A stretch of 55,278 bases of DNA from a virus (IMGVR_UViG_3300033562_000464:1-55278); one strand, 5' to 3'; numbered from the stretch's first letter, positions 1 to 55,278 are shown. Notes: generated by a model from the sequence alone, not told the origin. Made by a program: numbers and translations.

Positions 1-752
1 TAATTTCTAGTAGTAAGTACATACCAAATATTTCCAGCTATTTCAGCCAAGAAACCAATTCTAAAATCATTTGTTCTGAACAAGCCTAGATTATCAATAG
101 TTCCTGAAAAGCTATTTACTTTTCTAGATAGCTCCCATAGTTTAGACCCGTTTGCTTGTATGCAATAATTCCTATAATACATCTCATTATTTTTTAAGTA
201 GGCAACAATGAGACCTTGGTCATTTAATGTGTCACCATCCGCTGGCACCCACCCCCGTATACTGGCTATCTTGGTAACGCCAGTATCTAGTTCAATTGGT
301 GTATCCAACCAGTACCTCGCCATTAAAGTACCATTTTGGTTGTAAAATATCCACGGGTGTTCTTCGGTTATAAAATCAAACCTTCCCGTCTTTGTGCTTC
401 GTTGCCAAAACCCGTCAAATTCTATTGCAACATCCCAGCAATTATTAGCAACATCCATCTCATAATCCCAAGGTAATAAATCATCATAAGGCAAATTTTT
501 GCTCTTAACTTTTGACAACCCATTATCTATATACGCAAGGAAAGCTCGTGATGGGCTTGTGTTGTTTAATAACCGCCTAACTGTTACATCCGACTTACTT
601 AAATCATCCCCATTGTGGGGGGTGAACACAGTAAATAATTCTTTTGTGAACCCCCTACTAAGAAGAACTTTCATTTTTGGTTCCGCATTGTTGCCACTTA
701 CTTGAAACTTACTTTTTACCCTTGCAAGGAGTTCTGGTGGTATATATCTCAT
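1..752 (-). CDS. Tail/baseplate protein, partial (runs off the window edge)
   Basis: Missing from the ORF track. ATG at 752 overlaps the upstream stop (ATGA). Open for 250 codons ([16 protein letters not shown]...YVLTTRN) to base 1. Lies downstream of the tape measure gene. Confidence 0.7.
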   Translation of the reverse strand, partial: MRYIPPELLARVKSKFQVSGNNAEPKMKVLLSRGFTKELFTVFTPHNGDDLSKSDVTVRRLLNNTSPSRAFLAYIDNGLSKVKSKNLPYDDLLPWDYEMDVANNCWDVAIEFDGFWQRSTKTGRFDFITEEHPWIFYNQNGTLMARYWLDTPIELDTGVTKIASIRGWVPADGDTLNDQGLIVAYLKNNEMYYRNYCIQANGSKLWELSRKVNSFSGTIDNLGLFRTNDFRIGFLAEIAGNIWYVLTTRN

Positions 753-1114
753 GTTGCAACACCCTCCTCATGTACATTTAACCTTAATGCTACAGTAAAC
801 CACCTATCCGCTTTGTCATTGGCTTGTATTGTGTCATCCGCCTTTGGGTATGCGTCAAGTATGCCTATGTAGTAATTACCATCAAGATAAAAGTTTAGGA
901 AGTTTGAAATTGCATAACAACCATCAAGTAAAACTTTACCATCGTTAGTCACTATGCAATTAATGTCAAAGTATTTTGTTGCAGTGCCTATTGTTTGAAC
1001 TTGGTAGGTGCCATCGAGCAACCTTGTTTTGATAATGTTGCCTGAAAGACCATCCTGTGCTTTTAATATGTGGGTTGTAATAACATTGTCACCGACTTTT
1101 AAGCTACCTACCAT
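749..1114 (-). CDS. Putative distal tail-type protein
   Basis: 121 aa, immediately after and overlapping the tape measure gene. Call is from position only. Confidence 0.5.
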
Positions 1115-3666
1115 TCCCGAACCTCCCTCCTAAATTTAGTTAACACCATGTCAACAACGTCAACCATTTGCCCTTTATCATTAACGCCTTCGACCCTGAT
1201 TGTCCCCGAGTGGTTCACCGTTTGCTCTTTTTTAACACCGAGTTCTGCTTTTGCAAATGCCCCCATGTTATCAGACATATCACCACTCAAGTTTGATAAC
1301 TCATTAATTAGTAATGATTTACTTCCTCGGATACCTTTTGCCAAACCTTCCATAAAATCTGGCATCCATTTTTCATATTGTGTTAAAGGTCCTTCATCAG
1401 GTACTGAAAAATGTAAGAAGCTAGTAATTGTATCCGCAACATTTCCAACCGCATTTTTTACAAAGCTGACACCATTTTTAATCCCATCAACAAAGCCCAT
1501 AATCATATCTAGACCCCAATCAATAGCTTTTTCAGGTAGCCCAGTAATCCAATCAATAGCCCCAGTTATACCATCGGTTATCGTACTAACAACTTTACTA
1601 ATAACCCCTGTTATGCCCTCATTCATTTTGGTAAACATCAAAATTCCTAAGACAAATAACTTTAATGGTAACTCTTTTATCCATGTTATTATTTTTGTAA
1701 ATGTGCCAACAACGAAATTCCATATGGTTGTCAACGTGTTACTGATGGCAGTTTTTATTCCATTCCAAGTATCAACAATGAAATTTTTAATTGCTGTCCA
1801 AACACCAACAAAAAAGTCTTTGAGTAATGTAAAGTTAGCAATTGCCCTCTGTTTTAGATTATCCCACAATTGACCAAGAAAAGCAACTATTTCATCCCAA
1901 TATTTCCATATAAGTAATGGTATACCAATGAAAGGAGTAAGGATAGCCAGGATAACAAGCCCCCATTGTTGGAAAAAGACTTTTAGCCATTCCCATAAAC
2001 CAACAAAAAAGTTTTTTATTGCTTCCCATGCGGTTATTAAAGCGTTTCTGAAACCTTCGTTGGTATTCCATAAATAAATAATACCTGCAACAAGAGCTGC
2101 AACCGCCACAATAATTATTCCTATCGGGTTTGCGGTTAATGCTGCATTCCATAACCATTGAGCTGCGGTGACTATTTTTGTTGCAACACTCGATAAAATT
2201 TGTGCATTTTTAAACAATAATATGACAGTTTTTAACGTTTTAATTCCAGTTGCTATGCTAGATATAGCCGACATAAAACCACCCAACACCAAGAGGGCTG
2301 GACCAACGGTTGCAGCAATCATGGCAAACTTTACTACCATGTCTTGTTGTTTTGGTGATAAATCACTTATTGCTGTCGCTACCTTGCTAAATACTTCGGC
2401 AATTTTTTCAATTACTGGGACAAGGCTTGCACCCAATTCGGTACCTGCATTTTTTAGTTTGTTAAAAGATGCGTTCAATTTATTGCCCGAAGTGTCACTC
2501 ATAGTATTAAAAGCTTGGTCAACAAAATCGGTTCCGCTTGCCATTGTTTCCATACTTTTATCAAAAAGGGATATACCTTGGTCACTAGTTAACGTTAATA
2601 CTGTATTAAGGGCTTCAACCGAGCCAAACATTGTCGCAAATTGTGAAACTTGGCTATCACCAGCTGCGGTGAGTAGCTCAATATTCGCCATTGTGCTTTT
2701 TGATTCATCCGACAAAGCTTTATACTCTTTACTCCCATTGTTACCTGCCTTTTCCATTTCAGCCATTTGTGCGGTTAATTCACCGTACTTGTCCGATTGC
2801 TTAACTAGTTCGGGTGCCACTTGTGCCAAGGCACCTTTAACATCCCCCAAAAAGCCTTTTAAACCCTTGCTCGCAAGTGCATCGGCATTAAACTCAACAC
2901 CAAGTGCAGCTGCTGCATCGCTTGCTTCTTTTGTTGGCTTTGCTATATTACTAAATGCTGCTTTTAACCCAGAAACCGATTCCGATGTTGCAATACCATT
3001 TGCAGTAAGTACCGCTAAAGAACTAAATAATTCCTGTGTGCTTATGTTTAGAGCATTTGCTGTTGGTGCAACTTTACCAATTACCCCAGCCATTTCACCG
3101 AAGGTTGTCTTACCAAGATTTTGAGCAACCATCATTTCGTTAGCCACTCTAGTCGCTTCGCTCGATTCAAGCCCATAAGCGTTCAAGGTACTTGTTAAAC
3201 CATCAACCGCTGTCGCTGTATCGGTAAACCCACCTTTTGCACTTTTTACCGCAACTTCCAAATAATCAAGAGCCCCCGATGTTGCCACACCAGCCGACAA
3301 AACATCATAAAGTCCAGCTTGTAAATCAGCCGTCCCCAAACCGCTTGCATTCGATAAATCCATTACACCTTCACCAAGGTCATCAATAGATACTTCGGTG
3401 CTATTAGCAACGGTTGAAATTTTAGCCATACCCGTTTCAAAGTCGGTGAATAACTTACCAGCTGCCACGCCTGCAGCAATTATTGGCACCGTAACGCCAG
3501 TAGTTAAATCTTTTCCAGCATCCGATATTCTACCGCCAATATCAGAAAATCCAGAAAACGTGTCCGTGGTACTTTTTATTTCATCTTCCGCTGTCTTTAA
3601 TTTTGATGACAAATCGCTAATATCTAGCATAAACTTCGCCATAATTGAGCCTAACATTGTTGACAT
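1108..3666 (-). CDS. Tail tape measure protein (TP901 family)
   Basis: 852 aa. Ala/Gly-rich helical core, [10 protein letters not shown] motif, C-terminal aromatic periodicity of about 11 residues. Confidence 0.93.
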
Positions 3667-3703
3667 GATATACCTCCTTAACGAGATATAGCTGGGTCAC
3701 TTT

Positions 3704-3925
3704 TTACAGTTCCCCAGCTACTAATTTTTGTAAGGCATTGTTTTCTCGCCTATTTTCAGTATAGTGAGGTATTTTACCAGCCTCTAATTGTCCAAAAATA
3801 TACGCACAAGCCTCATCGAAACAATACGCCACATATTCATCTTCGATGTTTAATAACTGACTAGGTCTTGAATTAAATGTGCGAGACGTGTGAATTACAT
3901 TGCTAATTTGTCGGCTCTTGACGAA
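3704..3925 (-). CDS. Tail assembly chaperone C-terminal extension reached by +1 frameshift
   Basis: 73-codon open +1 frame (FVKSRQISNV...RPSQLLNIEDEYVAYCFDEACAY...GEL*) with no good start of its own. It fills the gap before the TMP gene. Slippery TCC TTT CGT C at 3929-3920. Confidence 0.75.
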   Translation of the reverse strand, partial: FVKSRQISNVIHTSRTFNSRPSQLLNIEDEYVAYCFDEACAYIFGQLEAGKIPHYTENRRENNALQKLVAGEL

Positions 3926-4322
3926 AGGAGTTTAATGCCTTTGTACCCCCTTGGGTATGTTGAAATATCTCAAGTTTTTGTTCGTCCGTAAGTAAGTCAC
4001 CAATTTCGTCAAAAGTTGGTTCCACCATAGCATTGTCACATATAACATCAATCAAAGACGCCATATCTTTCAACTTACCATTGCTCCCCATAATTTCTGC
4101 AGTTGATACAGCTTCGGATTTCTTTTTACCCTCAAATAATTCAATCGCAGTTGTCATTAACTCATTTGGTATTTTACCGTTTCCAACTAGTTTCATCAAA
4201 CTCAAGCTTCTAATTCTAATGGTTATAGGTTCTTCGCCATTAGTAAAACCTTGTATATCGACTTCCCTCGTTGCCCTAGCTTTAAACTCTTCAACACTTA
4301 TTACACGCTTTTTTTCATTCAT
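3903..4322 (-). CDS. Tail assembly chaperone
   Basis: 139 aa between the major tail and tape measure genes, ending at a slippery site. Confidence 0.8.
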   Translation of the reverse strand: MNEKKRVISVEEFKARATREVDIQGFTNGEEPITIRIRSLSLMKLVGNGKIPNELMTTAIELFEGKKKSEAVSTAEIMGSNGKLKDMASLIDVICDNAMVEPTFDEIGDLLTDEQKLEIFQHTQGGTKALNSFRQEPTN

Positions 4323-4350
4323 TTAATTGACCCTCTTTCACATTATATTA

Positions 4351-4911
4351 TTAAGCAGGCACCGATGTCACATAATCAATAAGTTTCACAGGCTTGCCAG
4401 ATTTTGTGTTTTCTCTTGCTTTAATTTCGAACTCTGGCGCAAAAAAGTCTTTTTTAAATGCCAACTTTGGAGCCTTGCCTGTGCATTTTGTGAGGGTAAT
4501 TTTGATGTAACCAATAATGTCGTCGCCTTCATAATTTGCTACATAAATCTCAGCTTGAAATAATTTCATTGTTGCACCATCTTCAAGTTTTGGGCTATCG
4601 TAACCAACAATATCCTCACCAGTTTTTCTAATAGTACCGCCTTCAATTAACGAAGCCACATTAATATCAAATGTGTTATCCTTTAATTTAAGGTTATATC
4701 CATAAAGAAGGTCTGGTGTGCTTGCAATAGCAAGTATCTTTTCATTGGTTCTTAAAACTTTTTCATCGCCCTCACTAATTACTGGTTCAAGTTCGGCTTC
4801 TTCCGCAGTTGTAACGTTGCAGATAATTGGTGTGCCAACTTTTACAAGCCCCGTTGCTGGGTCAAGTTCGCTAAGTACCACTTTTTTAATACCGTATAAA
4901 ATATCAGACAT
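4351..4911 (-). CDS. Major tail tube protein
   Basis: 186 aa beta-rich protein in the canonical slot before the chaperone and TMP. Confidence 0.8.
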   Translation of the reverse strand: MSDILYGIKKVVLSELDPATGLVKVGTPIICNVTTAEEAELEPVISEGDEKVLRTNEKILAIASTPDLLYGYNLKLKDNTFDINVASLIEGGTIRKTGEDIVGYDSPKLEDGATMKLFQAEIYVANYEGDDIIGYIKITLTKCTGKAPKLAFKKDFFAPEFEIKARENTKSGKPVKLIDYVTSVPA

Positions 4912-4928
4912 TTATATATCCTCCTTAA

Positions 4929-5264
4929 TTAAATTGTTTTAGGTATCCTGAAATCTTCCGACCTCATTATGGCTTTTTTAGGTTCATCTATAAAATCGGA
5001 TGTTCTGTTGTTTGTTGCTTCTATGCCTATGCTAACAAGGGCATTTCTAACACTATTTAGCTTGTCGTCAATTAATGAAACGCTTGTCTTTGGTACATAT
5101 ACCATAACTTCAAAGTATTGCCAACCAGCAAGGGAATTGCCCCCTGTATTTTGGTTCTTGTACTTAATAACCGCATACGGTTTTTTGCATTCCCCATCAT
5201 GTTGTCCAACCCAATACGCTGGGCAAATGGCACTTACTGTATTGTAAATAGTAGTTCTTGTCAT
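4929..5264 (-). CDS. Tail terminator protein
   Basis: 111 aa with PYAVI and EVMVYVP-type motifs, upstream of the tail tube gene. Confidence 0.65.
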   Translation of the reverse strand: MTRTTIYNTVSAICPAYWVGQHDGECKKPYAVIKYKNQNTGGNSLAGWQYFEVMVYVPKTSVSLIDDKLNSVRNALVSIGIEATNNRTSDFIDEPKKAIMRSEDFRIPKTI

Positions 5265-5268
5265 GGTA

Positions 5269-5634
5269 TCACCCCACTAACTTTCGATATTGTGAAACTA
5301 GTTCGCTACTAAATTGACTAATTGCTTCCTCTAGTATTGCATACTTTCTTTCCATTGCAAGCTCAAGCCAAATGCCATAATCTACTTGGTGGTATACCAC
5401 TGTTAATAAAGCATCTTGATTTTCCCAATAAGCATCACCGATTATCCCTTGCCTTGCATTGCTTGTTCTGTCAACCCATTTAGCATTATCTTTCGCCCAA
5501 TCAGCCATCTTGATACTGGCTGTTTTGGATATTAATAGTAATGCTTCTTTTAACGCTTGTTCGGTTATATTAAGCTCCTTGAGCACTGCGTATATTGAAC
5601 CTTGCTCAACTTTAACCCCGTTTACCTTTGCCAT
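5269..5634 (-). CDS. HK97 gp10-like tail completion protein
   Basis: AKWVDRTSNARQGI and VDYGIWLEL motifs typical of the family. Confidence 0.75.
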   Translation of the reverse strand: MAKVNGVKVEQGSIYAVLKELNITEQALKEALLLISKTASIKMADWAKDNAKWVDRTSNARQGIIGDAYWENQDALLTVVYHQVDYGIWLELAMERKYAILEEAISQFSSELVSQYRKLVG

Positions 5635-6008
5635 TACGTAACCACCTCCAAGTCACATTCCCAATATATATTCAAATTCAATATATTTGCTGGGTTGTTG
5701 ACCTTGTAAGTAGTTCCTGCCACGATAAACTCATCGTTCCTTAACATAATAAAATCATCCCCATATACGACGATAAGCTTGGGTGTTCTTTGACGTGTTA
5801 CCGTTCCAGCTTCTGCAACTTGTGGGGATATAAAACCATGTCCACTATTGTCAAGCACACCGTTAAACGTTGCCACCTTTACGGGTAAATCGCTTAAAAT
5901 AAAACCACCCATTCCGTCAGATGTTTTGGTGTACCTCATTAACTCTATCGTAGTGGGCATTTTTTCAATTGCTTTTGCAACTTGGGCTTTAATACGCTCA
6001 ATGTTCAT
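5634..6008 (-). CDS. Head closure protein
   Basis: Start reassigned to MNIERIK (TAATG overlap). SDGMGG and YKV motifs, neck-module position. Confidence 0.65.
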   Translation of the reverse strand: MNIERIKAQVAKAIEKMPTTIELMRYTKTSDGMGGFILSDLPVKVATFNGVLDNSGHGFISPQVAEAGTVTRQRTPKLIVVYGDDFIMLRNDEFIVAGTTYKVNNPANILNLNIYWECDLEVVT

Positions 6009-6271
6009 TATGCATCCGCCCTTTTCATCGTGCCTGTGGCATTTGCACGAAACATTCGTGCTCTCCTCAGCCAATATTTTTCATTGCTTGTTGTATTAAT
6101 CGGTCCCAATTTAACACTATCATCTTGCGCCTTTATCATACATCCTTCATAGCTTGCTTTTTTAACGGTTTCAAATTGGTCTAGTAACGCTTGGCAAGCA
6201 TCTTCAGTGAAATATGGAAATTGTTCTTCCTGCATGTTAAACCTTAAAATCTCTAAATCTGACATAGCCAT
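6008..6271 (-). CDS. Head-tail connector/adaptor
   Basis: 87 aa with PYFTED and SVKLGPI motifs, downstream of the capsid gene. Confidence 0.65.
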   Translation of the reverse strand: MAMSDLEILRFNMQEEQFPYFTEDACQALLDQFETVKKASYEGCMIKAQDDSVKLGPINTTSNEKYWLRRARMFRANATGTMKRADA

Positions 6272-6281
6272 TTTTCATCAC

Positions 6282-6506
6282 CTACCACTTCGCTTCACCA
6301 AGTTGTGCAACCTCAAATTCTTTAGCTTCACTAAATGTAACTTCAACTGTTTCATTAGCGTTAACCAACACACCGCCAAGGTTAACATTTCGGTTAAATT
6401 TGAACTCAACCGTTTCAATAATTTCGCCTTCGCCTTCTAAGTTTTCTTCACCTTCATTTAAACCATCTAATTCGGTGTCAACTAAATCTTCTTTTAGTTT
6501 TTTCAA
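6282..6506 (-). CDS. Small acidic hypothetical protein after the capsid gene
   Basis: ORF with AGGAGG RBS and TTG start. Confidence 0.6.
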   Translation of the reverse strand: MKKLKEDLVDTELDGLNEGEENLEGEGEIIETVEFKFNRNVNLGGVLVNANETVEVTFSEAKEFEVAQLGEAKW

Positions 6507-6588
6507 AATATTATCCTCCTTTAAATATAATTCAAGGGGTAGAGCATACGCCCAGCCCCTTGGTTAATTATCAATATTTTGGTAAATC

Positions 6589-7644
6589 CTAGCTGTGTAC
6601 AGTTGCAATAAAGCAATTGTCAATGTTTTCGAAACTTGGTAGGAAAATTCCACTTACAATCGTAAACACGTTTACTGGGTGCACTTCTTTCGAAGTTGTT
6701 ACAGCAACGCCTGTATTAACAATTTGAACTTGTGCTTCGCTACCAGCTAATAAATCACTTTCTTCTGGGGTTGTACCATAGTAAGTATTTCCCAATGTGC
6801 CAGATGGTATTAAAGTAAATACATCATCTGGGAAGTAATTAACCGCTGTACCCGAACCATTGTCGAACTTTTTGTTATACACCGCAACGGTTAACCCGAG
6901 CTTAGTTGTAACATATTGTTTCACCATTGCTTCGGTAACGATGCTCATTGTTGCAACAACGCCAGTAGTAAGGAACATGTCCTTTTTGATGCTTTCGTTT
7001 TGTGCTAAATAATTAAATGTCTTTCTTGTACATACCGCTCTTGTAGGTCTTGAACCCGTATTAGCTTCTACCAAATCCATCCATCTTTCAATGTCTTGAA
7101 CTGGCTTGCTATTAACAAAATCCGACCATTTTGCGGTTGTTAACAATGTTTCTTTGTGAGCCGCATTAAACTTATAATCATAAGTATAAGGTACACGGTT
7201 CGCACTAATGTCAATTGCACCGCCTGAAAGTAATTGCATACGCATTCTTTCCGCTTGTACTCTTGCACCTTCAACCAATTTACTAACATCATCATAAATG
7301 TTGTTAATCAATGGCATAATGAAATTCGTATTTGAAGCACCAATAAATTTGTTAAGTTCTTGTCGATCTTTTTCACCAATACGCATTGCTTCTCTGAAAA
7401 ATGGCATTTCAGTTTCAACTGAGTTAATACCAATTCTTTCTCTTAACGTTGCTTTCGCATCAAATGCACTTGGCTTCAATGCTACTGGTAAACCGTTTGA
7501 ACCTTTAATCCATTTTAAGTCAAGCCCCATTTGTTTCTTTGCTGGAAATAACCCCTCGCCCAAATATGGGATAGCGTTTTCTGGCTTGTTTGTAACATAT
7601 GAAGCAATTTCCTTGGCATTTACATAATCAAAAATTGTAGGCAT
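6589..7644 (-). CDS. Major capsid protein (phage capsid E family)
   Basis: 351 aa. YLGEGLFPAKK, ERMRMQLL, LGNTYYGTTPEE and LPSFE motifs. Confidence 0.92.
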   Translation of the reverse strand: MPTIFDYVNAKEIASYVTNKPENAIPYLGEGLFPAKKQMGLDLKWIKGSNGLPVALKPSAFDAKATLRERIGINSVETEMPFFREAMRIGEKDRQELNKFIGASNTNFIMPLINNIYDDVSKLVEGARVQAERMRMQLLSGGAIDISANRVPYTYDYKFNAAHKETLLTTAKWSDFVNSKPVQDIERWMDLVEANTGSRPTRAVCTRKTFNYLAQNESIKKDMFLTTGVVATMSIVTEAMVKQYVTTKLGLTVAVYNKKFDNGSGTAVNYFPDDVFTLIPSGTLGNTYYGTTPEESDLLAGSEAQVQIVNTGVAVTTSKEVHPVNVFTIVSGIFLPSFENIDNCFIATVHS

Positions 7645-7692
7645 TTAGTCGCCCTCCTTTGCTAATTTTAAAGTATAGTTGTCTAGTTATAA

Positions 7693-8085
7693 TTAACCAA
7701 TAAAAACAATTCGCCCAGCAAGTGCAATGACAGCATTTGCATGAGGTGCATCTGGTAATTTTGTTGTATCAACAAAACCATGAATCAATAATGCCCCTGC
7801 AGCATTTCCGTATGTTACATCAACATCAGTCAATAATACGCCTTCCGCATCAACCGCTGCACCAGCTTGACCCGTTGTTCCAGCACTATTTTTTACGGTT
7901 ACACTATTTGCTGGGTTTGCAAGTGTGCCACCACCAAGGATAGTCCCTGCTTTTACAATTTTTCTACCATCGCCATCCGCAACAACACCAGCATTCGAAA
8001 CCGTTACAGGTAACGCTACATAATGGTCGGGAAATTTGATAATGTTTAATTGTGGGTTTAAATAAGCTTTTTCTAAAAATTTCAT
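7693..8085 (-). CDS. Head decoration protein
   Basis: GRKIVKAGT...GVLLTDVDVT...GFVDTTKLP pattern, between scaffold and capsid. Confidence 0.75.
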   Translation of the reverse strand: MKFLEKAYLNPQLNIIKFPDHYVALPVTVSNAGVVADGDGRKIVKAGTILGGGTLANPANSVTVKNSAGTTGQAGAAVDAEGVLLTDVDVTYGNAAGALLIHGFVDTTKLPDAPHANAVIALAGRIVFIG

Positions 8086-8103
8086 TAATTGTTCCTCCTT
8101 AAA

Positions 8104-8751
8104 TTATTTAAAGTATAGTTGGTCAACCGTTTGGGTGTTACCATTAGCTGACTTGTTTTGGTCCGCCAACATCTTACCGATGCCATCGATACCATCGTTT
8201 GTTCCACCTTTACCACGTTGTCCTGGGTTTCCTGTGCCACCCCCAGCAATATCAAATAGGTATGGCTTGCTTTCCGTCAATGTTTTAAAGGCGTCATCTA
8301 GCCCTTCAACAGTGCCATCTTCTTTGAGAGTTAATTTAGCTTTATCAATAAAAGCAAGTACATCAGCACCACTTTTATCTTTTGACTTAGCATCAAGAGC
8401 TTTTAGCTTAATTGCTGTTTCAAGAGCTTGTTCTTTAAGCTTTGTGTCGAGGGCTTTGTTGCTATTTTGCAAAGTGTTAATTTGGTCTGTTAGCGTCTTA
8501 TTGTCCCCTGCACTAGTTTTTATTTTCTCAAGTTCTACATTTGTGTCGTCAAGCGTCTTTTGGATTGTTTTCTTTTTGCCAATTTCCTCATCAAGTCGTG
8601 CTTTTGGCACAAATACGTCTTTGTCACCGTCATCAATTAATAACTTCGCTTTGAGCTCTGAAGCATTTGTATTAACTAATTTAATGACCTCATCTGGTGT
8701 GTTGTGTTTTGTAGCGTCAAAACCTTTAAATAAATCGCTTAGTACTGGCAT
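8104..8751 (-). CDS. Capsid scaffolding protein (Phage GP20 family)
   Basis: FVPKARLDE...coiled coil...VEGLDD...KPYLF followed by a Gly-rich tail. Confidence 0.85.
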   Translation of the reverse strand: MPVLSDLFKGFDATKHNTPDEVIKLVNTNASELKAKLLIDDGDKDVFVPKARLDEEIGKKKTIQKTLDDTNVELEKIKTSAGDNKTLTDQINTLQNSNKALDTKLKEQALETAIKLKALDAKSKDKSGADVLAFIDKAKLTLKEDGTVEGLDDAFKTLTESKPYLFDIAGGGTGNPGQRGKGGTNDGIDGIGKMLADQNKSANGNTQTVDQLYFK

Positions 8752-8763
8752 GTTATGTCCTCC

Positions 8764-8825
8764 CTCATTTATTCGGCATGAGTACCTGTTGTTTCATCCT
8801 TGTTTTAAGCCTATGGACGAAAGGC
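8764..8825 (-). ncRNA. Tandem H-type pseudoknots in the scaffold/capsid 5' leader
   Basis: PK1: GCCU/AGGC stem, loop UUCGUCC pairs with downstream GGAUGAA. PK2: GGUA/UGCC stem, loop CUCA pairs with UGAG next to the SD. Confidence 0.55.
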
Positions 8826-8845
8826 ATATACAATATCTAATTCAC

Positions 8846-8932
8846 ATTATATAGTATAAATCCACACTTTTCAAGTAGAATATCAAAAAATAGTAAACTT
8901 ATTAGTATATTATATAATAATATACTTGTCAA
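8846..8932 (-). promoter_or_regulatory. Two tandem sigma-A-type promoters for the head genes
   Basis: TTGACA-N17-TATACT (8932-8904) and TTGAAA-N17-TATAAT (8874-8846). Confidence 0.75.
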
Positions 8933-8964
8933 GCTTTATTTTTATGGTTGATAGCAAAAAATGG

Positions 8965-8988
8965 CACTTATCACGCCACTTATCACGC
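8965..8988. repeat. Perfect 12-bp tandem repeat (CACTTATCACGC x2)
   Basis: Seen directly, just upstream of the head-gene promoters. Confidence 0.8.
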
Positions 8989-9023
8989 TTTATTTTTTAT
9001 TTTTTGGGTTATTGTATGGCAAT

Positions 9024-9043
9024 AAAAAAGGGCTTTCGCCCTC
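9024..9043 (-). terminator. Intrinsic terminator
   Basis: AGGGC-GAAA-GCCCT followed by a T run on the minus strand. Confidence 0.8.
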
Positions 9044-9048
9044 ATTTA

Positions 9049-9315
9049 TTATAATTCTTTTTTTTCAATCCTTTCCATTATTAGTTCCTTAACTCTTGCT
9101 GTACCTAAAAATCTTATATCTTTTTTTACTGGCATTATGCCACCGCCAACTTGTACGCCTTTTGATGCTATAACTGCTGCATATATTTCTGCTAATAAAC
9201 TTTCTTTGTTTGGCATTTCTGTCATCATTCCATCTTGTATACTATTTTCGTATCCGCCAATAACGTAATTTGTTTCTTCTTTTATAACCCTTGCTACTAA
9301 CATTTCTCTATTCAT
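9049..9315 (-). CDS. Hypothetical early-type protein (moron in the head module)
   Basis: Has its own promoter, AAGGAG RBS and terminator. Confidence 0.75.
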   Translation of the reverse strand: MNREMLVARVIKEETNYVIGGYENSIQDGMMTEMPNKESLLAEIYAAVIASKGVQVGGGIMPVKKDIRFLGTARVKELIMERIEKKEL

Positions 9316-9377
9316 AATTTCTCCTTTATTTTGGGCTACTAACCCACCAAGTTTTTAAGTTTTTTTACTACTCTTGA

Positions 9378-9406
9378 ATGATAACATATTCCGATAATGA
9401 ATACAA
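9378..9406 (-). promoter_or_regulatory. Sigma-A early promoter, class Ia
   Basis: TTGTAT-N17-TATCAT with extended TG. Spacer is shared with the promoters at 20392, 21776 and 24541. Confidence 0.75.
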
Positions 9407-9435
9407 GTCTTTTATCGAATTATTTATCACAAAAC

Positions 9436-9454
9436 AAAAAAGGGCTTTCACCCT
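9436..9454 (-). terminator. Intrinsic terminator
   Basis: AGGGT-GAAA-GCCCT followed by a T run. Confidence 0.75.
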
Positions 9455-9470
9455 AATTTGCTCACTTATT

Positions 9471-9794
9471 TCATCCACATATGCAGGAGGTGCACATTCT
9501 ATTTCGGGCTTCTATTTCGGCTTCCCTTAATATGCTTTTTACCATTATGGCACTTTCCATCGGCACTTGAAATATTTCATAGTGACCGCACTTTTGTTTC
9601 GTGATGTATATTAAATTAAAATGGAACCGTGTGCCCCTACTTTTAACCTTCTTTATGTACTTAACTTCTTCCCTACTTGATGCCCCCGAAATTAGTTCCC
9701 TATAATCAGGTGTGTACCACCCATCGGCATCACGCATTTCATCAATAAGTATTTGATAGTTAATCCTATAAAGTATATCGTCTTTTAATTCCAT
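9471..9794 (-). CDS. Hypothetical early-type protein with Cys motifs (CGH...CxxC)
   Basis: Start reassigned to MELKDD after GGAGG. Has its own promoter and terminator. Confidence 0.7.
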   Translation of the reverse strand: MELKDDILYRINYQILIDEMRDADGWYTPDYRELISGASSREEVKYIKKVKSRGTRFHFNLIYITKQKCGHYEIFQVPMESAIMVKSILREAEIEARNRMCTSCICG

Positions 9795-9822
9795 AATTAA
9801 ACCCTCCAAGTTTTTAAGTTTT

Positions 9823-9922
9823 AAAATTATGGCACATCCTCAAGCGGTTACACATCTTTAGCAGAAGTAGTGAGACTCATCATTGATTTTGTATTGTTAT
9901 ACTTGGGGATGTGCCATATTTT
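9823..9922 (-). ncRNA. About 100-nt long-stem RNA in an early leader
   Basis: AAAAUAUGGCACAUCCCCAAG pairs with CUUGAGGAUGUGCCAUAAUUUU around a 57-nt interior. It starts just after the promoter at 9931-9959. Confidence 0.55.
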
Positions 9923-9930
9923 ACTTCGTA

Positions 9931-9959
9931 AGTATAACATAGTATTTTATGCTTTGCAA
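9931..9959 (-). promoter_or_regulatory. Sigma-A promoter
   Basis: TTGCAA-N17-TATACT with extended TG. Confidence 0.75.
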
Positions 9960-9967
9960 GCACAAAT

Positions 9968-9995
9968 AAAAAAAAATAAGGGACTTTCGCCCCCT
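9968..9995 (-). terminator. Intrinsic terminator closing the fibre cassette
   Basis: AGGGGC-GAAA-GTCCCT followed by a T run. Confidence 0.75.
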
Positions 9996-10242
9996 ATTTA
10001 TATATCTTGTACCTAAATACATTTTCCGATGTTACACGTAAGTCAACACCCTCTGCAATAAATATAACTGTGTGGGTGCCAATACTTGCGGTATCGGATG
10101 CATCAATTATAAAATAGCTATTATCCACAAGGGGTAACTCTGGTTCGATATCAACTTTATATTTTACCGTACCAACAAAGTCATGAGTTACATTAACCTT
10201 AATACCATAATCGCCCTGCTTAATATTAGTCAACCTTATCAC
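9994..10242 (-). CDS. Small beta-sandwich virion protein (BppU-N-like)
   Basis: IKQGD...YFIIDASDT...GTH pattern, last gene of the cassette. Confidence 0.45.
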   Translation of the reverse strand: MIRLTNIKQGDYGIKVNVTHDFVGTVKYKVDIEPELPLVDNSYFIIDASDTASIGTHTVIFIAEGVDLRVTSENVFRYKIYK

Positions 10243-11457
10243 CTACCCGAAATTAATTTGTAATTCCATTATATCTTCAATATTAGCTGCTACCGTTAAT
10301 TCACTTGTAAAGGTTGCCCCCATAATTGGGGTTGTAATAAACACCACATTTGAATTAAAATTGTTTATAAACTTTGTATTATTAACAACAACCGAGTTAA
10401 ATACTACTTTAAAATCCTCACCAAGTGTTATATATACCACAATGAGCATACTAGATTCAATTGTTGTTTCGGCATTTATTGAACCGCTTAATTGGTGGAC
10501 AACGGGCACAAGTAAAGTCCCATCTATATTAGAATTTGAAACTATTTCCGAAGCAAGCCCAGCAAATTTTACTAAAGTACTTTCAACATTAGTTTCACTG
10601 TCAACACTACCACTAAATAAAGAAGTTTTCTTTAGCGTTGCCACCGTGTTTGATGTACTTGCTATCGAACCAATAACACCAACCAATTTTACAAGGGTTG
10701 CCACTACTTGTGATGCTGCTGTCACGCTTGTCATAAATTTTACATCGTTTGTTATTGTTGCAGCAACATTTGATGTCGCCCCCATATTTGAAACAATGTT
10801 TGAAACTTTTGTAATAAGTGCTACGGTGTTTGATGTTGCACCAACAACCGCCCCCATACGGACGTCTTTTTTAAGTGTTGCTGATACATTTGTAACACTT
10901 CCAATTGTGCCCCCAAGAGGTACTGTTTTTTTAAGTGTGGCACCGACACTGCTTGATACAGAAACAACCGTATTAATTCCAGCAATTTTATTAATACTTG
11001 CGGTTACATTGGCTATCATATCGACGGATCCGATTAAATTGGCGTCTTTTGTTGTTGTAACTGTACCGCTCACCGTTGAGCTTGATGCTACCGTAGAAGT
11101 TAAGCCCCTTGTTACTTTGAGGGCAGAATCAACGCTTGATAATAGCCCTATCGTCCCGTTTAAACTTACACCCTTGGCAATTATGCCCCCAACATTTGCA
11201 ACCGCACCAATATTTCCAACTATCTGGGTTTGTTTTGCAAGACTACCATTTGCCCCACTTGTTACACCAATAGTTCCTGCAATATTAGCACCTTTTTGAA
11301 TATTTGCTTGTGCATTCGATGTTGTGTTTATCGTGCCCTCAATAAGCACATATCCAGATGGTATTACTGGTTCCCATATTGTGGCTAATATAATATCGGC
11401 TGCTAAATTATTCGGCAAAAACAGCGTTCTGTTAACCCTTATATCCAGCCCCAACAT
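10243..11457 (-). CDS. Repeat-containing virion fibre protein
   Basis: 404 aa with about 14 degenerate 20-aa repeats (for example GTIGSVTNVSATLKKDVRMG). Confidence 0.6.
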   Translation of the reverse strand: MLGLDIRVNRTLFLPNNLAADIILATIWEPVIPSGYVLIEGTINTTSNAQANIQKGANIAGTIGVTSGANGSLAKQTQIVGNIGAVANVGGIIAKGVSLNGTIGLLSSVDSALKVTRGLTSTVASSSTVSGTVTTTKDANLIGSVDMIANVTASINKIAGINTVVSVSSSVGATLKKTVPLGGTIGSVTNVSATLKKDVRMGAVVGATSNTVALITKVSNIVSNMGATSNVAATITNDVKFMTSVTAASQVVATLVKLVGVIGSIASTSNTVATLKKTSLFSGSVDSETNVESTLVKFAGLASEIVSNSNIDGTLLVPVVHQLSGSINAETTIESSMLIVVYITLGEDFKVVFNSVVVNNTKFINNFNSNVVFITTPIMGATFTSELTVAANIEDIMELQINFG

Positions 11458-12294
11458 TTAAGCCACCGCTATGAGTGCATTTCCAGATAAAGCCCCCGTC
11501 GAGGTAGTTATACATACTTGTGAAAAAGCCAAGCACGATTGATCAAATATTCTTGGAGCGCCCAACATCGACCAATCAACGATATCAAACCGATTAGCAA
11601 TTCCGCATGAGGCTGAAGCTCTCGGACGAACTGCTGTTACTCCAAAACTTCCTGCGGTGCCTGTACTTGCTGATAGTGTAACTGTCTCAACCGAACGGAT
11701 AAATTTGCCATTAGTTGGATTAAGAATATAACGTCTTCCTGCAGCAACGGATGCTGGTAAAGCGGTCGCCCCCAAAACATCAATATTAACATTTCCTGTA
11801 GTGCCATCATGAAACGTACATTGAGCGGTAGGTGTTGACACCGTGGCACCCGTGGCAGTATACCAATCCAAAAACCATTGAACTTCTGAATAATCTGTCC
11901 TACCAATCCGTTCGGCTAAATTATTATTCGCCAAGTTTGCGAATAGGCTAACATTTGCTGTCTGTGCTGTGGTACTGTTACCAAGAAGCCCTCCCATGTG
12001 CATAAGTCTATCTTCGATTAGTAATGTATGCCCCACAGAAGCCATTTGAAAATCTAGCTTTGCTAACACACTATGCTCAGCAGCACCCTTTGTTTGGAGT
12101 GGTAAAGCTCCACTTAAAACATTTGTACATATAGCCGAGGCGGCTGGTATCGCTGCTTGAACTGGTATACCACTAGCTCGCCACAGTGATGCTTTATGTC
12201 CTGCAACCATGGTTGGCATAGAACCCTTTTGAAATGTATACATACTACCTTGACCCATGCCCTTCACTAATCCGTCTAAACTTTCTATAGCCAT
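11458..12294 (-). CDS. Putative virion fibre tip/lectin-like protein
   Basis: 278 aa, rich in Gly/Ala/Thr and beta structure, abutting the repeat gene. Confidence 0.45.
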   Translation of the reverse strand: MAIESLDGLVKGMGQGSMYTFQKGSMPTMVAGHKASLWRASGIPVQAAIPAASAICTNVLSGALPLQTKGAAEHSVLAKLDFQMASVGHTLLIEDRLMHMGGLLGNSTTAQTANVSLFANLANNNLAERIGRTDYSEVQWFLDWYTATGATVSTPTAQCTFHDGTTGNVNIDVLGATALPASVAAGRRYILNPTNGKFIRSVETVTLSASTGTAGSFGVTAVRPRASASCGIANRFDIVDWSMLGAPRIFDQSCLAFSQVCITTSTGALSGNALIAVA

Positions 12295-12306
12295 GTTTTC
12301 ACCCCC

Positions 12307-12711
12307 TTAATTTAGGGTAATGGTTAAACTACCAGATGCAAATTTAGCGGTGTCGCCAGAAGTAATTGCCTTACTTGCTGTCAATGTTCCATAAGCTAAA
12401 ATATTTCCGCCTGTTATTGTATCCGCAACAAAGAAGTCGAGTATTGTGCCTTGTGCCCCTGTAGCTTGTGCAAATGTGATGTCTGTCCCATTTGATTTAC
12501 TACCGCCCGAAGCTGCTGGAAAATTAGTTGCATTGTTTGTCACCGCAGACCTTGCATAACCGTTCCCAACAGGCTCGGTAATACTACCTCCTGCATCGGT
12601 GATTGTTGTTGTGGATAGCCCGATGTACAATGTAGCAGGTGCTGCAAATGCAACCGCCCCAAATATTTCATCAAGTACCTTGTTTTCCGTGTAATCTGTA
12701 AAGCTTCCCAT
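12307..12711 (-). CDS. Small fibre subunit (SDYxENxxLD...LYIGL...GYAR family)
   Basis: Start reassigned to MGSFTDY after GGAGG. Motif set is typical of small phage fibre proteins. Confidence 0.65.
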   Translation of the reverse strand: MGSFTDYTENKVLDEIFGAVAFAAPATLYIGLSTTTITDAGGSITEPVGNGYARSAVTNNATNFPAASGGSKSNGTDITFAQATGAQGTILDFFVADTITGGNILAYGTLTASKAITSGDTAKFASGSLTITLN

Positions 12712-12741
12712 ATATGAAACCTCCTTATAGTTTATACTGCC

Positions 12742-12770
12742 ATTATACACAAATAGCCCCTTGATTGCAA
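12742..12770 (-). promoter_or_regulatory. Sigma-A-type promoter of the fibre cassette
   Basis: TTGCAA-N17-TATAAT directly after a terminator. Confidence 0.7.
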
Positions 12771-12777
12771 TAGAAAC

Positions 12778-12797
12778 AAAAAAGGGCATAAAGCCCT
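12778..12797 (-). terminator. Intrinsic terminator
   Basis: AGGGC-TTTAT-GCCCT followed by a T run. Confidence 0.7.
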
Positions 12798-12803
12798 ATC
12801 ATG

Positions 12804-12926
12804 TTAAATAAACGCTTCTAAAATTCTATAAAGTGCAAACAGCCATAATATAGCATCTATCGTGAAACCTATAACTAAAACATTTAAGTTATAGTCCGAC
12901 CTCACATGGTTACTATCTTTTCCCAC
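12804..12926 (-). CDS. 40-aa putative membrane peptide
   Basis: GTG start after a G10 tract. MGKDSNHVRSDYNLNVLVIGFTIDAILWLFALYRILEAFI. Not in the ORF track. Confidence 0.4.
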   Translation of the reverse strand: MGKDSNHVRSDYNLNVLVIGFTIDAILWLFALYRILEAFI

Positions 12927-12953
12927 ACCATCACACACCCCCCCCCCAATTAT

Positions 12954-13133
12954 TTAACGCTTGTCAAATTTTGGACAATCGGTTTGGTTGCTAATGTACT
13001 CTTTTGGCTTTGAACCAAATGCTCGGCACCCAACATAATCAATACTGTTTAGGCATTTACTACATTGTGGAACATGAATTACTTTTACATCTTCCGCTTT
13101 TTGTTCAAATCTTTCATCGGCTTTAGTTGACAT
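12954..13133 (-). CDS. 59-aa four-Cys protein, candidate immunity protein for MuF-ART
   Basis: Start reassigned to MSTKADERF after AGGAGG. CxxC...C...CP. Directly downstream of the toxin gene, with its own promoter. Confidence 0.55.
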   Translation of the reverse strand: MSTKADERFEQKAEDVKVIHVPQCSKCLNSIDYVGCRAFGSKPKEYISNQTDCPKFDKR

Positions 13134-13164
13134 ATAAAAACCTCCTTTTAAGGGTTGTGATATT

Positions 13165-13193
13165 ATTATATAATATAAATCAATTAAATACAA
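13165..13193 (-). promoter_or_regulatory. Sigma-A promoter for the candidate immunity gene
   Basis: TTGTAT-N17-TATAAT immediately after the MuF-ART stop. Confidence 0.7.
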
Positions 13194-13196
13194 GCT

Positions 13197-14921
13197 TTAT
13201 TCGATTATATTTGCTTTTATTGTCAATTTAATTTCATTGCTGAACCTGCCCTTAACATTTTTAACATCAAACCCAATAAATTCAATTTTACTAAACTTGT
13301 CAAACACTATTTCAGATTCATCCCAGTTGTCTGTCATGAGTGCTTTTGTGCCTTTTTTAGCATATAGCTCAAGTGCCACGGGTTTACGTGTGAAAACGTT
13401 TGCAGTAGCATCAAAACTTGTGCTCATGAAACTTTCGTGTATAAATTGAACCCCCGAAAGCCTTGCATTTAAATCTGATGCAAGTTGGGTTATTTTTTGT
13501 TCGTTGCCCCCACGCATTAGCCCATAAACATCTTCCATAGCTTCTGTCTTATCTATGCCAACTTGTTTAATTATGGAGTCAATAACATCGCCACCAACAT
13601 TTCTAAATACAATAACGTCATCTGGTATACTCCCTTTTGATATTACGTCACTAAGTGCATCGGCTTCACGCATTTGAACTGGCATCATTTTCTTTATGCT
13701 ACTCGCAGAAGCCCCTGCTGCTTTTGCTTTGTCTATGTCTATTTTATAATCGGCATAATTGCCCTCATACAAAAACCTGTTTATATTAAAACTATTTACA
13801 GTTGCGACGTATTGTTCAACATCATGGGTTTCTTGTATGGATAACTTGCTATAAAAAGCATTTACATCACTTTCAATATCCGCCCGAGTAATGTTTTTAT
13901 ATTGTGGTGCTTTGGGTTGGGTGGGTTTTATAACCGCATTAACCTGTGATACTTTAGATAGCACATTTTTAATATTGTTAGTCGGTATATTGTTGTCCTT
14001 TGCCCACTTATCAAGCTTTTTATTGTTGCCCCCACCATTATCAAGCCATGTTTTTATTTCATCACCTATTTCATCAAGGCTCTTTGTTATGACGGCTGTT
14101 TGGTAGCATAGCCCGTTCGGATGGTCAAGTGGCACTTTGCCAATTTTATAGGTTGTCATGTGTCTTTGTCGACATACTTCGCACGTCCTATTATGTTGAA
14201 GTACACTATGCCACAATATACCCTCTACAAACGGGTTATTTTTACAACTTGCCTCATGTGATATTTGGAAGCTATGTGTTAAAGTTGTCCTTGCAAGCCT
14301 TAATGAGTTATACTCAATATTTTTATTCCATGCAGCATAGCCTTCACCGAGCGTTTCCTTTATTTTGTCCTTATCCCACACTTTACGGGTATTTGGGTCA
14401 ACATAGGCTTGAAGGGCTTTGGCAATACTTACCGCAGATGACTTTTGTGCCATCCCAGCAAGTACCACATTTTGTATATCATTCCCCGAGCTTATTGCTG
14501 CCCCCCATATCCTATCGCTTAATGTTTTGGTGTCCTTGTATATGCCCCCACTTATAATCCTCGCCATGGAATCGCTTGATATTTTGCCAAACGTTTTGTC
14601 AAAGTTTTTTACAAGGTTCATATCCATACCTGCATTTTTAAAAGCATCCGTTAACATCAACTTTTGCACCGATGCAGGTATCACCGCTGCATCCATCCCA
14701 ACTTTAACAATTATCTTTTCAAGGTCATTATGTAGGCTCCTAATATAACTTCCATAATATGCCCTTGTTGCACTGCCTTCAGCGGTTGCATTGAACTTTT
14801 TAACTAGTTCAAGCCCTGCTTTTCTATAGGCTTGAAGCACATCCATATCTTGTTTCGCAGTAAGGACAATCATCTTTTTTCTAGCTTCTTTTTCTAGTTT
14901 TGCTAGGTAATCATTTGGCAC
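13197..14921 (-). CDS. MuF (SPP1 gp7-like) minor head protein fused to a C-terminal VIP2/C2-type ADP-ribosyltransferase
   Basis: MuF motifs RLARTT, RTCEVC, HPNGLC. ART motifs INRFL, VIVFRNV, FMSTS, DESEIVF (R-STS-ExE). Confidence 0.85.
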   Translation of the reverse strand: MPNDYLAKLEKEARKKMIVLTAKQDMDVLQAYRKAGLELVKKFNATAEGSATRAYYGSYIRSLHNDLEKIIVKVGMDAAVIPASVQKLMLTDAFKNAGMDMNLVKNFDKTFGKISSDSMARIISGGIYKDTKTLSDRIWGAAISSGNDIQNVVLAGMAQKSSAVSIAKALQAYVDPNTRKVWDKDKIKETLGEGYAAWNKNIEYNSLRLARTTLTHSFQISHEASCKNNPFVEGILWHSVLQHNRTCEVCRQRHMTTYKIGKVPLDHPNGLCYQTAVITKSLDEIGDEIKTWLDNGGGNNKKLDKWAKDNNIPTNNIKNVLSKVSQVNAVIKPTQPKAPQYKNITRADIESDVNAFYSKLSIQETHDVEQYVATVNSFNINRFLYEGNYADYKIDIDKAKAAGASASSIKKMMPVQMREADALSDVISKGSIPDDVIVFRNVGGDVIDSIIKQVGIDKTEAMEDVYGLMRGGNEQKITQLASDLNARLSGVQFIHESFMSTSFDATANVFTRKPVALELYAKKGTKALMTDNWDESEIVFDKFSKIEFIGFDVKNVKGRFSNEIKLTIKANIIE

Positions 14922-15228
14922 TATTAATCACCTTCCCATTGAGCTTGTCCATTTGTATTTTTATGTTTTTTTGTCGGCATACCCACTCGTTATACTCAGC
15001 CATATTTAATGTTCTATTTTCGGCTTTAACTTTGTCCTCAAGTGCTGTTTGCTTTTTTTGTAGGCACCTAATCATTCCGTTTGTTCGTAGTACTAGGAAG
15101 GTTTCCTTGCAATGAGGGCAATCGAAATATAATTCATCTATGCCCTTTGTTGCTGCCCGTTTTTTTAAGCCTGTTTCACTTGTTGCGAATAGTTTACCAC
15201 AATTTTCACATTTTACTGGTATAGTCAC
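14911..15228 (-). CDS. Zinc-ribbon protein
   Basis: CENC and CPHC followed by a helical C-terminus. Confidence 0.65.
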   Translation of the reverse strand: MTIPVKCENCGKLFATSETGLKKRAATKGIDELYFDCPHCKETFLVLRTNGMIRCLQKKQTALEDKVKAENRTLNMAEYNEWVCRQKNIKIQMDKLNGKVINSAK

Positions 15229-16781
15229 TATTTAGCACCTCCGCCTGTTGTACCCCCATCTTTATTATCAGTGTTATCGTTGGGTTTTTTTGTTTCCCCC
15301 GTAACATTGTCCTCCCCTTCCATAGCCCCAGCCATGCCAAGGGTTAAACTATCTGACGAAGTTGTTAACTCAGTAGCTTCTTTAATTATTTCTTCCCACT
15401 CACCATCTTCGTCCTCAATATCACTAAAGTCACGGATATAAGACCTATGGCTGCGTACTTTTGCTTCAACTTCTTTAATTGCAACACCTTTTTGACTTTC
15501 CTCATCTTCGGGTATTGGATAATTATGTTGTATTATAATGTTTGTTGGTGTTGCGAGTATTGCTTTGGCATTTAATTCTGGGTATAAATTAAATTTTTCG
15601 ACACATTTAATCGTATACTTTACCAACCACTTAATCGCTGGCTCCCACTCTTGCCACTTTTCCTCACACCTTGCCATTAAATCATAAAACATGAACTTTA
15701 ACGCTTTGGCACTAGGTACATCACGCAAGTCTTCTGGTCTTGGTTGGTCCATAATTTCATATAAGTCCATTTTAATTCTATCTAAGAAGCTGTCCGCCCC
15801 CACGGTAAAACTAAATGAACTAGATAACATCTTTGCGTCGGCTTTGCCACCTTCAACCGATGGGTCGGTTTTTAAGTCAATCATCGCATTTGGTGCAATC
15901 TTTAAGTTTTCGAAGCTACTCGCATCCGCATCAATAAATACAGGTTGCTCAAACATCTTAAATTTTAGTGCATCCCTGTAGTCGCTTGTTATTTGGTTGT
16001 AGGCATTTTGTAAATCCATTAATTCCTCTACATCACTCTCGCCATCAACCTCGCCCGTCAAGCCCCCGTTTATAATTACTCGGCATGGTAACTCATCGAG
16101 CCCCGTATTTACATCTTGTTCACCACCCATGCTTTTGGCATTTCCGTCATATGTGCCACTTATTAACCAACATTGCTCGCCTTTAAGATAGTATTTCCAA
16201 CGGTGCCATACTTGTAAATCTTGTGATTTATCAGCGGTGTCTGCATCACAATAGGCAATGATAACTTCTTCTAATTTGGTGTAATCATTTGGGTCGGTTT
16301 TGTAAGTAAAGTCAAGGCTTGTATAATACTTGTATTTAATCGGTTGGTTTGGGTTTGCAACCACTACTTGAAGAACCCTCTTGCCAATTGTGCTATCAAG
16401 AAAGGCTTTTGCTGTTTGCCCCCAAAAATTAGAGTCGCTTAAAATACCATCAATTAACATACGCTTTTGCTCGGCTTTATCACGATCTTCTTTTTTGAGT
16501 GGTTTCATTAATATCGAAGGGCTACTACCAAACATAAACCGCCCCTGTTTTAATATCAATTTCTTGGTGTGGTTTCTTATGTCTTGGCTTGGTTTGTAAT
16601 CTAAATCGGTTGCTTGTATCCAGCTTTGTCCTTGTGTTAGTTCATGCAAAGCTGCATCCCTTGTTCTTGCTGGACCTTCGAAATAACTATATAACCTCAT
16701 TATTTCGTTTCGTTCTCTCAATAAGCCTGGGTTTGCACTATAAATCCCAAGCAAATTCATCCTCATTGTTTCTGTTATCAT
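15228..16781 (-). CDS. Portal protein (SPP1 gp6-like)
   Basis: 517 aa after the terminase. GESDVEEL and PSAKALKF motifs, acidic tail. Confidence 0.88.
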   Translation of the reverse strand: MITETMRMNLLGIYSANPGLLRERNEIMRLYSYFEGPARTRDAALHELTQGQSWIQATDLDYKPSQDIRNHTKKLILKQGRFMFGSSPSILMKPLKKEDRDKAEQKRMLIDGILSDSNFWGQTAKAFLDSTIGKRVLQVVVANPNQPIKYKYYTSLDFTYKTDPNDYTKLEEVIIAYCDADTADKSQDLQVWHRWKYYLKGEQCWLISGTYDGNAKSMGGEQDVNTGLDELPCRVIINGGLTGEVDGESDVEELMDLQNAYNQITSDYRDALKFKMFEQPVFIDADASSFENLKIAPNAMIDLKTDPSVEGGKADAKMLSSSFSFTVGADSFLDRIKMDLYEIMDQPRPEDLRDVPSAKALKFMFYDLMARCEEKWQEWEPAIKWLVKYTIKCVEKFNLYPELNAKAILATPTNIIIQHNYPIPEDEESQKGVAIKEVEAKVRSHRSYIRDFSDIEDEDGEWEEIIKEATELTTSSDSLTLGMAGAMEGEDNVTGETKKPNDNTDNKDGGTTGGGAK

Positions 16782-16913
16782 GTGCTATTTACCTCCTAGT
16801 TAATATTATTGGTCGATGCCTTTTTTCATTAAAATAAGCCATAATTCATAGTGTTTATCTTGTTTATCTATGTGTTTTTACTTGGTGCCCCATACATTAA
16901 CACCCCTTAATTA

Positions 16914-18233
16914 TTAGGCTTTTGCCCCCTTACCACTAAAATTCAATCTGTTGCTATACAACACAGTATCAGTATATACGCCATAACGGTTTCTGTCCAT
17001 ACAATGGTCATTTTCTTTAAGTGGTTCATCCAAACCTCGCTTGGCTTTTTTCTCATCCCACACATAAGCGGTAAACTCACGCTTGTCATTGGTGCAATGT
17101 GATGCAATAGTAAAGGTGCCTTGTTGTAGCTTTGCCCCAACACATTGTATACCTTTCATAACCGCATTTTTAGCTGGTAGTATCTTGATGTCTCTTTCCT
17201 TAAAGAACTTTAGCTTCCTTAGCTCAACCATAAAACTCGCTGCACTTGGGTCAACGGTTACATACTTTATTTTATCATCGCCTATAAACTTAATTAATTC
17301 ATCGGCATATTCTGAATCTGTCTTTTGTTTGCCCGATTCCTTTCCGCTATGGTAATATGTATCGGCTAAATGATATCTTTCTCCACTTACCCAATACTTA
17401 CCGAATGTCATGGGGTTTTGTATACCATAATCCACTGCCACCAACATCCTAGTCCATATCTTTGGGTCATACTCGTAATCCTTAACATTTATTTCCTCGT
17501 CAAACATGTCATATATAACGCCCTCAGCCATAACCCACAAACCAAGTATAAATCGTTTGTAAAATATACCGCTGAACATGCGTTCAAATCTTTCACGCAC
17601 TTTATCACTCAAGCTCCAATTGTCTGTCATGTTAAAGTGTAGGTATAAAACACGCTTAACGTCGGCTTTATCAATCCACTCAGTTTTAAACCAATGATAA
17701 GGTCCGTCGGGGTTGCAATTAAACCAATACTTTGAGCCCTCTAATGAACAACGTGCAACCGCTTGCTTCACGAAACTTTCGGTTTGTAGAGCTACCTCAT
17801 CAAACAATACCCCAGCAAGGGTTATACCTTGGATTAAATCTTGGCTTGATTCGTCCTTGCCACCAAATAGATAAAAGTAATTAACATTTCCACCCTTTTT
17901 AATAATTAGTAAGTTGTCCGAGCGGTAGTCCTCAACCTTGTACTTCCTACCCTTGAGAATTTTCTTTAGCTCGGCAACTACATTACGCCTTAATGAACCA
18001 ATTGTTTTTCCACACAGTGCAAAGTTGCAACCATTGAAACTACTCATAGCCCAATCAACAAAGCCATATTCCATTGATACCGTCTTGCCCGACCTTACCG
18101 AACCATCGGCAATAATTGCATCATAATCATTGTAAGGGCTATAATCTTTCCACCACGTCATGACCTGTATTTGTTTTGGACTTAATGGTTTCCATTCAAA
18201 TACTGGTATTCTATTCCGTAATATTTTCGGCAT
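16914..18233 (-). CDS. terL: Terminase large subunit (PBSX family)
   Basis: DGSVRSGKT Walker A, VLFDE Walker B, NCNPDGPYHW, VDYG, VDPSA, NDHCMD. Confidence 0.95.
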   Translation of the reverse strand: MPKILRNRIPVFEWKPLSPKQIQVMTWWKDYSPYNDYDAIIADGSVRSGKTVSMEYGFVDWAMSSFNGCNFALCGKTIGSLRRNVVAELKKILKGRKYKVEDYRSDNLLIIKKGGNVNYFYLFGGKDESSQDLIQGITLAGVLFDEVALQTESFVKQAVARCSLEGSKYWFNCNPDGPYHWFKTEWIDKADVKRVLYLHFNMTDNWSLSDKVRERFERMFSGIFYKRFILGLWVMAEGVIYDMFDEEINVKDYEYDPKIWTRMLVAVDYGIQNPMTFGKYWVSGERYHLADTYYHSGKESGKQKTDSEYADELIKFIGDDKIKYVTVDPSAASFMVELRKLKFFKERDIKILPAKNAVMKGIQCVGAKLQQGTFTIASHCTNDKREFTAYVWDEKKAKRGLDEPLKENDHCMDRNRYGVYTDTVLYSNRLNFSGKGAKA

Positions 18234-18819
18234 TTATATCACCCCACACTCTTTGAGCGGTTGCATCAAGTGCATCATCGAAACCATCATCTGTAATTTC
18301 ATCGGGTTCGCCAGCTAGTTTTTTAGCTTCTAACTCAAGACGTTTGAATGCAATTTCAAGTTTCTTAACTTCAATAGGGTCACTGATGCCTTTAGCAATA
18401 CGCTGCCCTTGTTGTATCATAAGCATAACTTTCGCTATGGCTTCCAACTTACCAAGCTTGATATCGCCCTTATACGGTCCGTCAACGTGTATTAGTTGGG
18501 TTGTATAATCATCAAGTGCCATGTTTATCAAAGACAACATTTTTTCCCAAGTTCTAAAGTGTTTACTATTTATGGTTGCCACTCTTTGGCTAATACTTTT
18601 TGATGTTTCCTTAACTATGTTATTTTGTATCGTTGCTAAATAATCTGTCCTTGCCTTTGCCCATTTGTCACGCTTGCCAATATGCTGCACATTAGCCTCG
18701 GACATCCCATACTTTTGGGCTATTAGTTTCATAGTCATTTTTGCATTTGTTGCATATTCCGCCTTCATTGTGGCGTCTCTAGTTTGTGTATCGACGTTCC
18801 TGTATGCCATTAGTATCAC
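18211..18819 (-). CDS. terS: Terminase small subunit
   Basis: N-terminal HTH (LIAQKYGMS...KRDKW), C-terminal DDGFDDAL...W, overlaps terL. Confidence 0.8.
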   Translation of the reverse strand: MILMAYRNVDTQTRDATMKAEYATNAKMTMKLIAQKYGMSEANVQHIGKRDKWAKARTDYLATIQNNIVKETSKSISQRVATINSKHFRTWEKMLSLINMALDDYTTQLIHVDGPYKGDIKLGKLEAIAKVMLMIQQGQRIAKGISDPIEVKKLEIAFKRLELEAKKLAGEPDEITDDGFDDALDATAQRVWGDINAENITE

Positions 18820-19134
18820 TCACCTTTTGTTGTTTTTAGTTGGTCGTCTATAGGGTACATTGTTTACCCTTTCCCTAATTGCAACCAATTCATCAATTCG
18901 TTTTATGTAATCAATATCATTGCTCAAACGTTTTAAACTTATTAAGTAGTACAACCCTGTTCGGTTTGGTATCTTTTTAGAAGTTACAAAGTTAATCGCA
19001 TCGAGGCAAGCTTTAAAACTTTTTAAATGAGTGTGTCCCGTTTCGAATGGTTTTAAAGTATTTTGTGCAACGTATCCCGTTCCGCAGTAGAAAACAATAA
19101 ACGGGAACATTTCATATCGTATGCTATCACCCAA
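18820..19134 (-). CDS. Hypothetical protein upstream of terS
   Basis: 104-aa basic ORF with a GHTHL motif, first gene after the packaging promoter. Confidence 0.6.
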   Translation of the reverse strand: MGDSIRYEMFPFIVFYCGTGYVAQNTLKPFETGHTHLKSFKACLDAINFVTSKKIPNRTGLYYLISLKRLSNDIDYIKRIDELVAIRERVNNVPYRRPTKNNKR

Positions 19135-19188
19135 ACAACCGCCCCCGTCCGCTATTTACGAGGGCAAATCAGATGCCCTCTTCACCCT

Positions 19189-19218
19189 ATTATATAATAA
19201 ACCCCATGAAAATTGCAA
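19189..19218 (-). promoter_or_regulatory. Promoter of the packaging operon
   Basis: TTGCAA-N18-TATAAT, followed by the leader hairpin GAGGGCA..TGCCCTC. Confidence 0.6.
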
Positions 19219-19514
19219 GGAATAGTTCCATAGGGTCAAATTATATACAAAAAGGGCATCCCCACCCCCACTCCATATCAAATAAACCGATATTTTTACA
19301 AACATTTTCCCTATCATTCCCAACCTTATCAACATAATGTTTCGTATTTACTTATCACTTGTTGCATGTTCTAAGTTTTCTTTTTACTATTTCCGTTGTC
19401 TGTTCTGCTTATATTTTAAGAGGTATACCTGTTTCTTTGTATACCTCTTTCATTATTTGATATATTCAATTGATTGCTTTTTGTTGTTTTTATTATCCGC
19501 CAACCTGCCGATTT

Positions 19515-19691
19515 TTAATCATGCTTAATGTCTTTTAATTGTTCCACAACGTTTAATGTCCTAAGTTCTTGGTTAAGTGTCATCCCATCAAATAACGCCC
19601 TTAAAAACATTTTAGCTTCTAACTCACTAAATAAATCAAGTGCTGCAATAAACCTTTTTGTCATTTTTGGTCTTTCCGTCACACTTTCCAT
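19515..19691 (-). CDS. 58-aa hypothetical protein
   Basis: MESVTERPKM...IKHD*, with a G-rich RBS. Below the ORF-track cutoff. Confidence 0.55.
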   Translation of the reverse strand: MESVTERPKMTKRFIAALDLFSELEAKMFLRALFDGMTLNQELRTLNVVEQLKDIKHD

Positions 19692-19708
19692 TTTTTGCCT
19701 TACCCCCT

Positions 19709-19822
19709 CTAAATATTATTTATTACCGATAGTATTATGATTAGTATAAATAAAACTATTGAACATAACATGCACATATAAAATATTCCGTGTTTATCAA
19801 TATTCTTTTTGTTTTTAGCCAT
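19709..19822 (-). CDS. 37-aa single-TM peptide
   Basis: MAKNKKNIDKHGIFYMCMLCSIVLFILIIILSVINNI. A G10 tract occupies the SD position. Confidence 0.5.
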   Translation of the reverse strand: MAKNKKNIDKHGIFYMCMLCSIVLFILIIILSVINNI

Positions 19823-19851
19823 TTTGGTATCCCCCCCCCCGTTAAATAATT

Positions 19852-19877
19852 AAACGGGGGCTCTCGCCCCCGTTTTT
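19852..19877 (-). terminator. Intrinsic terminator
   Basis: AAACGGGGGC-GAGA-GCCCCCGTTT. Confidence 0.75.
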
Positions 19878-19878
19878 G

Positions 19879-20337
19879 TTAATCGTTTTCAATTTCAGTA
19901 TAAGTATCAACAAACATTTTACAAACTTGAGTTGAAGTTGTAATTAATTCATATTTTTCAAGTATTATTTCTTGTGGTACAACTCTTTCCCTATTAGCGT
20001 TTCTGTATAATGAAGTTGCAAGGCTAACTTTTACGTATACTAGTTCAACTGTGTACCCTAACTCTTGAGCTTGTTTTGTTAACATTATCACGTTGTCGCT
20101 ATTTGTTCCTGTTGTGTCGTATAAAAAGCTAATTCCTGCTGCTAAATTGTTGTAAATTGCTTGTTTTTCTAACATTTTACTTTGTGCATGAGCCACTGTT
20201 GGGTTTTTTGGGTCGTAATTTGGTAAACTTTTTTTAATTTCATCACAATCTACAAATACTAAGTTGCTGTAGTTTTTATTTCTTATTGTTGACTTTCCGC
20301 TTGCTGGTAAACCTGCCATTATAACTAATTTTTTCAT
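19879..20337 (-). CDS. Zeta-toxin-like/AAA_33 P-loop kinase
   Basis: GLPASGKST Walker A, VDCDEIK, YDTTG, RNANRERVVP lid. Confidence 0.8.
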   Translation of the reverse strand: MKKLVIMAGLPASGKSTIRNKNYSNLVFVDCDEIKKSLPNYDPKNPTVAHAQSKMLEKQAIYNNLAAGISFLYDTTGTNSDNVIMLTKQAQELGYTVELVYVKVSLATSLYRNANRERVVPQEIILEKYELITTSTQVCKMFVDTYTEIEND

Positions 20338-20391
20338 TTTTGTTTCCTCCGTTTTTTAAGTTTTTTAAGTTGTTGTTTTGCTACTGAAGTT

Positions 20392-20420
20392 ATAATAACA
20401 TATTCCGATATGGTTTGCAA
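20392..20420 (-). promoter_or_regulatory. Sigma-A early promoter, class Ia
   Basis: TTGCAA-ACCATATCGGAATATGT-TATTAT. Confidence 0.75.
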
Positions 20421-20442
20421 GCTTTTTATTCGAAAATTTGAA

Positions 20443-20898
20443 TTATTTTTCTTCCGCTTGCAGCCTTGTTCTTATTTTGGTTAATCGCCCACAAAACTCC
20501 TTAGTGGTCAATACCGTTTGTGATGGGTCACTTTTGCCCATGCTATAGGTTAAGGTTGCTTCCCTAGTTGATAATAATGCTTTCCTAAACGAAGTATTCT
20601 CACTTAGTGCATTAAATGCCCTGTCAAGCAATTCTTGGTATTCCTTTCCATGCCTATCCATTTCAACACCCCTCCACCATAATTTTTGGGAGTGCCACCA
20701 GTTTTTATCCTTGCCTTTAAATTTTGCTTTTTTACCCACTAACTTACATACTTCAATTTGCATTTCCTCACTCTTAAATTTTAACGATTGTAAAAAGCCT
20801 TCCATTGAGTTACATTGCACACCATCTATTTCGAATGGGTTCGGTGAAAAATTACTTAGTGCATTTGCAGGGTAGTCACCCCAACTGCCTATATCCAT
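20443..20898 (-). CDS. NADAR-family protein (T4 gp30.3-like)
   Basis: ALSNF...F.IDG...SMEGFLQSLKF...FRKALLST signature. Confidence 0.8.
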   Translation of the reverse strand: MDIGSWGDYPANALSNFSPNPFEIDGVQCNSMEGFLQSLKFKSEEMQIEVCKLVGKKAKFKGKDKNWWHSQKLWWRGVEMDRHGKEYQELLDRAFNALSENTSFRKALLSTREATLTYSMGKSDPSQTVLTTKEFCGRLTKIRTRLQAEEK

Positions 20899-20910
20899 TA
20901 TAGTTTCCTC

Positions 20911-21306
20911 CTATCGCTTTTCCCAATAACTATACACGCTGCAAACACCACAATCATATATATCATAATAGTATCCATCAACAACCGTCACAATATGCTT
21001 TGCTACTTTTAGCACATATGTTCCTTCTGGGTGCTCTTTTGCGAAACCGTATACCGTTGGTCGCTTTGAGCCCTTTGTTACCGCTATCGAGTTATACACA
21101 AAACCACGTTCCATGAGGTACTTTTTCCAAGTTTCCCCATCGTTTGGTATGGTTTTCAACTCAAACCCGATTAACATTAATGACACATAAATACTATCCC
21201 ATTCTTTGTTCGTTGCCTTGCATAATGCTCTAATAACACAATCACTCGTTTTCTTGTTTGCTGGGTTTGGGTTGTATTGCTTAAAATGTTTTGTAACCGC
21301 TTTCAT
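20911..21306 (-). CDS. Putative papain-fold Cys-His-Asp protein
   Basis: Start reassigned to MKAVTK after AGGAGG. NP...DCVIRA...HIVTVVDG...DIYD motif. Confidence 0.55.
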   Translation of the reverse strand: MKAVTKHFKQYNPNPANKKTSDCVIRALCKATNKEWDSIYVSLMLIGFELKTIPNDGETWKKYLMERGFVYNSIAVTKGSKRPTVYGFAKEHPEGTYVLKVAKHIVTVVDGYYYDIYDCGVCSVYSYWEKR

Positions 21307-21402
21307 ATTCCATTCCTCCTTTGTATACAAGTTTATCTTGCCACTTATCGCCAACTTTTGCCATTGGCTTGGGGGTTTGGTACCACCCAAGCCAATTATT
21401 TA

Positions 21403-21735
21403 CTATAAAAGACCTAATCGCTTTCTTTTTCTTGCTTCAAGGTTAATTACTTCTAACCACGCTGATTTTGTATCCCTCGCAAATTCAACTTCATTGGTAT
21501 AAGGTTTCCAACCAACAACTTTGCCATTTTCAAAAACTGCGTATTGTGCCAAAAAGTATTCATCAACTTGTTCCCACATTTCACTCAATTCTTCATTCGA
21601 CAATTCTTTAAGCCCTAGTCCGTTGGTAACTAATTCAATGTTATCGTTTGTTATAAAGCCATTTGTTATTTCTTGATTTTTGTAACTTTCTAATGTGCTT
21701 TTAATTAGTACATTTACTATTTGTTCTTTTTTCAT
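21403..21735 (-). CDS. Hypothetical early protein
   Basis: Follows a class Ia promoter and GGAGG RBS. Confidence 0.7.
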   Translation of the reverse strand: MKKEQIVNVLIKSTLESYKNQEITNGFITNDNIELVTNGLGLKELSNEELSEMWEQVDEYFLAQYAVFENGKVVGWKPYTNEVEFARDTKSAWLEVINLEARKRKRLGLL

Positions 21736-21775
21736 TTTCCTTACCTCCAAGTTTTTAAATTTTTATTACTTTTAA

Positions 21776-21804
21776 ATGATAACATATTCCGATATGGTTT
21801 GCAA
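21776..21804 (-). promoter_or_regulatory. Sigma-A early promoter, class Ia
   Basis: TTGCAA-ACCATATCGGAATATGT-TATCAT. Confidence 0.8.
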
Positions 21805-21855
21805 GTCTTTTTATTCGAAAGTTTAAAGGGCTTGCTCACGCTCGCCCCCATGCTT

Positions 21856-22050
21856 TTAATAATCCCTAGTAAATGGGACATGGTTATCTTCTACCAATAA
21901 AAACCATTCAGCATCATCCTGTCTATTATCATTTAGTGCATTAACCATTATTTCGCCCCTAATCTTATCAATATTTTCAGCAATTACTTTATCATCAAAT
22001 ATTTCCCTAGCATAATTATCCGTTTGTATTATTTTCATTAGTTTCCCCAT
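21856..22050 (-). CDS. Small hypothetical protein
   Basis: 64-aa ORF followed by a hairpin terminator at about 21826-21849. Confidence 0.6.
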   Translation of the reverse strand: MGKLMKIIQTDNYAREIFDDKVIAENIDKIRGEIMVNALNDNRQDDAEWFLLVEDNHVPFTRDY

Positions 22051-22515
22051 TCATTTGATTACACAGTGACAACTTGATAAATGTATTTATATCATCGATA
22101 CGTCTTGTTCTAACAAAGTGTTCTTTTTTTAGCCTTTTCAAGTTGCCACCTATAAAAAGTGATTTCACTCAATAAATTCTTTCGTTCTTTTTCAAGCTTA
22201 GTAATTTCTTTAGTTAAATCACCTTTGTATGAAAATGTTGTTTCATTGCCTTTAACAGTTTTTCTCATTTTACACATCACCTTTCACTTTTATAAAATAA
22301 CGCCTAACAATCTTTAATATATTTACTATCAACCCATCTACATCTTGCATCATATTCCCTTAACATAAAATATTTAGATTCATTACTAGAAGTCATGTAG
22401 TTATCAAAGACCTATCATCTTCCGCTATAATTAAAATTGCATTTGTAGGTCTAATCGTATCATCAAAACTAGATAAATCAAATACTACTTTTTTAATTTT
22501 TCACACCCACCTTTA

Positions 22516-22803
22516 TCATAAATTTTTTAATTCCGCCCTTAACAAATCCAGTTTATAGGCTTTAAAATCCCTAATGACTTTTATTTCGTCTGGTGCCAAC
22601 AAAATCACCGAGCCTATAATATCAACGGGTTGGGTACAATAGAACCCCCTGTATGTAGTAACACAAGGCTTCTTTTTGAGCTTCATAATTTTTATTGGTC
22701 CAAATTGTTTATCCCACCAACTAGTCAACTGACCACATTCAGCCTCAAGTACAATTATTTCTTCTTCTAACTTTTCGGCATAAATTAATTTATCTTGTGT
22801 CAT
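22516..22803 (-). CDS. Hypothetical protein
   Basis: Start MTQDKL after GAGGTG. Confidence 0.6.
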   Translation of the reverse strand: MTQDKLIYAEKLEEEIIVLEAECGQLTSWWDKQFGPIKIMKLKKKPCVTTYRGFYCTQPVDIIGSVILLAPDEIKVIRDFKAYKLDLLRAELKNL

Positions 22804-22804
22804 A

Positions 22805-23029
22805 TCACACCTCACTTTCATCAAACACATAATTTATAAAACAATGACTACAAACATCAAGCTCGGCTTTGACGTTCTTACAAGCTTCCTTTTCCTCTTG
22901 GTGCAAGCATTCCTTTGCATATATTGCACAAGTGTTTATCATGTGGTGCTTTAATAAACGTCTAATTGTCTTTCTAAATAGTTCACTGTTTACTTTTTTT
23001 AATGATGGCTTTTCCCTATACGACATCAT
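22805..23029 (-). CDS. Cys-rich hypothetical protein
   Basis: Start MMSYREK after GAGGT. Confidence 0.55.
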   Translation of the reverse strand: MMSYREKPSLKKVNSELFRKTIRRLLKHHMINTCAIYAKECLHQEEKEACKNVKAELDVCSHCFINYVFDESEV

Positions 23030-23222
23030 GTACCTCACTAATTTTATTTCGGGTTGATTTTTCATCGCATAATGGGCAAACATACCAACGTTTGTCACCC
23101 TTTGTTCCTGCTATGCCCCTAAATAAACGACGTTGTTGACGGCTTGAGCATATTGATAAAGTCTTTTTATCCCATGCTTCATCGGCGGATTCGCCCAAAC
23201 ATAATTCACATTTTAATATCAT
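23016..23222 (-). CDS. Small zinc-finger protein
   Basis: CELC and CPLC pairs. Confidence 0.6.
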   Translation of the reverse strand: MILKCELCLGESADEAWDKKTLSICSSRQQRRLFRGIAGTKGDKRWYVCPLCDEKSTRNKISEVHDVV

Positions 23223-23419
23223 TCGCCTGCTCTCCTAACACTTTCCTTGATATATTTTGTTTGTATCATTAATCTATTTCCTTCGTAGCCATCTGATTCA
23301 AATACTAGTATGCTTCCGTCGCTAAATGTAATTGCCACATAATCATCTTCTTCATTAATCGAACTTATTACTTTACCAGTAAATTGTTCCTCAAGTTCAT
23401 TATTTTTTGCCATTAACAA
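23219..23419 (-). CDS. Small acidic hypothetical protein
   Basis: GKVISSI...ITFSDGS pattern, GAGGAGG RBS. Confidence 0.6.
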   Translation of the reverse strand: MLMAKNNELEEQFTGKVISSINEEDDYVAITFSDGSILVFESDGYEGNRLMIQTKYIKESVRRAGE

Positions 23420-23637
23420 TTTGCCTCCTCATACCAACATTTGACACACTTTTCCTTTTGGTGCTCCGCCCCCACATTGCCACAAGTTGAAAATGATGGT
23501 TCACCACTTAAAAAATCTTTCGGGCAGTACTCAAATATTATTTCATCATCGGGCATGCCATCAAATTCATCTACTTTTTTTACCTTACCACTTAATAAAG
23601 CACCGCTCATCTTTGCCATTTCAATTCTGCTACACAT
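23413..23637 (-). CDS. Small Cys-rich protein
   Basis: YCP...C...CVKCW motif common in Firmicute phage small genes. Confidence 0.6.
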   Translation of the reverse strand: MCSRIEMAKMSGALLSGKVKKVDEFDGMPDDEIIFEYCPKDFLSGEPSFSTCGNVGAEHQKEKCVKCWYEEANC

Positions 23638-23648
23638 TTCACAACCCC

Positions 23649-23771
23649 CTAAAATGGTATATCATCGTCACCAAAATCATCATCAACGGATACGAAGTTT
23701 TCATTACATCTATTTCCGATTCTCCTAGTTGGCTTCGCCCCAACACTTTTTCTAACATTAGCCCTTTCCAT
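23649..23771 (-). CDS. 40-aa peptide ending in an SSB-like acidic tail (DDDFGDDDIPF)
   Basis: ATG directly follows the upstream TAA in the same frame. MERANVRKSVGAKPTRRIGNRCNENFVSVDDDFGDDDIPF*. Confidence 0.6.
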   Translation of the reverse strand: MERANVRKSVGAKPTRRIGNRCNENFVSVDDDFGDDDIPF

Positions 23772-24065
23772 TTATTCATCAATGTTATCACTAATAAAAG
23801 CTTTTGCATCATCCCAAGTTGTACCTACAAACTTTATTCCCAAATTACGCTCAATGGCACTTATTGCTGTTTTCATTTTTTCTGTAGCACCATTAATATA
23901 ATCTGCCGATGTGCCACCAGTGTTTCCTTGTGGGTTTAATTTTGAACTTATTTCGCCCATAACACCTATCACAATTTCACTAACTAATTCGGTTGCTTCC
24001 TCGTTTGTGCACCCAAGAAAATCAATAAATAATTTCCTCGCTCTTAATATGTTTGAATTTGCCAT
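23772..24065 (-). CDS. Hypothetical middle protein
   Basis: 97 aa, AGGAGG RBS, downstream of a class II promoter. Confidence 0.7.
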   Translation of the reverse strand: MANSNILRARKLFIDFLGCTNEEATELVSEIVIGVMGEISSKLNPQGNTGGTSADYINGATEKMKTAISAIERNLGIKFVGTTWDDAKAFISDNIDE

Positions 24066-24093
24066 TTAAAAACCTCCTTTTTTGTTATGCACC

Positions 24094-24125
24094 TAATATA
24101 TAATATAATTAGGTTTTTATTAAAG
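24094..24125 (-). promoter_or_regulatory. Class II promoter (putative phage sigma)
   Basis: CTTTAA-N17-TATATATTA. Confidence 0.7.
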
Positions 24126-24146
24126 TTGAAATAAAAAGTATTGCAA

Positions 24147-24500
24147 TTATCTGCAATACCCTGAAAAGTTTACTAATCTAGGCTTTTGGTTGTATTCTTT
24201 AGCCAATTCCGCCCCACGTTTGTTCACTTCGTTAATGTACGGCATAATTTTTTCTTTTGCTTCATCCCGTGTCATTAAGTTTACTGCGTATAATCTTTTC
24301 GCTATTTCTGCATTTTGTTTTAATAATCTCATTTCATCAGACATTGAAGTTACAGATTTTTTAACCCCAATTGTTTTTGATAATTCTTTAATATAATTTA
24401 AAGCATCTTCATAATTAAATGCTCTATATGGAGCCACTACACCATTTGTAAAGACCACATCGTATTCATCGCCAACTGCTTTAATTGTGTATTCGTTCAT
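24147..24500 (-). CDS. Hypothetical early protein
   Basis: Follows a class Ia promoter. Confidence 0.7.
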   Translation of the reverse strand: MNEYTIKAVGDEYDVVFTNGVVAPYRAFNYEDALNYIKELSKTIGVKKSVTSMSDEMRLLKQNAEIAKRLYAVNLMTRDEAKEKIMPYINEVNKRGAELAKEYNQKPRLVNFSGYCR

Positions 24501-24540
24501 TTTATTACCCCCAAGTTTTTAAGTTTTTTATTACCCTTAA

Positions 24541-24588
24541 ATGATAACATATTACGATATGGTTTGCAAGTGCCATATCGGGATATTT
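24541..24588 (-). promoter_or_regulatory. Sigma-A early promoter, class Ia, with a second inverted dyad copy
   Basis: TTGCAA-N17-TATCAT (24569-24541). An inverted copy of the spacer dyad lies at 24573-24588. Confidence 0.75.
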
Positions 24589-24593
24589 AAAAA

Positions 24594-24779
24594 TTATTTT
24601 TTACCCTCATAATCAAGGTATTTTTCATATTGTGCCCACAAGTAAGAAAACTGCTTGTCGGCTTGTTTTACACCACGTTTCACAACATCTGATTCATAAG
24701 TGTAATTATTATCCCTTTTAACACACCATTCCTCAAAACTTAACAAGTTGTCACCCACAATTAATTCCCTTCCGCACAA
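24594..24779 (-). CDS. Small hypothetical protein
   Basis: About 60-aa ORF overlapping the end of holA. Confidence 0.5.
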   Translation of the reverse strand: MCGRELIVGDNLLSFEEWCVKRDNNYTYESDVVKRGVKQADKQFSYLWAQYEKYLDYEGKK

Positions 24780-25669
24780 ACTAAAATATCTATCATTAAT
24801 TTTTCCATTGCCACGTTTTGGTCAATTTTACCTGTTTTTATCCCAAACTCAGCGCCTTGCACCAACCTCAAAATCATCAACAATACGTTTAAAGAATAGT
24901 AGTTTGTCTTTTCCCTTATGTGTTTTATATGGTAAACATTCAAGCCCGTCTTTGCAGCAATATCCTTGTCGGTATTTTGTGCCATACCTTGCACCAACAA
25001 TATATTTCTAAAATTAGTATAAAACAAGCTTATTATCTTTATAGGGCTTTCACCACCAGCCATCAATTCTTTAAAGCAATCAAATGCAGGTAACGCTTGT
25101 CCCGATGTTACATAGCCCACCATATCAAACACCACATCTTCTGGTCTTGGTATTACTAATTCATAAACTATATCAAAAGTTATTTCATCCAACCGTTTTA
25201 ATTTGTCAATTTCTAATTCAACCCGACTAAAATCACCGTTGCTATTTCTTACAACTTTACTAGCCAATTGATTTGAAATATTTAGCTCTTTGGTTACAAG
25301 CCCCACCAATTGCCACTCGGTTAACTTGTCGAAGCTTATTATATAATCTTTCCACTGCTTGTAAAACTTGCCACGCCCGTCAATATTTGTATAACATAAT
25401 ATAACAATATTATCACCAATTAAACTAATTAAATCAATGTCTTGCTTTACCAAATCATCATCGTCCCTTATCATGTAGGTTGATTTTTGTTTAAATAACA
25501 TGACGCCAGTAAGTTTTGGTATTATTTCGGTAAACTTGTTCGCCTTAACAACATTAGAGCCTATTTTACGAGCATATAAATCCATCATACCACGCTCATC
25601 CCCAACAAATATATATAAATTTCGAAGTTTGCCACCACTTAACTCCCTTTTTAAACCAGCTATGTCCAT
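24761..25669 (-). CDS. holA: Clamp loader delta subunit
   Basis: LYIFVGDE, MLF clamp-wrench motif, ELEIDKL, VFDMV, GESPIKII, IKTG. Confidence 0.85.
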   Translation of the reverse strand: MDIAGLKRELSGGKLRNLYIFVGDERGMMDLYARKIGSNVVKANKFTEIIPKLTGVMLFKQKSTYMIRDDDDLVKQDIDLISLIGDNIVILCYTNIDGRGKFYKQWKDYIISFDKLTEWQLVGLVTKELNISNQLASKVVRNSNGDFSRVELEIDKLKRLDEITFDIVYELVIPRPEDVVFDMVGYVTSGQALPAFDCFKELMAGGESPIKIISLFYTNFRNILLVQGMAQNTDKDIAAKTGLNVYHIKHIREKTNYYSLNVLLMILRLVQGAEFGIKTGKIDQNVAMEKLMIDILVCAEGN

Positions 25670-26479
25670 TTAATTTTCCCTCCAAATTTTTCGAAGATCG
25701 AGCACAAAAATGTCAAGTAGTGAAAGTTTGTTTACCCCTTTTATTTTAAACATGCCACGGTATTTATACACTAATCGCATTGTTTCAACGTACCGAAACG
25801 CCTTATCCTTTGGCACATCTTTCATTTTAGCATTGCACACATAAAGCACCATGTTAAAAAATAATCCAGGTGGGTAACCACTATCATCATCTTTTAGTTT
25901 GATTTGTTTGTAAATATTTAAACTGTTCAACGTGCTAACCTTACCGATATTATCTATTACCTTATTTGTAAAATCATATAACTCTTTTACCCCAACATCC
26001 TCAAGAACTTTAATCTCGCCCATGTTGGTGACGCACCCAAGCATTAAATCATCATCCGTGAATTGTTTTAGCTCGTTTTGTGTATAGGTGCCCATCCTAA
26101 ATATTTTTCCTCTGCTTTGTATAGTTGGCAATAGGTTTTCAACATCCTCAACACCTAAAACAACATAACAGTTTTTCGGTGGTTCCTCAGTCAATTTTAA
26201 TAATGCGTTTTCGGCTTGTGGGGTTAACTCATCCGCCCCCTTTAAGTAATAAATCATTTCACTACTTAATTTGTTTGCCCCGCTAATAATACCACGTATG
26301 TCATCAACTTTTAGGCTTTCGGGTTGTGTTACTTGTGCATTGATTTTATTTGCAATATATTCGACCAACATGCTTCTGCCCGAGCCAGCCCAACCAACAA
26401 CCATAATAAATTGTGGAAACCTTTCGGTCTCCACTAGTTCGGTGATGTGTTTTTTTAGTTCTTCCTGCCCTACAAACAC
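25670..26479 (-). CDS. holB: Clamp loader delta-prime subunit
   Basis: Degenerate Walker A (GWAGSGRS), AENALLKLTEEPP, LLPTIQSR. Confidence 0.88.
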   Translation of the reverse strand: MFVGQEELKKHITELVETERFPQFIMVVGWAGSGRSMLVEYIANKINAQVTQPESLKVDDIRGIISGANKLSSEMIYYLKGADELTPQAENALLKLTEEPPKNCYVVLGVEDVENLLPTIQSRGKIFRMGTYTQNELKQFTDDDLMLGCVTNMGEIKVLEDVGVKELYDFTNKVIDNIGKVSTLNSLNIYKQIKLKDDDSGYPPGLFFNMVLYVCNAKMKDVPKDKAFRYVETMRLVYKYRGMFKIKGVNKLSLLDIFVLDLRKIWREN

Positions 26480-27534
26480 AATAACAACACCTCGCCTTCA
26501 ATAATTGGTTTTACATTGTTTTCCCACTTAATTTTCGCACTTAGCTCAATAAATGATTTTAGTACTTCTTGAAATAGGCTCATTTCTAGTTGTATGTAGT
26601 TTTGTAAATCAGCGTCATACATTTGGGGTATCGCTATGTAATCAAACACATCTATTTCGGGGTTAATTAGCAATTTATACTTCATAATATCAAGTACAAA
26701 ATTAGTGTATGATTTAACAAACTGCTTTAAATCTTTGCCCTCGGAGTGCTGCAATTCAATCAACATAATAGCACCAGCACCATTGCCATCAATTATCATA
26801 TCTGTCAAATTAAAAAACACATCATAATCAACCGCCCCAAGTATGCCAATAATGTCATCAAGTGTTAAAACTTGACCATAACCTAAACAAGTATCAAGCA
26901 GTGTTATGGCATTTCGCATCCCACCATCTGCAATTTTTGCAATATATTCAATTGCATCTAGAGCAATATCAAAACCTGGTTCGTCTTTTGCGGACGCTTC
27001 TGGTGCAAGTGCATCTTCCTCGCCCCTAATAATATACTGCAACCTACCAATTATTTCATGTGTGCTTAACCGCTTAAAATCAAACCGTTGAACCCTACTT
27101 ATGATTGTGGCTGGTATTTTTTGTGGGTCGGTTGTGCAAAACATAAATATTGTATTTAGTGGTGGTTCTTCCAATACTTTAAGCATTGCATTCCATGCCC
27201 CTATTGATAACATGTGACACTCATCAATAATGTAAACCTTATTTTCGGCATCCATTGACTTAAATTTACAATTATCAATAATTACACGGACATTATCTAC
27301 CCCGTTATTACTTGCACCATCAATTTCAATGGGCTTTCCTTTGCCTTTGTTTATGTCATGGGCAAATATTCTTGCTGACGTTGTTTTGCCCGTACCAGCC
27401 CCACCCGTAAAAAGATAAGCTTGTTTTGTTTCACCCGTTTCAAGTTGGTTCATTAATATTGTTTTTATGTGCCCCTGACCAACTACCTCGTTAAAATGTT
27501 TTGGTCGATACTTACTTGCTAAATTTTCTGACAT
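26470..27534 (-). CDS. dnaX: Clamp loader gamma/tau ATPase (gamma-length)
   Basis: KYRPKHFNEVVGQ, GAGTGKTT, IEIDGASN, IIDECHML, LEEPP, TIISR, GGMRNA. Confidence 0.93.
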   Translation of the reverse strand: MSENLASKYRPKHFNEVVGQGHIKTILMNQLETGETKQAYLFTGGAGTGKTTSARIFAHDINKGKGKPIEIDGASNNGVDNVRVIIDNCKFKSMDAENKVYIIDECHMLSIGAWNAMLKVLEEPPLNTIFMFCTTDPQKIPATIISRVQRFDFKRLSTHEIIGRLQYIIRGEEDALAPEASAKDEPGFDIALDAIEYIAKIADGGMRNAITLLDTCLGYGQVLTLDDIIGILGAVDYDVFFNLTDMIIDGNGAGAIMLIELQHSEGKDLKQFVKSYTNFVLDIMKYKLLINPEIDVFDYIAIPQMYDADLQNYIQLEMSLFQEVLKSFIELSAKIKWENNVKPIIEGEVLLLCL

Positions 27535-28105
27535 GTTTTATTGTCCCCCTTATTGGTCTGGTTTCTTTGCATCGTTTTCCATAACGTCTAATAACATCTT
27601 GTTCCGCAGGTGTAAACTCATCAATAACTTTGCCACCATGCCACTTATCGGGCTTCGCACCACTATTCATAATAAATAGCCCTTTTGGTTGTTTATAAGG
27701 CTTTGCTGGCATTAATTCTATACCATCAAAATAAAATTCGGCAATTATATCTGTGTAAAAATCATCTATTTTTGCCCCCGAATCTTGTAACACCACCGTC
27801 GCAAGAACCGTCTTTATTAATTGCAATTTTCCTGATTTAACGCTTTGCCTTGTTGTAAAACCAAGCTCAATAATTTTTGCAATTAATTCCTTATCGTTTA
27901 CGTAAACAAGTGAATCACCTGTTAACTTATGAGGATTATTTGGAACATAATACTTTTCAAATACATCGCTCACAATTGTTCCCATGTGTGAAACACCATC
28001 GGCAAACCTAGCTCGGTCAATTCCATAATCGGTTAAATACTTGTTAATACTTTGGTTTGTAAAATATGGACCCTCACCATTAATTCGAAAACCTTGCAAT
28101 TTCAC
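27512..28105 (-). CDS. Hypothetical protein
   Basis: 197 aa, GTG start, preceded by AAACTTAAAAACTTGAGGAGG. Confidence 0.7.
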   Translation of the reverse strand: MKLQGFRINGEGPYFTNQSINKYLTDYGIDRARFADGVSHMGTIVSDVFEKYYVPNNPHKLTGDSLVYVNDKELIAKIIELGFTTRQSVKSGKLQLIKTVLATVVLQDSGAKIDDFYTDIIAEFYFDGIELMPAKPYKQPKGLFIMNSGAKPDKWHGGKVIDEFTPAEQDVIRRYGKRCKETRPIRGTIKHVRKFSK

Positions 28106-28126
28106 TTTGTTAACCTCCTCAAGTTT

Positions 28127-28480
28127 TTAAGTTTCATCGCCATGTAACTCCTTCCATGCGTTATATAGTTCCACAAAATCAACTTCACTAACTGCTATAA
28201 AGCTAATCTTGGGTTCGCCAAAATTAAATCTAATCCCTGAAAAACGTTTGTTCATACTAAATGATTCTTCTTTTATTTTGCGAAACCATTTAATGTTCAA
28301 ACTTACACTTTCCCTTATGTTCATCATGGTCTTGTCATCTAGTAAAGTATAATCGTCAACCAAATCGCCTTTTGCGAACCTTGTTGAGCCGCTGTTGGTT
28401 TGTTGTCTCATGCCTATGGCTTTGGCACCAATCTTTTCGCTCTTGTTACTAACTTCCCGTGTACTTATTTTCTTTTCCAT
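28127..28480 (-). CDS. PD-(D/E)xK nuclease, Holliday-junction-resolvase-like
   Basis: Start reassigned to MEKKIS. E...NSGS...KGD...LDDKT motif order. Confidence 0.65.
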   Translation of the reverse strand: MEKKISTREVSNKSEKIGAKAIGMRQQTNSGSTRFAKGDLVDDYTLLDDKTMMNIRESVSLNIKWFRKIKEESFSMNKRFSGIRFNFGEPKISFIAVSEVDFVELYNAWKELHGDET

Positions 28481-28902
28481 TATCTCGCCTTTCCTAACCC
28501 CACAACATGTTCTGCTCGATGTAATATCCAATCTGTTTTTAATGGCAAATGATGCCCTGTTGTTCCATCCCACCCAATGAATACCTCGTGGAAAATAACC
28601 CGTTCGGCTATTGATGGATATTTAGCTTGCAAATCTACTAATTCCATAGCCAACTCATCAAATTTAGCATCACTTATTAAATTCTTATTTAACTCATAGT
28701 ATATGCAACTATGTATCAACATGTGATGTCTTCTCATTAAAATTAAAGTGGCTATATCATATTCGCTATCACTAAATAATGTCATGTCTTGCCTTTTATT
28801 TTCCAATGATTTAATAATACTATCAACCTTTTTTACGGGTGCCTGTTTTGGTGCAGGTGGCTTTGTTGGTTTACTAAATAATGTTTGCTGTATTGTAATC
28901 AC
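28480..28902 (-). CDS. Stand-alone NAD-dependent DNA ligase domain Ia-like protein
   Basis: HSCIYYE...ISDAKFDEL..EL..LQAKYP matches the LigA Ia motif. No adenylation domain. N-terminal QQTLF. Confidence 0.75.
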   Translation of the reverse strand: MITIQQTLFSKPTKPPAPKQAPVKKVDSIIKSLENKRQDMTLFSDSEYDIATLILMRRHHMLIHSCIYYELNKNLISDAKFDELAMELVDLQAKYPSIAERVIFHEVFIGWDGTTGHHLPLKTDWILHRAEHVVGLGKAR

Positions 28903-28909
28903 CTCCAAC

Positions 28910-28949
28910 TAATATATAATAAAAAACACCCACTTTTAAAGTAGGTGTC
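28910..28949 (-). promoter_or_regulatory. Class II promoter overlapping a terminator hairpin
   Basis: CTTTAA-N17-TATATATTA within GACACCTACTT-TAA-AAGTGGGTGTT-TTTT. Confidence 0.7.
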
Positions 28950-28960
28950 AAATATTTATT

Positions 28961-29092
28961 TTAGCCAAATAATAAAAGTGTAATTGTCAAAAACCCCCAC
29001 AATAAAGCAACCCCAACCACGCCTTTAATAATTAAACATGCTTTATCAATTGCTCTAGGAAACAGTTCATGTAACATTTCAAAAAAATTCAT
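28961..29092 (-). CDS. Small membrane protein
   Basis: Start MNFFEML, hydrophobic C-terminus. Confidence 0.55.
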   Translation of the reverse strand: MNFFEMLHELFPRAIDKACLIIKGVVGVALLWGFLTITLLLFG

Positions 29093-29679
29093 TATATAGC
29101 CTCCTTTTCCTCTATTGCACTTTTTATAATCCAACCAACCCACTTTATATCAGCCATCTTATTTTTTAGTTCTTCCATGCTTTCGGCTAATTCTTCTTCG
29201 CTATTAAATGGGCTAATGTGAAAATGGTTTCCACATTCTGGTCCTATCCCATAATGCAAGCTCACTGGGTGTGTCAATGTTCTACCACATTTCATACATA
29301 TTGAACTCGGCATCGGTTTCGCAAATAGTGCCATTTTAACCATTCCTTTTGTTTCATCTAAAATGTTACCAACCATAACTCTCATCGGCATCGGCACACC
29401 ATTGTTTTTTTGGTCATTAAATTCCCAACTCTTTGTCATGTATTGCCTTACCTTAATTCTGTATGTTATTGTGTCAAGTTGGCTTTTGTCTTGGGTGTTA
29501 TCCTGTGTTTTTATTGGTTGGTTGGGCATTTGCACCGCCCGTTCTGGTGCTTTTTTAAAGTTAAGTACTATTTTTACATCACCAGCAAAACTTTTGAGTG
29601 CTTTGTATGCCTCAGCACTATTATTATATACTACATCATTCACCTTTAAAGGCTTGTCCCAATTTATTAAATTTAGCAT
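29092..29679 (-). CDS. DUF6011-like zinc-finger protein
   Basis: CMKCGRTLTHPVS..YGIGPEC. Confidence 0.75.
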   Translation of the reverse strand: MLNLINWDKPLKVNDVVYNNSAEAYKALKSFAGDVKIVLNFKKAPERAVQMPNQPIKTQDNTQDKSQLDTITYRIKVRQYMTKSWEFNDQKNNGVPMPMRVMVGNILDETKGMVKMALFAKPMPSSICMKCGRTLTHPVSLHYGIGPECGNHFHISPFNSEEELAESMEELKNKMADIKWVGWIIKSAIEEKEAI

Positions 29680-29721
29680 AATTTAAACCTCCTTTTTTGG
29701 GGATACCCCGTGTATGATTAT

Positions 29722-29750
29722 ATTATATAATAATATATATCACTTTGCAA
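29722..29750 (-). promoter_or_regulatory. Sigma-A promoter, class Ib
   Basis: TTGCAA-N17-TATAAT, downstream of the recA terminator hairpin (29773-29792). Confidence 0.75.
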
Positions 29751-29805
29751 GCTTTTTTTTTTGAAAATAATTGCAAGGGCTTTCGCCCCTGCTTTTATTA
29801 TAATA

Positions 29806-30984
29806 CTAACTCATTAATAATACTAACTCATTAATATGGTTTAACAATTCATCAAACACTACCGTTTCCTCACGTAAGTAATTGAGCAATTTAGCTCTAC
29901 CTTGAAACTTTAAATCATTTCCATCAGCATCTTGCATAATAACACCATTTTCACAATCTTCCATGATATTAAACCATGAACCGCCTTGTATAATGTAGTC
30001 GTATTTAATAGCCAAATCAACCGTATCTGCAAGCACATCAATCCCATAAGTATAGTTAAGTGTGTAAAAACCAAGTCGCCTATCGGGTTTGCTGACTTTT
30101 GTTTTGGCAATGTCAACCATTACCAAATTCCCCGATGGTGTAGATGAATCTTTCATTTTTAGTTCCTCATTGTTTTCATCTATATATGTACCTTTTCTAA
30201 ATAACATTCTTAATCCATATAAATGTTTTAAAGCTCGACCACCTGGAGTATTATATAAATTATATGGGTTATTTATATCATCCCTAACTTGGTTAATTAA
30301 TATCAATGCAGTTTGGTGCCTTGTTAACAATGGGGGTATCCTTGAACTAAATATTGCCATCGGTCCCGAAACGCCTGCATAAGATTTCTTTTCCATGCTT
30401 TCATCATATATTGCTTGAGGCACAAGCATCGGCACACTATCAAGAACAATAAGTGTCACGTTCCCCGTCTTAACCGCATCAATAATTATTTGCAACACTT
30501 GCTCGGCTGTTTGGTCATTTGGTCTCAGTAGATAAAGCATATCGGTATCAACACCGTTAAGTCTTGCCCACTCTTCATCAAAAGTATTTTCCGCATCAAT
30601 ATAAACAACTTGTCTCGGTCCGTTTTCTTGTAGTTCATTAAGTTGTGTCTTGCATTGTTGCAGCTTTTTAACATCGCTTTTATTGTTCTTTGATTCCATT
30701 ATTTCAATTTGTGTTATAAGTTCTTGCTCGGTTTCATCGAACTCATTTTGTGCCTTAATTTGTGCTTGTTTTGTTATATCAATTGCTGAGGTTGTTTTGC
30801 CACTACCCTCTGGACCAAAAAATTCTGTTACCTTACCAACGGGAACTCCCCCATAAGTTAAGTAGTTCATTCTTGGTGAGCTAAATTGTACCTTGTCAAC
30901 TTTTAGCCTTGATGTACCTTTTACCAATATTTGGTCTTTGTATTTTTTGTTGATGTCACCCATCAACACGTCTAAATTATTCAT
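29806..30984 (-). CDS. recA: RecA/UvsX-like recombinase
   Basis: GPEGSGKTT, YIDAE, VLDSV, INQVR, TPGGRALK. Start reassigned to MNNLDV. Confidence 0.93.
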   Translation of the reverse strand: MNNLDVLMGDINKKYKDQILVKGTSRLKVDKVQFSSPRMNYLTYGGVPVGKVTEFFGPEGSGKTTSAIDITKQAQIKAQNEFDETEQELITQIEIMESKNNKSDVKKLQQCKTQLNELQENGPRQVVYIDAENTFDEEWARLNGVDTDMLYLLRPNDQTAEQVLQIIIDAVKTGNVTLIVLDSVPMLVPQAIYDESMEKKSYAGVSGPMAIFSSRIPPLLTRHQTALILINQVRDDINNPYNLYNTPGGRALKHLYGLRMLFRKGTYIDENNEELKMKDSSTPSGNLVMVDIAKTKVSKPDRRLGFYTLNYTYGIDVLADTVDLAIKYDYIIQGGSWFNIMEDCENGVIMQDADGNDLKFQGRAKLLNYLREETVVFDELLNHINELVLLMS

Positions 30985-31513
30985 TAATTGTTTCCTCCTC
31001 TGGGTAATTAATAGTAGTGTAAAATTCTTGTTTTCCAAAATTCAACGCTTCTTGGTGTGTTGGAAACCATATATCAATTTTAATGGTATCATCATCTACC
31101 CTTTTTATGGCACCACCTCTATCCCATGCTGTAAATGTGCCCCAACCATCTAGGTAAATAGTTGAGCCAAATGGGATATCTTTTGGTACTGCAATTGTCC
31201 ACCATTCTGCAATTTTACCGCTTGCTGTATTACCATCACTTTTTCCACAACACTTCGAGCAACTACAATAGGCTGTAGCAATGATTTTCACCCCTTTAAA
31301 AGCATTTTCATCAATAGCTTGTGGTAAATGTGCCGCAACCTCTTTTTCAACCATTGCAACCGTTGCTGGGTTGTATGTTGTTTGTTGGTATGCCACACTA
31401 ATTATCTTGCTTATCTTTTGTTCTTCTTTTGCTATTGGTGCATTTATACTAATACAACTTAATCCAATAATCACACCACAAGCAACAAAACACGAAAACA
31501 ACTTGAATTTCAT
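30977..31513 (-). CDS. Exported 3D-domain (MltA-like) cell-wall protein
   Basis: Signal/TM segment, then ATAY...TASG...TIAV...IPFGS...DRGGAIK...IDIW. Confidence 0.85.
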   Translation of the reverse strand: MKFKLFSCFVACGVIIGLSCISINAPIAKEEQKISKIISVAYQQTTYNPATVAMVEKEVAAHLPQAIDENAFKGVKIIATAYCSCSKCCGKSDGNTASGKIAEWWTIAVPKDIPFGSTIYLDGWGTFTAWDRGGAIKRVDDDTIKIDIWFPTHQEALNFGKQEFYTTINYPEEETINE

Positions 31514-31535
31514 AACATCACCACCTTTCCACTAC

Positions 31536-31580
31536 CAATATATAGTTAAAAGATGGCAGTATTAAAGTGCCATCTTTTAA
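31536..31580 (-). promoter_or_regulatory. Class II promoter with its -35 in a hairpin loop
   Basis: CTTTAA-N17-TATATATTG. 13-bp inverted repeat TTAAAAGATGGCA/TGCCATCTTTTAA. Confidence 0.7.
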
Positions 31581-31593
31581 AATATTGATATTT

Positions 31594-32103
31594 TTAATTT
31601 ACCCCAGTTGTTCCATGTCCGCCCCTATTAGAATTTCCAAGTACTTCAACTTCAATAAAATCAATTGGCTTCATTTTTAGCATTGTTCTAAATTGTGCAA
31701 CCCTATCAAATCTTCCGATTTTACCATTCCTTGTTGCGTAAAATGGCACAAACCACTCATCACCATCACCGCAAAATGAGTTATCAACCACACCGACACT
31801 ATTTGTTTGTATTAAACCACAATTTTTAAATAGACTTCCTCTTGGTGCAATATGTGCTTCATATCCCTTTGGAAGTTCCATTGCAAACCCTAGAAACACC
31901 CTAATAAAATCTCCTGCTTTGTACTCCGTAACCAAACCACCATCAAAATCGGCACCCTTATCAGCAAAGTGCCAAGCTTGTATAACACCATTAACTTCAA
32001 CCCGACTTGCTCTTACATCAATCCAATCCCCCTTTTCAATTGCTGTTAATTCAGGCATTCTAGTTTGAAAATACTTTACTTTGATACTAATCATATTAAT
32101 CAT
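31594..32103 (-). CDS. dut: Trimeric dUTPase
   Basis: WIDVRA, PRGS, GVVDNSFCG, DRVAQF, RGGHGTTG. Confidence 0.92.
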   Translation of the reverse strand: MINMISIKVKYFQTRMPELTAIEKGDWIDVRASRVEVNGVIQAWHFADKGADFDGGLVTEYKAGDFIRVFLGFAMELPKGYEAHIAPRGSLFKNCGLIQTNSVGVVDNSFCGDGDEWFVPFYATRNGKIGRFDRVAQFRTMLKMKPIDFIEVEVLGNSNRGGHGTTGVN

Positions 32104-32680
32104 TTACCCTTTCACGAAATTTAGTTTTTCTATCGTCGTCCCATTCACGTCTTGTGTTCCCCGTTGTGCGATTGCCTTCCATCCTATTAATGTCAAGTTC
32201 GGATATACGCTTTGACAACACTTTTCTACTTGCTTGACAAAGTTGGTCACATACATCAACTTTAGCCTTTAATTTTCGGTATGCCCTGTCAAATGCCACT
32301 TCAACCAAATACTCATTCAACGTATTGTTTTCGGCATAACTTTCTTTATCCCTAATTGTTCCATCGATTGCCATTACAGCCTCGTTAAAGGCTTCCATTT
32401 TAATCGCCTTTGCGTTATCTTTTTGTATACCCAAGTTTTCAAGCCCACTAACTGCAAAATACATAAACACAGGTATCCTTATTGTTATACTTTCAATTTC
32501 ATGGTCATCGAGCACATCTTTGTTATCTAACCATTCTTTTATTTGGTTAATAAATTCATCCAAATCTTTTCCAAACTTTGATACTAGTTGCTCAACTATT
32601 TTTTCAAGGGGTTTACTATTTTCCTCGGCTCGCTTTTTAATACCACGCATTTTATTTTCATCTGCTGTGTTCGCCACCAT
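32096..32680 (-). CDS. Helical hypothetical protein of the replication block
   Basis: Coiled-coil-like ORF coupled between recU and dut. Confidence 0.65.
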   Translation of the reverse strand: MVANTADENKMRGIKKRAEENSKPLEKIVEQLVSKFGKDLDEFINQIKEWLDNKDVLDDHEIESITIRIPVFMYFAVSGLENLGIQKDNAKAIKMEAFNEAVMAIDGTIRDKESYAENNTLNEYLVEVAFDRAYRKLKAKVDVCDQLCQASRKVLSKRISELDINRMEGNRTTGNTRREWDDDRKTKFRERVND

Positions 32681-33167
32681 CAACACCCCCATTTTTAGCA
32701 TATTTATTAACTAGATTAAACCACTCTTTATTGATATAATAATCCCATGTTACACGTTTCTTTCTACCAGTCAACTCAACACCATTTTCACAAGCTAAAT
32801 CAATGTGCATACTTTTTTCACCTTGTTTCTTCAAATCCTCAAACACAGTGATATTTACAAAATACGTTTTATCGTGCTCGCTAAAATGTACTAATATTCC
32901 AGCTATTGCACCATTATTTCTTTTCGCTTTTTCAAGTAACCCCGTCCATTGATGTTCGGTTATATTGATAAATGGTAGCCTGTTTCCTTTGTGTGATTTT
33001 AGCTCTAAATAATAAACATGTGGGTAATGGTAAACAATAAAATCACATATATTCTTAATTCCAGCATATCCACCAACATTATCATACAGGCGGTCAATGC
33101 TAACATCTTCCGCCTGTAATGCACTTTTTTTAAAATCTTCTTCAAATTGCTTTCCAGTGTATGCCAT
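32658..33167 (-). CDS. recU: RecU-like Holliday junction resolvase
   Basis: GKQFEE, CDF...LELKS, F.NITEHQ motifs. Confidence 0.82.
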   Translation of the reverse strand: MAYTGKQFEEDFKKSALQAEDVSIDRLYDNVGGYAGIKNICDFIVYHYPHVYYLELKSHKGNRLPFINITEHQWTGLLEKAKRNNGAIAGILVHFSEHDKTYFVNITVFEDLKKQGEKSMHIDLACENGVELTGRKKRVTWDYYINKEWFNLVNKYAKNGGVDGGEHSR

Positions 33168-33170
33168 ATG

Positions 33171-33953
33171 TCACCATTTACCGCACTCGGTTTTATAATT
33201 ACAATAAGTGCAATCCTTCTTGTTATCACTTTTTGGTGGTATGCCCCCACCATTAACATATGAATTGCATGTTTCAATCTTATTAACTACGAGGTCCTCT
33301 TTCATTTGTTCGGTAATATCAAATTGAAAAACTTTCAAATCGCATATATCCCGATTTTCATAAAGGAAGATAATACTATTAATGTTTAAACAGGTTGAGT
33401 ATGCTGCTACTTGCACCTTGTGGTCTTCAAATGGTTGAACTTGCCCTTGCCATTTGTAAAAACTTTCTGTCTTAATTTCAATGATATAATACTTTCCTCG
33501 GTATTTAACAATACCATCACACATAAAGCTCATGTTTAGTATATCATTGTAACATTTTGTTTCCATGCCATTCACAGAAACAACCGTTGTCCCAGAAGGT
33601 TTTCTTCTTCTTAGATACTCTTTTACACTAATCCATTCACAATCAAAACCATGTTTTTTCATTTTTGATATTGCATATTGGAGCTGCTCATGCCTTGAAG
33701 AACCGCTTGATGTTATACCAATATTAGTATATGACCTAGTTGTATCATCAGATTTAGCCCCCGTAACTTGAAAATACATATTACGCATACAACCCCCCAA
33801 TGAAGAGGGTTTGTATGTTTTGGATGCTTCACGACGTTCGTCATCGTTTTCAATTGTTTTGCATAATTCCATTAAAAACATGTCATGAGGTGGTTTGTTA
33901 TTGGTAACATTTTTGACCAACTTTGCGAGGTTTGCCAGATTACTCTTCGCCAT
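33171..33953 (-). CDS. Cas4-like PD-(D/E)xK exonuclease
   Basis: PSSLGGC, CDGI...IEIKT, QVAAY, C-terminal CTYCNYKTEC. Start reassigned to MAKSNL. Confidence 0.85.
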   Translation of the reverse strand: MAKSNLANLAKLVKNVTNNKPPHDMFLMELCKTIENDDERREASKTYKPSSLGGCMRNMYFQVTGAKSDDTTRSYTNIGITSSGSSRHEQLQYAISKMKKHGFDCEWISVKEYLRRRKPSGTTVVSVNGMETKCYNDILNMSFMCDGIVKYRGKYYIIEIKTESFYKWQGQVQPFEDHKVQVAAYSTCLNINSIIFLYENRDICDLKVFQFDITEQMKEDLVVNKIETCNSYVNGGGIPPKSDNKKDCTYCNYKTECGKW

Positions 33954-35046
33954 CAACTTCACCGCCTTCGGTTTCGGTTGTTTGTTCCTCGGCTTCTTCG
34001 TCTTCACGCATTCTGCAAAGTATTTGATTAACTTCGCCATCAACAAGTTTAATTGCAATATCATTTCCATAATGTAATTCAAAACTATCGGATTGTATTG
34101 CTGATATTTGGTCTTGCAACAAAACGATATTCAATTGGCATTGAAAATCCGTAAAATTTTCACTTTCTAAATATGGGGTTAATTCGGCACCACCATCATT
34201 TAAGTCACTAAATAGTAGACCATCTTTTGTAAAATACAATTGTATACCGTTTTTGTCATATGGGCTAACAAATAATCCCAATCTATCCAAAATACTAGCA
34301 ATTGCTGGCTTTGATATTTTACATTTACTTGGGTATTCAAATTCAAGGATGTGGGACAAATCTGGGTAATCTGTCAACCCCTCAAGCTCCGCCCCAAATA
34401 TTACAAGGTTGTCGGTTGTAAATAATAATTTTCCGTCATTGTGTTGCACTTTAATATCTTCGCTTGTTACACTGTTCATCAACACCGCTAGTTCTTGGGT
34501 TAACAACACGGGCTCATCAAATAGTTTAACATTGTTCATGCACATCTTAACCCCATCCGTTGTTGTAGCCATATCCCCAACATAATAACCCGTAAGGCAA
34601 GGCATAGACATGTCAGTTGCAAGTGATGCTTTATTAATAGCGAAAACACTTTTTAACACCTTTGATTTAATAACAACTTCTGGGGTTTTTGTGCTAAATG
34701 TAAATGTTGGGAACTTTTCGTTCAATAAAGGTATTTTATAATTCCCGTTCCCTTTTACCACAACAACATCGTCACCCTTTTCAAACTTAACAATTCCCGA
34801 TGTTGTTTTGCTTAATAACTTAATAAATTGGTCTGCTGGTACAACCATTTCTCCCGATTTACCAACCACATTATTTTCAATTGATGTAATGTAGTTATTT
34901 ATGTCTGTTGCGGTAATTCTTAAAGATTTTTTGTCGAGCTTGATGTGTATAAAGCTTGTAATTGGTAGGAGTTTGTTGTTGCCTACCCCCTTAGTGATTT
35001 TTGTTAACATTTCATTTAACTTCGATGTTTTAATTTCAAATTGCAT
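33940..35046 (-). CDS. dnaN: DNA polymerase III beta sliding clamp
   Basis: 368 aa. LPITS..I, ITATD, FP, P.LTG, TTDG, YPD, ILDR landmarks. Confidence 0.85.
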   Translation of the reverse strand: MQFEIKTSKLNEMLTKITKGVGNNKLLPITSFIHIKLDKKSLRITATDINNYITSIENNVVGKSGEMVVPADQFIKLLSKTTSGIVKFEKGDDVVVVKGNGNYKIPLLNEKFPTFTFSTKTPEVVIKSKVLKSVFAINKASLATDMSMPCLTGYYVGDMATTTDGVKMCMNNVKLFDEPVLLTQELAVLMNSVTSEDIKVQHNDGKLLFTTDNLVIFGAELEGLTDYPDLSHILEFEYPSKCKISKPAIASILDRLGLFVSPYDKNGIQLYFTKDGLLFSDLNDGGAELTPYLESENFTDFQCQLNIVLLQDQISAIQSDSFELHYGNDIAIKLVDGEVNQILCRMREDEEAEEQTTETEGGEVDGEE

Positions 35047-35746
35047 TTTGATTTCCTCCGCTAAGTTTATCCATTAAGTTGTTAAATCTTTCCAACTCGT
35101 CAGGTGAATTTGGTTCATAATTAGATACTATTAATGTTAACATGCTTTTATCAACACCATTGAGCTTATTTGTGTCAACCCAACCATCAACCTCAATGTT
35201 AAAAATCTTTTGTGCTGATAAATAATCACACAATGCTATAAATACTTGGTATGGTTTTTCTGGTAACGGTAAAACAACATTACTTTTATTATTTGTGTTC
35301 CAGTTTGACATGTGGCTTTCAACACCTTGCAATATAGCCTCAACTTGTGATGGTTTTAATATATCATAAACTTCTTTGTTGCCACGTAGATGTTCTGATA
35401 ATACCAATGGATGTTCATGTACTGTGTACTTGCTACCCTTTAATCCACATTTACAACCATCATGTAACATTATTGCTGAGCGGATACAATCCTTTTGAAA
35501 ATCATTGTAATCTCCAAGCGATGTAAATCTAAATAACTCCTCAGCAATTTTTAAAGCAGTTTTGGTGTGCCTTACCAACCCGCCCTCACCCAACGATGAT
35601 ACTGGGTGATATTTCCCAGTTGTGCTTGCAGGTATTACCCAAAAATAATCGGGCAATAATTCAAGAGCCCCAATTGTAAAACTACGCACATTATCATCTT
35701 TTATTAGTGCCAACTGTTTTTCAAAAATTTCAACTTCTTTTTTCAA
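35036..35746 (-). CDS. HD-domain phosphohydrolase (YhaM-like HD)
   Basis: PAS..GKYH, GGLVRHT, LHDGCK, SHM, CDYLS. Confidence 0.85.
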   Translation of the reverse strand: MKKEVEIFEKQLALIKDDNVRSFTIGALELLPDYFWVIPASTTGKYHPVSSLGEGGLVRHTKTALKIAEELFRFTSLGDYNDFQKDCIRSAIMLHDGCKCGLKGSKYTVHEHPLVLSEHLRGNKEVYDILKPSQVEAILQGVESHMSNWNTNNKSNVVLPLPEKPYQVFIALCDYLSAQKIFNIEVDGWVDTNKLNGVDKSMLTLIVSNYEPNSPDELERFNNLMDKLSGGNQNAI

Positions 35747-35774
35747 GTTTGTGCCTCCTTTTAATATTTGTAAT

Positions 35775-35806
35775 TAATATATAACAAAATATTGTATATG
35801 TTAAAG
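35775..35806 (-). promoter_or_regulatory. Class II promoter
   Basis: CTTTAA-N17-TATATATTA. Confidence 0.7.
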
Positions 35807-36304
35807 CCCCATGTCCATTATTTTAAAAAGGCCCCTAACCAAATTTGAAAGAGGTGCATCATCCGACCAAGAAGTTGCTGCGTTAAGGTTTGTCATAGCA
35901 ACGAATTTAATGTCGGGGTATGCCATATTTAAACATAGTATAGTTTCACCACTCCCAGTCGGCACTGCATAAATTGGGTCGGTTAAATCCCCCAATCTTT
36001 CACGAAACGCATTACCAATATCAACCATGAGGTGAAGTGGCAAGTGCCCACTTGTTGCATCAAATTCATTTTTAAATACTTTTTTTATTTCTGATGGTGT
36101 CCACCACTTATTCGCAACAAGCACCCCACTAGGGCTGATATCTATTGTATCAACCCCTGCTTCAATTAACTTTATGCTGGCATTGCCACAACTAAAACAA
36201 ACTGCCCTTTTAATGCCTGCATTCTTCATATAACGTTTTATCACCATTGACCTTATTTCTTTGGCATCAAACCTGAGTATTAATAACCCCTTAATAGTAT
36301 TCAT
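35801..36304 (-). CDS. Minimal fold-type-II (TrpB/CysK-like) PLP-dependent enzyme
   Basis: AKEIR (candidate Schiff-base Lys), FSCGNAS, VPTGSGET glycine loop. 167 aa. Starts 1 nt after the MTase stop. Confidence 0.65.
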   Translation of the reverse strand: MNTIKGLLILRFDAKEIRSMVIKRYMKNAGIKRAVCFSCGNASIKLIEAGVDTIDISPSGVLVANKWWTPSEIKKVFKNEFDATSGHLPLHLMVDIGNAFRERLGDLTDPIYAVPTGSGETILCLNMAYPDIKFVAMTNLNAATSWSDDAPLSNLVRGLFKIMDMGL

Positions 36305-36305
36305 T

Positions 36306-37262
36306 TTAATCCTCCTCTTCAACCTTAAATATTTTTCCTATTTGTTTAATATCACCCTTAAAAAACACTAGCACATTTTGATGTATTTTAACAATTTTTC
36401 TATTGTTCATGCTATTTTGAGCTCTTATTGATGCGGTTCCAATAGTATTGAGTAAAATTATTTCATTGTAATACTTAAACCCAATCTCTTTCATTAAGGT
36501 AATATTATCGCCAACAAAGTTTCTATATTCACCAGTTTTTTTATTTCTTATTTCGCCAACCTTTACCACCAAAAATCTGTTATCACTTAATTTTTCATAG
36601 CATTGCTGAAATATGTTTTTGTATTGTGCCATAAATTCCTCATACGTACCAACCGCACTCATATCTTCTTTGCTATAAATTTCTAAGTCGTAATATGGGG
36701 GGCTTGTAAAACATAAATCAAACCCACTGTCCTTGATAATCTTACTTAGGTTATTACTATCACCACAATAATATTCAATGTCTTTAAAACGTTTTGTCTT
36801 TTCTAAGTTGAGGTCAACTTGGTCTTGCCTAAACTCTACTGCGGTATAAGGGTATCCCAAAAATCCAGCAACAACCCCTTTAGTTTGCTCGCCACCAAAT
36901 GGGTCAAGTATTCTACCCCCTTCAGGGCAAAACCACCTATAAATTATTTCCGCCAATACTGGGTCAAAGTTGCTTGTGCCCTCATTAATATTATTAAATA
37001 ATCCTTGTTTACCAGAGTTTTCACCAAAATCACCAAATAACTTTCCGTTCTTTTTCCCACCGCCAACGGTGCCAAACTCGCCATTTCTTGTTTCACTTAA
37101 ATTTCCTGTAACTTTTAGCCAACGTCTTTTTCTGTCTTGCCAGTAACCTTGCTTTGTGTCCAATACACTAAACGGGGGTACTATAAACTTGTTCAGCAAC
37201 CCGAACGTCTCTTCCTTAATTTCAAAAAGCATTCCTTGTTTAACCTTTAATTTATCTTCCAT
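36306..37262 (-). CDS. SAM-dependent DNA amino-methyltransferase-fold protein
   Basis: FDPVLAE..YRWF, ILDPFGGEQTKG (variant motif I), FTSPPY (motif IV), HQNVLVF.KG. Confidence 0.85.
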   Translation of the reverse strand: MEDKLKVKQGMLFEIKEETFGLLNKFIVPPFSVLDTKQGYWQDRKRRWLKVTGNLSETRNGEFGTVGGGKKNGKLFGDFGENSGKQGLFNNINEGTSNFDPVLAEIIYRWFCPEGGRILDPFGGEQTKGVVAGFLGYPYTAVEFRQDQVDLNLEKTKRFKDIEYYCGDSNNLSKIIKDSGFDLCFTSPPYYDLEIYSKEDMSAVGTYEEFMAQYKNIFQQCYEKLSDNRFLVVKVGEIRNKKTGEYRNFVGDNITLMKEIGFKYYNEIILLNTIGTASIRAQNSMNNRKIVKIHQNVLVFFKGDIKQIGKIFKVEEED

Positions 37263-37285
37263 GAAGACCTCCTAGTTTATTTGAG

Positions 37286-37317
37286 TGACGTATAGTTTAT
37301 TATTGCTTTTATTAAAG
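37286..37317 (-). promoter_or_regulatory. Class II promoter variant for the MTase-PLP pair
   Basis: CTTTAA-N17-TATACGTCA. Confidence 0.5.
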
Positions 37318-37322
37318 TAACA

Positions 37323-37652
37323 TCAATGATTTTTGTTCATGCCAAGAATATCACCAGTGTTTCTTCCCACCGCAACACTTCTATCATCCCACAATTCAAT
37401 CATTTTAAAATCTTTGATATTGGTTACAGGTAAAACACATCCAATATTATCAGCACACCACGCTTCTATAATTTTTATTTGTTCTGCCCCGTTGCCTACC
37501 CTTGCTGTAAATATGCGGACATCCTTACCACAATATATCCACTCCTTCACACGTTGAACCATTGGTTTTATTGGTTCACCAATATGCTCCATACCCTTCC
37601 AACCATCATAAAAAGCCAATGTCCCATCTAAATCAACACCAATCCATCCCAT
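37323..37652 (-). CDS. HAD-family phosphatase (PNKP phosphatase-like)
   Basis: VDLDGTL, IFTAR, TNIK, WDDR. Start reassigned to MGWIGV. Confidence 0.85.
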   Translation of the reverse strand: MGWIGVDLDGTLAFYDGWKGMEHIGEPIKPMVQRVKEWIYCGKDVRIFTARVGNGAEQIKIIEAWCADNIGCVLPVTNIKDFKMIELWDDRSVAVGRNTGDILGMNKNH

Positions 37653-37678
37653 ATTTCTAATCTCCTTTTCAATATTAT

Positions 37679-40048
37679 TTAACATGGTATAGCTTCACCA
37701 TACCAACGGTCTGTCACTTCTAAATCACATTTCATAGGAACAGTTATCCTGTCCGCACAACTGCCAATCATAAGTTTCTCAACCCTTGCTTTAACTTGTT
37801 TAGCATACTCAATTGGGCACTCACCTATAATTTCGTCATGCACCGTCATCAACATACGGTATCCCCAATTTTTTAATTTTAAGTCGTTTGCTAATACAAT
37901 CATAGCTTTTTTTGTAATATCGGCTGCACTACCTTGTATTATACTATTAACACATTGTCTCTCGGCTTGTGCAATAAAACCACCATTATCCTTAATGTGT
38001 ATTCCCTCAGCCTTTGCCTTTGCCTTGATAGCGTTCTTTTCTTTTACCCCATATGTTTTATTTAACATTGCAGTATAGGATTGCTCTAAATAATCGGGCA
38101 CCGCTTCATCACTATCAATCATTGTAAATGAAAACTTTGGTAATTGCATATCGGGCAATCGGCACTTCCTACCATAAGCGGTTTCAACAAAACCATATAC
38201 ACGAGCATGCTCTTGACTATCATCAATAAACTTTTTAACTTTTGGAAACTTTTCAAATAATGTGTCAATTATGCCTTGCGCTTCTTTTTTACTTATGCCA
38301 AGGTCAACACCGATATTTTTTGCCCCCTTACCGTACATAATACCAAGAACAATCGCTTTAATTTTATCACGTCGTTTTTTACCCTCGGGGTTTTTTGTTC
38401 CATCTGGTCTAAACTCTTTACATTCCGAAGCTGGCACATGAAAAACAATACTTGCTATCCATGAATAAATATCCGTTCCTTTTGCATACTCAGCAATCAT
38501 GGTTTCGTCTTGTGACATAAATGCCAATATTCTAGGTTCTTGTTGACTAAAGTCACCCCCTACCAACACATATTTTCCAGATAATTTATTTTCCCTTACT
38601 AATTGCCTAACCCTAAATTCCTCAACCGATACAACCGTTGACTTCGATATTAAATAACTAAAATCACTTGCTGTGAACATCTTTCTAACATCCTTGTTTT
38701 TACTTGGTATGTTTTGCAAATTTGGGTCACTACTGCTATATCTTCCCGTTCTAGCCCCGTACTGGTTAAAGCTTGCATGAATTTTTTTAGTCCGCTTATT
38801 TACAACTAGTGGAAGCTTATCTATGTAAGTACTTAAAAGTTTGGCAAGTGTTCTATAATTTAATATATCTCTTGCTAGTGGTTCATCAAACGTTTCAAGT
38901 ATCTCCTCACCCGTTCCCCGTGGCTTTTCAGAATCTGGGCTTTTAAGCCCCATTATATCATAGAGTATTATGCCTAGTTGAACATTACTATTTATATTAA
39001 TGGGGTTGTCTAGTTTATTGTACACGCTAGGGCTTTTCCTACTTAATTCCTTTAGCTTATCACCTAGTTTACTAATGTGACCATGTACAATTGCTTCCGC
39101 CTTTATTAATTCATTCGTATATTTTTTACTTAGCCCAACCGAATAAGGCGCATCAATATTAACCCCATTTAATTCCATTTGTGCGGTGACTTTAATTACT
39201 GGTAATTCTATATTTTCATATAACCACGCAACTCTATCAAGGTCTTTGGCAACACACAATTCACCATCTAATGATAAAAACTTTTCTTGAAACTTGTACA
39301 ATAAATATGTCATGTATGGGTCTTTTGCACCATATAAAAAAGCTGTTTCAATTGGAACTTTTGTAAATGGCATCCCCTCAAATAATGTACTATAGGAAGC
39401 AAGTTCACTATCTTTTTTGCCCGATTTTACAACATACTTCTCATACAAAAATTTTAAATTATGAGCCTCGGCTTCATTAAGTAAATAACCAGCAATTAAA
39501 GTATCCCAAAATATTCGTATATTTTCAATGTTGACATCTAACTGCCATTTAATTACATGTAGGTCGAATTTTGCATTGTGAAGTATTACTTTTGTATCGC
39601 CTAAATTATTAAGCTCTTTTGTAATTATTTCAATTGGTATTTGCTCGTCTAATTTTTGCCCAGTAATATAGTTGATGTGGTTAATTGGCACATAGGCTGG
39701 TTTCATATTAGGTGTATAAAAACATATACCTGCAATCATATCATCGATAGTATTTAGTCCATCAGTTTCTGTATCAAGTGCAAGTTCGCCATTTTTCTTC
39801 GCCATTTCAATATAGTGTTTAAATTCTTCAATGTCTTTAATACAAATAAGGGAGCCGTCATCTTCCCCAATCATTCGCCTAACCAATTCTGTTATAGCTT
39901 GTATTTTTCCCATTATGCCACTTCCGCCCTTTACGGTTATGACCCCGTCTTTTTTAGGCTTGTTTTTTACTTTGTGCAAAGCGAGCAAATCCTCAGCTTT
40001 TGTTGTTGGTTTCCTTTCAGGAAATTTAAAAAGTGTGCTTTGTGCCAT
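37679..40048 (-). CDS. polA: Family A DNA polymerase with 3'-5' exonuclease
   Basis: DTET, HNAKFD, TGRYSSSDPNLQNIP, DFSQQE, KAIVLGIMYG, VHDE. Confidence 0.96.
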   Translation of the reverse strand: MAQSTLFKFPERKPTTKAEDLLALHKVKNKPKKDGVITVKGGSGIMGKIQAITELVRRMIGEDDGSLICIKDIEEFKHYIEMAKKNGELALDTETDGLNTIDDMIAGICFYTPNMKPAYVPINHINYITGQKLDEQIPIEIITKELNNLGDTKVILHNAKFDLHVIKWQLDVNIENIRIFWDTLIAGYLLNEAEAHNLKFLYEKYVVKSGKKDSELASYSTLFEGMPFTKVPIETAFLYGAKDPYMTYLLYKFQEKFLSLDGELCVAKDLDRVAWLYENIELPVIKVTAQMELNGVNIDAPYSVGLSKKYTNELIKAEAIVHGHISKLGDKLKELSRKSPSVYNKLDNPININSNVQLGIILYDIMGLKSPDSEKPRGTGEEILETFDEPLARDILNYRTLAKLLSTYIDKLPLVVNKRTKKIHASFNQYGARTGRYSSSDPNLQNIPSKNKDVRKMFTASDFSYLISKSTVVSVEEFRVRQLVRENKLSGKYVLVGGDFSQQEPRILAFMSQDETMIAEYAKGTDIYSWIASIVFHVPASECKEFRPDGTKNPEGKKRRDKIKAIVLGIMYGKGAKNIGVDLGISKKEAQGIIDTLFEKFPKVKKFIDDSQEHARVYGFVETAYGRKCRLPDMQLPKFSFTMIDSDEAVPDYLEQSYTAMLNKTYGVKEKNAIKAKAKAEGIHIKDNGGFIAQAERQCVNSIIQGSAADITKKAMIVLANDLKLKNWGYRMLMTVHDEIIGECPIEYAKQVKARVEKLMIGSCADRITVPMKCDLEVTDRWYGEAIPC

Positions 40049-40074
40049 TATATCACTCCTTTACTTTATTTGAT

Positions 40075-40113
40075 TAATATATAATAAAAAAAGGGCTTAT
40101 TTAAAGCCCTTTC
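40075..40113 (-). promoter_or_regulatory. Class II promoter overlapping a terminator hairpin
   Basis: AGGGCTT-TAAAT-AAGCCCT-T run contains CTTTAA, then N17, then TATATATTA. Confidence 0.72.
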
Positions 40114-40122
40114 TCAAATTAT

Positions 40123-40932
40123 TTAAAAAACATCTTCGCCTGTTACTTCTTTTGTTTTTCTTGGTGCTGGTGTTTGGCTTTCTCCACCCCTTGAACTAGC
40201 CCGACCTTTTGGTGCTTGTTCTTGTACAGGTTCTTGTTTGGCACCACGCCCTGTTCTTTGTGTGCTTTGTGGTGTACTTGCACCCCTAGCACTACCGCCC
40301 CTGCTTTGTGCTTGTGGCTTTGCTTGTTCCCTACTATTGTTTCTTCTTTGTGTAGGTGGTTCGGGTGTTGGTTCATCGTTTGCGGTAACATCTTCGCCAT
40401 CTAACCACGCATTCATTTTATCGGATGACCATTCTAAAACAAAATCACCTAATAAATCCTGCTTTTCTGGTAGTTCATCCAATGTCATATCATCTTTGTC
40501 AAGTGCATATAACTCATATGTTGTTTTAGTGTCCTTTGGCTTGCCATGTCTTTCAATTTCATAAAGACGGTTACATAATTGACCATATTTGTTAAACATG
40601 CCCAAAATTTTAGGGATAAATAACTGCCCCCTTTCCCATGTTTTAACCTTACCATCCTCGTCCTCAAGCTGCAAAAAGAATTTAACTTTTACTTTAAGCT
40701 CTTTGTTTTCACTAGATTCTTGGCACATAGGGCAATCACCTGATTGCAAGCACTCAATATATCGCTTTTTACCGTTTAAATCAATTTCATGCACCGCATA
40801 AATGTCAAGTTCTTCTTCGTTGTCATAAAGAAATCTTACTGTTGCACAATCCATATCATTTTCTAATTTAAAAAAATCATTGTTGCTACCTTTAAAATCT
40901 TCCATTGCTCTTTTTGCGTTAAGTTTTGCCAT
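40123..40932 (-). CDS. Single-stranded DNA-binding protein (gp32-like)
   Basis: FFKL...VRFL...H...C....CPMC Zn site, disordered tail ending EDVF. Confidence 0.75.
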   Translation of the reverse strand: MAKLNAKRAMEDFKGSNNDFFKLENDMDCATVRFLYDNEEELDIYAVHEIDLNGKKRYIECLQSGDCPMCQESSENKELKVKVKFFLQLEDEDGKVKTWERGQLFIPKILGMFNKYGQLCNRLYEIERHGKPKDTKTTYELYALDKDDMTLDELPEKQDLLGDFVLEWSSDKMNAWLDGEDVTANDEPTPEPPTQRRNNSREQAKPQAQSRGGSARGASTPQSTQRTGRGAKQEPVQEQAPKGRASSRGGESQTPAPRKTKEVTGEDVF

Positions 40933-40970
40933 TTTTTTTTCTTCTTCCTTTCGAAGTGTCTAAGATTATA

Positions 40971-41141
40971 TTATTGAAGGTTATAAGCCTCTTTGAAAAA
41001 TGCGGTTGCAACTTTTCTCACATCTGTTTTAGTTGTTTTATTGGTCACTACAATAAGCTCATTATCAACTAATTTAATTAGTGTAAACCGACCATTTATA
41101 ACTTCCCAAGCTGTCATTAAATTTGCAATTAATTTTTTCAT
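40971..41141 (-). CDS. 56-aa hypothetical protein
   Basis: MKKLIANLMTAWEV...YNLQ*, with AAGGAGG RBS after a class II promoter. Not in the ORF track. Confidence 0.65.
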   Translation of the reverse strand: MKKLIANLMTAWEVINGRFTLIKLVDNELIVVTNKTTKTDVRKVATAFFKEAYNLQ

Positions 41142-41164
41142 GCCCTAACCTCCTTCCTTACACA

Positions 41165-41196
41165 TAATATATAGTAATCCACACTAAATATTAAAG
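41165..41196 (-). promoter_or_regulatory. Class II promoter
   Basis: CTTTAA-N17-TATATATTA. Confidence 0.7.
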
Positions 41197-41240
41197 TGTT
41201 AGGAAGTATTTATTTTTTATACACATATCACACAGGGTTA

Positions 41241-41855
41241 TTAACAAATACTTACCATAAAAGTTAATTGTAGTTTGTTTTCAAGTTTCTTTTTTATATA
41301 CCCAACACCTGCTGAAGTTATGCCCATTTTATTGGCTATTTCGGTATTTTTTAATTGATTTGGTTCAGCCATTATTATTTTGCAACAAGCCAATTCGGTT
41401 TCTGATAATTTAGCTTGCTCAAGTGCCATGTGTGTTATAACATCATCAAAACAAGTTTCATCACCATCACTATCTTCCGCCCCCAACATTAATTCGTCAT
41501 AACTATCTGGGGTGTTGTTTACGCATCTTTTATGATGTTGTAATTGTTGTGTCTCAGTTCTTAATCTATTATTTATGTAGGTGCTAATTAACGTTTGAAC
41601 TTGTGCCCCCTTTGTTGGGTCGTATGCAAGAACTGCTTTATTTAATTCCTCTAATACAAAACTCACTTTGTCTTCATCCGTTAAGTAAAAATACTTTTCA
41701 ACTTGTGTTTTCAAATATGGATACAACTTACAAAAAATATACGCTAGTTGAACTGGGTCACCACTACTTTGATATTGCACCGCTACCGAAGACAATGTTT
41801 TATCACTCTTGTAAAAATTTGCCAAGGTTTGAAAGTTTTTTAAAGTTTCTTGCAT
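41241..41855 (-). CDS. Phage-encoded sigma-70-family factor
   Basis: Region-2-like AVLAYDPTKGA..TLISTYINNRL and region-4 HTH LSETE...EIANKMGITSAGV. Confidence 0.8.
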   Translation of the reverse strand: MQETLKNFQTLANFYKSDKTLSSVAVQYQSSGDPVQLAYIFCKLYPYLKTQVEKYFYLTDEDKVSFVLEELNKAVLAYDPTKGAQVQTLISTYINNRLRTETQQLQHHKRCVNNTPDSYDELMLGAEDSDGDETCFDDVITHMALEQAKLSETELACCKIIMAEPNQLKNTEIANKMGITSAGVGYIKKKLENKLQLTFMVSIC

Positions 41856-41902
41856 AATATAATCCTCCAAGTTTTCGAATGTTTTTATACCTTACATTTT
41901 AT

Positions 41903-41931
41903 ATTATATATTAATATTCAAAATTGTACAA
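41903..41931 (-). promoter_or_regulatory. Sigma-A promoter of the sigma gene
   Basis: TTGTAC-N17-TATAAT. Confidence 0.7.
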
Positions 41932-41944
41932 GCATTTTTTAAGT

Positions 41945-42943
41945 TTACATTAAAACTTCTTCAAGTTCTTCAAATTGATCATGAGTTAATTCATTTAAGT
42001 CCTTTTTATCACTTGGTAATATAAATTTATAAAGTAGCTGACTATTGTTTAAGTGCTTTTTAAGTTTTTGCCAACCAATAAAACCTGCGTCATCCTCATC
42101 TAGTGCTAAAATGTATTTTCGTATGTTTAACTTTTTTAATATTTCATATTGTTGCTCATTACCCGTTCCCATTAATGCAACCGCAGGTCTTCTATGCACC
42201 CAACAAGTTAACGCATCAATAATACTCTCGCACACAATTAATTCATTTATTCTATCAGTGTTTTCTATAACCTTGTCAAGCCCGTAAAGTGTTTCCGATT
42301 TCCTACCATCTTCCGCATTATTAAAAAATTTACCAACTACACTACGTTTCTGTATAAACATTGTACGACCAAGCCTATCTTTAACTGGAAATGTTATACA
42401 TTTTGTCTCCACGTCATAGCCTATGTCAAAGTATTGTATAATAGTATCATTTAATTTTCTTTTATACATATACGGATGCACAAACCTATACTTCTCAAGT
42501 TCACTATCACTAATAAACTTAGCAACTTTTTCAACCTTTGATGAATTTCTATCAATGTTTAAATGTATTGGTTTTCTTTCATCAACTTCTATACTAACAA
42601 AGTTTTTTATAAGCCACCTATAACCAAATGAGCCACCATCAAGCCCCCTACCAAAACAAAATGAAACAAATTCTGCAATACTCGCAGTGTAGCCACAAGA
42701 AAAACAATGCACCGTCCCTGCTGGTATTACACGCCCGTTTCTATTCACATCAACGTTACTCATTCCGCAACTTGGTTTCTTTTCTTGCCCGTCACCGTGT
42801 GAAGGGCATGGAAATTGAACATTGTTTCTTGTTGGTTTTAGTTTGGCAAGTAATTCAATACCGTTAATTGTTAATTGATTTCTCAGTTCAACGAGTATAC
42901 TATTTGCGTCTGCCATTATTGGAATACCATTTACACTAATCAA
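41945..42943 (-). CDS. dnaG: DnaG-type primase
   Basis: CPSH...CFSC zinc finger, Toprim CESIIDAL and LDEDDAG, KDLNE. Confidence 0.9.
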   Translation of the reverse strand: MISVNGIPIMADANSILVELRNQLTINGIELLAKLKPTRNNVQFPCPSHGDGQEKKPSCGMSNVDVNRNGRVIPAGTVHCFSCGYTASIAEFVSFCFGRGLDGGSFGYRWLIKNFVSIEVDERKPIHLNIDRNSSKVEKVAKFISDSELEKYRFVHPYMYKRKLNDTIIQYFDIGYDVETKCITFPVKDRLGRTMFIQKRSVVGKFFNNAEDGRKSETLYGLDKVIENTDRINELIVCESIIDALTCWVHRRPAVALMGTGNEQQYEILKKLNIRKYILALDEDDAGFIGWQKLKKHLNNSQLLYKFILPSDKKDLNELTHDQFEELEEVLM

Positions 42944-42955
42944 TTAATCCACCCC

Positions 42956-44263
42956 CTAAAATAATTCTGTACCATCTTGAAATTCTTCGTCAGCTTCTTG
43001 CCTTGCTTGTGCCCCACTACTTTCTGATGTGGGTATAAACTTAAAATGACCTTTATCAATATCCCAAAAATAAAGCAGTTCAATATTATTTAAACCATAC
43101 CTATTTTTCTTAACCACAACTTTAAGTCCTGCACCAGATTTTTTTATACTTATTACCCTTGAGCTATTTTGCCCAATCGCATCAGCTTCACCTATTTCAT
43201 CAAGTTCTGGAGCATCCGCCTCGGTTTCACCTTTACGCTTTTCATTAGCCTTTCGGCTCGCTTGTGCATCCGCTATTATTGGTATACCATAACGCTCTGA
43301 ACTATTATATAAATCTTCAGCAACGTGTGCCAATTGTATACGAATTGCATCACCTTTTTTGTACCTTGCATCATCCATCAAACTGAATTGGTCAATGCCT
43401 ACAATGTCGGGCTTGTACTTTTCAATTAACCCATTAAGCATAGGGACTGTCAATTGTTTGCCACCAAAATCCTTTGGTGTAACTATTATAAACTGGGTCT
43501 CACATTTGCTTAACCTTATTAACCATTCCTCATATTCCTGTGAAGATAAACCGCCAAGTTCTTTTTTTCCCGTCATTAAACCTAAATTACTAAAGTGGCT
43601 GCTAAGTGTATCAAATCTATAGCCAACCATTAACCTGCCCATTTCGCCACTATACAACAGTATTTTTTTACCTGCAAGCCATGCCACAGTTAAAAAGTAT
43701 AATAAAACCCAACTTTTGCCCTCATTTGTACGACCAACAATTGTAATTAAATCTTCACCTGCGAGCCATCCATGTAATATTTCATCAAGTTCGGGCATCC
43801 CACTACTTATGCCAAGCAATCCGTCACATTCACAACGAGCCTTATAATCAACCAATCTTTCCATAGCATTTTTTGCTAAATCATACCCTTCATTAAAACC
43901 ACCCATTAACTTAATTATTTCTGGAAGTTGGCTTAATATATAATCAACCGCTTGTTTTGAATCGGTTAAACAAACTTCAGCAGTTTTGTTTAATACTGGA
44001 ACCATAAACGAATAAAGATGTGCTTCTTTTATTTTTTCAACTAAGTACCTATTAGATTCTGTGCATTCAAAAGGCTCAAAATCACTAAATTCATCCATTA
44101 TGGTAATTTCATCTGGGACGGTGCTATATTGCTCATAATGGTTTGTTATAAAGTTATATTCATCACGATATTTTAAAAAGTGTTCTTCACCCAACCCATT
44201 TTGAAATATTATGTTTAAACTTTTCTCCTTTAAAACCTTATTTAATATTTGTAACTCGACCAT
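42956..44263 (-). CDS. dnaB: Replicative DnaB-like helicase
   Basis: GRTNEGKS, SGEM, GIDQ, AQASR, KNRYG. Confidence 0.9.
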   Translation of the reverse strand: MVELQILNKVLKEKSLNIIFQNGLGEEHFLKYRDEYNFITNHYEQYSTVPDEITIMDEFSDFEPFECTESNRYLVEKIKEAHLYSFMVPVLNKTAEVCLTDSKQAVDYILSQLPEIIKLMGGFNEGYDLAKNAMERLVDYKARCECDGLLGISSGMPELDEILHGWLAGEDLITIVGRTNEGKSWVLLYFLTVAWLAGKKILLYSGEMGRLMVGYRFDTLSSHFSNLGLMTGKKELGGLSSQEYEEWLIRLSKCETQFIIVTPKDFGGKQLTVPMLNGLIEKYKPDIVGIDQFSLMDDARYKKGDAIRIQLAHVAEDLYNSSERYGIPIIADAQASRKANEKRKGETEADAPELDEIGEADAIGQNSSRVISIKKSGAGLKVVVKKNRYGLNNIELLYFWDIDKGHFKFIPTSESSGAQARQEADEEFQDGTELF

Positions 44264-44958
44264 TAATGTACACCCCTTCTATCTCCACCAATAAAGGCTA
44301 TAATTTCTGATTCATTAAATATTCTGCTTTTTAACCTTTGACCTAAGTACTCTTCCATTTTTTCTTCGGTGCTATTACTAGTATAAATATTTGACATACC
44401 ATTTAAAACCCTATTGTTAATCATGCCCATAAGCATGTCATAATCATACTTGCTCAATGCTGTGACACCAATATCATCCCATATAACTAAGTCTGCACTA
44501 CGTATATTTTCACGCATAGCATCAAATTCATCATCTTGGTTTTTTATGTTTTCCTTTGCAAGCAATAAAAAGTCGGTAACATTTACAAATACGCCCCTGC
44601 ACCTGAACCCATTACCAGCCCAAACTTTTTCAAAATATTTTTGCATTAATTTAATCGCCCAACTCGTTTTTCCGTTGCCACATTGTGGGCTGTATATTAA
44701 CAAACTATTTCCACCATCAACCCAATTTACAATATCATCTTTAATTTCCCTTAAACGTAAAAATGATTCCCTATCAGATTTATCAGGTTTTAAGCTTATT
44801 GGATACTGCATTTTAGTAGGTATATGACTTTTATAGTACAAATAATCAAACTCCATAAACCTTATACAAGCCCTATAACACTTTTCTGGGTTGTTATAAT
44901 GTGAGCACACACTATTAAACCAACATCTTTCCTTATCAAACTTATATTCATAAGACAT
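44263..44958 (-). CDS. dnaC: DnaC/IstB-like helicase loader
   Basis: GNGKTS, IWDDIG, YTSN, RLKSRI. Confidence 0.88.
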   Translation of the reverse strand: MSYEYKFDKERCWFNSVCSHYNNPEKCYRACIRFMEFDYLYYKSHIPTKMQYPISLKPDKSDRESFLRLREIKDDIVNWVDGGNSLLIYSPQCGNGKTSWAIKLMQKYFEKVWAGNGFRCRGVFVNVTDFLLLAKENIKNQDDEFDAMRENIRSADLVIWDDIGVTALSKYDYDMLMGMINNRVLNGMSNIYTSNSTEEKMEEYLGQRLKSRIFNESEIIAFIGGDRRGVH

Positions 44959-44987
44959 ATTTTTTACCTCCCTTTGGTATTACAAAC

Positions 44988-45025
44988 TAATATATATGAA
45001 AAGGGGCTTAATATTAAAGCCCCTT
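44988..45025 (-). promoter_or_regulatory. Class II promoter overlapping a terminator hairpin
   Basis: AGGGGCTT-TAATATT-AAGCCCCT-TTT contains CTTTAA, then N17, then TATATATTA. Confidence 0.72.
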
Positions 45026-45035
45026 TGGTTGTTTG

Positions 45036-45950
45036 TTAAAACACTTCATCACTAATTTCATTGCTTCGTTGTTGACGTGCCTTTGCTACCGCTACATTAT
45101 CAATACTCTCAACATTTTTTCCTTTTCCACTAACCCCACCCTTTGGCATTTTTTCATTCAAATATGAATTAAATTTAGTGCCAAACAATGTTTCTGGTCT
45201 TAGATACTGTTCCATTTTATCATCGCCTAACCAACTTGCACATTTTACATTAATAACATATTTAAACTGCTCTAATGTGTAGCCGTCTTTAATTCTAGCA
45301 TTAATATGTTTTATAGTAGCCTGTGTTCTAACACTAAAATTTTTATTTGTTTTTGTGTTTAAGTAACTAATAGCATCATTAATTATTTCGTAATTATAGG
45401 CACTAACAAGGACAGGGTCAGTTTTTTTATTAGGTATTAAAGAAGGTTGAGTTGCTTTGGAAGATTCTTTTTCTTTTTTATTAGTATTACTTATATTATT
45501 ACTGATTGTTGGGATTTCTAGCGAACTAGTTTGGGATTTTTCGCCTTCTTGTTCTGGGTTTTCCCCAAACTTGTCACTTATTAATTCAACTAGTGTCGTA
45601 AGGTCATTATTTATTTTATAATGCCCCTTTGCTGGCATTCCAACAACTTTAAATTCAATTAACTTGGCTTCTATTAGTTTTGTTCTTGCGGTGCGTTGTT
45701 GGTCTTCTTTTAGCCCAGTCCAATCGAAAATTCTTTGTGTAGTTGCATAGAAAAAACCGTCATCACCTATTGTATCCTGCCTATAATAATAATGGTTAAA
45801 TTTAAGCAAAGCTTGATAATATATAGTAACATTTATTCCCAATTGCTTGGCTAGACTTACATTATAAATATTAAAGTTATTCCCATTTAAAAGATTGAGC
45901 ATTTGCAAAGATAAATTTTCCATGGACATATTTTTGTTATTTAACGTCAT
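45036..45950 (-). CDS. Replication initiator with conserved phage C-terminal domain (Phg_2220_C-like)
   Basis: N-terminal wHTH-like region. C-terminal YLN..T...ARIKDGYT...YLRPETLFG.KF..YLNE. Confidence 0.85.
   Translation of the reverse strand: MTLNNKNMSMENLSLQMLNLLNGNNFNIYNVSLAKQLGINVTIYYQALLKFNHYYYRQDTIGDDGFFYATTQRIFDWTGLKEDQQRTARTKLIEAKLIEFKVVGMPAKGHYKINNDLTTLVELISDKFGENPEQEGEKSQTSSLEIPTISNNISNTNKKEKESSKATQPSLIPNKKTDPVLVSAYNYEIINDAISYLNTKTNKNFSVRTQATIKHINARIKDGYTLEQFKYVINVKCASWLGDDKMEQYLRPETLFGTKFNSYLNEKMPKGGVSGKGKNVESIDNVAVAKARQQRSNEISDEVF
45509..45574. repeat. Three degenerate 22-bp iterons (putative origin)
   Basis: TTGGGATTTCTAGCGAACTAGT / TTGGGATTTTTCGCCTTCTTGT / TCTGGGTTTTCCCCAAACTTGT, next to an AT-rich tract (45465-45500) inside the initiator gene. 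Confidence 0.6.
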
Positions 45951-46003
45951 TAAATATCCTCCGCTTGGTTTTATAAAAAGGGCTGTCACCAGCCCCCTTA
46001 ATA

Positions 46004-46246
46004 CTATTTTGTTCTTCTTCTTGTGCCATTTGGTTCATCAATAACTTGTGGGGTGTTTTCAGCAATAACCTCTTTAAATTGCTTTTCAATTTCTGTGTCG
46101 CAGGTGTTGTGCATCTTTTTCTTTATGTCAGTAAGGTTATCAGTTTCGTCAATTGACATTGTTATGCCAAATTCGAAAGTGTAGTGTGCCCCATTTATTG
46201 GCATACTGACTCGGCTTAAACAACTTAATTCTTTTACTTTAGCCAC
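46004..46246 (-). CDS. Hypothetical protein
   Basis: 80 aa, coupled to the upstream gene. Confidence 0.6.
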   Translation of the reverse strand: MAKVKELSCLSRVSMPINGAHYTFEFGITMSIDETDNLTDIKKKMHNTCDTEIEKQFKEVIAENTPQVIDEPNGTRRRTK

Positions 46247-46758
46247 TACTTAGCCCCCTTAATTTTTGTAACTTTAAGAACTGCGACAGTTGTTTGTTCA
46301 CTACAATCAGATATTTTACCAGCATCTAGTTCGCCCCTATATATTAGGTCTTCCAAAACTTTTTCATCTGGAACTTCGATTGTTTTTATTGCACTTGTTA
46401 ACTCTAAATCCTTTAACCTTTGTAAAAGCTTTTCGGTGTTCATACTATTTCTTTCTTGTAAAGAATAAACAGCTTTAATATCACCAACAATAATTTCCTT
46501 AGACCCACCTGCAGCAACACCAAAACCCATCTCACTTTTAATTTCGGCATTTAGTATGTCGGCTTCTTTTTTTAGTTTATCAGCGTCCGTCTTAACACCA
46601 TAAAAATCTGGTATGAGTGTTTCAAGTTTATTTTTTGGTGCAACTTGTTCGACTTCTGTAGGTGGCACAACTTTTTTTGCTCTTAGTTTCTTAACCACAC
46701 CAACTGCGTCGGTGCCATCGAGTTTTCTTCCAATCATTTCATTTGCGATATCGCCCAT
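46246..46758 (-). CDS. Coiled-coil protein, Gam/gp157-like
   Basis: Start MGDIAN. LKKEAD.LN.EIK helix and IKT.E..DE..LE pattern. Confidence 0.5.
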   Translation of the reverse strand: MGDIANEMIGRKLDGTDAVGVVKKLRAKKVVPPTEVEQVAPKNKLETLIPDFYGVKTDADKLKKEADILNAEIKSEMGFGVAAGGSKEIIVGDIKAVYSLQERNSMNTEKLLQRLKDLELTSAIKTIEVPDEKVLEDLIYRGELDAGKISDCSEQTTVAVLKVTKIKGAK

Positions 46759-46790
46759 AATATAGACCTCCTTTATTTTTGTATTACGTT

Positions 46791-46827
46791 TAATATATAA
46801 TAAAAAAGCCAACTAATTAAAGTTGAC
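46791..46827 (-). promoter_or_regulatory. Class II promoter overlapping a terminator hairpin
   Basis: GTCAACT-TTAATT-AGTTGGC-T run contains CTTTAA, then N17, then TATATATTA. Confidence 0.72.
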
Positions 46828-46840
46828 TTATAAATCACTA

Positions 46841-47161
46841 TTAATTTTTTATTGTCCTTTGGTTGCCACGTTCAGAAATAAGTTGTCCACGCTCACCCCA
46901 CAAGCCAACATTAAAATCACTCATTTCACCATACTTTACACTTTCACTAAATGCAATTATTGCAGGCAAATCTTCTTCCTTGAAAAACCTTGTGAGCCTT
47001 TTATCAAGTATATAAAATTTTGGTAGCACCTTGTCGGTTTCAGGACCGCTACTCATCCACTCATACCAATGTTTTATAGTTTGTGGACTTTTGCCTATTT
47101 TTTTAGCAACCTCCCCAATCTTTAAATATTTTACACCGTCAACTATTTTCAATATATGCAC
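46841..47161 (-). CDS. MerR-like HTH DNA-binding protein
   Basis: LKIGEVAKKIGKSPQTIKHWY...LP...RFFKEEDL. Confidence 0.82.
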   Translation of the reverse strand: MHILKIVDGVKYLKIGEVAKKIGKSPQTIKHWYEWMSSGPETDKVLPKFYILDKRLTRFFKEEDLPAIIAFSESVKYGEMSDFNVGLWGERGQLISERGNQRTIKN

Positions 47162-47235
47162 CCCTTTATCTTGGTTATCTTTTACTTTTTATTAAGGGGG
47201 CATACATTTGCACACCCCCAGTTTCGTTTGTTCAA

Positions 47236-48918
47236 TTAACTTAATAGCCAATCTACTATTTCAACACGTTTTCCCTCACGTATAACACCATCAACCAACA
47301 TGTCAGATAATGCACCTTTTTCATAAACTATTTCCTCAATACGCTCATCTATTGTATCTTTACATACCAACGTTATTATATTAACTGTGCCTTTTGTTCC
47401 GATACGGTGTGCCCTGTCTTCCGCTTGGTCTTTTGTAGCTTGGTTCCAAGGGCTATCAAGAAAAATTTCTGTTGTGCCAGATGTTAATGTGTAGCCAGTT
47501 CCCATTGCACCAATAGTTCCGATTATTACTTTGCAAGTTGGGTCGTTTTGGAACCTATCTTTTTCAGCCATAGGCTCGTTTATTTCACCTGTAATAATTG
47601 CTGGGTTATATTGTGCCAAACGTTTTTCGGCTTCATTTGTAACGCTTGTCCAATTACTAAATATTAAAACCTTTTCGCCATTTTCAACCGCTTCCTCAAC
47701 TAGTTCTTCCATTCTGTCAAGCTTTGCACTTTCTGAAATTGTTGAGCTTAATATTCCCGTGAACCCTGTTGCTTGGCGTAATCTTATTAGTTGGGCTAGT
47801 GGATTATGGCTGAATTTAATTTGGTCAATATTTGCTTTGATTGCATTTTTTACATCTTTATAAAGTTGTGCTTGTTTTGGTGTCATTTCGACATATTCAG
47901 TTATTTTAACTTTTGGGGGTAAATCAAGCACTTCATCTTTTTTTCTTCTCAACATGTTAGCGTCAAGTATTTCCCTAAGTTGGCTGAGGTTTTTATAGCC
48001 CACTATTTCATAACCGCCATACCCACCCATAACACAATAATGATTTTTAAATGAGTATAAACTATGTTGTTCAACATCAATCCATTTTAATGGGTTATAA
48101 AGGTCAATAGGTTTGTTCATAAGTGGGGTTCCAGTTAGTGCCATTTTGTAAAAACTTTTGAGGCTGTGTATCGCTTTTCCTTGTTGACTAGTTGAGTTCT
48201 TTGCCTTATGGATTTCGTCAATAATTACCATACCAATTATTCCCTTTTTACACATTTGCTCAAGCTTGCTGCAAATTTCTTCATCCCTAAGTGTTTCAAT
48301 ATTTGTTACTAGGAAGAACTCGTTGTGTGCAACATTTAAATCTGCAAGTCGTTCTTTTACGCTGCCAATAACAACTTTTCCACCAGCTTTTATTGTGCTT
48401 CCTATTAGGTGGGCTTTTTCATTGCTATGTGTGCCTATTTCATTAACCCAGTTCCACTTTAAACCATTTACCCCTGCAACTATCAAACAATGTTTAAAAA
48501 GGCTTTTTCTAGCTATTGCAATGTCTATCGCTTGTTTTGTTTTCCCAAGCCCTTGTTCATCACCAAGTATGAACTTGTTGTGTGCTAACCCATAATTAAA
48601 ACCTTCTATTTGGTGGTTAAATGGCTCCGTCTTAAATCTATAACTGATTGTATCAACACCATCAAATATTGCACTCGCTTCTTCGGCTTTACCCTTTGTG
48701 TGGGCTTTGCCAATAATTTCAAGTTCTTCAGCCCCAAACAAGGCTATAACATTATTTATATCGCTTGTTGGCACTTCCCATTCCTTTGTTGTTGGTACAT
48801 AGTAGCGTTTCGACAATGTTTTTATTTTTGCAATTAATTCCATGCTATAGGGTATCTTCACATAAAGGCTCTCTTTTGTTTTTAAGTTTGTCGCTTGTTT
48901 TAAAGTTATTTGTATCAT
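47236..48918 (-). CDS. SNF2-family helicase
   Basis: DEQGLGKT, DEIH, LTGTP, LRR.K, KVLIFS, QAEDRAHRIG. Confidence 0.93.
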   Translation of the reverse strand: MIQITLKQATNLKTKESLYVKIPYSMELIAKIKTLSKRYYVPTTKEWEVPTSDINNVIALFGAEELEIIGKAHTKGKAEEASAIFDGVDTISYRFKTEPFNHQIEGFNYGLAHNKFILGDEQGLGKTKQAIDIAIARKSLFKHCLIVAGVNGLKWNWVNEIGTHSNEKAHLIGSTIKAGGKVVIGSVKERLADLNVAHNEFFLVTNIETLRDEEICSKLEQMCKKGIIGMVIIDEIHKAKNSTSQQGKAIHSLKSFYKMALTGTPLMNKPIDLYNPLKWIDVEQHSLYSFKNHYCVMGGYGGYEIVGYKNLSQLREILDANMLRRKKDEVLDLPPKVKITEYVEMTPKQAQLYKDVKNAIKANIDQIKFSHNPLAQLIRLRQATGFTGILSSTISESAKLDRMEELVEEAVENGEKVLIFSNWTSVTNEAEKRLAQYNPAIITGEINEPMAEKDRFQNDPTCKVIIGTIGAMGTGYTLTSGTTEIFLDSPWNQATKDQAEDRAHRIGTKGTVNIITLVCKDTIDERIEEIVYEKGALSDMLVDGVIREGKRVEIVDWLLS

Positions 48919-48960
48919 TTTAATACCTCCTAAAGTTTTTTCGTTTTACTACCTGAACAT

Positions 48961-48989
48961 ATTATATAATAATATTGGTATTATTGCAA
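48961..48989 (-). promoter_or_regulatory. Sigma-A early promoter, class Ib
   Basis: TTGCAA-N17-TATAAT-ATGTTCAG, downstream of a terminator at 49016-49040. Confidence 0.78.
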
Positions 48990-49071
48990 CATTTATTTTC
49001 AACCTTTTGATAATAAAAATAGGGGGGTTTTCACCCCCTACCTAATCAGTCATAATATGTGGCATTAATAT

Positions 49072-49938
49072 TTAAACTGTTTTTCTAAAATCTCGTCCAG
49101 ATGAAACTAAAAGTTTTGCATATTCAAGTTCTTCACGGTTTGTGATGTTGTATATTGCATCCAATGTCCATCCGAAGCTTTTTGGTACCACTTTGACATT
49201 TGCGAGCATTGTTTCGTTAAGTGATGCACTGTTTACATGAATTTTAAATTTTTTCTTTTGTGGATGCACTTCACAAATATTCTTAGTGCCTATAAAAATA
49301 CCACGATAGTTATTTGCATCTTTTAAAATAACGTCATCCCCGAGACCTTTGGCAAATGTTTCAAGTTCTTCCCTAAGTGCAACAATAACTGGGTCGGGTG
49401 TTTTTGGTTCTTTTAATGCTAGGTTTTGTTTATTGGCAAGTTTTTCGGCTCTAACACGTTCAGCCTCAGCAGATTTTTCCACTTTTGCTTTATTGGCTTC
49501 TTCTTTTTTAATCGCCTTTAACTTGTCTGCTTCGATCTTCGAATCGGCTTTAATTTTTGCTTCCGCTTCTTTCTTTTCAGCTTTTTCTTTGGCTGCAATT
49601 GCTTTTGCTTCAGCTTCGGCTTGCGTTTCTTCTTCTGTTTTTACGGGTTTTGTTTTGGCACCGACACCCTTTTCTTTGCCCTTATCAGCCACTTTAACGC
49701 CTTTTACTGTATTACTGTTAAGTACGGTGTTTGTAAGTGCTTGCTGGTTGTCATCGAAGTTTCCTTCGGCAGTTGTAGCTTCATCATACCATCTTTCAAA
49801 AGTACTTTTTGCAATTTCCTTTTCAACCCCGTCCATTAAAACTGTAACATTTTTGTCATCAAGTGCAACTACTTGATAAACCTTACCATCTTTCTTGGAT
49901 TTAACTTCCATACCGACTACTGTTTTTAGTGTACTCAT
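49072..49938 (-). CDS. Early protein: small beta domain, charged linker, DUF5655-like C-terminal domain
   Basis: Start MSTLKT. STFERWY and ICEVHPQKK...VPKSFGW motifs. Paralogue of 50089-50625. Confidence 0.6.
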   Translation of the reverse strand: MSTLKTVVGMEVKSKKDGKVYQVVALDDKNVTVLMDGVEKEIAKSTFERWYDEATTAEGNFDDNQQALTNTVLNSNTVKGVKVADKGKEKGVGAKTKPVKTEEETQAEAEAKAIAAKEKAEKKEAEAKIKADSKIEADKLKAIKKEEANKAKVEKSAEAERVRAEKLANKQNLALKEPKTPDPVIVALREELETFAKGLGDDVILKDANNYRGIFIGTKNICEVHPQKKKFKIHVNSASLNETMLANVKVVPKSFGWTLDAIYNITNREELEYAKLLVSSGRDFRKTV

Positions 49939-49986
49939 TTTAATACCTCCTATTTTTAATTGTGGGCAAATCGCCCTGTGTTTGAT

Positions 49987-50015
49987 ATTATATAGCAAAC
50001 CTAATCATATTGCAA
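49987..50015 (-). promoter_or_regulatory. Sigma-A early promoter
   Basis: TTGCAA-N17-TATAAT, downstream of a terminator at 50052-50077. Confidence 0.75.
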
Positions 50016-50088
50016 GCAAAAGTTCAATCAAGTTTGCTAATTATGTTAAATAAAAAGGGGTTTGTTTAAACCCCTTTAAAAATAACTT

Positions 50089-50625
50089 TTACCTAGCTTT
50101 TGCCCACTTGCTTAAATCAAGCTCAGCAATTAATTTTGCTACATCATCAGACGTTCTAATGTTTATTTCATTTTTGTAAGTCCAACCATAAGATTCAGGT
50201 ATTACTTTAATTTCAAATCCGTTTGCTGGGTTTACTTGGTGCAACACTCGCATAACAAGTCTTTTCTTTTGTAATCTAATTTCAGCAAAGTTGCCTTTTC
50301 CATCTAACTTAATAGCGGTTGTCCCGTTGGTGTTAACTTTGCAAATAATTCCTTCAACGCCTTCAAAATGTTTTAAAAGTGCTTTGTAAATAGTTTCCAA
50401 TCCTAAAAATAATTCACTTACTTGCTCGCTTCTTTCGGTTGTTTCAATTGTCACTGTGCGTTCAACAGGTTTCCACCATCTTTTTATTGTGCTAAATGTT
50501 AAATCTTGGTAGGTACCATCTACCATTTTTAAGGACGCTTTGTTATTAACTACACTGTTAATCTCACCAATTTTTTCAATTTCTTTAATACTTTGTAAAT
50601 TTAAGCCAACTTTAATTTCAAACAT
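50089..50625 (-). CDS. Early protein, short paralogue of 49072-49938
   Basis: STIKRWW and FAEIRLQKK...IPESYGW motifs. Confidence 0.6.
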   Translation of the reverse strand: MFEIKVGLNLQSIKEIEKIGEINSVVNNKASLKMVDGTYQDLTFSTIKRWWKPVERTVTIETTERSEQVSELFLGLETIYKALLKHFEGVEGIICKVNTNGTTAIKLDGKGNFAEIRLQKKRLVMRVLHQVNPANGFEIKVIPESYGWTYKNEINIRTSDDVAKLIAELDLSKWAKAR

Positions 50626-50674
50626 TTTTACTACCTCCTAAGTTTTAAGTTTGTGTTGTATTACCACTGAACAT

Positions 50675-50703
50675 ATTATATAATAATATTTATCATACTG
50701 CAA
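50675..50703 (-). promoter_or_regulatory. Sigma-A early promoter, class Ib
   Basis: TTGCAG-N17-TATAAT-ATGTTCAGTGGT. Confidence 0.75.
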
Positions 50704-50704
50704 G

Positions 50705-50899
50705 CTATTTTTTAATTATTTCATAAGTTTTTAAAAAGTTTAATACATCTTCATCACTCCAACGTCTAGCGTCTAACCCGTAATATATGCCAATCCTTTT
50801 TTTAACACCGTTTATATAATTTGGTGTAGATAGTTTTTGGGTAAAGGGGCTGGAGTTTTTAATTCCAGCCAGTTCAAAATATACGTTTAAATTAATCAT
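50705..50899 (-). CDS. Small hypothetical protein
   Basis: 64 aa, coupled to the amidoligase gene. Confidence 0.55.
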   Translation of the reverse strand: MINLNVYFELAGIKNSSPFTQKLSTPNYINGVKKRIGIYYGLDARRWSDEDVLNFLKTYEIIKK

Positions 50900-50900
50900 G

Positions 50901-51704
50901 TTATGCCACCCCCGTAAGTTGCTCTGAGCTTAGTGTTTGTATTCTTTTAGTAACATAATCGCCAACGTTTGAACCATTTATATTTAATTTAGCAAACATT
51001 GTTTCCATTGATTTTTGTAATGTTCCCCTTGAGCCAGTGTGTATATTAACTTTGTTTTCCTTTGCATAGTTTACTATTAAATGTGTAAGTATTGCCCAGT
51101 TAACAACTTTTTCTGATTCTACTGTGCCACTATGTTGTCTAAATTCTATTGTTCCGTATTTTACAAAACTTTTTATATTAAGTGTTTTGTAACGAGTGCC
51201 TATAGCATTATCCATGCTATAAACTGTTGTAGCTTCGTTTATTTCAGCAATTTCGCTTGAGCTAATTGCTCTGCAATAACCTTCGGTAGCACTTTGTCTT
51301 CTACTTTTTGGCATCATTGCATCAATAACATTTTTGTATTCATACATAAAATTGTAAAGGCTTTTAAAGTTTTCAACCGAGTAGTCATTTACATCGTGGT
51401 GTATGTGCACTCCACAAGTTTTATCAACCTTTGCACCACATTCAACAAGTGTTTCCATAACTACTTCAAGTTCATCAAGTCCAGCATCACTGTAAAGTAT
51501 TGGGCTAACAATTTCGTTCCCGTTCATAGCATCTGTTCCCGAAGTCGTAACGCTAGCGTCAGTTGTAATTTTCCAACATGTAGGCGTATTGTGGTTGTAG
51601 CCTTCCACGTTTGCAGCAACACCTTTTGCTCTTAATGCTCTTGCAACTTCTTCTTTTGTACATCCAAAAAATTCAATTTCAACGCCAATTTTTAAGTTTT
51701 TCAT
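50901..51704 (-). CDS. Putative amidoligase (COOH-NH2 ligase type 2)
   Basis: IGVEIEF, WK..TDASV, EIVSPIL, CGVHIH, RY..LN, TIEFRQH.GT. Confidence 0.88.
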   Translation of the reverse strand: MKNLKIGVEIEFFGCTKEEVARALRAKGVAANVEGYNHNTPTCWKITTDASVTTSGTDAMNGNEIVSPILYSDAGLDELEVVMETLVECGAKVDKTCGVHIHHDVNDYSVENFKSLYNFMYEYKNVIDAMMPKSRRQSATEGYCRAISSSEIAEINEATTVYSMDNAIGTRYKTLNIKSFVKYGTIEFRQHSGTVESEKVVNWAILTHLIVNYAKENKVNIHTGSRGTLQKSMETMFAKLNINGSNVGDYVTKRIQTLSSEQLTGVA

Positions 51705-51750
51705 TTTTAAAGCCCTCCGTTTTTTAAGTTTGTTTACCACCACTGAACAT

Positions 51751-51779
51751 ATTATATAATAATATAGCATGGATTGCAA
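51751..51779 (-). promoter_or_regulatory. Sigma-A early promoter, class Ib
   Basis: TTGCAA-N17-TATAAT-ATGTTCAGTGGT. Confidence 0.78.
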
Positions 51780-51800
51780 GTCCTTTTTTAAATTTTTGAT

Positions 51801-51835
51801 AAAAAAAACAGGGGTATTTATTCCCCTGTTTTTTT
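51801..51835. terminator. Bidirectional terminator ending the lysis cassette
   Basis: A8-CAGGGG...CCCCTG-T7. Confidence 0.8.
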
Positions 51836-51836
51836 G

Positions 51837-52163
51837 CTATTTAACGCTTCCGTTCCAATAACCGTCATCAAGTTTGTCTTTTGCTTTAAGGTATAGCCAA
51901 GCAACAATTATTTGTAATGATTTTTTTGATAAAATTAATTTAATTTTTAGGGGTAGCACATTCCATAATCCTTCAACTACCCACTCTTCTTGCTGGTAAC
52001 CACTATTTAAAACCTTGTCCCTTGTCATACGCTTTGCTGTTAGCATTGCTTCATATGAAAGAGACTTAAACTTTTCCCATTGGAATAAGGCATAAATAAC
52101 AATCGCCAAAATACAAACAATAACAAACCGCCATTCCCATAGTAATGATAATAAATCTGACAC
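51837..52163 (-). CDS. Putative holin
   Basis: Single N-terminal TM, downstream of the endolysin. Confidence 0.6.
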   Translation of the reverse strand: MSDLLSLLWEWRFVIVCILAIVIYALFQWEKFKSLSYEAMLTAKRMTRDKVLNSGYQQEEWVVEGLWNVLPLKIKLILSKKSLQIIVAWLYLKAKDKLDDGYWNGSVK

Positions 52164-52243
52164 AATACCACCTCCGCTAAATTTTTATGTTACCTAATCT
52201 ATTTTAAAAAGTGTATGCTATTTAAAAGCCATACACCCTAATT

Positions 52244-52942
52244 TTAATTCATTTTGTTTAAAGACCTACTAAATGCAATCTTTAAGTATTCGAGGTTCAC
52301 TACTTGCCTTCCCTCTAGCACATTGACCCAGTATTGGTTGTTTGTAAAAATGCCATGTTTTACTAATTCATCAACAAGTAACTCCACGTCACTTTTTTCG
52401 TCAAGTTCCCACAACTTGACCCCAAAATGTTTGCATATACTTTTGGCGAATATTTTTGCAATTAATTCAATATTACTTGTAATCCATTCAGCGGTAACAG
52501 GATTATCGTGAAAATCAATTTCAACAAGTGCAGAAGATGCGTCCGTATTAGCTAACTCATACATATGCTTCCCCTCACCATAATTATTAAAACCTTGTTT
52601 AACCCCCCTGTCGGATGTTGGTGTAATAATACTTATGTCATTATATAATAACCTTGCAAACTTTTCACCAACACCGCCAAACTTATGGCAAAATACTTCC
52701 GCACCCGTGCCACCGCCAGCATTTGAGTGTATTGCAAAATGAAAGTCAACTTTTTTAGAGTTGCTATCATCAACTATTTGTTTTAAATTCATTTCAGGTC
52801 TATTTCTATAAACCGTAAACCCTGAATTTTTAAGCAATGGGACAAGCACATCGGCAATTTTATTCATCCAAAATTCTTCTGTACCACCATTGATATAAGT
52901 ATTTTTTTCTTGTGTGGATGGGCTAATATAAATCTTGCTCAT
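52244..52942 (-). CDS. Endolysin, N-acetylmuramoyl-L-alanine amidase (Amidase_3)
   Basis: IYISPS.Q, TEE, AIHSNA, LVEIDFHDN. Confidence 0.9.
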   Translation of the reverse strand: MSKIYISPSTQEKNTYINGGTEEFWMNKIADVLVPLLKNSGFTVYRNRPEMNLKQIVDDSNSKKVDFHFAIHSNAGGGTGAEVFCHKFGGVGEKFARLLYNDISIITPTSDRGVKQGFNNYGEGKHMYELANTDASSALVEIDFHDNPVTAEWITSNIELIAKIFAKSICKHFGVKLWELDEKSDVELLVDELVKHGIFTNNQYWVNVLEGRQVVNLEYLKIAFSRSLNKMN

Positions 52943-52958
52943 TTAATATTCCTCCGTT

Positions 52959-53432
52959 TTAACTTAGAATTAATTTAATAATATCGGGTAAATATTGACT
53001 AGCTATAATTGCACCAACTGCTGCAAGTAGCCATTTTTTAAAGCTATTTTTTTCTTGTAGAGCTTGCCTTGCTGGTATGTTTTTAATATCATCAAGTTCG
53101 GTTTTAATATTAACCACTTTTAACTCAAGGTCTGTTTCAAGCTCTTCAATTTTTGTATGTACCCTAGTTAATGAATCTTTGTTAGCCATCATTTCCCTCA
53201 TTGTGTCCATCTCTTCTAACATTTTTTCTTGAACCCTACCTTGTTTTTCAAGAGCCGAACCTTGGGTTTCAATCGCTGTCAACATTTTACCGTTGTCAGA
53301 TGCTATTTGTATTAGTGTGATATGTAAATCTTTCGTAAGTTTAAATATTTCTGATAAAACCTCTGTCCTTGATTCAAGTTTACTAATTCTTTCTGAATGG
53401 TCTAATTGTAATTCGTTGCTACATCCGTCCAT
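52959..53432 (-). CDS. Coiled-coil protein with C-terminal TM (holin/XhlA-like lysis accessory)
   Basis: HSERISKLE...coiled coil...KWLLAAVGAII, upstream of the endolysin. Confidence 0.55.
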   Translation of the reverse strand: MDGCSNELQLDHSERISKLESRTEVLSEIFKLTKDLHITLIQIASDNGKMLTAIETQGSALEKQGRVQEKMLEEMDTMREMMANKDSLTRVHTKIEELETDLELKVVNIKTELDDIKNIPARQALQEKNSFKKWLLAAVGAIIASQYLPDIIKLILS

Positions 53433-53563
53433 GTATTACCCCCTAAAAATTTTATAGTAACACGGTATAATTAAATAATTATTTATATGCTTATTTATGT
53501 GCTTAATTATACCATGACAACTATAATTTTCATAGGAATATTATACGATACATATCTTAAAAA

Positions 53564-54961
53564 TTAATATATTCTTGTTGCCTTTGCTACCGATTGTTTC
53601 TTGTTTATTTTTTCGATGTAATCAGTAAGTAAACCTTTTCCAGCTATTCCGGCACTATCAACAGTAAATGATGTGCCAAAACCAGAATCCCCAAATTTAT
53701 GGGTCACATTTGTAATCACCCCAATAAGTCGGGCTCCGTCATTTGATATTATTTCGGCTATGTCACCAGTTACTAAATGGGGTCTAAATGGTCCCTCAAA
53801 CGTTTCAACTATGCCCGATTTACTTAAACTTTCAACCAAACCATCACCAATTATCCCAAGTTCTACTTCGCTAGTTTCATCTGGTGCTGTATAGATAAAT
53901 GTTTTTTGTGCTTGGTATACCCAATCATAATCATTGTATATGCCTTTATAAACTCTTCTAGTATAATCAACTTCACCGACCTTATACTTGCATTGACAAC
54001 AAACTCGGCTATAAACATCTTGGTCATCCCTAACTATGCCCCTACTAAATACTTCATAACCCCTATAAAATACATAGTTGCTGTTATAGTTTTTTATTGG
54101 GTCATAAGTAACGGATGAACCTGCTATTATATCACCATCAAGGGTTTCAAGCAATCGCCAATTTTTAGCAGTCCTTATCAATTCTTTTAGCCCACTTAGT
54201 AAGTCCATATCACTAGGGAACCGCATACCCATTTCCCAGACACTTGTTGATTGCACATCGTAATTTTCAACGCCAGCATAATCTAAAATATCAGTGACAT
54301 TTGTGTGATATAGTTGTGGACCGAAGTCGGTTGTTTCATTAAATTGTTGGTCTTTCAAAAGTTTGCCACTTATGTTTCTGCAATCAATTGATAAATCTCC
54401 GCCACCCGTTTTGAAATCAATTCTATCGATGTAAAATACACCCATAGGGTAATCATCCGAATCTCCAGCCGAGAAAAATAATTCAATTTTCATGCCTGGA
54501 TTTATCAATGAGTTATCCTCGCCCATCAATTTATTTAACGGGTTTTTAAAGGTCATTTGTGAGGTTGAAACATTGTTGTTATAATTTAATTGCACACCGC
54601 CATCAGTAAGGTAATTAGTAATATCACTCAATGTTCCCCATATTGCAAAACGATGTCTTTCGGGTGTAACAACATTATCAAACCTATCAAGAACCGTGTC
54701 TTGATGCCAAGTACCAAACACCCCAACCCTTGGGACATTTTTTAATCTAACTGATGACATGTTTGTGTCATGTGTTGCAACGGTTGGGGCACTAAATGCT
54801 GGGGTTCCCCAAGGTACATCCCCAGCAACTGTTACCCAATTTCTAATATTCAACACACCATCTAAAACACTAAATAAAATTACATTGTTATCAGGTAGGT
54901 GGACGGCAGAGGGATTAACCCCTGCCCCAAGATTACTAATATGCTCAAAAAGCAACTCCAT
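53564..54961 (-). CDS. Baseplate hub/tail-associated protein
   Basis: MGVFYID, PFRPHL.TGD..EI, ITNVTHKF...GF.T.F hub-like motifs. Confidence 0.65.
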   Translation of the reverse strand: MELLFEHISNLGAGVNPSAVHLPDNNVILFSVLDGVLNIRNWVTVAGDVPWGTPAFSAPTVATHDTNMSSVRLKNVPRVGVFGTWHQDTVLDRFDNVVTPERHRFAIWGTLSDITNYLTDGGVQLNYNNNVSTSQMTFKNPLNKLMGEDNSLINPGMKIELFFSAGDSDDYPMGVFYIDRIDFKTGGGDLSIDCRNISGKLLKDQQFNETTDFGPQLYHTNVTDILDYAGVENYDVQSTSVWEMGMRFPSDMDLLSGLKELIRTAKNWRLLETLDGDIIAGSSVTYDPIKNYNSNYVFYRGYEVFSRGIVRDDQDVYSRVCCQCKYKVGEVDYTRRVYKGIYNDYDWVYQAQKTFIYTAPDETSEVELGIIGDGLVESLSKSGIVETFEGPFRPHLVTGDIAEIISNDGARLIGVITNVTHKFGDSGFGTSFTVDSAGIAGKGLLTDYIEKINKKQSVAKATRIY

Positions 54962-54965
54962 CTAG

Positions 54966-55193
54966 TCACCTACTTTCGTTTTCTTGCAAAGCATCTTTAA
55001 CAGCTTGTTTAACAATTTCTTCAATAGCTGGTGCACTTTCAACAACCTCAACAACTTCTTCATAAGGCACATCAATTATCTCATGTTCCTTTGTGTTAAA
55101 TGACTTCCCACACTTAGGGCAATCAACAAATTCGGCGATTGTTTCAAAGTCAAAATATTGTCCACATTCACACGTTACATTTCCTTTTATCAT
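54966..55193 (-). CDS. Small zinc-ribbon protein in the tail module
   Basis: CECG and CPKCG. Confidence 0.6.
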   Translation of the reverse strand: MIKGNVTCECGQYFDFETIAEFVDCPKCGKSFNTKEHEIIDVPYEEVVEVVESAPAIEEIVKQAVKDALQENESR

Positions 55194-55196
55194 TTA

Positions 55197-55278
55197 TTAT
55201 ACCCCCTCCCCAAATTGTATTGAAGCAGAAACGTCTACCACATATTGATTTGTTTTATGAATACCTTTAGTTGTGTAA
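55197..55278 (-). CDS. 3' end of a truncated tail gene
   Basis: Open frame TQLKVFIKQINMVDVSASIQFGEGV** ending just before the next ATG. Confidence 0.45.
   Translation of the reverse strand, partial: YTTKGIHKTNQYVVDVSASIQFGEGV

Follow-up and report, generated by a model that had tools for sequence, protein, structure and literature searches.

The locus considered here raises the question of whether a 40-codon ORF that ends exactly like a bacterial SSB is a phage gene in its own right or part of another one, and whether its product is made. The ORF lies in a virus record of 55,278 bases, estimated to be 90% complete and analysed here as a whole (the window). A 97-codon ORF on the minus strand (23772-24065, -) ends with a TAA stop at 23772-23774, and the next codon is the ATG of the 40-codon ORF (23649-23771, -), the TAA-ATG junction occupying 23769-23774 (-). 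The open frame of the 40-codon ORF starts precisely at this ATG (23769-23771), reads MERANVRKSVGAKPTRRIGNRCNENFVSVDDDFGDDDIPF and is closed by a TAG (23649-23651). Residues 2-29 (23685-23768, -) constitute a basic linker half with 7 Lys/Arg, and are followed by the acidic tip DDDFGDDDIPF (23652-23684, -), the last six residues of which are the DDDIPF hexapeptide given for the C-terminus (SSB-Ct) of bacterial SSB in PMC5872125. Coordinates, sequence and basic N-terminal half are exactly as reported in a preliminary description of this DNA, in which the peptide was called “hidden”. This term overstates the case, as each of the two products has already been called as a gene of its own on 3 contigs (three sources) in a collection of 15 billion proteins.

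The occurrence of the DDDIPF tip on the 40-codon ORF is far above chance expectation. A degenerate DNA pattern for DDDIPF followed by a stop has 1 match in the window and none in 100 dinucleotide-preserving shuffles, and a six-frame scan of the window for acidic tails with Phe as the last residue yielded the 40-codon ORF as its sole match. The likeness to bacterial SSB goes beyond the identity of the last six residues, and includes an acidic run with a Phe before the tip, a flexible segment leading up to the tip, and Phe as the last residue of a free C-terminus. Unlike bacterial SSB, the 40-aa and 97-aa products lack an OB fold and show nothing suggesting a tetramer, the tip is carried on a separate 40-codon ORF, and the segment preceding it is rich in Lys and Arg, the linker of SSB being rich in Gly, Gln and Pro. 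The absence of an OB fold had been proposed previously, and indeed no Pfam family, and hence no OB-fold core, was detected in either product (E≤0.01), the AlphaFold model consisting of helices only. The 138-aa product obtained by reading through the TAA has no Pfam family at E≤1, and a DUF669 domain match is absent from the 40-aa, 97-aa and read-through products in Pfam.

The nature of the 40 codons becomes apparent when sequences on both sides of the stop are compared with those of other proteins. An exhaustive phmmer search, with the ORFs read through the TAA as query and 1.84 billion representatives as target (E≤1e-3), returned 24 proteins: the two ORFs themselves, one giant repeat protein, and 21 small relatives. 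The giant protein (P0006, 4978 aa, E 1e-14) was rejected as spurious, its score being the sum of 15 tandem repeats at 1-5 bits each. The 21 relatives feature one to three copies of a helix-loop-helix module of about 40 residues, with conserved Lys/Gln, Ile, Phe-x-Gly, Ala and Phe in columns that are nearly invariant in the family alignment. This alignment comprises 19 of the 21 proteins; P0010 and P0016 were omitted on account of degenerate repeats, P0016 also resembling a secreted repeat protein. The 97-aa product is a two-module phage protein, whose module 1 is degenerate and module 2 canonical. The latter (residues 59-97; 23775-23891, -) consists of a helix, the loop LGIKFVGTT and a second helix, and was identified by regular expression, alignment and AlphaFold.

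Similarity to relatives continues over the stop. BLASTP aligned the read-through product with P0009 (201 aa) in one segment covering residues 10-138 (E 2e-12), which extends in P0009 from module 1 to its own ...DDEIPF end, such that DF.DD(D/E)IPF closes both proteins. The alignment with P0018 (66 aa) is ungapped over residues 61-108, with 54% identity (E 4e-14). In the register set by where the last module stops, the sequence of the window is DNIDE-stop-M-E-RANVRKSV, and in the same register P0018 reads DNIDESKYIAGARQSV, P0009 DNIDASKWTASERKSQ and P0026 NENLKDSKYITSNKIK, all three featuring Ser-Lys-Tyr/Trp at the positions of stop-Met-Glu in the window. This in-frame homology over the TAA indicates that the 40 codons are the counterpart of the C-terminal extension of the family. 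Judged from sequence, then, the 40-codon ORF is a C-terminal portion cut off from a small phage module protein, without independent origin. All 21 relatives that were fetched are single proteins, and the window alone has modules and tail parted by a TAA-ATG. Fusion of the two parts in relatives was one of the outcomes envisaged in the preliminary description, and fused proteins were indeed found by phmmer and BLASTP; the 97-aa and 40-aa products themselves had no tblastn match in 50,697 phage records.

The tail itself is also seen in relatives. The last residues are ...PF in 3 of the 21 proteins (DDEIPF, DMPFPF and DMPLPF), and Phe or Tyr is the last residue in 9, six of which have it after acidic residues. 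Another 7 of the 21 end with Lys, in several cases following a Lys/Arg-rich stretch. Most relatives have a Lys/Arg-rich segment after the last module, which matches the basic half of the 40-codon ORF, and the tip closest to the canonical SSB hexapeptide within the family is that of the window. These recurrent linkers and tails suggest a family plan of one or more modules, a basic linker and an acidic aromatic tip. Such a plan parallels that of bacterial SSB, with its core, disordered linker and docking tip, with the difference that the core of the family is of another, non-OB type.

An AlphaFold model of the read-through product based on the family alignment has a mean pLDDT of 76.7, and the block means for residues 61-100 lie at 93-97. 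In this model, residues 62-75 form a helix, 76-83 a loop and 84-107 a second helix which crosses the position of the stop, and the rest of the 40-aa peptide is without helix or strand (pLDDT about 65-69). Helix-extension-helix domains, which bind nucleic acid, are characterised by two helices and an extended loop between them; Foldseek gave no match of the model to the PDB at E≤0.001, and a profile search against PDB sequences none below E 1. The residue pattern had suggested HeH, SAP, Rho_N or DUF3072-type domains, for which the read-through product and 8 relatives gave no Pfam match at E≤1. A weak Atlas lead to DUF3072 (score 0.84) concerns a viral cluster in which 11% of members have DUF3072; ESM Atlas has no usable match for the 97-aa product, and P0007 gives leads below 0.9 only. 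The best structure matches in BFVD are unnamed small phage proteins. The 97-aa product, for which no Pfam family was found, weakly matches phrog_18060 (“unknown function”, E 2e-05, residues 52-97), and by motif and alignment it belongs with a phrog_18060-like module family. A predicted complex of the 97-aa protein and the 40-aa peptide scored 0.00, a value that counts neither way.

Further searches yielded few additional members. Word-based searches of 5.8 billion proteins retrieved only the queries themselves, and no protein of 22-70 aa resembling the 40-aa peptide; a search with alignment A1 gave 5 proteins, one of them new, and blastn of the 4-kb region a single irrelevant match of 82 nt. 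No relatives of the 97-aa product, P0009, P0026, P0019 or P0012 were found in viral contigs, nor of P0019 or P0012 in metagenome contigs, and the one match of P0027 in genome contigs proved false, lying within an amidase-like gene. A phage locus with a delta subunit 49% identical to that of the window (L002) has no downstream counterpart of the 97-codon or 40-codon ORF. When P0011, P0009 and P0007 were compared with phages by tblastn, only a weak match to Bacillus phage SPbetaL5 was obtained, in an unannotated block of small hypothetical genes. A 65-aa hypothetical protein of this phage (L003:4007-4204, +) matches the family profile (E 2e-12), and features one module and an acidic C-terminus ending in Trp.

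Whether the severed part is translated was considered from codon use and from the signals for translation initiation. The codon score of the 40-codon ORF, 0.565 bits per codon, corresponds to the 81st percentile of true in-frame windows; scores as high occur in 0.1% of off-frame windows and in none of the 129 intergenic ones. The codon use is thus gene-like, and no Shine-Dalgarno site accompanies it: pairing at the ATG amounts to -2.1 kcal/mol, versus a median of -10.7 kcal/mol for 57 gene starts, 8 of which are as weak. Internal ATGs have a median of -2.5 kcal/mol. The 97-codon ORF has a strong Shine-Dalgarno pairing of -13.4 kcal/mol (GGAGG, 24073-24077, -). Zero-gap stop-start junctions are present at four other gene pairs of the genome, e.g. 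delta'/delta, and nearly all other tight junctions in the genome have the Shine-Dalgarno site inside the upstream gene. Compared with such coupled pairs, the 97/40 pair has the start abutting the upstream stop, and lacks the Shine-Dalgarno site within the upstream gene. The gene next downstream (23413-23637, -) encodes a 74-aa protein of no family, and its own Shine-Dalgarno site overlaps the end of the 40-codon ORF, so that the 40 codons exactly fill the space between the genes. Continued production of the peptide, by reinitiation, is favoured by the ATG abutting the stop and by the codon use. The lack of a Shine-Dalgarno site argues against an established gene, and for a nonsense mutation that is recent and silent.

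The explanation that we tentatively prefer, and to which we give a nearly even chance, is that of a split gene with low-level reinitiation at the ATG yielding a free 40-aa peptide. The ancestral gene would have encoded one or two helix-loop-helix modules, a flexible linker rich in Lys and Arg, and an acidic tip with a terminal aromatic residue. In the window, an in-frame TAA is placed exactly at the boundary of module and linker, with ATG as the next codon. The 97-aa module protein would be translated from its own strong ribosome-binding site, and ribosomes ending at the TAA may restart at the abutting ATG and produce the free 40-residue peptide, probably at low level. The DDDIPF tip would then bind repair, restart and replication proteins, in the pockets by which these recognise the C-terminus of host SSB. 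Once freed, it could compete with host SSB, or draw these proteins to nucleic acid or another target of the basic half. When tethered to modules, as in P0009, the same tip would recruit SSB-tip readers to whatever the modules hold. We infer here the translation of the peptide, its binding partners and the ligands of the modules.

A recent nonsense mutation is the closest competitor of this explanation, and quite possible, if less probable. By this account, a sense codon, which is Ser in three relatives, changed to TAA, the 40 codons that follow are not translated but have yet to decay, and the ATG is coincidental. The 97-aa module protein would keep working, like the many members of the family that stop shortly past the last module. 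Such tailless members do exist, with P0021 ending 5 and P0024 13 residues past the last module. The lack of a Shine-Dalgarno site, with pairing like that of internal ATGs, fits this account, as does the fact that the split is absent from all relatives. The sequence is moreover identical in the three runs discussed below, and so provides no sign of age. On the other hand, the three relatives have Lys where the window has ATG, and a second change is therefore required. Met makes up about 2-3% of codons by our estimate, a figure that bears on how readily an ATG would follow the TAA by coincidence. The perfect tip and intact codon use also count against a gene part that is no longer read, although both would equally be expected if the mutation is young.

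Occasional read-through of the TAA, giving an abundant 97-aa protein and a rare 138-aa protein with the tip, appears improbable. A comparable case is the read-through coat extension of the RNA phage Q-beta. Frame and homology are continuous over the stop in the window, and the modelled helix passes through it. Nevertheless, TAA is the ordinary stop of this genome, used by 52 of 84 ORFs in a crude minus-strand ORF call, no tRNA gene and hence no suppressor was found in the window, and RNA folding at the junction is no different from that of shuffled sequences (z -0.5), all of which makes read-through unlikely. Known read-through sites in bacteria and phages are also mostly TGA. The preliminary description had suggested, as its second option, a single protein of about 138 codons interrupted by the TAA. 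The one-gene part of this proposal is borne out by the in-frame, gap-free homology at the junction; of the two origins offered there for the TAA, a recent nonsense mutation is quite possible and read-through unlikely.

An independent stand-alone decoy gene that arose de novo, without relation to the upstream ORF, is highly improbable. Its own ATG, its existing gene call and its exact SSB tip would all suit such a gene. However, its first 10 residues and its tip are homologous, in frame and without gaps, to the extensions of relatives, and it has no Shine-Dalgarno site. The main proposal of the preliminary description, a stand-alone decoy, therefore stands only in part: the tip is real, no OB fold accompanies it, and the phage has a separate SSB, but the codons are homologous to the extension found in relatives of the upstream protein. 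An activity as a free peptide is nevertheless compatible with an origin by splitting, since severing leaves the possibility of a free SSB tip.

Logan contigs from three runs, belonging to three studies of microbial-mat metagenomes, span positions 23626-23911 with 0 differences, one of these runs possibly being the source of the window itself and the depth in the other two being 3.8-3.9. This agreement at the TAA, together with the separate gene calls on 3 contigs, makes plain assembly error unlikely; a sequencing error or a minority variant fixed by the assembler, with a sense codon and a single 138-aa protein in the real phage, could draw on the low depth in the two independent runs and on the loss of rare variants from contigs (the comparison being blind to minority variants, e.g. 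a rare sense codon at 23772-23774), and we consider it very improbable given three concordant assemblies. The identity of the three contig sets also leaves no variation for testing selection on the 40-aa peptide. The sequencing runs found to contain the locus included none of RNA. A match of 37 nt between the acidic region and another contig of run X1 (7 differences) was attributed to chance, as it runs on into unrelated sequence.

All called genes of the window, from family matches and a crude ORF pass, are on the minus strand, with negative GC skew throughout. They include a full replication set with an initiator, a DnaC-like loader, a DnaB-like helicase, a Toprim primase, an SSB (40123-40932, -; phrog_14578, E 6e-51), a family A polymerase, a sliding clamp, the tau/gamma, delta' and delta clamp-loader subunits, a UvsX-like recombinase, a Cas4-like nuclease and two resolvases. 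No counterpart of chi or psi was recognised in the window. This 55-kb phage thus combines a family A polymerase, a sliding clamp of its own and a clamp loader encoded by three genes (33940-35046, 24761-27534, 37679-40048). An SNF2-family helicase of the same replication set (47236-48918) has an N-terminal HARP domain (PF07443, E 6e-06), a domain of annealing helicases. A putative amidoligase is found in the phage early region (50901-51779; Amidoligase_2, E 5e-36).

The 97/40 pair is located about 700 bases downstream of the delta gene, with two small genes between. A promoter-like repeat lies ahead of the gene for a 117-aa protein, the upstream neighbour of the 97-codon ORF, and a terminator-like hairpin (24135-24162, -; 12 pairs, then a run of T) overlaps the end of this gene (stop at 24147-24149). 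Downstream of the hairpin and ahead of the 97-codon ORF is a promoter-like site (24095-24123, -). The intervening small genes, the promoter-like repeat and the terminator-like hairpin mean that co-transcription with the clamp loader is not implied. A conserved element of about 80 nt occurs in three copies (24496-24623, 21727-21858 and 20329-20474) directly upstream of minus-strand genes. It precedes the genes starting at 24500 and 20337, and its middle copy is near ORF starts at 21750 and 21881. Each copy comprises a promoter-like site of the TTGCAA-17-TATCAT type and a Shine-Dalgarno region, and the element is probably a repeated phage promoter and leader.

Tails made up of an acidic stretch, a hydrophobic residue and a final Phe are found on three replication proteins encoded on the minus strand, i.e. 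the SSB (40123-40932, ...GEDVF, the EDVF end reported previously), the DnaB-like helicase (42956-44263, ...GTELF) and the initiator (45036-45989, ...SDEVF). The three proteins may thus share a docking tail that is specific to the phage and differs from the DDDIPF type. In phage T7, the SSB (gp2.5) and the helicase (gp4) have acidic, Phe-ended C-terminal tails that dock on the phage polymerase, and the likeness with the tip of the 40-codon ORF is that of an acidic tail with a terminal aromatic residue serving as a portable docking peptide. The 40-codon ORF carries the bacterial DDDIPF type, unlike the phage's own type of end, and this points to host-type readers. The SSB tip has been presented as a central docking site in bacterial genome maintenance, and as a proposed antibacterial target.

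Host-type tips are ordinary on phage SSBs. Their occurrence on other proteins has a precedent in prophage DUF669 proteins with DDDIPF ends, interpreted by the authors of PMC13687109 (2026) as imitating the C-terminus of bacterial SSB so as to gain access to host proteins. These proteins and that of the window are alike in being non-canonical phage DNA-metabolism proteins with a host-type SSB tip. DUF669 is an ssDNA-binding fold, whereas the window has a small helical repeat core and a detached tail. A full-text literature search covering few subscription journals found no phage-encoded free SSB-tip peptide, decoy or competitor.

Viral contigs scanned for DDDIPF followed by a stop contained at least 118 such stretches. 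Most of the matches listed are ORFs of 100-220 aa, taken by length as ordinary SSBs, and at least 8 of those listed are mini-SSBs, two of which were scanned and match phrog_18154. Two of the loci listed (L015, motif 13728-13748, +; L084, motif ending at 7935, +) have an OB-fold SSB ORF upstream, in a frame other than that of the DDDIPF tail; they represent SSB genes with a frameshift, by sequencing error or real shift, and not stand-alone peptides. At least four loci encode similar helical phage proteins of 73-75 aa ending DDDIPF (L028:1279-1497, -; L077:1958-2176, +; L012:2622-2846, -; L039:2983-3207, -), and the two that were scanned, L028 and L012, match phrog_1811 (“unknown function”) and no Pfam family. 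Like that of the window, the phrog_1811 protein is a small non-OB phage protein with an exact SSB tip, but its tip is fused to the protein rather than split off. The phrog_1811 proteins are unrelated to the module family (family profile E>0.6), and no member of the module family was present among the matches listed. Two further small non-OB, non-SSB ORFs ending DDDIPF were each noted once, one of 98 aa (L047:808-1101, +) with an N-terminus weakly resembling the C-terminal domain of ribosomal L7/L12, and one of 63 aa without family (L071:11756-11944, -).

The presence of such tips on unrelated small non-OB phage families renders the general idea of the preliminary description reasonable. It is tempting to go further and view the free peptide, with its basic half and DDDIPF tip, as a natural competitor or adaptor of the host SSB interactome, the split as an adaptive fission that frees the tip, and both as one case of a wider strategy of unrelated small non-OB phage proteins. 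We regard this extended proposal as doubtful at present. The carriers of the wider strategy may include the module family, phrog_1811 and others from the pattern scan, and may tap or jam host repair and restart proteins.

What is new at this locus is the recurrence of an SSB-type tip on an uncharacterised, non-OB, helix-loop-helix family of phage proteins, in this phage detached as an ORF of 40 codons. If made, the peptide would be a natural SSB-tip competitor small enough for synthesis and testing. If it is not made, the locus would be a clean example of a nonsense codon creating an apparent “micro-gene”. In addition, the tip would provide a first functional hint for the module family, namely that its members may work with proteins that read the SSB tip.

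Follow-up and report, generated by a model that had tools for sequence, protein, structure and literature searches.

Three proteins of unrelated families encoded by the virus record IMGVR_UViG_3300033562_000464 (55,278 bases of DNA, ~90% complete; this whole stretch is the window of the present analysis) carry near their N-termini a short peptide of the form QxxLF. It appears probable (roughly 0.65), from the sequences and from a predicted complex, that the family A DNA polymerase (PolA), a DNA methyltransferase and a solo Nlig-Ia protein share, in these N-terminal peptides, a single portable motif that docks in the cleft of the phage's own β sliding clamp, DnaN. The occurrence of the same short LF tail on a polymerase, a methylase and a ligase-like protein suggests a link of the clamp with both the copying and the chemical marking of phage DNA. 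Binding through clamp-binding motifs is a known mechanism; the clients described here are unreported. A first-pass annotation of the window had interpreted such peptides as defining the clients of the phage clamp. In sequence comparison that interpretation holds up for the terminal QxxLF peptides, which stand on three unrelated families, are conserved and track clamp-encoding lineages, but not for two other elements that it had included, an internal QGLF in the methylase and a QPSLI in the initiator. The general proposition that terminal QxxLF-type peptides mark proteins with one common partner, in a phage that has its own β clamp and loader, is partly supported by these comparisons. The features concerned are listed in Table 1.

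Table 1. Replication and modification genes of the window and the LF-type elements considered in them
Feature	Coordinates	Strand	Details
HolA (delta), clamp-loader subunit	24761..25669	-	PF21694 (delta C-domain), 72.7 bits
HolB (delta'), clamp-loader subunit	25670..26479	-	PF13177, 65 bits
DnaX, clamp-loader ATPase	26470..27534	-	PF13177, 95.6 bits; AAA; DNA_pol3_gamma3
Solo Nlig-Ia (LigA domain Ia, predicted NAD+-binding, without ligase), up to 142 aa	28480..28908	-	PF22745; PHROG 6466
Nlig-Ia second LF element QDMTLF, residues 40-45	28774..28791	-	Just before domain helix 1
Nlig-Ia N-terminal QQTLF, residues 7-11 of TTG-start ORF	28876..28890	-	Followed by Pro/Lys-rich linker
DnaN, bacterial-type beta sliding clamp, 368 aa	33940..35046	-	PF00712; proposed docking partner
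N6/N4 DNA methyltransferase (predicted), short form, 318 aa	36306..37262	-	Pfam PF01555
Methyltransferase internal QGLF, residues 86-89	36996..37007	-	Not a lineage-specific motif
Methyltransferase N-terminal QGMLF, residues 9-13	37224..37238	-	
Family A DNA polymerase PolA (3'-5' exonuclease + polymerase), 789 aa	37679..40048	-	Pfam PF00476, PF01612
PolA N-terminal QSTLF, residues 3-7	40028..40042	-	Protein starts MAQSTLFKF
Initiator QPSLI, residues 181-185	45435..45449	-	Unsupported as motif

The N-terminal peptides of PolA (QSTLF), the methyltransferase (QGMLF) and Nlig-Ia (QQTLF) are all present where the first-pass annotation had placed them, and all three lie outside the folded domains. 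Among the 74 coding-strand proteins of at least 60 aa in the whole record, QxxLF occurs four times; three of these occurrences, those just named, fall within the first 13 residues, and the fourth is QAYLFTGGAG in the Walker-A region of DnaX. Against these 3 of 74 proteins, 20,000 per-protein shuffles gave a mean of 0.057 proteins with the motif at the N-terminus, and three or more such proteins were obtained at a frequency of 5e-5. The looser pattern [LMI][FW] is common, being found in residues 2-13 of 14 of the 74 proteins, so only the full motif together with its conservation is distinctive. The three peptides all match the established Qxx[LM]F-type clamp consensus. A Q at -4 is present in 3/3 tails of the window, 3/3 of phage Dp-1 and 2/2 of phage Flasso; orthologues often lack it (MALF, MSLF, MGRIGDMF, MKKGLL), and in many relatives, therefore, it is just the hydrophobic part of the canonical clamp-binding motif that is matched. 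In phage phiCTP1, [LMI]F was found in residues 2-12 of only 4 of 61 CDS, namely PolA, gp50, the methylase and Nlig-Ia; the corresponding figure for phage phi8074-B1 is 1 of 64.

The claim that the phage also encodes DnaN, DnaX, HolB and HolA was confirmed by Pfam for all four proteins. The DnaX, HolB and HolA genes are adjacent (27534-24761), and HolA residues 115-298 match Bacillus subtilis delta 3zh9. DnaN is the single match of its kind in the whole record; its N-domain (PF00712) scores 38.9 bits (cut-off 24.4), and its central domain, at 20.9 bits, is below the cut-off of 27. A profile of 16 phage DnaN proteins matched 29 distinct sequences of solved β clamps over positions 1-350, the best being 4tr6 (E value 3.2e-20); DnaN is in this sense homologous to three-domain β clamps along its full length. 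In the consensus the ATDGHRL-like segment retains its TD. Identity of this clamp among relatives is just ~20-40%. By tblastn, relatives of DnaN were found in 8 of 50,697 phage records, seven of which are from phiCTP1/FA88, Flasso and Dp-1/MS1.

Apart from PolA (PF00476, DNA_pol_A, 319.2 bits; PF01612, 3'-5' exonuclease, 71.5 bits), no DNA polymerase was found in the record, and no match to Pol III alpha was obtained anywhere in its 55,278 bases, which are ~90% complete. The start of PolA, as that of the methylase, has a clean Shine-Dalgarno sequence and ATG, and a Lys/Pro-rich linker separates QSTLF from the exonuclease domain, which begins around residue 69. A hydrophobic pair was observed within the first 12 residues of 120/120 PolA homologues of 44-100% identity (32 LF/LW, 76 MF/IF, 12 LL/LI/LV, 0 none), although such tail counts are not independent events, since the sequences are related by descent. 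These homologues have 49 distinct N-termini, nine of them with Q..L[FW], and 20 diverse ones give the consensus xxxxLFKxPxR. It is apparent that the motif is kept among proteins just 44-54% identical, while the linkers diverge. The best PolA matches come from phiCTP1/FA88 (phiCTP1 starts MALFNF), Flasso (QNSLF) and Dp-1/MS1 (Dp-1 starts MAQKGLF), i.e. from 7 of the 8 phage records with DnaN relatives. DnaN lies in the flank of PolA in 18 of the IMG/VR loci L003-L032, and among the remaining loci are several on contigs that break off shortly after PolA. The PolA of phi8074-B1, a phage in which no DnaN was found, is 36% identical, 707 aa long and without a tail. Distant PolAs of ~620 aa, from contigs without a DnaN match in the flank, start MTQIPLFQ or MTQDLFK, so family A polymerases with an LF at the N-terminus are not confined to phages that encode a clamp.

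The methyltransferase (PF01555, N6_N4_Mtase, 50.4 bits, cut-off 26.7) has a conserved core that begins near residue 22, past QGMLF. Most of its homologues are ~430 aa long and have an N-terminal ParB domain (PF02195), which is missing from the form in the window. Short forms numbered 16 among the 120 matches listed, and in 12 of the 16 the N-terminus bears an [LM]F tail (such as MSLFEM, MNLFDM, MSLFEVP and MKNRLFDF); the long forms inspected begin with the ParB domain. In this family, then, the LF tail takes the place of the ParB domain. The tail was present at 2 of 75 IMG/VR methylase loci, L097 (phiCTP1) and L099, both of which have PolA, DnaN and DnaX, and at the other 73 no DnaN was found within 10 kb on either side.

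Nlig-Ia scores 91.4 bits with PF22745 (cut-off 27) over residues 53-135 and is without adenylation, OB and BRCT modules. Its start codon is uncertain, a GGAGG at 28906-28902 being situated inside the TTG/GTG-start ORF, but the motif is at most 11 residues from the start whichever codon is used. Counterparts of the tail are found in phiCTP1 gp60 (MNLFS), Dp-1 gp16 (MQKSLF, from an internal Met) and P0242 (MALFDV), and [LM][FW] occurs in residues 2-12 of 30 of 149 Nlig-Ia library representatives. The tail is absent in 5 of 5 phages without a DnaN match (BaileyBlu, RGL3, Paul, FA67 and phi8074-B1). Counting against a role in clamp binding, 12 of 14 DnaN-positive IMG/VR Nlig-Ia loci have no extra tail and start directly with a YELF-type cap. 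The second LF element of the window protein, QDMTLF, aligns gap-free with such an N-terminal cap, KTYELFTG, in tail-less Nlig-Ia from DnaN/DnaX contigs. In the comparison of clamp-encoding with clamp-lacking phages that the annotation had proposed, the tails track DnaN lineages, with these 12 loci and the distant PolAs as counter-examples.

In sister phages the slot after PolA is occupied by DpdA, a 7-deazaguanine DNA transglycosylase; the window has the methyltransferase there and no DpdA. The C-termini of 18 DpdA proteins comprise 12 that end in LF-COOH (among DpdA ends are QRRLF in Dp-1 and QGKLF in Flasso), one in LW and one with LF three residues from the end; four are without a terminal LF/LW. 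Six further phage DpdA proteins all end in LF, and for five of the six an annotated clamp gene is 0-3 genes away. A counter-example is Cellulophaga phage phiSM, where a PF00712 DnaN is present but the DpdA is without an LF. No ParB-like gene is annotated beside the examined phage DpdA genes with xLF-COOH; a clamp gene is nearby instead. Because the enzyme in this slot in the sisters is DpdA, usually with xLF-COOH, the proposal that the modification enzyme rides on the clamp gains unexpected support.

Complex prediction for DnaN (16-row alignment) with PolA residues 1-32 gave scores of 0.50, 0.50 and 0.46, against 0.25 for the best of three controls. At least 63% of contacts were in agreement between runs, and the pLDDT of the partner was at least 48. 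In the benchmark of this procedure 58 of 80 solved complexes attained the mark, as did 2 of 110 mismatched pairs; at scores of 0.60 or below, just 7 of the 80 attained it, together with both mismatches; since custom alignments were used, these counts are only roughly valid for DnaN-PolA. Solved clamp-peptide complexes exist, and likeness to them may contribute to the score. Modelling of the peptides with phage DnaN, suggested as a check in the annotation, thus separated the PolA peptide from the controls, but the result is graded as weak support.

The motif would consist of Met, 0-8 residues, often with Q four residues before, L-F and then a basic or proline-rich linker, and would dock in the hydrophobic cleft of the phage DnaN loaded by the phage DnaX-HolB-HolA. 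PolA, the only polymerase in the record, would be tethered to the clamp as replicase, and may gain processivity from it, as the first-pass annotation had claimed. The methyltransferase would be carried by clamps on replicating phage DNA, so that modification by phage enzymes could be coupled to replication, and possibly, as also claimed, restricted to newly made phage DNA. DpdA, with its C-terminal xLF, would be carried likewise by clamps in the sister phages, and the putatively NAD+-binding Nlig-Ia may also be brought to clamp-loaded DNA.

It is unlikely that the tails, although clamp-binding motifs, target the host β clamp alone or mainly, the phage clamp having another purpose. The N-terminal Q..LF of distant PolAs in contigs without a phage DnaN match would fit that explanation, as would the fact that QxxLF is a general bacterial consensus (from general knowledge), and use of the host clamp by a phage protein, MuC of Mu, has been published (PMC12867686). 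However, on all three proteins the tails follow the lineages with their own DnaN and are missing in those relatives checked that gave no DnaN match; the phage, moreover, has a complete clamp loader, and PolA is the only polymerase that its own clamp could serve. A partner elsewhere in the replisome, travelling with the clamp genes (the clamp loader, the DnaB helicase or an SSB-like protein), is likewise rather improbable. Clamp and loader always come together, so their co-occurrence with the tails cannot separate the one from the other, and two further terminal-F tails of this phage, ELF in DnaB and DVF in SSB, show tail-mediated contacts in use; the β-clamp consensus with Q at -4 nevertheless fits the tails of the window, Dp-1 and Flasso in every case, and the prediction places the PolA peptide, if weakly, on DnaN above the controls.

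Very little probability attaches to the explanation that there is no common partner and that the tails are chance hydrophobic N-termini or other signals, for example of stability or translation initiation context. Loose N-termini of this kind are frequent (14/74), but the explanation is already disfavoured: the full motif is above the shuffles (5e-5), it is conserved at 44-54% identity with diverging linkers, and it stands in place of the ParB domain in the methylase family. The same motif, moreover, is found at the C-terminus of DpdA, which rules out a signal for translation or stability that acts at the N-terminus.

Docking on the phage's own DnaN may be compared with several known systems. 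Bacterial β-clamp-binding motifs are of the QL[SD]LF type, and some are N-terminal, e.g. that of Escherichia coli Hda. The present peptides resemble them in the Q at -4, in being pentapeptides that finish with L-F on a flexible terminus of DNA-metabolism proteins, and in that several different clients would share one clamp; they differ in their proposed clients (the replicase, of family A and from a phage, the N6/N4 methyltransferase and the solo Nlig-Ia), in that the clamp is phage-encoded, and in that many orthologues keep only xLF. Among phage replicases, T7 gp5 (family A) uses host thioredoxin, not a clamp, and T4/RB69 gp43 (family B) docks by its C-terminal tail on the trimeric gp45 clamp. 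Processivity there also comes from an accessory factor, in T4 via a terminal peptide on a sliding clamp, whereas here the partners of a family A polymerase would be a clamp of the dimeric bacterial type and a loader made of DnaX, HolA and HolB. Eukaryotic DNMT1, which binds PCNA by a PIP-box, is likewise a DNA methyltransferase tethered to a replication clamp, with modification coupled to replication, but the clamp, the motif and the domain of life are other ones. A literature search for methyltransferases with a clamp-binding motif found none from bacteria or phages.

A preprint (bioRxiv 10.64898/2026.09.19.751633) describes binding of Mycobacterium tuberculosis Pol I to DnaN via 457-QLSLLDD-463, again a family A polymerase and a β clamp joined by a clamp-binding motif. 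That motif lies within the protein, in the Klenow fragment, and is reported for no Pol I outside Mycobacteriales, the enzyme being one of repair/maturation; the motif described here is at the extreme N-terminus, before the exonuclease domain, of the phage's only polymerase. In the work on DpdA-DpdB (PMC10164549), DpdA is likewise a DNA-modifying transglycosylase with a DNA-associated helper, the ParB-like ATPase DpdB, which it needs, and DpdB is modelled with a tunnel that dsDNA would fit; the phage DpdA with xLF-COOH, in contrast, is near a clamp gene and has no ParB-like gene annotated beside it. Solo Nlig-Ia proteins of phages, the same standalone domain in phages without the ligase catalytic module, have been proposed as NAD+ sensors in passages of PMC9503650 in which terminal tails and clamps do not figure, whereas one subfamily here has an MxLF tail and a basic linker.

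Somewhat short of even odds, and offered tentatively, is a wider reading in which tethering to a clamp that encircles DNA is the rule for the DNA-modification enzymes of phages, the tether being a swappable module. It would take one form as a terminal xLF on a β clamp, as for the methyltransferase here and the DpdA of Dp-1, Flasso and Queuovirinae-type phages, and another as a ParB-type NTP-dependent clamp, either fused (most methylase homologues) or encoded next door (DpdB-like, for DpdA). If this is true, genome-wide modification would be processive and coupled to replication, and recruitment of the putatively NAD+-binding Nlig-Ia by the clamp would connect the replisome with NAD+ status.

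Other LF-like elements of the window were also considered. The internal QGLF of the methylase, put forward in the annotation as a second motif, was rejected: all 18 homologues in the alignment, ParB-fused forms among them, keep its hydrophobic pair, and its Q is not conserved. The QPSLI of the initiator fared no better, lying in a non-conserved linker that reads SDSST at that place in phiCTP1 gp38. The QAYLF of DnaX (27423-27409) belongs to the Walker-A neighbourhood and is no docking motif. HolA contains a VMLF at residues 56-59 (25504-25493), a candidate clamp-opening LF that may be the counterpart of the LF of E. coli delta; the same alignment columns hold NSLF in phiCTP1 and KGLV in Dp-1.

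Three proteins encoded by the phage, the family A DNA polymerase (PolA), an N6/N4 methyltransferase (methylase) and a solo NAD+-binding domain Ia of LigA (Nlig-Ia), carry a QxxLF peptide near the N-terminus, at exactly the positions reported in the first-pass annotation, which had proposed that such peptides dock on the phage's own beta clamp, DnaN. Four QxxLF occurrences were found on the coding strand, among 74 proteins, and three of the four are N-terminal. When each protein was shuffled 20 000 times, the mean number of proteins with an N-terminal QxxLF was 0.057, and three or more were obtained at a frequency of 5e-5. The fourth, QAYLF in DnaX, lies in the Walker-A neighbourhood and was rejected as a docking motif.

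Terminal motifs and associated features, with their coordinates (L-numbers denote the IMG/VR or named-phage loci compared)
Feature	Locus	Coordinates	Sequence
PolA	window	37679..40048 (-)	QSTLF, residues 3-7 (40042-40028)
Methylase	window	36306..37262 (-)	QGMLF, residues 9-13 (37238-37224)
Methylase loop insertion	window	37026-37043	contains KLFGDF (residues 74-79)
Nlig-Ia	window	28480..28908 (-)	QQTLF, residues 7-11 (28890-28876)
Nlig-Ia Shine-Dalgarno-like element	window	28906-28902	GGAGG
Nlig-Ia alternative start codon	window	28893-28891	ATA
Hairpin and T-run	window	about 28915-28945 (-)	CACCTAC...GTGGGTG TTTTTT
DnaN	window	33940..35046 (-)	
DnaB	window	42956-44263	ends EEFQDGTELF
SSB-like protein	window	40123-40932	ends TGEDVF
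Initiator	window	45036-45989	ends ISDEVF
DpdA, Dp-1 gp7	L085	3793-4728	ends QRRLF
DpdA, Flasso	L084	29314-30210	ends QGKLF
phiCTP1 gp50	L002	22315-22926	starts MIVDLF
CAjan 'DNA polymerase B'	L092	11684-13669	
VpKK5 'DNA polymerase A'	L096	3206-3661	

Translation starts for PolA and the methylase are conventional, at ATG codons preceded by Shine-Dalgarno sequences. The start of Nlig-Ia is ambiguous, with GGAGG situated within the TTG/GTG-start frame and a public gene call that begins two residues after the TTG; the motif is no more than 11 residues from the start whichever start codon is taken. Initiation at the ATA codon, which lies at typical spacing from the GGAGG, would give M-QQTLF (compare MQKSLF in Dp-1), and the sequence suggests that the start is non-canonical or misplaced. 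Upstream of Nlig-Ia, a GC-containing hairpin followed by a T-run was spotted by eye; it looks like an intrinsic terminator between the DUF6011 gene and Nlig-Ia.

Two further motifs proposed in the first-pass annotation did not survive comparison with homologues. The hydrophobic pair of the internal QGLF of the methylase is common to 18 of 18 aligned homologues, whatever their N-terminus, and the linker bearing QPSLI in the initiator is not conserved in phiCTP1. An N-terminal MTALF in the initiator was also rejected: it needs an upstream GTG start that is not shared by phiCTP1 gp38. The loop insertion of the methylase is lineage-specific, being shared only by the listed homologue P0123, as RCFGDFG. 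The N-terminal domain of HolA retains LF (VMLF, residues 56-59, in the window and NSLF in phiCTP1), in what we take to be the same part of the protein as the clamp contact of E. coli delta; HolA was placed on solved delta (3zh9) for residues 115-298 only, and VMLF is outside that alignment.

The window is the whole virus record (55 278 bases, G+C about 35%), and its minus strand holds every substantial gene. The replication module comprises a Phg_2220_C initiator, a DnaC-like loader, DnaB, a Toprim primase, a sigma factor, an SSB-like protein and PolA; then a small HAD-like protein, the methylase, two proteins of unknown or HD type and DnaN; then a Cas4-like exonuclease, RecU, dUTPase, RecA/UvsX, the DUF6011 protein, Nlig-Ia and a second resolvase-like protein; and finally DnaX, HolB and HolA. 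The earlier claim that the phage encodes DnaN, DnaX, HolB and HolA was borne out, all four lying in this module. DnaN is present in a single copy, and a profile of 16 phage DnaN sequences matches solved beta clamps along the whole length (E 3.2e-20 to 4tr6). No Pol III alpha was found in the record, which is an estimated ~90% complete. Megablast gave no DNA-level match among phage records; by protein, the nearest named relatives are the Clostridium phages phiCTP1 and vB_CtyS-FA88 (PolA 47% identical), followed by Bacillus phage Flasso (42%) and Streptococcus phages Dp-1 and MS1 (40%). DnaN matched eight records of the phage collection by tblastn, seven of them from the phiCTP1, Flasso and Dp-1 groups.

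The best 120 PolA homologues (44-100% identical) represent 49 distinct N-termini, and all 120 have a hydrophobic pair in the first 12 residues (by sequence, 32 LF/LW, 76 MF/IF and 12 LL/LI/LV). Twenty diverse members give the consensus xxxxLFKxPxR, after which comes a basic linker of low conservation. A search of IMG/VR with the single PolA protein found no relative, and a PolA alignment was used as the query instead; 80 loci were found, of which a close clade (L003-L032) has the same N-termini. A DnaN homologue was found in the flank of 18 loci of this clade; among the rest are several contigs whose sequence stops shortly after PolA. In Clostridium phage phi8074-B1, which yielded no DnaN match and, in the stretch read, carries no loader annotation, PolA (36% identical, 707 aa) is tail-less and opens directly with the exonuclease domain. 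Four of 61 phiCTP1 coding sequences (PolA, gp50, the methylase and Nlig-Ia) have [LMI]F in residues 2-12, versus one of 64 in phi8074-B1. Among these relatives the PolA tail follows the lineage that encodes DnaN; the patterns for Nlig-Ia and DpdA described below are not strict.

A set of more divergent, ~620-aa PolAs with about 25% identity (L052, L055, L071, L074-L078, L081 and similar) starts MTQ(I/M)PLFQ, MTQDLFK or MQIPLLFKP, directly before the exonuclease domain. No DnaN was found in the flanks of these loci, and this N-terminus might bind the host clamp or might be a feature without connection to clamps.

The typical methylase homologue is ~430 aa long and has an N-terminal ParB domain (PF02195). 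Short forms account for 16 of the 120 listed homologues, and 12 of the 16 start with an [LM]F tail (MSLFEM, MNLFDM, MSLFEVP, MKNRLFDF, KVKQNKLF), much like the PolA N-termini MALFEVP and MALFNVP. The family was found in 75 IMG/VR loci, and the LF tail in only two of them, L097 (phiCTP1) and L099, both with PolA, DnaN and DnaX; the other 73, ParB-fused or tail-less, had no DnaN within 10 kb either side. Members of the family from the clamp lineage thus have a short LF tail at the position usually held by the ParB domain.

Dp-1, Flasso and many relatives in IMG/VR have the 7-deazaguanine DNA transglycosylase DpdA, not the methylase, in the slot after PolA, and here the motif is C-terminal. Among 18 DpdA ORFs in the loci examined, 12 end in LF and one in LW, one carries LF three residues short of the C-terminus and four have none. 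Across the DpdAs of clamp-encoding phages (Dp-1, Flasso, these IMG/VR loci, L087-L091 and L096) the endings also include KRLF, KSLF, QELF and QPGLF. Six more distant phage DpdAs (NP1, RHEph06, CAjan, PaP007, PSTCR7 and VpKK5) also all end in LF, and in five of the six a gene annotated as clamp or beta subunit lies 0-3 genes from DpdA, the arrangement of Queuovirinae-type phages. Clamp status in these phages rests on the depositors' annotation, because Pfam missed the annotated clamp of NP1 and that of CAjan was sub-threshold (E 1.7e-4). No PF00476 family A polymerase was found in NP1, RHEph06, CAjan, PaP007 or PSTCR7. The CAjan and VpKK5 polymerases each adjoin the clamp gene and start M..DAIG(F/M)FW(Q/E)D(L/I)P, then a basic linker, which looks like a tail analogous to that of the window; the CAjan polymerase had no Pfam match at E 0.01.

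According to the available text of PMC10164549, bacterial DpdA requires DpdB, a ParB-like ATPase. DpdA lacks LF in Bipper, phiSM and Mufasa8, where a ParB-like gene adjoins it or is two genes off. A strict one-to-one correspondence between a clamp gene and an LF ending on DpdA is ruled out by Cellulophaga phage phiSM (L094/L256), which has a PF00712 DnaN (E 6.8e-13), a ParB-like gene beside DpdA and no terminal LF.

The association between tail and clamp is less clean for Nlig-Ia than for PolA. Tails are present in phiCTP1 gp60 (MNLFS), in Dp-1 gp16 (MQKSLF, from an internal Met) and in a metagenomic homologue (MALFDV). A further 149 representatives came from an exhaustive search; 30 of them have [LM][FW] in residues 2-12, in most cases as MALFxV, MPLF or MQKTLFSKP ahead of a linker rich in Lys and Pro. 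Nlig-Ia has no tail in five phages with no DnaN match (BaileyBlu, RGL3, Paul, FA67 and phi8074-B1). There is some doubt over the last, in which an upstream in-frame TTG would yield HLTLF; it was treated as tail-less because a strong Shine-Dalgarno sequence, GGGGTGA, precedes the annotated TTG. DnaN was detected in 14 of 80 IMG/VR Nlig-Ia loci, only two with the extra tail; the other 12 begin with a YELF-type cap that aligns with the second LF of the window's protein (QDMTLF, residues 40-45). DnaN was found in none of the 46 loci with neither cap nor tail. Seven solo Nlig-Ia from other phage contigs (L227, L243, L245, L246, L249, L250 and L252) start MSL(E/D)xFF, reminiscent of the hydrophobic half of a PIP box, with no DnaN or DnaX match within 10 kb either side; Nlig-Ia may be clamp-associated also in phages with other clamp types.

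Modelling of the peptide with phage DnaN, a check proposed in the first-pass annotation, placed PolA residues 1-32 above the controls (0.50, 0.50 and 0.46, versus 0.25 for the best of three), a result classed as weak support; since structures of clamps with peptides are already solved, likeness may account for part of the pass. Own alignments were used, at least 63% of contacts agreed between runs, and partner pLDDT was at least 48. Of 80 solved complexes, 58 attained the same mark, as did two of 110 mismatched pairs; only seven of those solved complexes, and both mismatches, scored 0.60 or less.

These results argue, with a probability of roughly 0.65, that a portable clamp-binding peptide recruits PolA, a DNA-modifying enzyme and Nlig-Ia to the phage beta clamp. 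The motifs are present, conserved and associated with the lineage; binding to the phage clamp, a gain in processivity for PolA and modification coupled to replication are inferred. It is unlikely that the host clamp is bound instead, and slightly less likely still that the partner is some other component of the replisome found together with the clamp. That the peptides share no partner at all is very improbable, given that the peptide is found at either terminus and stands in place of the ParB domain.

Clamp-binding motifs, and clamps with many clients, are textbook matter. If the tails bind the phage clamp, the replisome would be a hybrid, pairing a family A polymerase with a bacterial-type beta clamp loaded by DnaX/HolA/HolB, a route to processivity unlike that of T7, whose processivity factor is thioredoxin. 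Phage methylases and 7-deazaguanine transglycosylases would reach all new phage DNA by riding the replication clamp, and a terminal xLF tail beside a phage clamp gene would help to annotate clamp clients in metagenomic phages. Location at the clamp would also be a testable lead on the role of Nlig-Ia; the available part of PMC9503650 describes the solo forms as likely NAD+ sensors, its sole proposal, and does not mention tails. M. tuberculosis Pol I is a family A polymerase recently reported to have a clamp-binding motif, in that case internal and restricted to one bacterial order, not N-terminal as in the window's PolA (bioRxiv 10.64898/2026.09.19.751633, available part), and MuC of phage Mu uses the host clamp (PMC12867686, available part). 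No published account was found in which a phage methyltransferase, DpdA or Nlig-Ia bears a clamp-binding motif, or a phage family A replicase has one at the N-terminus. Neither clamp nor DnaN nor processivity is a term used in the main text of the phage DpdA papers examined, and no paper connecting DpdA to a sliding clamp was retrieved. The mechanism is known, and it is these putative phage clients that are unreported in the literature found.

Other terminal sequences were also observed. phiCTP1 gp50, a Cys-rich protein of 203 aa encoded between PolA and the methylase, has no Pfam match and no counterpart in the window by phmmer; it may be a fourth client in that phage. DnaB, the SSB-like protein and the initiator of the window have terminal-F tails, and an acidic stretch plus F also ends most DnaB and many SSB orthologues (L001-L034), a second class of terminal-F tail. 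These ends recall the acidic C-tails of T7 gp4 and gp2.5, which contact T7 polymerase, and by analogy the Lys-rich linker of PolA could be their target.

Follow-up and report, generated by a model that had tools for sequence, protein, structure and literature searches.

What does a virus gain from placing a small protein that resembles PLP enzymes directly behind a protein with a DNA methyltransferase fold? Such a pair, hereafter gene 1 and gene 2, lies in a stretch of viral DNA of 55,278 nucleotides (IMGVR_UViG_3300033562_000464, the window), where a sequence-only reading had proposed it as a candidate replisome-coupled DNA hypermodification unit. Here, we propose that the pair probably attaches a group larger than methyl to phage DNA. 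That this group is an aminopropyl or aminocarboxypropyl arm derived from S-adenosylmethionine (SAM) is the specific explanation we lean towards, at somewhat less than an even chance.

Both open reading frames lie on the minus strand, and the reported one-nucleotide gap is exact: the stop codon of gene 1 (TAA, 36308-36306) is followed by a single base (36305) and the ATG of gene 2 (36304). An alternative TTG start at 36322 would give a gene 2 product of 173 aa. The motifs named earlier are all in place, at residues 9-13 (QGMLF), 120-129 (DPFGGEQTKG) and 186-191 (TSPPYY) of gene 1 and residues 14-18 (AKEIR), 38-41 (SCGN) and 114-119 (VPTGSG) of gene 2, and gene 2 is indeed about half the size of E. 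coli CysK (323 aa) and TrpB (397 aa). Among the neighbours we recovered PolA (Pfam E 4.5e-95), an HD protein (1.6e-5) and DnaN (1.1e-9), together with the 120-aa protein read as HAD, in which a DxDGT motif is visible and whose PHROG matches are weak only. The class II promoters said to bracket the unit fared less well: promoter-like hexamers occur in both spacers, but the 14 sites counted compare with 12.9 +/- 3.5 in shuffles. No terminator-like site was detected in the region, no PALP, AdoMet_dc or PP-loop homologue elsewhere in the window, and no nucleotide-level relative in the phage collection.

Table 1. Features of the gene 1-gene 2 locus, with positions counted from the first nucleotide of the window.
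Feature	Position	Strand	Remarks
Gene 1	36306..37262	-	318 aa
Gene 2	35801..36304	-	167 aa, counted from ATG
Gene 1/gene 2 junction, GAGGAGG-ATTAA-A-ATG		-	Direct sequence reading
Ribosome-binding site of gene 2, GAGGAGG	36311..36317	-	Within the final gene 1 codons
Gene 1 motif I, variant cofactor loop DPFGGEQTKG, residues 120-129	36876..36905	-	Family alignment
Gene 1 motif IV, catalytic loop TSPPYY, residues 186-191	36690..36707	-	Invariant, 23 relatives
Gene 2 K15 codon, candidate Schiff-base lysine (AKEIR)	36260..36262	-	K in 243/246 relatives
Gene 2 S38-C-G-N41, candidate asparagine loop	36182..36193	-	C39 241/260, G40 259/260, N41 239/260
Gene 2 D82-A-T-S-G-H87, family-specific loop	36044..36061	-	D82 256/267, T84 264/267, G86 267/267, H87 248/267
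Gene 2 G117-S-G-E-T121, candidate phosphate-binding glycine loop	35942..35956	-	G-S-G-E in at least 265/266; 267 relatives
Promoter-like hexamer pair TTGATG-16-AATAAT	37299..37326	-	Upstream of gene 1; 9/12 match
Promoter-like hexamer pair TTAACA-17-TATATT	35776..35804	-	Downstream of gene 2, upstream of the HD gene; 10/12 match

The two genes travel together. Homologues of gene 2 were located at 82 loci, and in 77 of these a full gene 1 lies upstream on the same strand; of the rest, two have a gene 1 remnant only and three have no upstream sequence. At L010/L012 an intact gene 2 stands behind a remnant of merely 74 aa. After dereplication at 80% identity, 22 of 24 viral groups show a full gene 1 immediately 5' of gene 2. 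The reverse direction gives the same picture, with gene 2 no more than 3 kb away in 75 of the 80 best of more than 500 viral gene 1 relatives, and the pair is present at all ten loci from bacterial genomes (Azospirillum, Acidobacteriota, Kiritimatiellae, Syntrophomonadaceae and others). The recurring methyltransferase-PLP pairs anticipated from the sequence are found in genome neighbourhoods, and a fused form exists too. The label 'replisome-coupled' is not supported by this survey: the polA/dnaN neighbourhood, like cas4 and recU, is retained solely in the phiCTP1-like group, and several annotated relatives have the pair, or genes related to it, beside terminase genes. Gene 1 and gene 2 are a conserved module whose replication neighbours are not conserved. 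We found no published account of this pairing among openly licensed PMC papers and bioRxiv.

Gene 1 is a ParB-less member of a ParB-methyltransferase-like phage family. It passes the Pfam cut-off for N6_N4_Mtase (PF01555; 50.4 bits, cut-off 26.7) with a partial match that places residues 182-306 on profile positions 2-110 of 221, and it matches phrog_12517 (E 4e-99) and phrog_498 (E 3e-69). Its motifs run in the order X-I-IV, motif I preceding motif IV, rather than in the PF01555 order of IV, target-recognition region and I, and PDB 2zie aligned to it as two swapped pieces. The TSPPYY loop conforms to the pattern (D/N/S)PP(Y/F); relatives lacking gene 2 mostly carry [ST]CPPY[YFA] as motif IV. 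A Pfam scan detected no ParB_N domain in gene 1, and only the linker motif PPFSVLD..W..RK..W is retained. Of the N-terminal QGMLF singled out by the sequence-only reading, the presence in gene 1 holds but conservation does not: this region varies among relatives or gives way to a ParB domain.

Phages and Firmicutes carry ParB-methyltransferase fusions, of which Bacillus cereus Bce_0392, cited in PMC5512222, is one. Gene 1 is of the same family, with 43% identity to Enterococcus phage phiFL3A gp36, and shares with these fusions the motif order, the linker motif and (S/C)PPY. It differs in the missing ParB domain, in TSPPYY, in a Glu-x-x-Lys loop where they have GGSVRG, and in having gene 2 next to it, whereas phiFL3A, B054 and Funu2 are partnerless, as are many close relatives. 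At partnerless loci the other downstream ORFs are helix-turn-helix or terminase-small-like.

The cofactor loop of gene 1 departs from the canonical SAM loop DPFxG(S/T)G(T/S)T. Set against LDPFAGTGTT of 2zie, DPFGGEQTKG has Glu for the middle residue of G-x-G and Gln for the second Gly. D120, P121, F122, G124, E125, K128 and G129 show no variation across 23 relatives of gene 1; the variant SAM motif noted earlier is a family hallmark rather than noise.

In relatives of gene 1 the slot 3' of it is filled by gene 2 (carried, for example, by Clostridium phages phiCTP1 and vB_CtyS-FA88), by a PALP protein of greater length, or by S-adenosylmethionine decarboxylase of the pyruvoyl type (AdoMetDC). 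The AdoMetDC partner occurs at L149, L156, L164 and L241/L242 and in phage P2559S and Pseudomonas phage ZRG1; these calls rest on Pfam AdoMet_dc and the NCBIfam equivalog TIGR03330 (83-124 bits, cut-off 75.65), that of ZRG1 on record annotation and a two-sequence HMM. According to PMC9992855, the AdoMetDC of Croceibacter phage P2559S restored spermidine synthesis in E. coli delta-speD, indicating that this partner makes decarboxylated SAM. It is the one assayed AdoMetDC among these partners, the others being called by equivalog score or annotation, and PMC10407285 reports phage homologues of AdoMetDC that decarboxylate ornithine or arginine instead.

PALP proteins occupy the slot in several forms. 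A 231-235-aa partner is found at L213, L228, L233 and L236 and in Microcystis phage Mae-JY30, and the 231-aa family aligns with TdcB and TrpB, lysine included. In mycobacteriophage Vincenzo the slot holds gp2, a 289-aa ACC-deaminase homologue (PDB 1j0a, E 5.5e-12), and gp70 (829 aa) of the Pseudanabaena cyanophage Pam4 is a methyltransferase-like protein whose motifs I and IV are separated by an inserted PALP domain. P0268 is a fusion protein that combines a gene-2-like domain with Methyltransf_11; BLASTP of P0268 against E. coli SpeE gave nothing significant. By eye, the 'GD' of P0268 motif I resembles SpeE, which is merely a lead.

The acid at one loop position tracks these two partners, being Glu where gene 2 follows and Asp where AdoMetDC does. 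Where the loop column is Glu (119 loci), gene 2 is present at 118, and at the remaining locus, L157, merely 142 nt extend beyond gene 1 and a gene 2 fragment scored there. All five loci with Asp carry AdoMetDC, and none of the 36 loci with Gly or Ser has gene 2 or AdoMetDC (0/36). In a dereplicated tree of 57 rows, those with AdoMetDC fall into two supported groups that lie apart; L155 (Gly, partnerless) is sister to L149 and L156 (Asp, AdoMetDC), and the 20-row Gly clade has as its sister a group of three Glu rows linked to gene 2. A broader rule, by which an acidic loop would accompany any partner, was discarded: at four supposedly partnerless loci there is a PALP protein that escaped the gene 2 profile, and the rule was narrowed to gene 2 and AdoMetDC. 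Relatives with a longer PALP partner have the non-acidic loop GGS[AV]RG, so the acid does not track PLP partners generally, and the role of the PLP proteins may be other than that of AdoMetDC.

The presence of AdoMetDC in gene 2's slot lends indirect support to the transfer of a SAM arm larger than methyl, and invites comparison with SpeE and SpeD. There, too, a transferase of methyltransferase fold is paired with an enzyme that removes the SAM carboxylate, much as gene 1 relatives are paired with true AdoMetDC, and the genes are adjacent. The glycine loop of SpeE likewise contains an acid (IIGGGDGA in E. coli; Glu125 in gene 1), and in E. coli spermidine synthase, which uses decarboxylated SAM, the loop Asp would select it over SAM. 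The differences are substantial: the acid of gene 1 sits one loop position earlier, there is no sequence homology between gene 1 and SpeE or between gene 2 and SpeD, SpeD is a pyruvoyl enzyme and gene 2 is PLP-like, and the acceptor would be a DNA base rather than the putrescine of SpeE. No spermidine synthase family appeared among the Pfam, NCBIfam or PDB matches of gene 1. Gene 2 itself shares with AdoMetDC its operon position only, and AdoMet_dc homology with an ES-S processing site was found neither in gene 2 nor elsewhere in the window.

In a rival explanation, gene 1 is an ordinary orphan m4C or m6A DNA methyltransferase and gene 2 an accessory enzyme of SAM or S-adenosylhomocysteine metabolism. 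Gene 2 might then clear away the inhibitory product. Alternatively, it might counter restriction by using up host SAM or converting it, the phage methyltransferase having adapted to take methyl from the altered cofactor. Plain methylation is the default expectation for the family, given its many partnerless relatives and the annotation of phiFL3A gp36 as an adenine methyltransferase; gene 1 bears all the hallmarks of amino-methyltransferases, and its nearest solved relatives are methyltransferases. Phage SAM-degrading enzymes lower SAM, and an adjoining AdoMetDC or PLP enzyme would lower it too. Yet such an arrangement leaves unexplained why the acidic loop switches with gene 2 or AdoMetDC and why Pam4 has a PALP domain inside its methyltransferase-like enzyme, and to our knowledge decarboxylated SAM has no established use other than donating aminopropyl groups. 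We consider this account unlikely, while still taking it seriously.

How gene 2 could contribute chemistry depends on what it is. It has no match in Pfam, PHROG or NCBIfam and constitutes a large unannotated family: clustering at 90% leaves 424 relatives and clustering at 50% leaves 222, most of them 110-220 aa long and the longest 263 aa. Structural comparisons agree with the fold-type-II PLP-like fold proposed for it from its motifs. Its AlphaFold model has a pLDDT of 96.3; of 40 PDB matches that Foldseek listed, 39 are fold-type-II PLP enzymes such as CysK, CBS, TdcB, ThrC and serine racemase (E about 1e-4, probability 1.00, TMq 0.47-0.61), the odd one being an SRP54 GTPase; the top BFVD match is a PLP-dependent enzyme; and in the nearest viral clusters of the ESM Atlas, PALP is found in 12% and 46% of members.

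Conservation, counted over 267 relatives, is nearly complete at the putative PLP-site positions (Table 1). In the model, DSSP places K15 at the N-terminus of helix 14-29, S38-N41 between strand 34-37 and helix 41-48, and G117-T121 after a strand; R18 is retained in 247 of 247 relatives. The spacing from K15 to N41 is 26 residues, compared with approximately 28 in E. coli TdcB as judged by eye. Alignment with hhalign sets the glycine loop on GGGGL of TdcB and on GSGTL of the longer PALP proteins, both at low probability.

Sequence profiles were far less responsive. Pfam PALP (PF00291) gave nothing against gene 2 at E <= 0.01 or even at E <= 10, and matched three of 52 relatives weakly (best E 0.025); a PDB profile search returned chance-level matches only, and single-sequence hhalign against E. 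coli CysK returned nothing. When nine PALP paralogues of E. coli were aligned globally with hhalign, the probability was 3.9% and the glycine loop alone was sensibly placed. Against the 231-aa partner family, local hhalign reached 8% on the glycine loop only, the global alignment was meaningless, and a jackhmmer search started from that family did not reach gene 2 (0/120).

Gene 2 also lacks the C-terminal third of the fold: 48 residues follow its glycine loop, whereas that of E. coli TdcB lies, by eye, near residue 190 of 329. The C-terminal part of fold-type-II enzymes carries the residue that faces the pyridine nitrogen. This missing third, together with an invariant Glu in the would-be phosphate loop, makes PLP binding by gene 2 uncertain. 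Co-folding of gene 1, gene 2, PLP and SAM scored 0.00 twice with no contacts and, run without controls, bears neither way.

The ACC deaminase/D-cysteine desulfhydrase branch provides a close comparison. Vincenzo gp2, in gene 2's slot, matches PDB 1j0a of this branch, and gene 2 shares its fold, K-x-I-R, S-x-G-N and G-S-G. It departs from the branch in being half-sized, in the absence of the C-terminal third and of a Pfam PALP match, and in its invariant DATSGH loop and glycine-loop Glu.

From the truncated fold, the odd Glu in the glycine loop and the want of a Pfam match, one might conclude that gene 2 is no longer catalytic, no longer binds PLP and serves gene 1 as a structural, regulatory or target-recognition subunit, and its adjacency and translational coupling to gene 1 would suit that part. 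We judge this improbable: the near-invariant residues are the lysine, S-x-G-N and G-S-G expected of a cofactor site, and bona fide enzymes occupy the same slot in relatives. Less probable still is a target other than DNA, be it proteins, small molecules or bases in tRNA or rRNA, an idea prompted by the AlphaFold model of gene 1 (pLDDT 77), whose top Foldseek matches are the tRNA m2G methyltransferases Trm11, TrmN and Trm14 along with class I methyltransferases, and by the small-molecule-type Methyltransf_11 domain of P0268, but opposed by the sequence homology of gene 1 to DNA N4/N6 methyltransferases, by an N-terminal ParB DNA-binding or nuclease domain in at least five of the ten gene 1 relatives scanned (six with a sub-threshold match of 23.1 bits, cut-off 26.3), and by the position of the genes amid phage replication or packaging genes.

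Transfer of a SAM-derived arm to DNA would join these features as follows. The two genes would act as a single module for DNA modification, drawing not just on the methyl of SAM but on its amino-acid arm. In gene 1, the (S)PPY pocket would present the exocyclic amine of a DNA base, and the cofactor loop appears to have been rebuilt to bear the invariant Glu-x-x-Lys. Gene 2 may be a minimal descendant of fold-type-II PLP enzymes of the ACC-deaminase/D-cysteine-desulfhydrase type that lacks the C-terminal third but retains the lysine, the glycine loop and S-x-G-N. We infer that it binds PLP and works on the alpha-amino-acid end of SAM. Its likeliest reaction would be decarboxylation ahead of transfer, as a non-homologous stand-in for AdoMetDC, after which gene 1 would move the 3-aminopropyl group onto DNA, with N4 of cytosine, N6 of adenine and N2 of guanine as possible targets; counting against this, we know of no decarboxylase in fold type II. 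The opposite order is equally compatible: gene 1 would add 3-amino-3-carboxypropyl from SAM, and gene 2 would then process the adduct on DNA. The biological role would probably be protection from host nucleases.

Precedents exist for parts of this scheme. Tyw2, Tsr3 and TapT are SAM-dependent 3-amino-3-carboxypropyl transferases of RNA and thus set a precedent for transfer of the arm over the methyl group; they differ from gene 1 in fold or family, in their RNA substrates and in having no PLP or decarboxylase partner. Post-replicative thymidine hypermodification with PLP enzymes is described for ViI- and M6-type phages in PMC8989533. Here as there, a phage PLP-type enzyme is linked with DNA-modifying genes. 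Those pathways start from 5-hydroxymethyl-dU, whereas the partner here is an enzyme of amino-methyltransferase fold, and no hydroxymethylase was evident among the genes scanned. ViI- and M6-type pathways also employ kinases and fold-type-I PLP enzymes.

A wider claim would cover the whole family as DNA aminopropyl or aminocarboxypropyl transferases that place a cationic three-carbon arm on an amine of A, C or G and are fed by non-homologous enzymes, the mini-PLP protein included. By lineage, the feeders or finishers would be pyruvoyl AdoMetDC, a full or truncated ACC-deaminase-like PLP protein, an inserted PALP domain or the 167-aa mini-PLP protein. We regard this extension as possible but on the doubtful side.

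If the pair does add an aminopropyl-type group to DNA, it would represent a new class of DNA base modification, since every described PLP-using phage hypermodification pathway known to us starts from 5-hydroxymethyl-pyrimidines, and it would extend the DNA methyltransferase fold to a new reaction. Gene 2 would then be the smallest PLP-fold enzyme family yet seen and the first fold-type-II PLP-dependent enzyme to act on SAM in this manner, possibly a PLP-dependent SAM decarboxylase, and the scheme would explain phages that carry S-adenosylmethionine decarboxylase without spermidine synthase. Such enzymes could serve for sequence-specific amine labelling of DNA, and cultured phages exist for each variant, whether with gene 2, AdoMetDC, a longer or inserted PALP, or no partner. 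Even if the pair proves to perform methylation only, gene 2 stands for a large unannotated family, with 424 or more clusters at 90% identity, whose methyltransferase partner is obligate.

Gene 1, which encodes a methyltransferase-fold protein, and gene 2, which encodes a PLP-like (fold-type-II) protein, lie in a virus record of 55,278 bp, which the window spans in full and which is estimated to be ~90% complete; the minus strand carries every long ORF. A single base separates the gene 1 TAA from the gene 2 ATG and the GAGGAGG ribosome site for gene 2 is embedded in the final codons of gene 1, so the two genes are predicted to be translationally coupled. All motifs quoted in a sequence-only reading of this DNA were found in the two proteins. 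That reading also had class II promoters bracketing the pair; promoter-like hexamers do occur in the spacers on both sides, but they are no commoner in the pair region than in shuffled sequence (14 observed versus 12.9 +/- 3.5), and the bracket is thus unsupported. The HD-domain protein adjoining gene 2 strongly matches phrog_5889 (function not assigned) and weakly the Cas10/Csm1 N-terminal region (NCBIfam TIGR02578, E 5.6e-4, far under cut-off); in other phages it does not accompany the pair. With the listed TTG start, the Cas4-like ORF and the end of dnaN share ~140 nt; the ORF probably begins further downstream, because the phiCTP1 homologue is shorter (258 versus 303 aa).

Coordinates of the features discussed, in the window and in loci of gene 1 and gene 2 relatives (L-numbers)
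Record	Feature	Coordinates	Strand	Details
Window	PolA		-	upstream of gene 1; Pfam DNA_pol_A, E 4.5e-95
Window	DxDGT protein		-	upstream of gene 1; 120 aa
Window	gene 1	36306-37262	-	318 aa
Window	gene 2	35801-36304	-	167 aa
Window	HD-domain protein	35036-35746	-	downstream of gene 2
Window	DnaN	33940-35046	-	downstream of gene 2
Window	Cas4-like protein	33171-34082	-	downstream of gene 2
Window	RecU		-	downstream of gene 2
Window	amidoligase	50901-51779	-	292 aa
L012	gene 2 homologue after gene 1 remnant	4355-5036		homologue 160 aa
L012	beta-class N6_N4 methyltransferase	6032-6718		
L088	PP-loop ATPase	3866-4837		
L094	PP-loop ATPase	1316-2260		
L139	PP-loop ATPase	1630-2655		
L265 (phage Pam4)	gp70	1012-3501		829 aa
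L271 (phage Mae-JY30)	PALP partner gene	2744-3454		
L270 (Halovirus HCTV-2)	second N6_N4 methyltransferase	3054-3695		
L215	second N6_N4 methyltransferase	4464-5111		

In 77 of 82 gene 2 loci surveyed (80 IMG/VR contigs, phiCTP1 and FA88), a full gene 1 homologue precedes gene 2 on its strand, usually overlapping it; in two others gene 1 is reduced to a 74-aa C-terminal remnant, and the remaining three start too near a contig end for the upstream check. Dereplicating at 80% gene 2 identity leaves 24 groups, 22 of them with a full gene 1, and the pair is present in all ten bacterial-genome loci found. Conversely, gene 2 lies within 3 kb of 75 of the best 80 gene 1 relatives; of the other five, one has no room for it and four lack it. 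The pair had been called replisome-coupled, a description we drop as a property of the module because polA, dnaN, cas4 and recU stand beside it in the phiCTP1-like group only. In the remnant loci L010 and L012, gene 2 itself is intact and preceded by the remnant alone; L012 carries a canonical beta-class methyltransferase 1 kb downstream.

Broadly defined, the ParB-methylase family includes gene 1. Pfam N6_N4_Mtase matches its catalytic half alone (residues 182-306 versus profile positions 2-110). Because the SAM-loop half lies upstream, not downstream, of that region and the alignment with the Thermus methylase structure 2zie falls into two pieces in swapped order, the motif order is X-I-IV. 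The cofactor loop reads LDPFGGEQTKG against LDPFAGTGTT in 2zie, with Glu at the middle of G-x-G and Gln for the second Gly; gene 1 thus departs from canonical beta-class N4/N6 methyltransferases in both motif order and loop. The motifs PPFSVLD..W..RK..W, DPF.GE..KG and TSPPYYDLE.YS vary little or not at all among 23 relatives. In the AlphaFold model (pLDDT 77, core >90) the best structural matches are the exocyclic-amine tRNA methyltransferases Trm11, TrmN and Trm14, together with generic class I methyltransferases and M.BseCI. An N-terminal ParB_N domain is present in at least five of ten relatives scanned (six with one sub-threshold match) and absent from the window's gene 1.

Gene 2 has no match in Pfam, PHROG or NCBIfam, yet its family comprises 424 or more clusters at 90% identity and 222 or more at 50%; members are mostly 110-220 aa long and at most 263, with none reaching normal PALP length. 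Its AlphaFold model (pLDDT 96.3, pTM 0.90, 52-sequence alignment) resembles fold-type-II PLP enzymes in 39 of the 40 PDB matches listed by Foldseek, among them O-acetylserine sulfhydrylase, cystathionine beta-synthase, threonine deaminase, threonine synthase and serine racemase (E ~1e-4, probability 1.00, TM-score by query 0.47-0.61); the other entry is an SRP54 GTPase. The top BFVD match is likewise a PLP-dependent enzyme, and among ESM-Atlas viral clusters the nearest ones (186-209 aa) have Pfam PALP in 12% and 46% of their members. Across 267 family members, K15 (243/246), R18 (247/247), G40 (259/260), N41 (239/260), G86 (267/267) and G117-S-G-E120 (at least 265/266) are conserved. In the model a helix begins at K15, and the SCGN and GSGET loops each follow a strand and start the next helix, a layout that makes them candidates for this fold's Schiff-base lysine, asparagine loop and phosphate loop; K and N are 26 residues apart, near the ~28 counted by eye in E. 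coli TdcB. The protein ends 48 residues after the glycine loop and so lacks the C-terminal third of the fold. An invariant Glu lies inside the would-be phosphate loop, and we know of no nameable counterpart for the invariant DATSGH loop. Sequence-profile comparisons with PALP proteins gave weak results, and PLP binding at the putative site is therefore no more than plausible. Gene 2 shares the PALP fold, but with the Pfam model unmatched and the C-terminal third missing, we class it as a minimal derivative of PALP enzymes rather than a member.

In two of the four gene 1 relatives lacking gene 2 (L149 and L156), the next gene encodes a pyruvoyl S-adenosylmethionine decarboxylase (AdoMetDC; Pfam AdoMet_dc E 6e-33 in L149). 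A wider scan found this arrangement in L164 and L241/L242 as well, and all four distinct AdoMetDC proteins pass the NCBIfam equivalog TIGR03330 (124, 119, 86 and 83 bits; cut-off 75.65). Two cultured phages share it: Croceibacter phage P2559S, where gp66, the gene 1 relative, is overlapped by the AdoMetDC gene gp67, and Pseudomonas phage ZRG1. PMC9992855 describes the P2559S homologue as a bona fide AdoMetDC that restored spermidine in E. coli BL21 delta-speD; the text of that paper makes no mention of a methyltransferase or ParB neighbour.

An acid in the cofactor loop tracks two of the partners, gene 2 and AdoMetDC. We scored the alignment column right after F-x-G in 160 loci from two scans on one profile, many contigs being included twice. 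Glu occupies it in 119 loci, with gene 2 downstream in 118; the 119th, L157, has 142 nt left past gene 1, where a gene 2 fragment still scores. Asp occurs in five loci, all followed by AdoMetDC, and Gly or Ser in 36 with neither partner, four of which have a 231-aa PALP protein. Dereplication at 90% left 57 rows (28 Glu, 4 Asp, 25 Gly/Ser). In a maximum-likelihood tree, the Asp/AdoMetDC rows fall into two distinct supported groups within the clade of most Glu/gene 2 rows, the partnerless Gly locus L155 is sister to the pair L149+L156 (Asp, AdoMetDC), and three Glu/gene 2 rows group as sister to a 20-row Gly clade. From these placements, the loop acid arose more than once, each time with gene 2 or AdoMetDC as partner. 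A rule that an acidic loop accompanies any partner was rejected, as longer PALP partners go with GGS[AV]RG loops, which lack the acid.

These longer partners (231-235 aa) follow gene 1 relatives in L213, L228, L233, L236 and Microcystis phage Mae-JY30; that of L213 matches Pfam PALP (41.9 bits, cut-off 35), and the family aligns with TdcB and TrpB, lysine included. In Mae-JY30 the partner gene, which follows split ParB and methyltransferase-like genes, is recorded as 'DNA modification methylase', a name that looks wrong because the gene matches the partner profile (E 7e-82) and not the methyltransferase profile. Mycobacteriophage Vincenzo has a 289-aa ACC-deaminase/D-cysteine-desulfhydrase homologue as partner (PDB 1j0a, E 5.5e-12). 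In the ParB and methyltransferase-like gp70 of Pseudanabaena phage Pam4, annotated solely as a pyridoxal-phosphate dependent enzyme, a PALP domain (~residues 420-600) is inserted between the motif I SAM loop GGSVRG and motif IV SCPPYA. One metagenomic protein, P0268 (452 aa, a single sequence on a 3.2-kb contig), joins a domain resembling gene 2 (43% identity, covering 95% of gene 2) to a C-terminal Methyltransf_11 domain; the likely motif I of the latter, read by eye as ...DTGDA..., has an acid at the position of spermidine synthase's. A gene for a PP-loop ATPase (314-341 aa; weak QueC, tRNA_Me_trans and ATP_bind_3 matches over the SGGxDS region) separates the gene 1 homologue from the gene 2 homologue in three distinct lineages and may supply an optional third step, activating a carboxylate or carbonyl; the window has no homologue. 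Many partnerless relatives, among them phiFL3A, B054, Funu2 and 21 of the 57 dereplicated rows, are followed by terminase genes, and in some partnerless lineages (L270, L215) a second, canonical N6_N4 methyltransferase, not a PLP or decarboxylase gene, follows the ParB-methyltransferase-like gene.

We read these arrangements as repeated recruitment, by neighbouring gene, overlapping gene or inserted domain, of a putative enzyme acting on the alpha-amino-acid end of SAM to the methyltransferase-like family of gene 1. One of these partners, the P2559S AdoMetDC, makes decarboxylated SAM (dcSAM), of which, to our knowledge, aminopropyl donation is the sole established use. Spermidine synthase, the classic dcSAM user, has a methyltransferase fold, and its glycine loop (IIGGGDGA in E. 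coli SpeE) carries an Asp with a selective role, much as gene 1 has an acid in its own loop. On our reading, AdoMetDC-linked relatives would transfer aminopropyl from dcSAM to DNA, and the window's Glu-type gene 1 with its obligate mini-PLP gene 2 would perform this transfer or a related aminoalkyl one. Either gene 2 would alter SAM before transfer, or aminocarboxypropyl would be transferred first and gene 2 would process the adduct afterwards. This is the most economical explanation, held tentatively at somewhat short of an even chance. Ordinary methylation by gene 1, with the partner an accessory SAM- or SAH-metabolising enzyme, is unlikely; gene 2 as a non-catalytic partner is improbable, and a target other than DNA very improbable. 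A ligase that forms amide bonds could in principle build on an amine-bearing DNA adduct; the window's amidoligase (Pfam Amidoligase_2 E 5.5e-36; phrog_2443 'amidoligase enzyme' E 1e-54) lies ~14 kb from the pair, and no link between them was found.

In openly licensed PMC and bioRxiv full texts we found no methyltransferase-PLP or methyltransferase-AdoMetDC DNA-modification pair described, and a description elsewhere is possible. We place the pair among phage modules that modify DNA with the amino-methyltransferase fold, an already known kind; its chemistry has a real chance of being categorically new.
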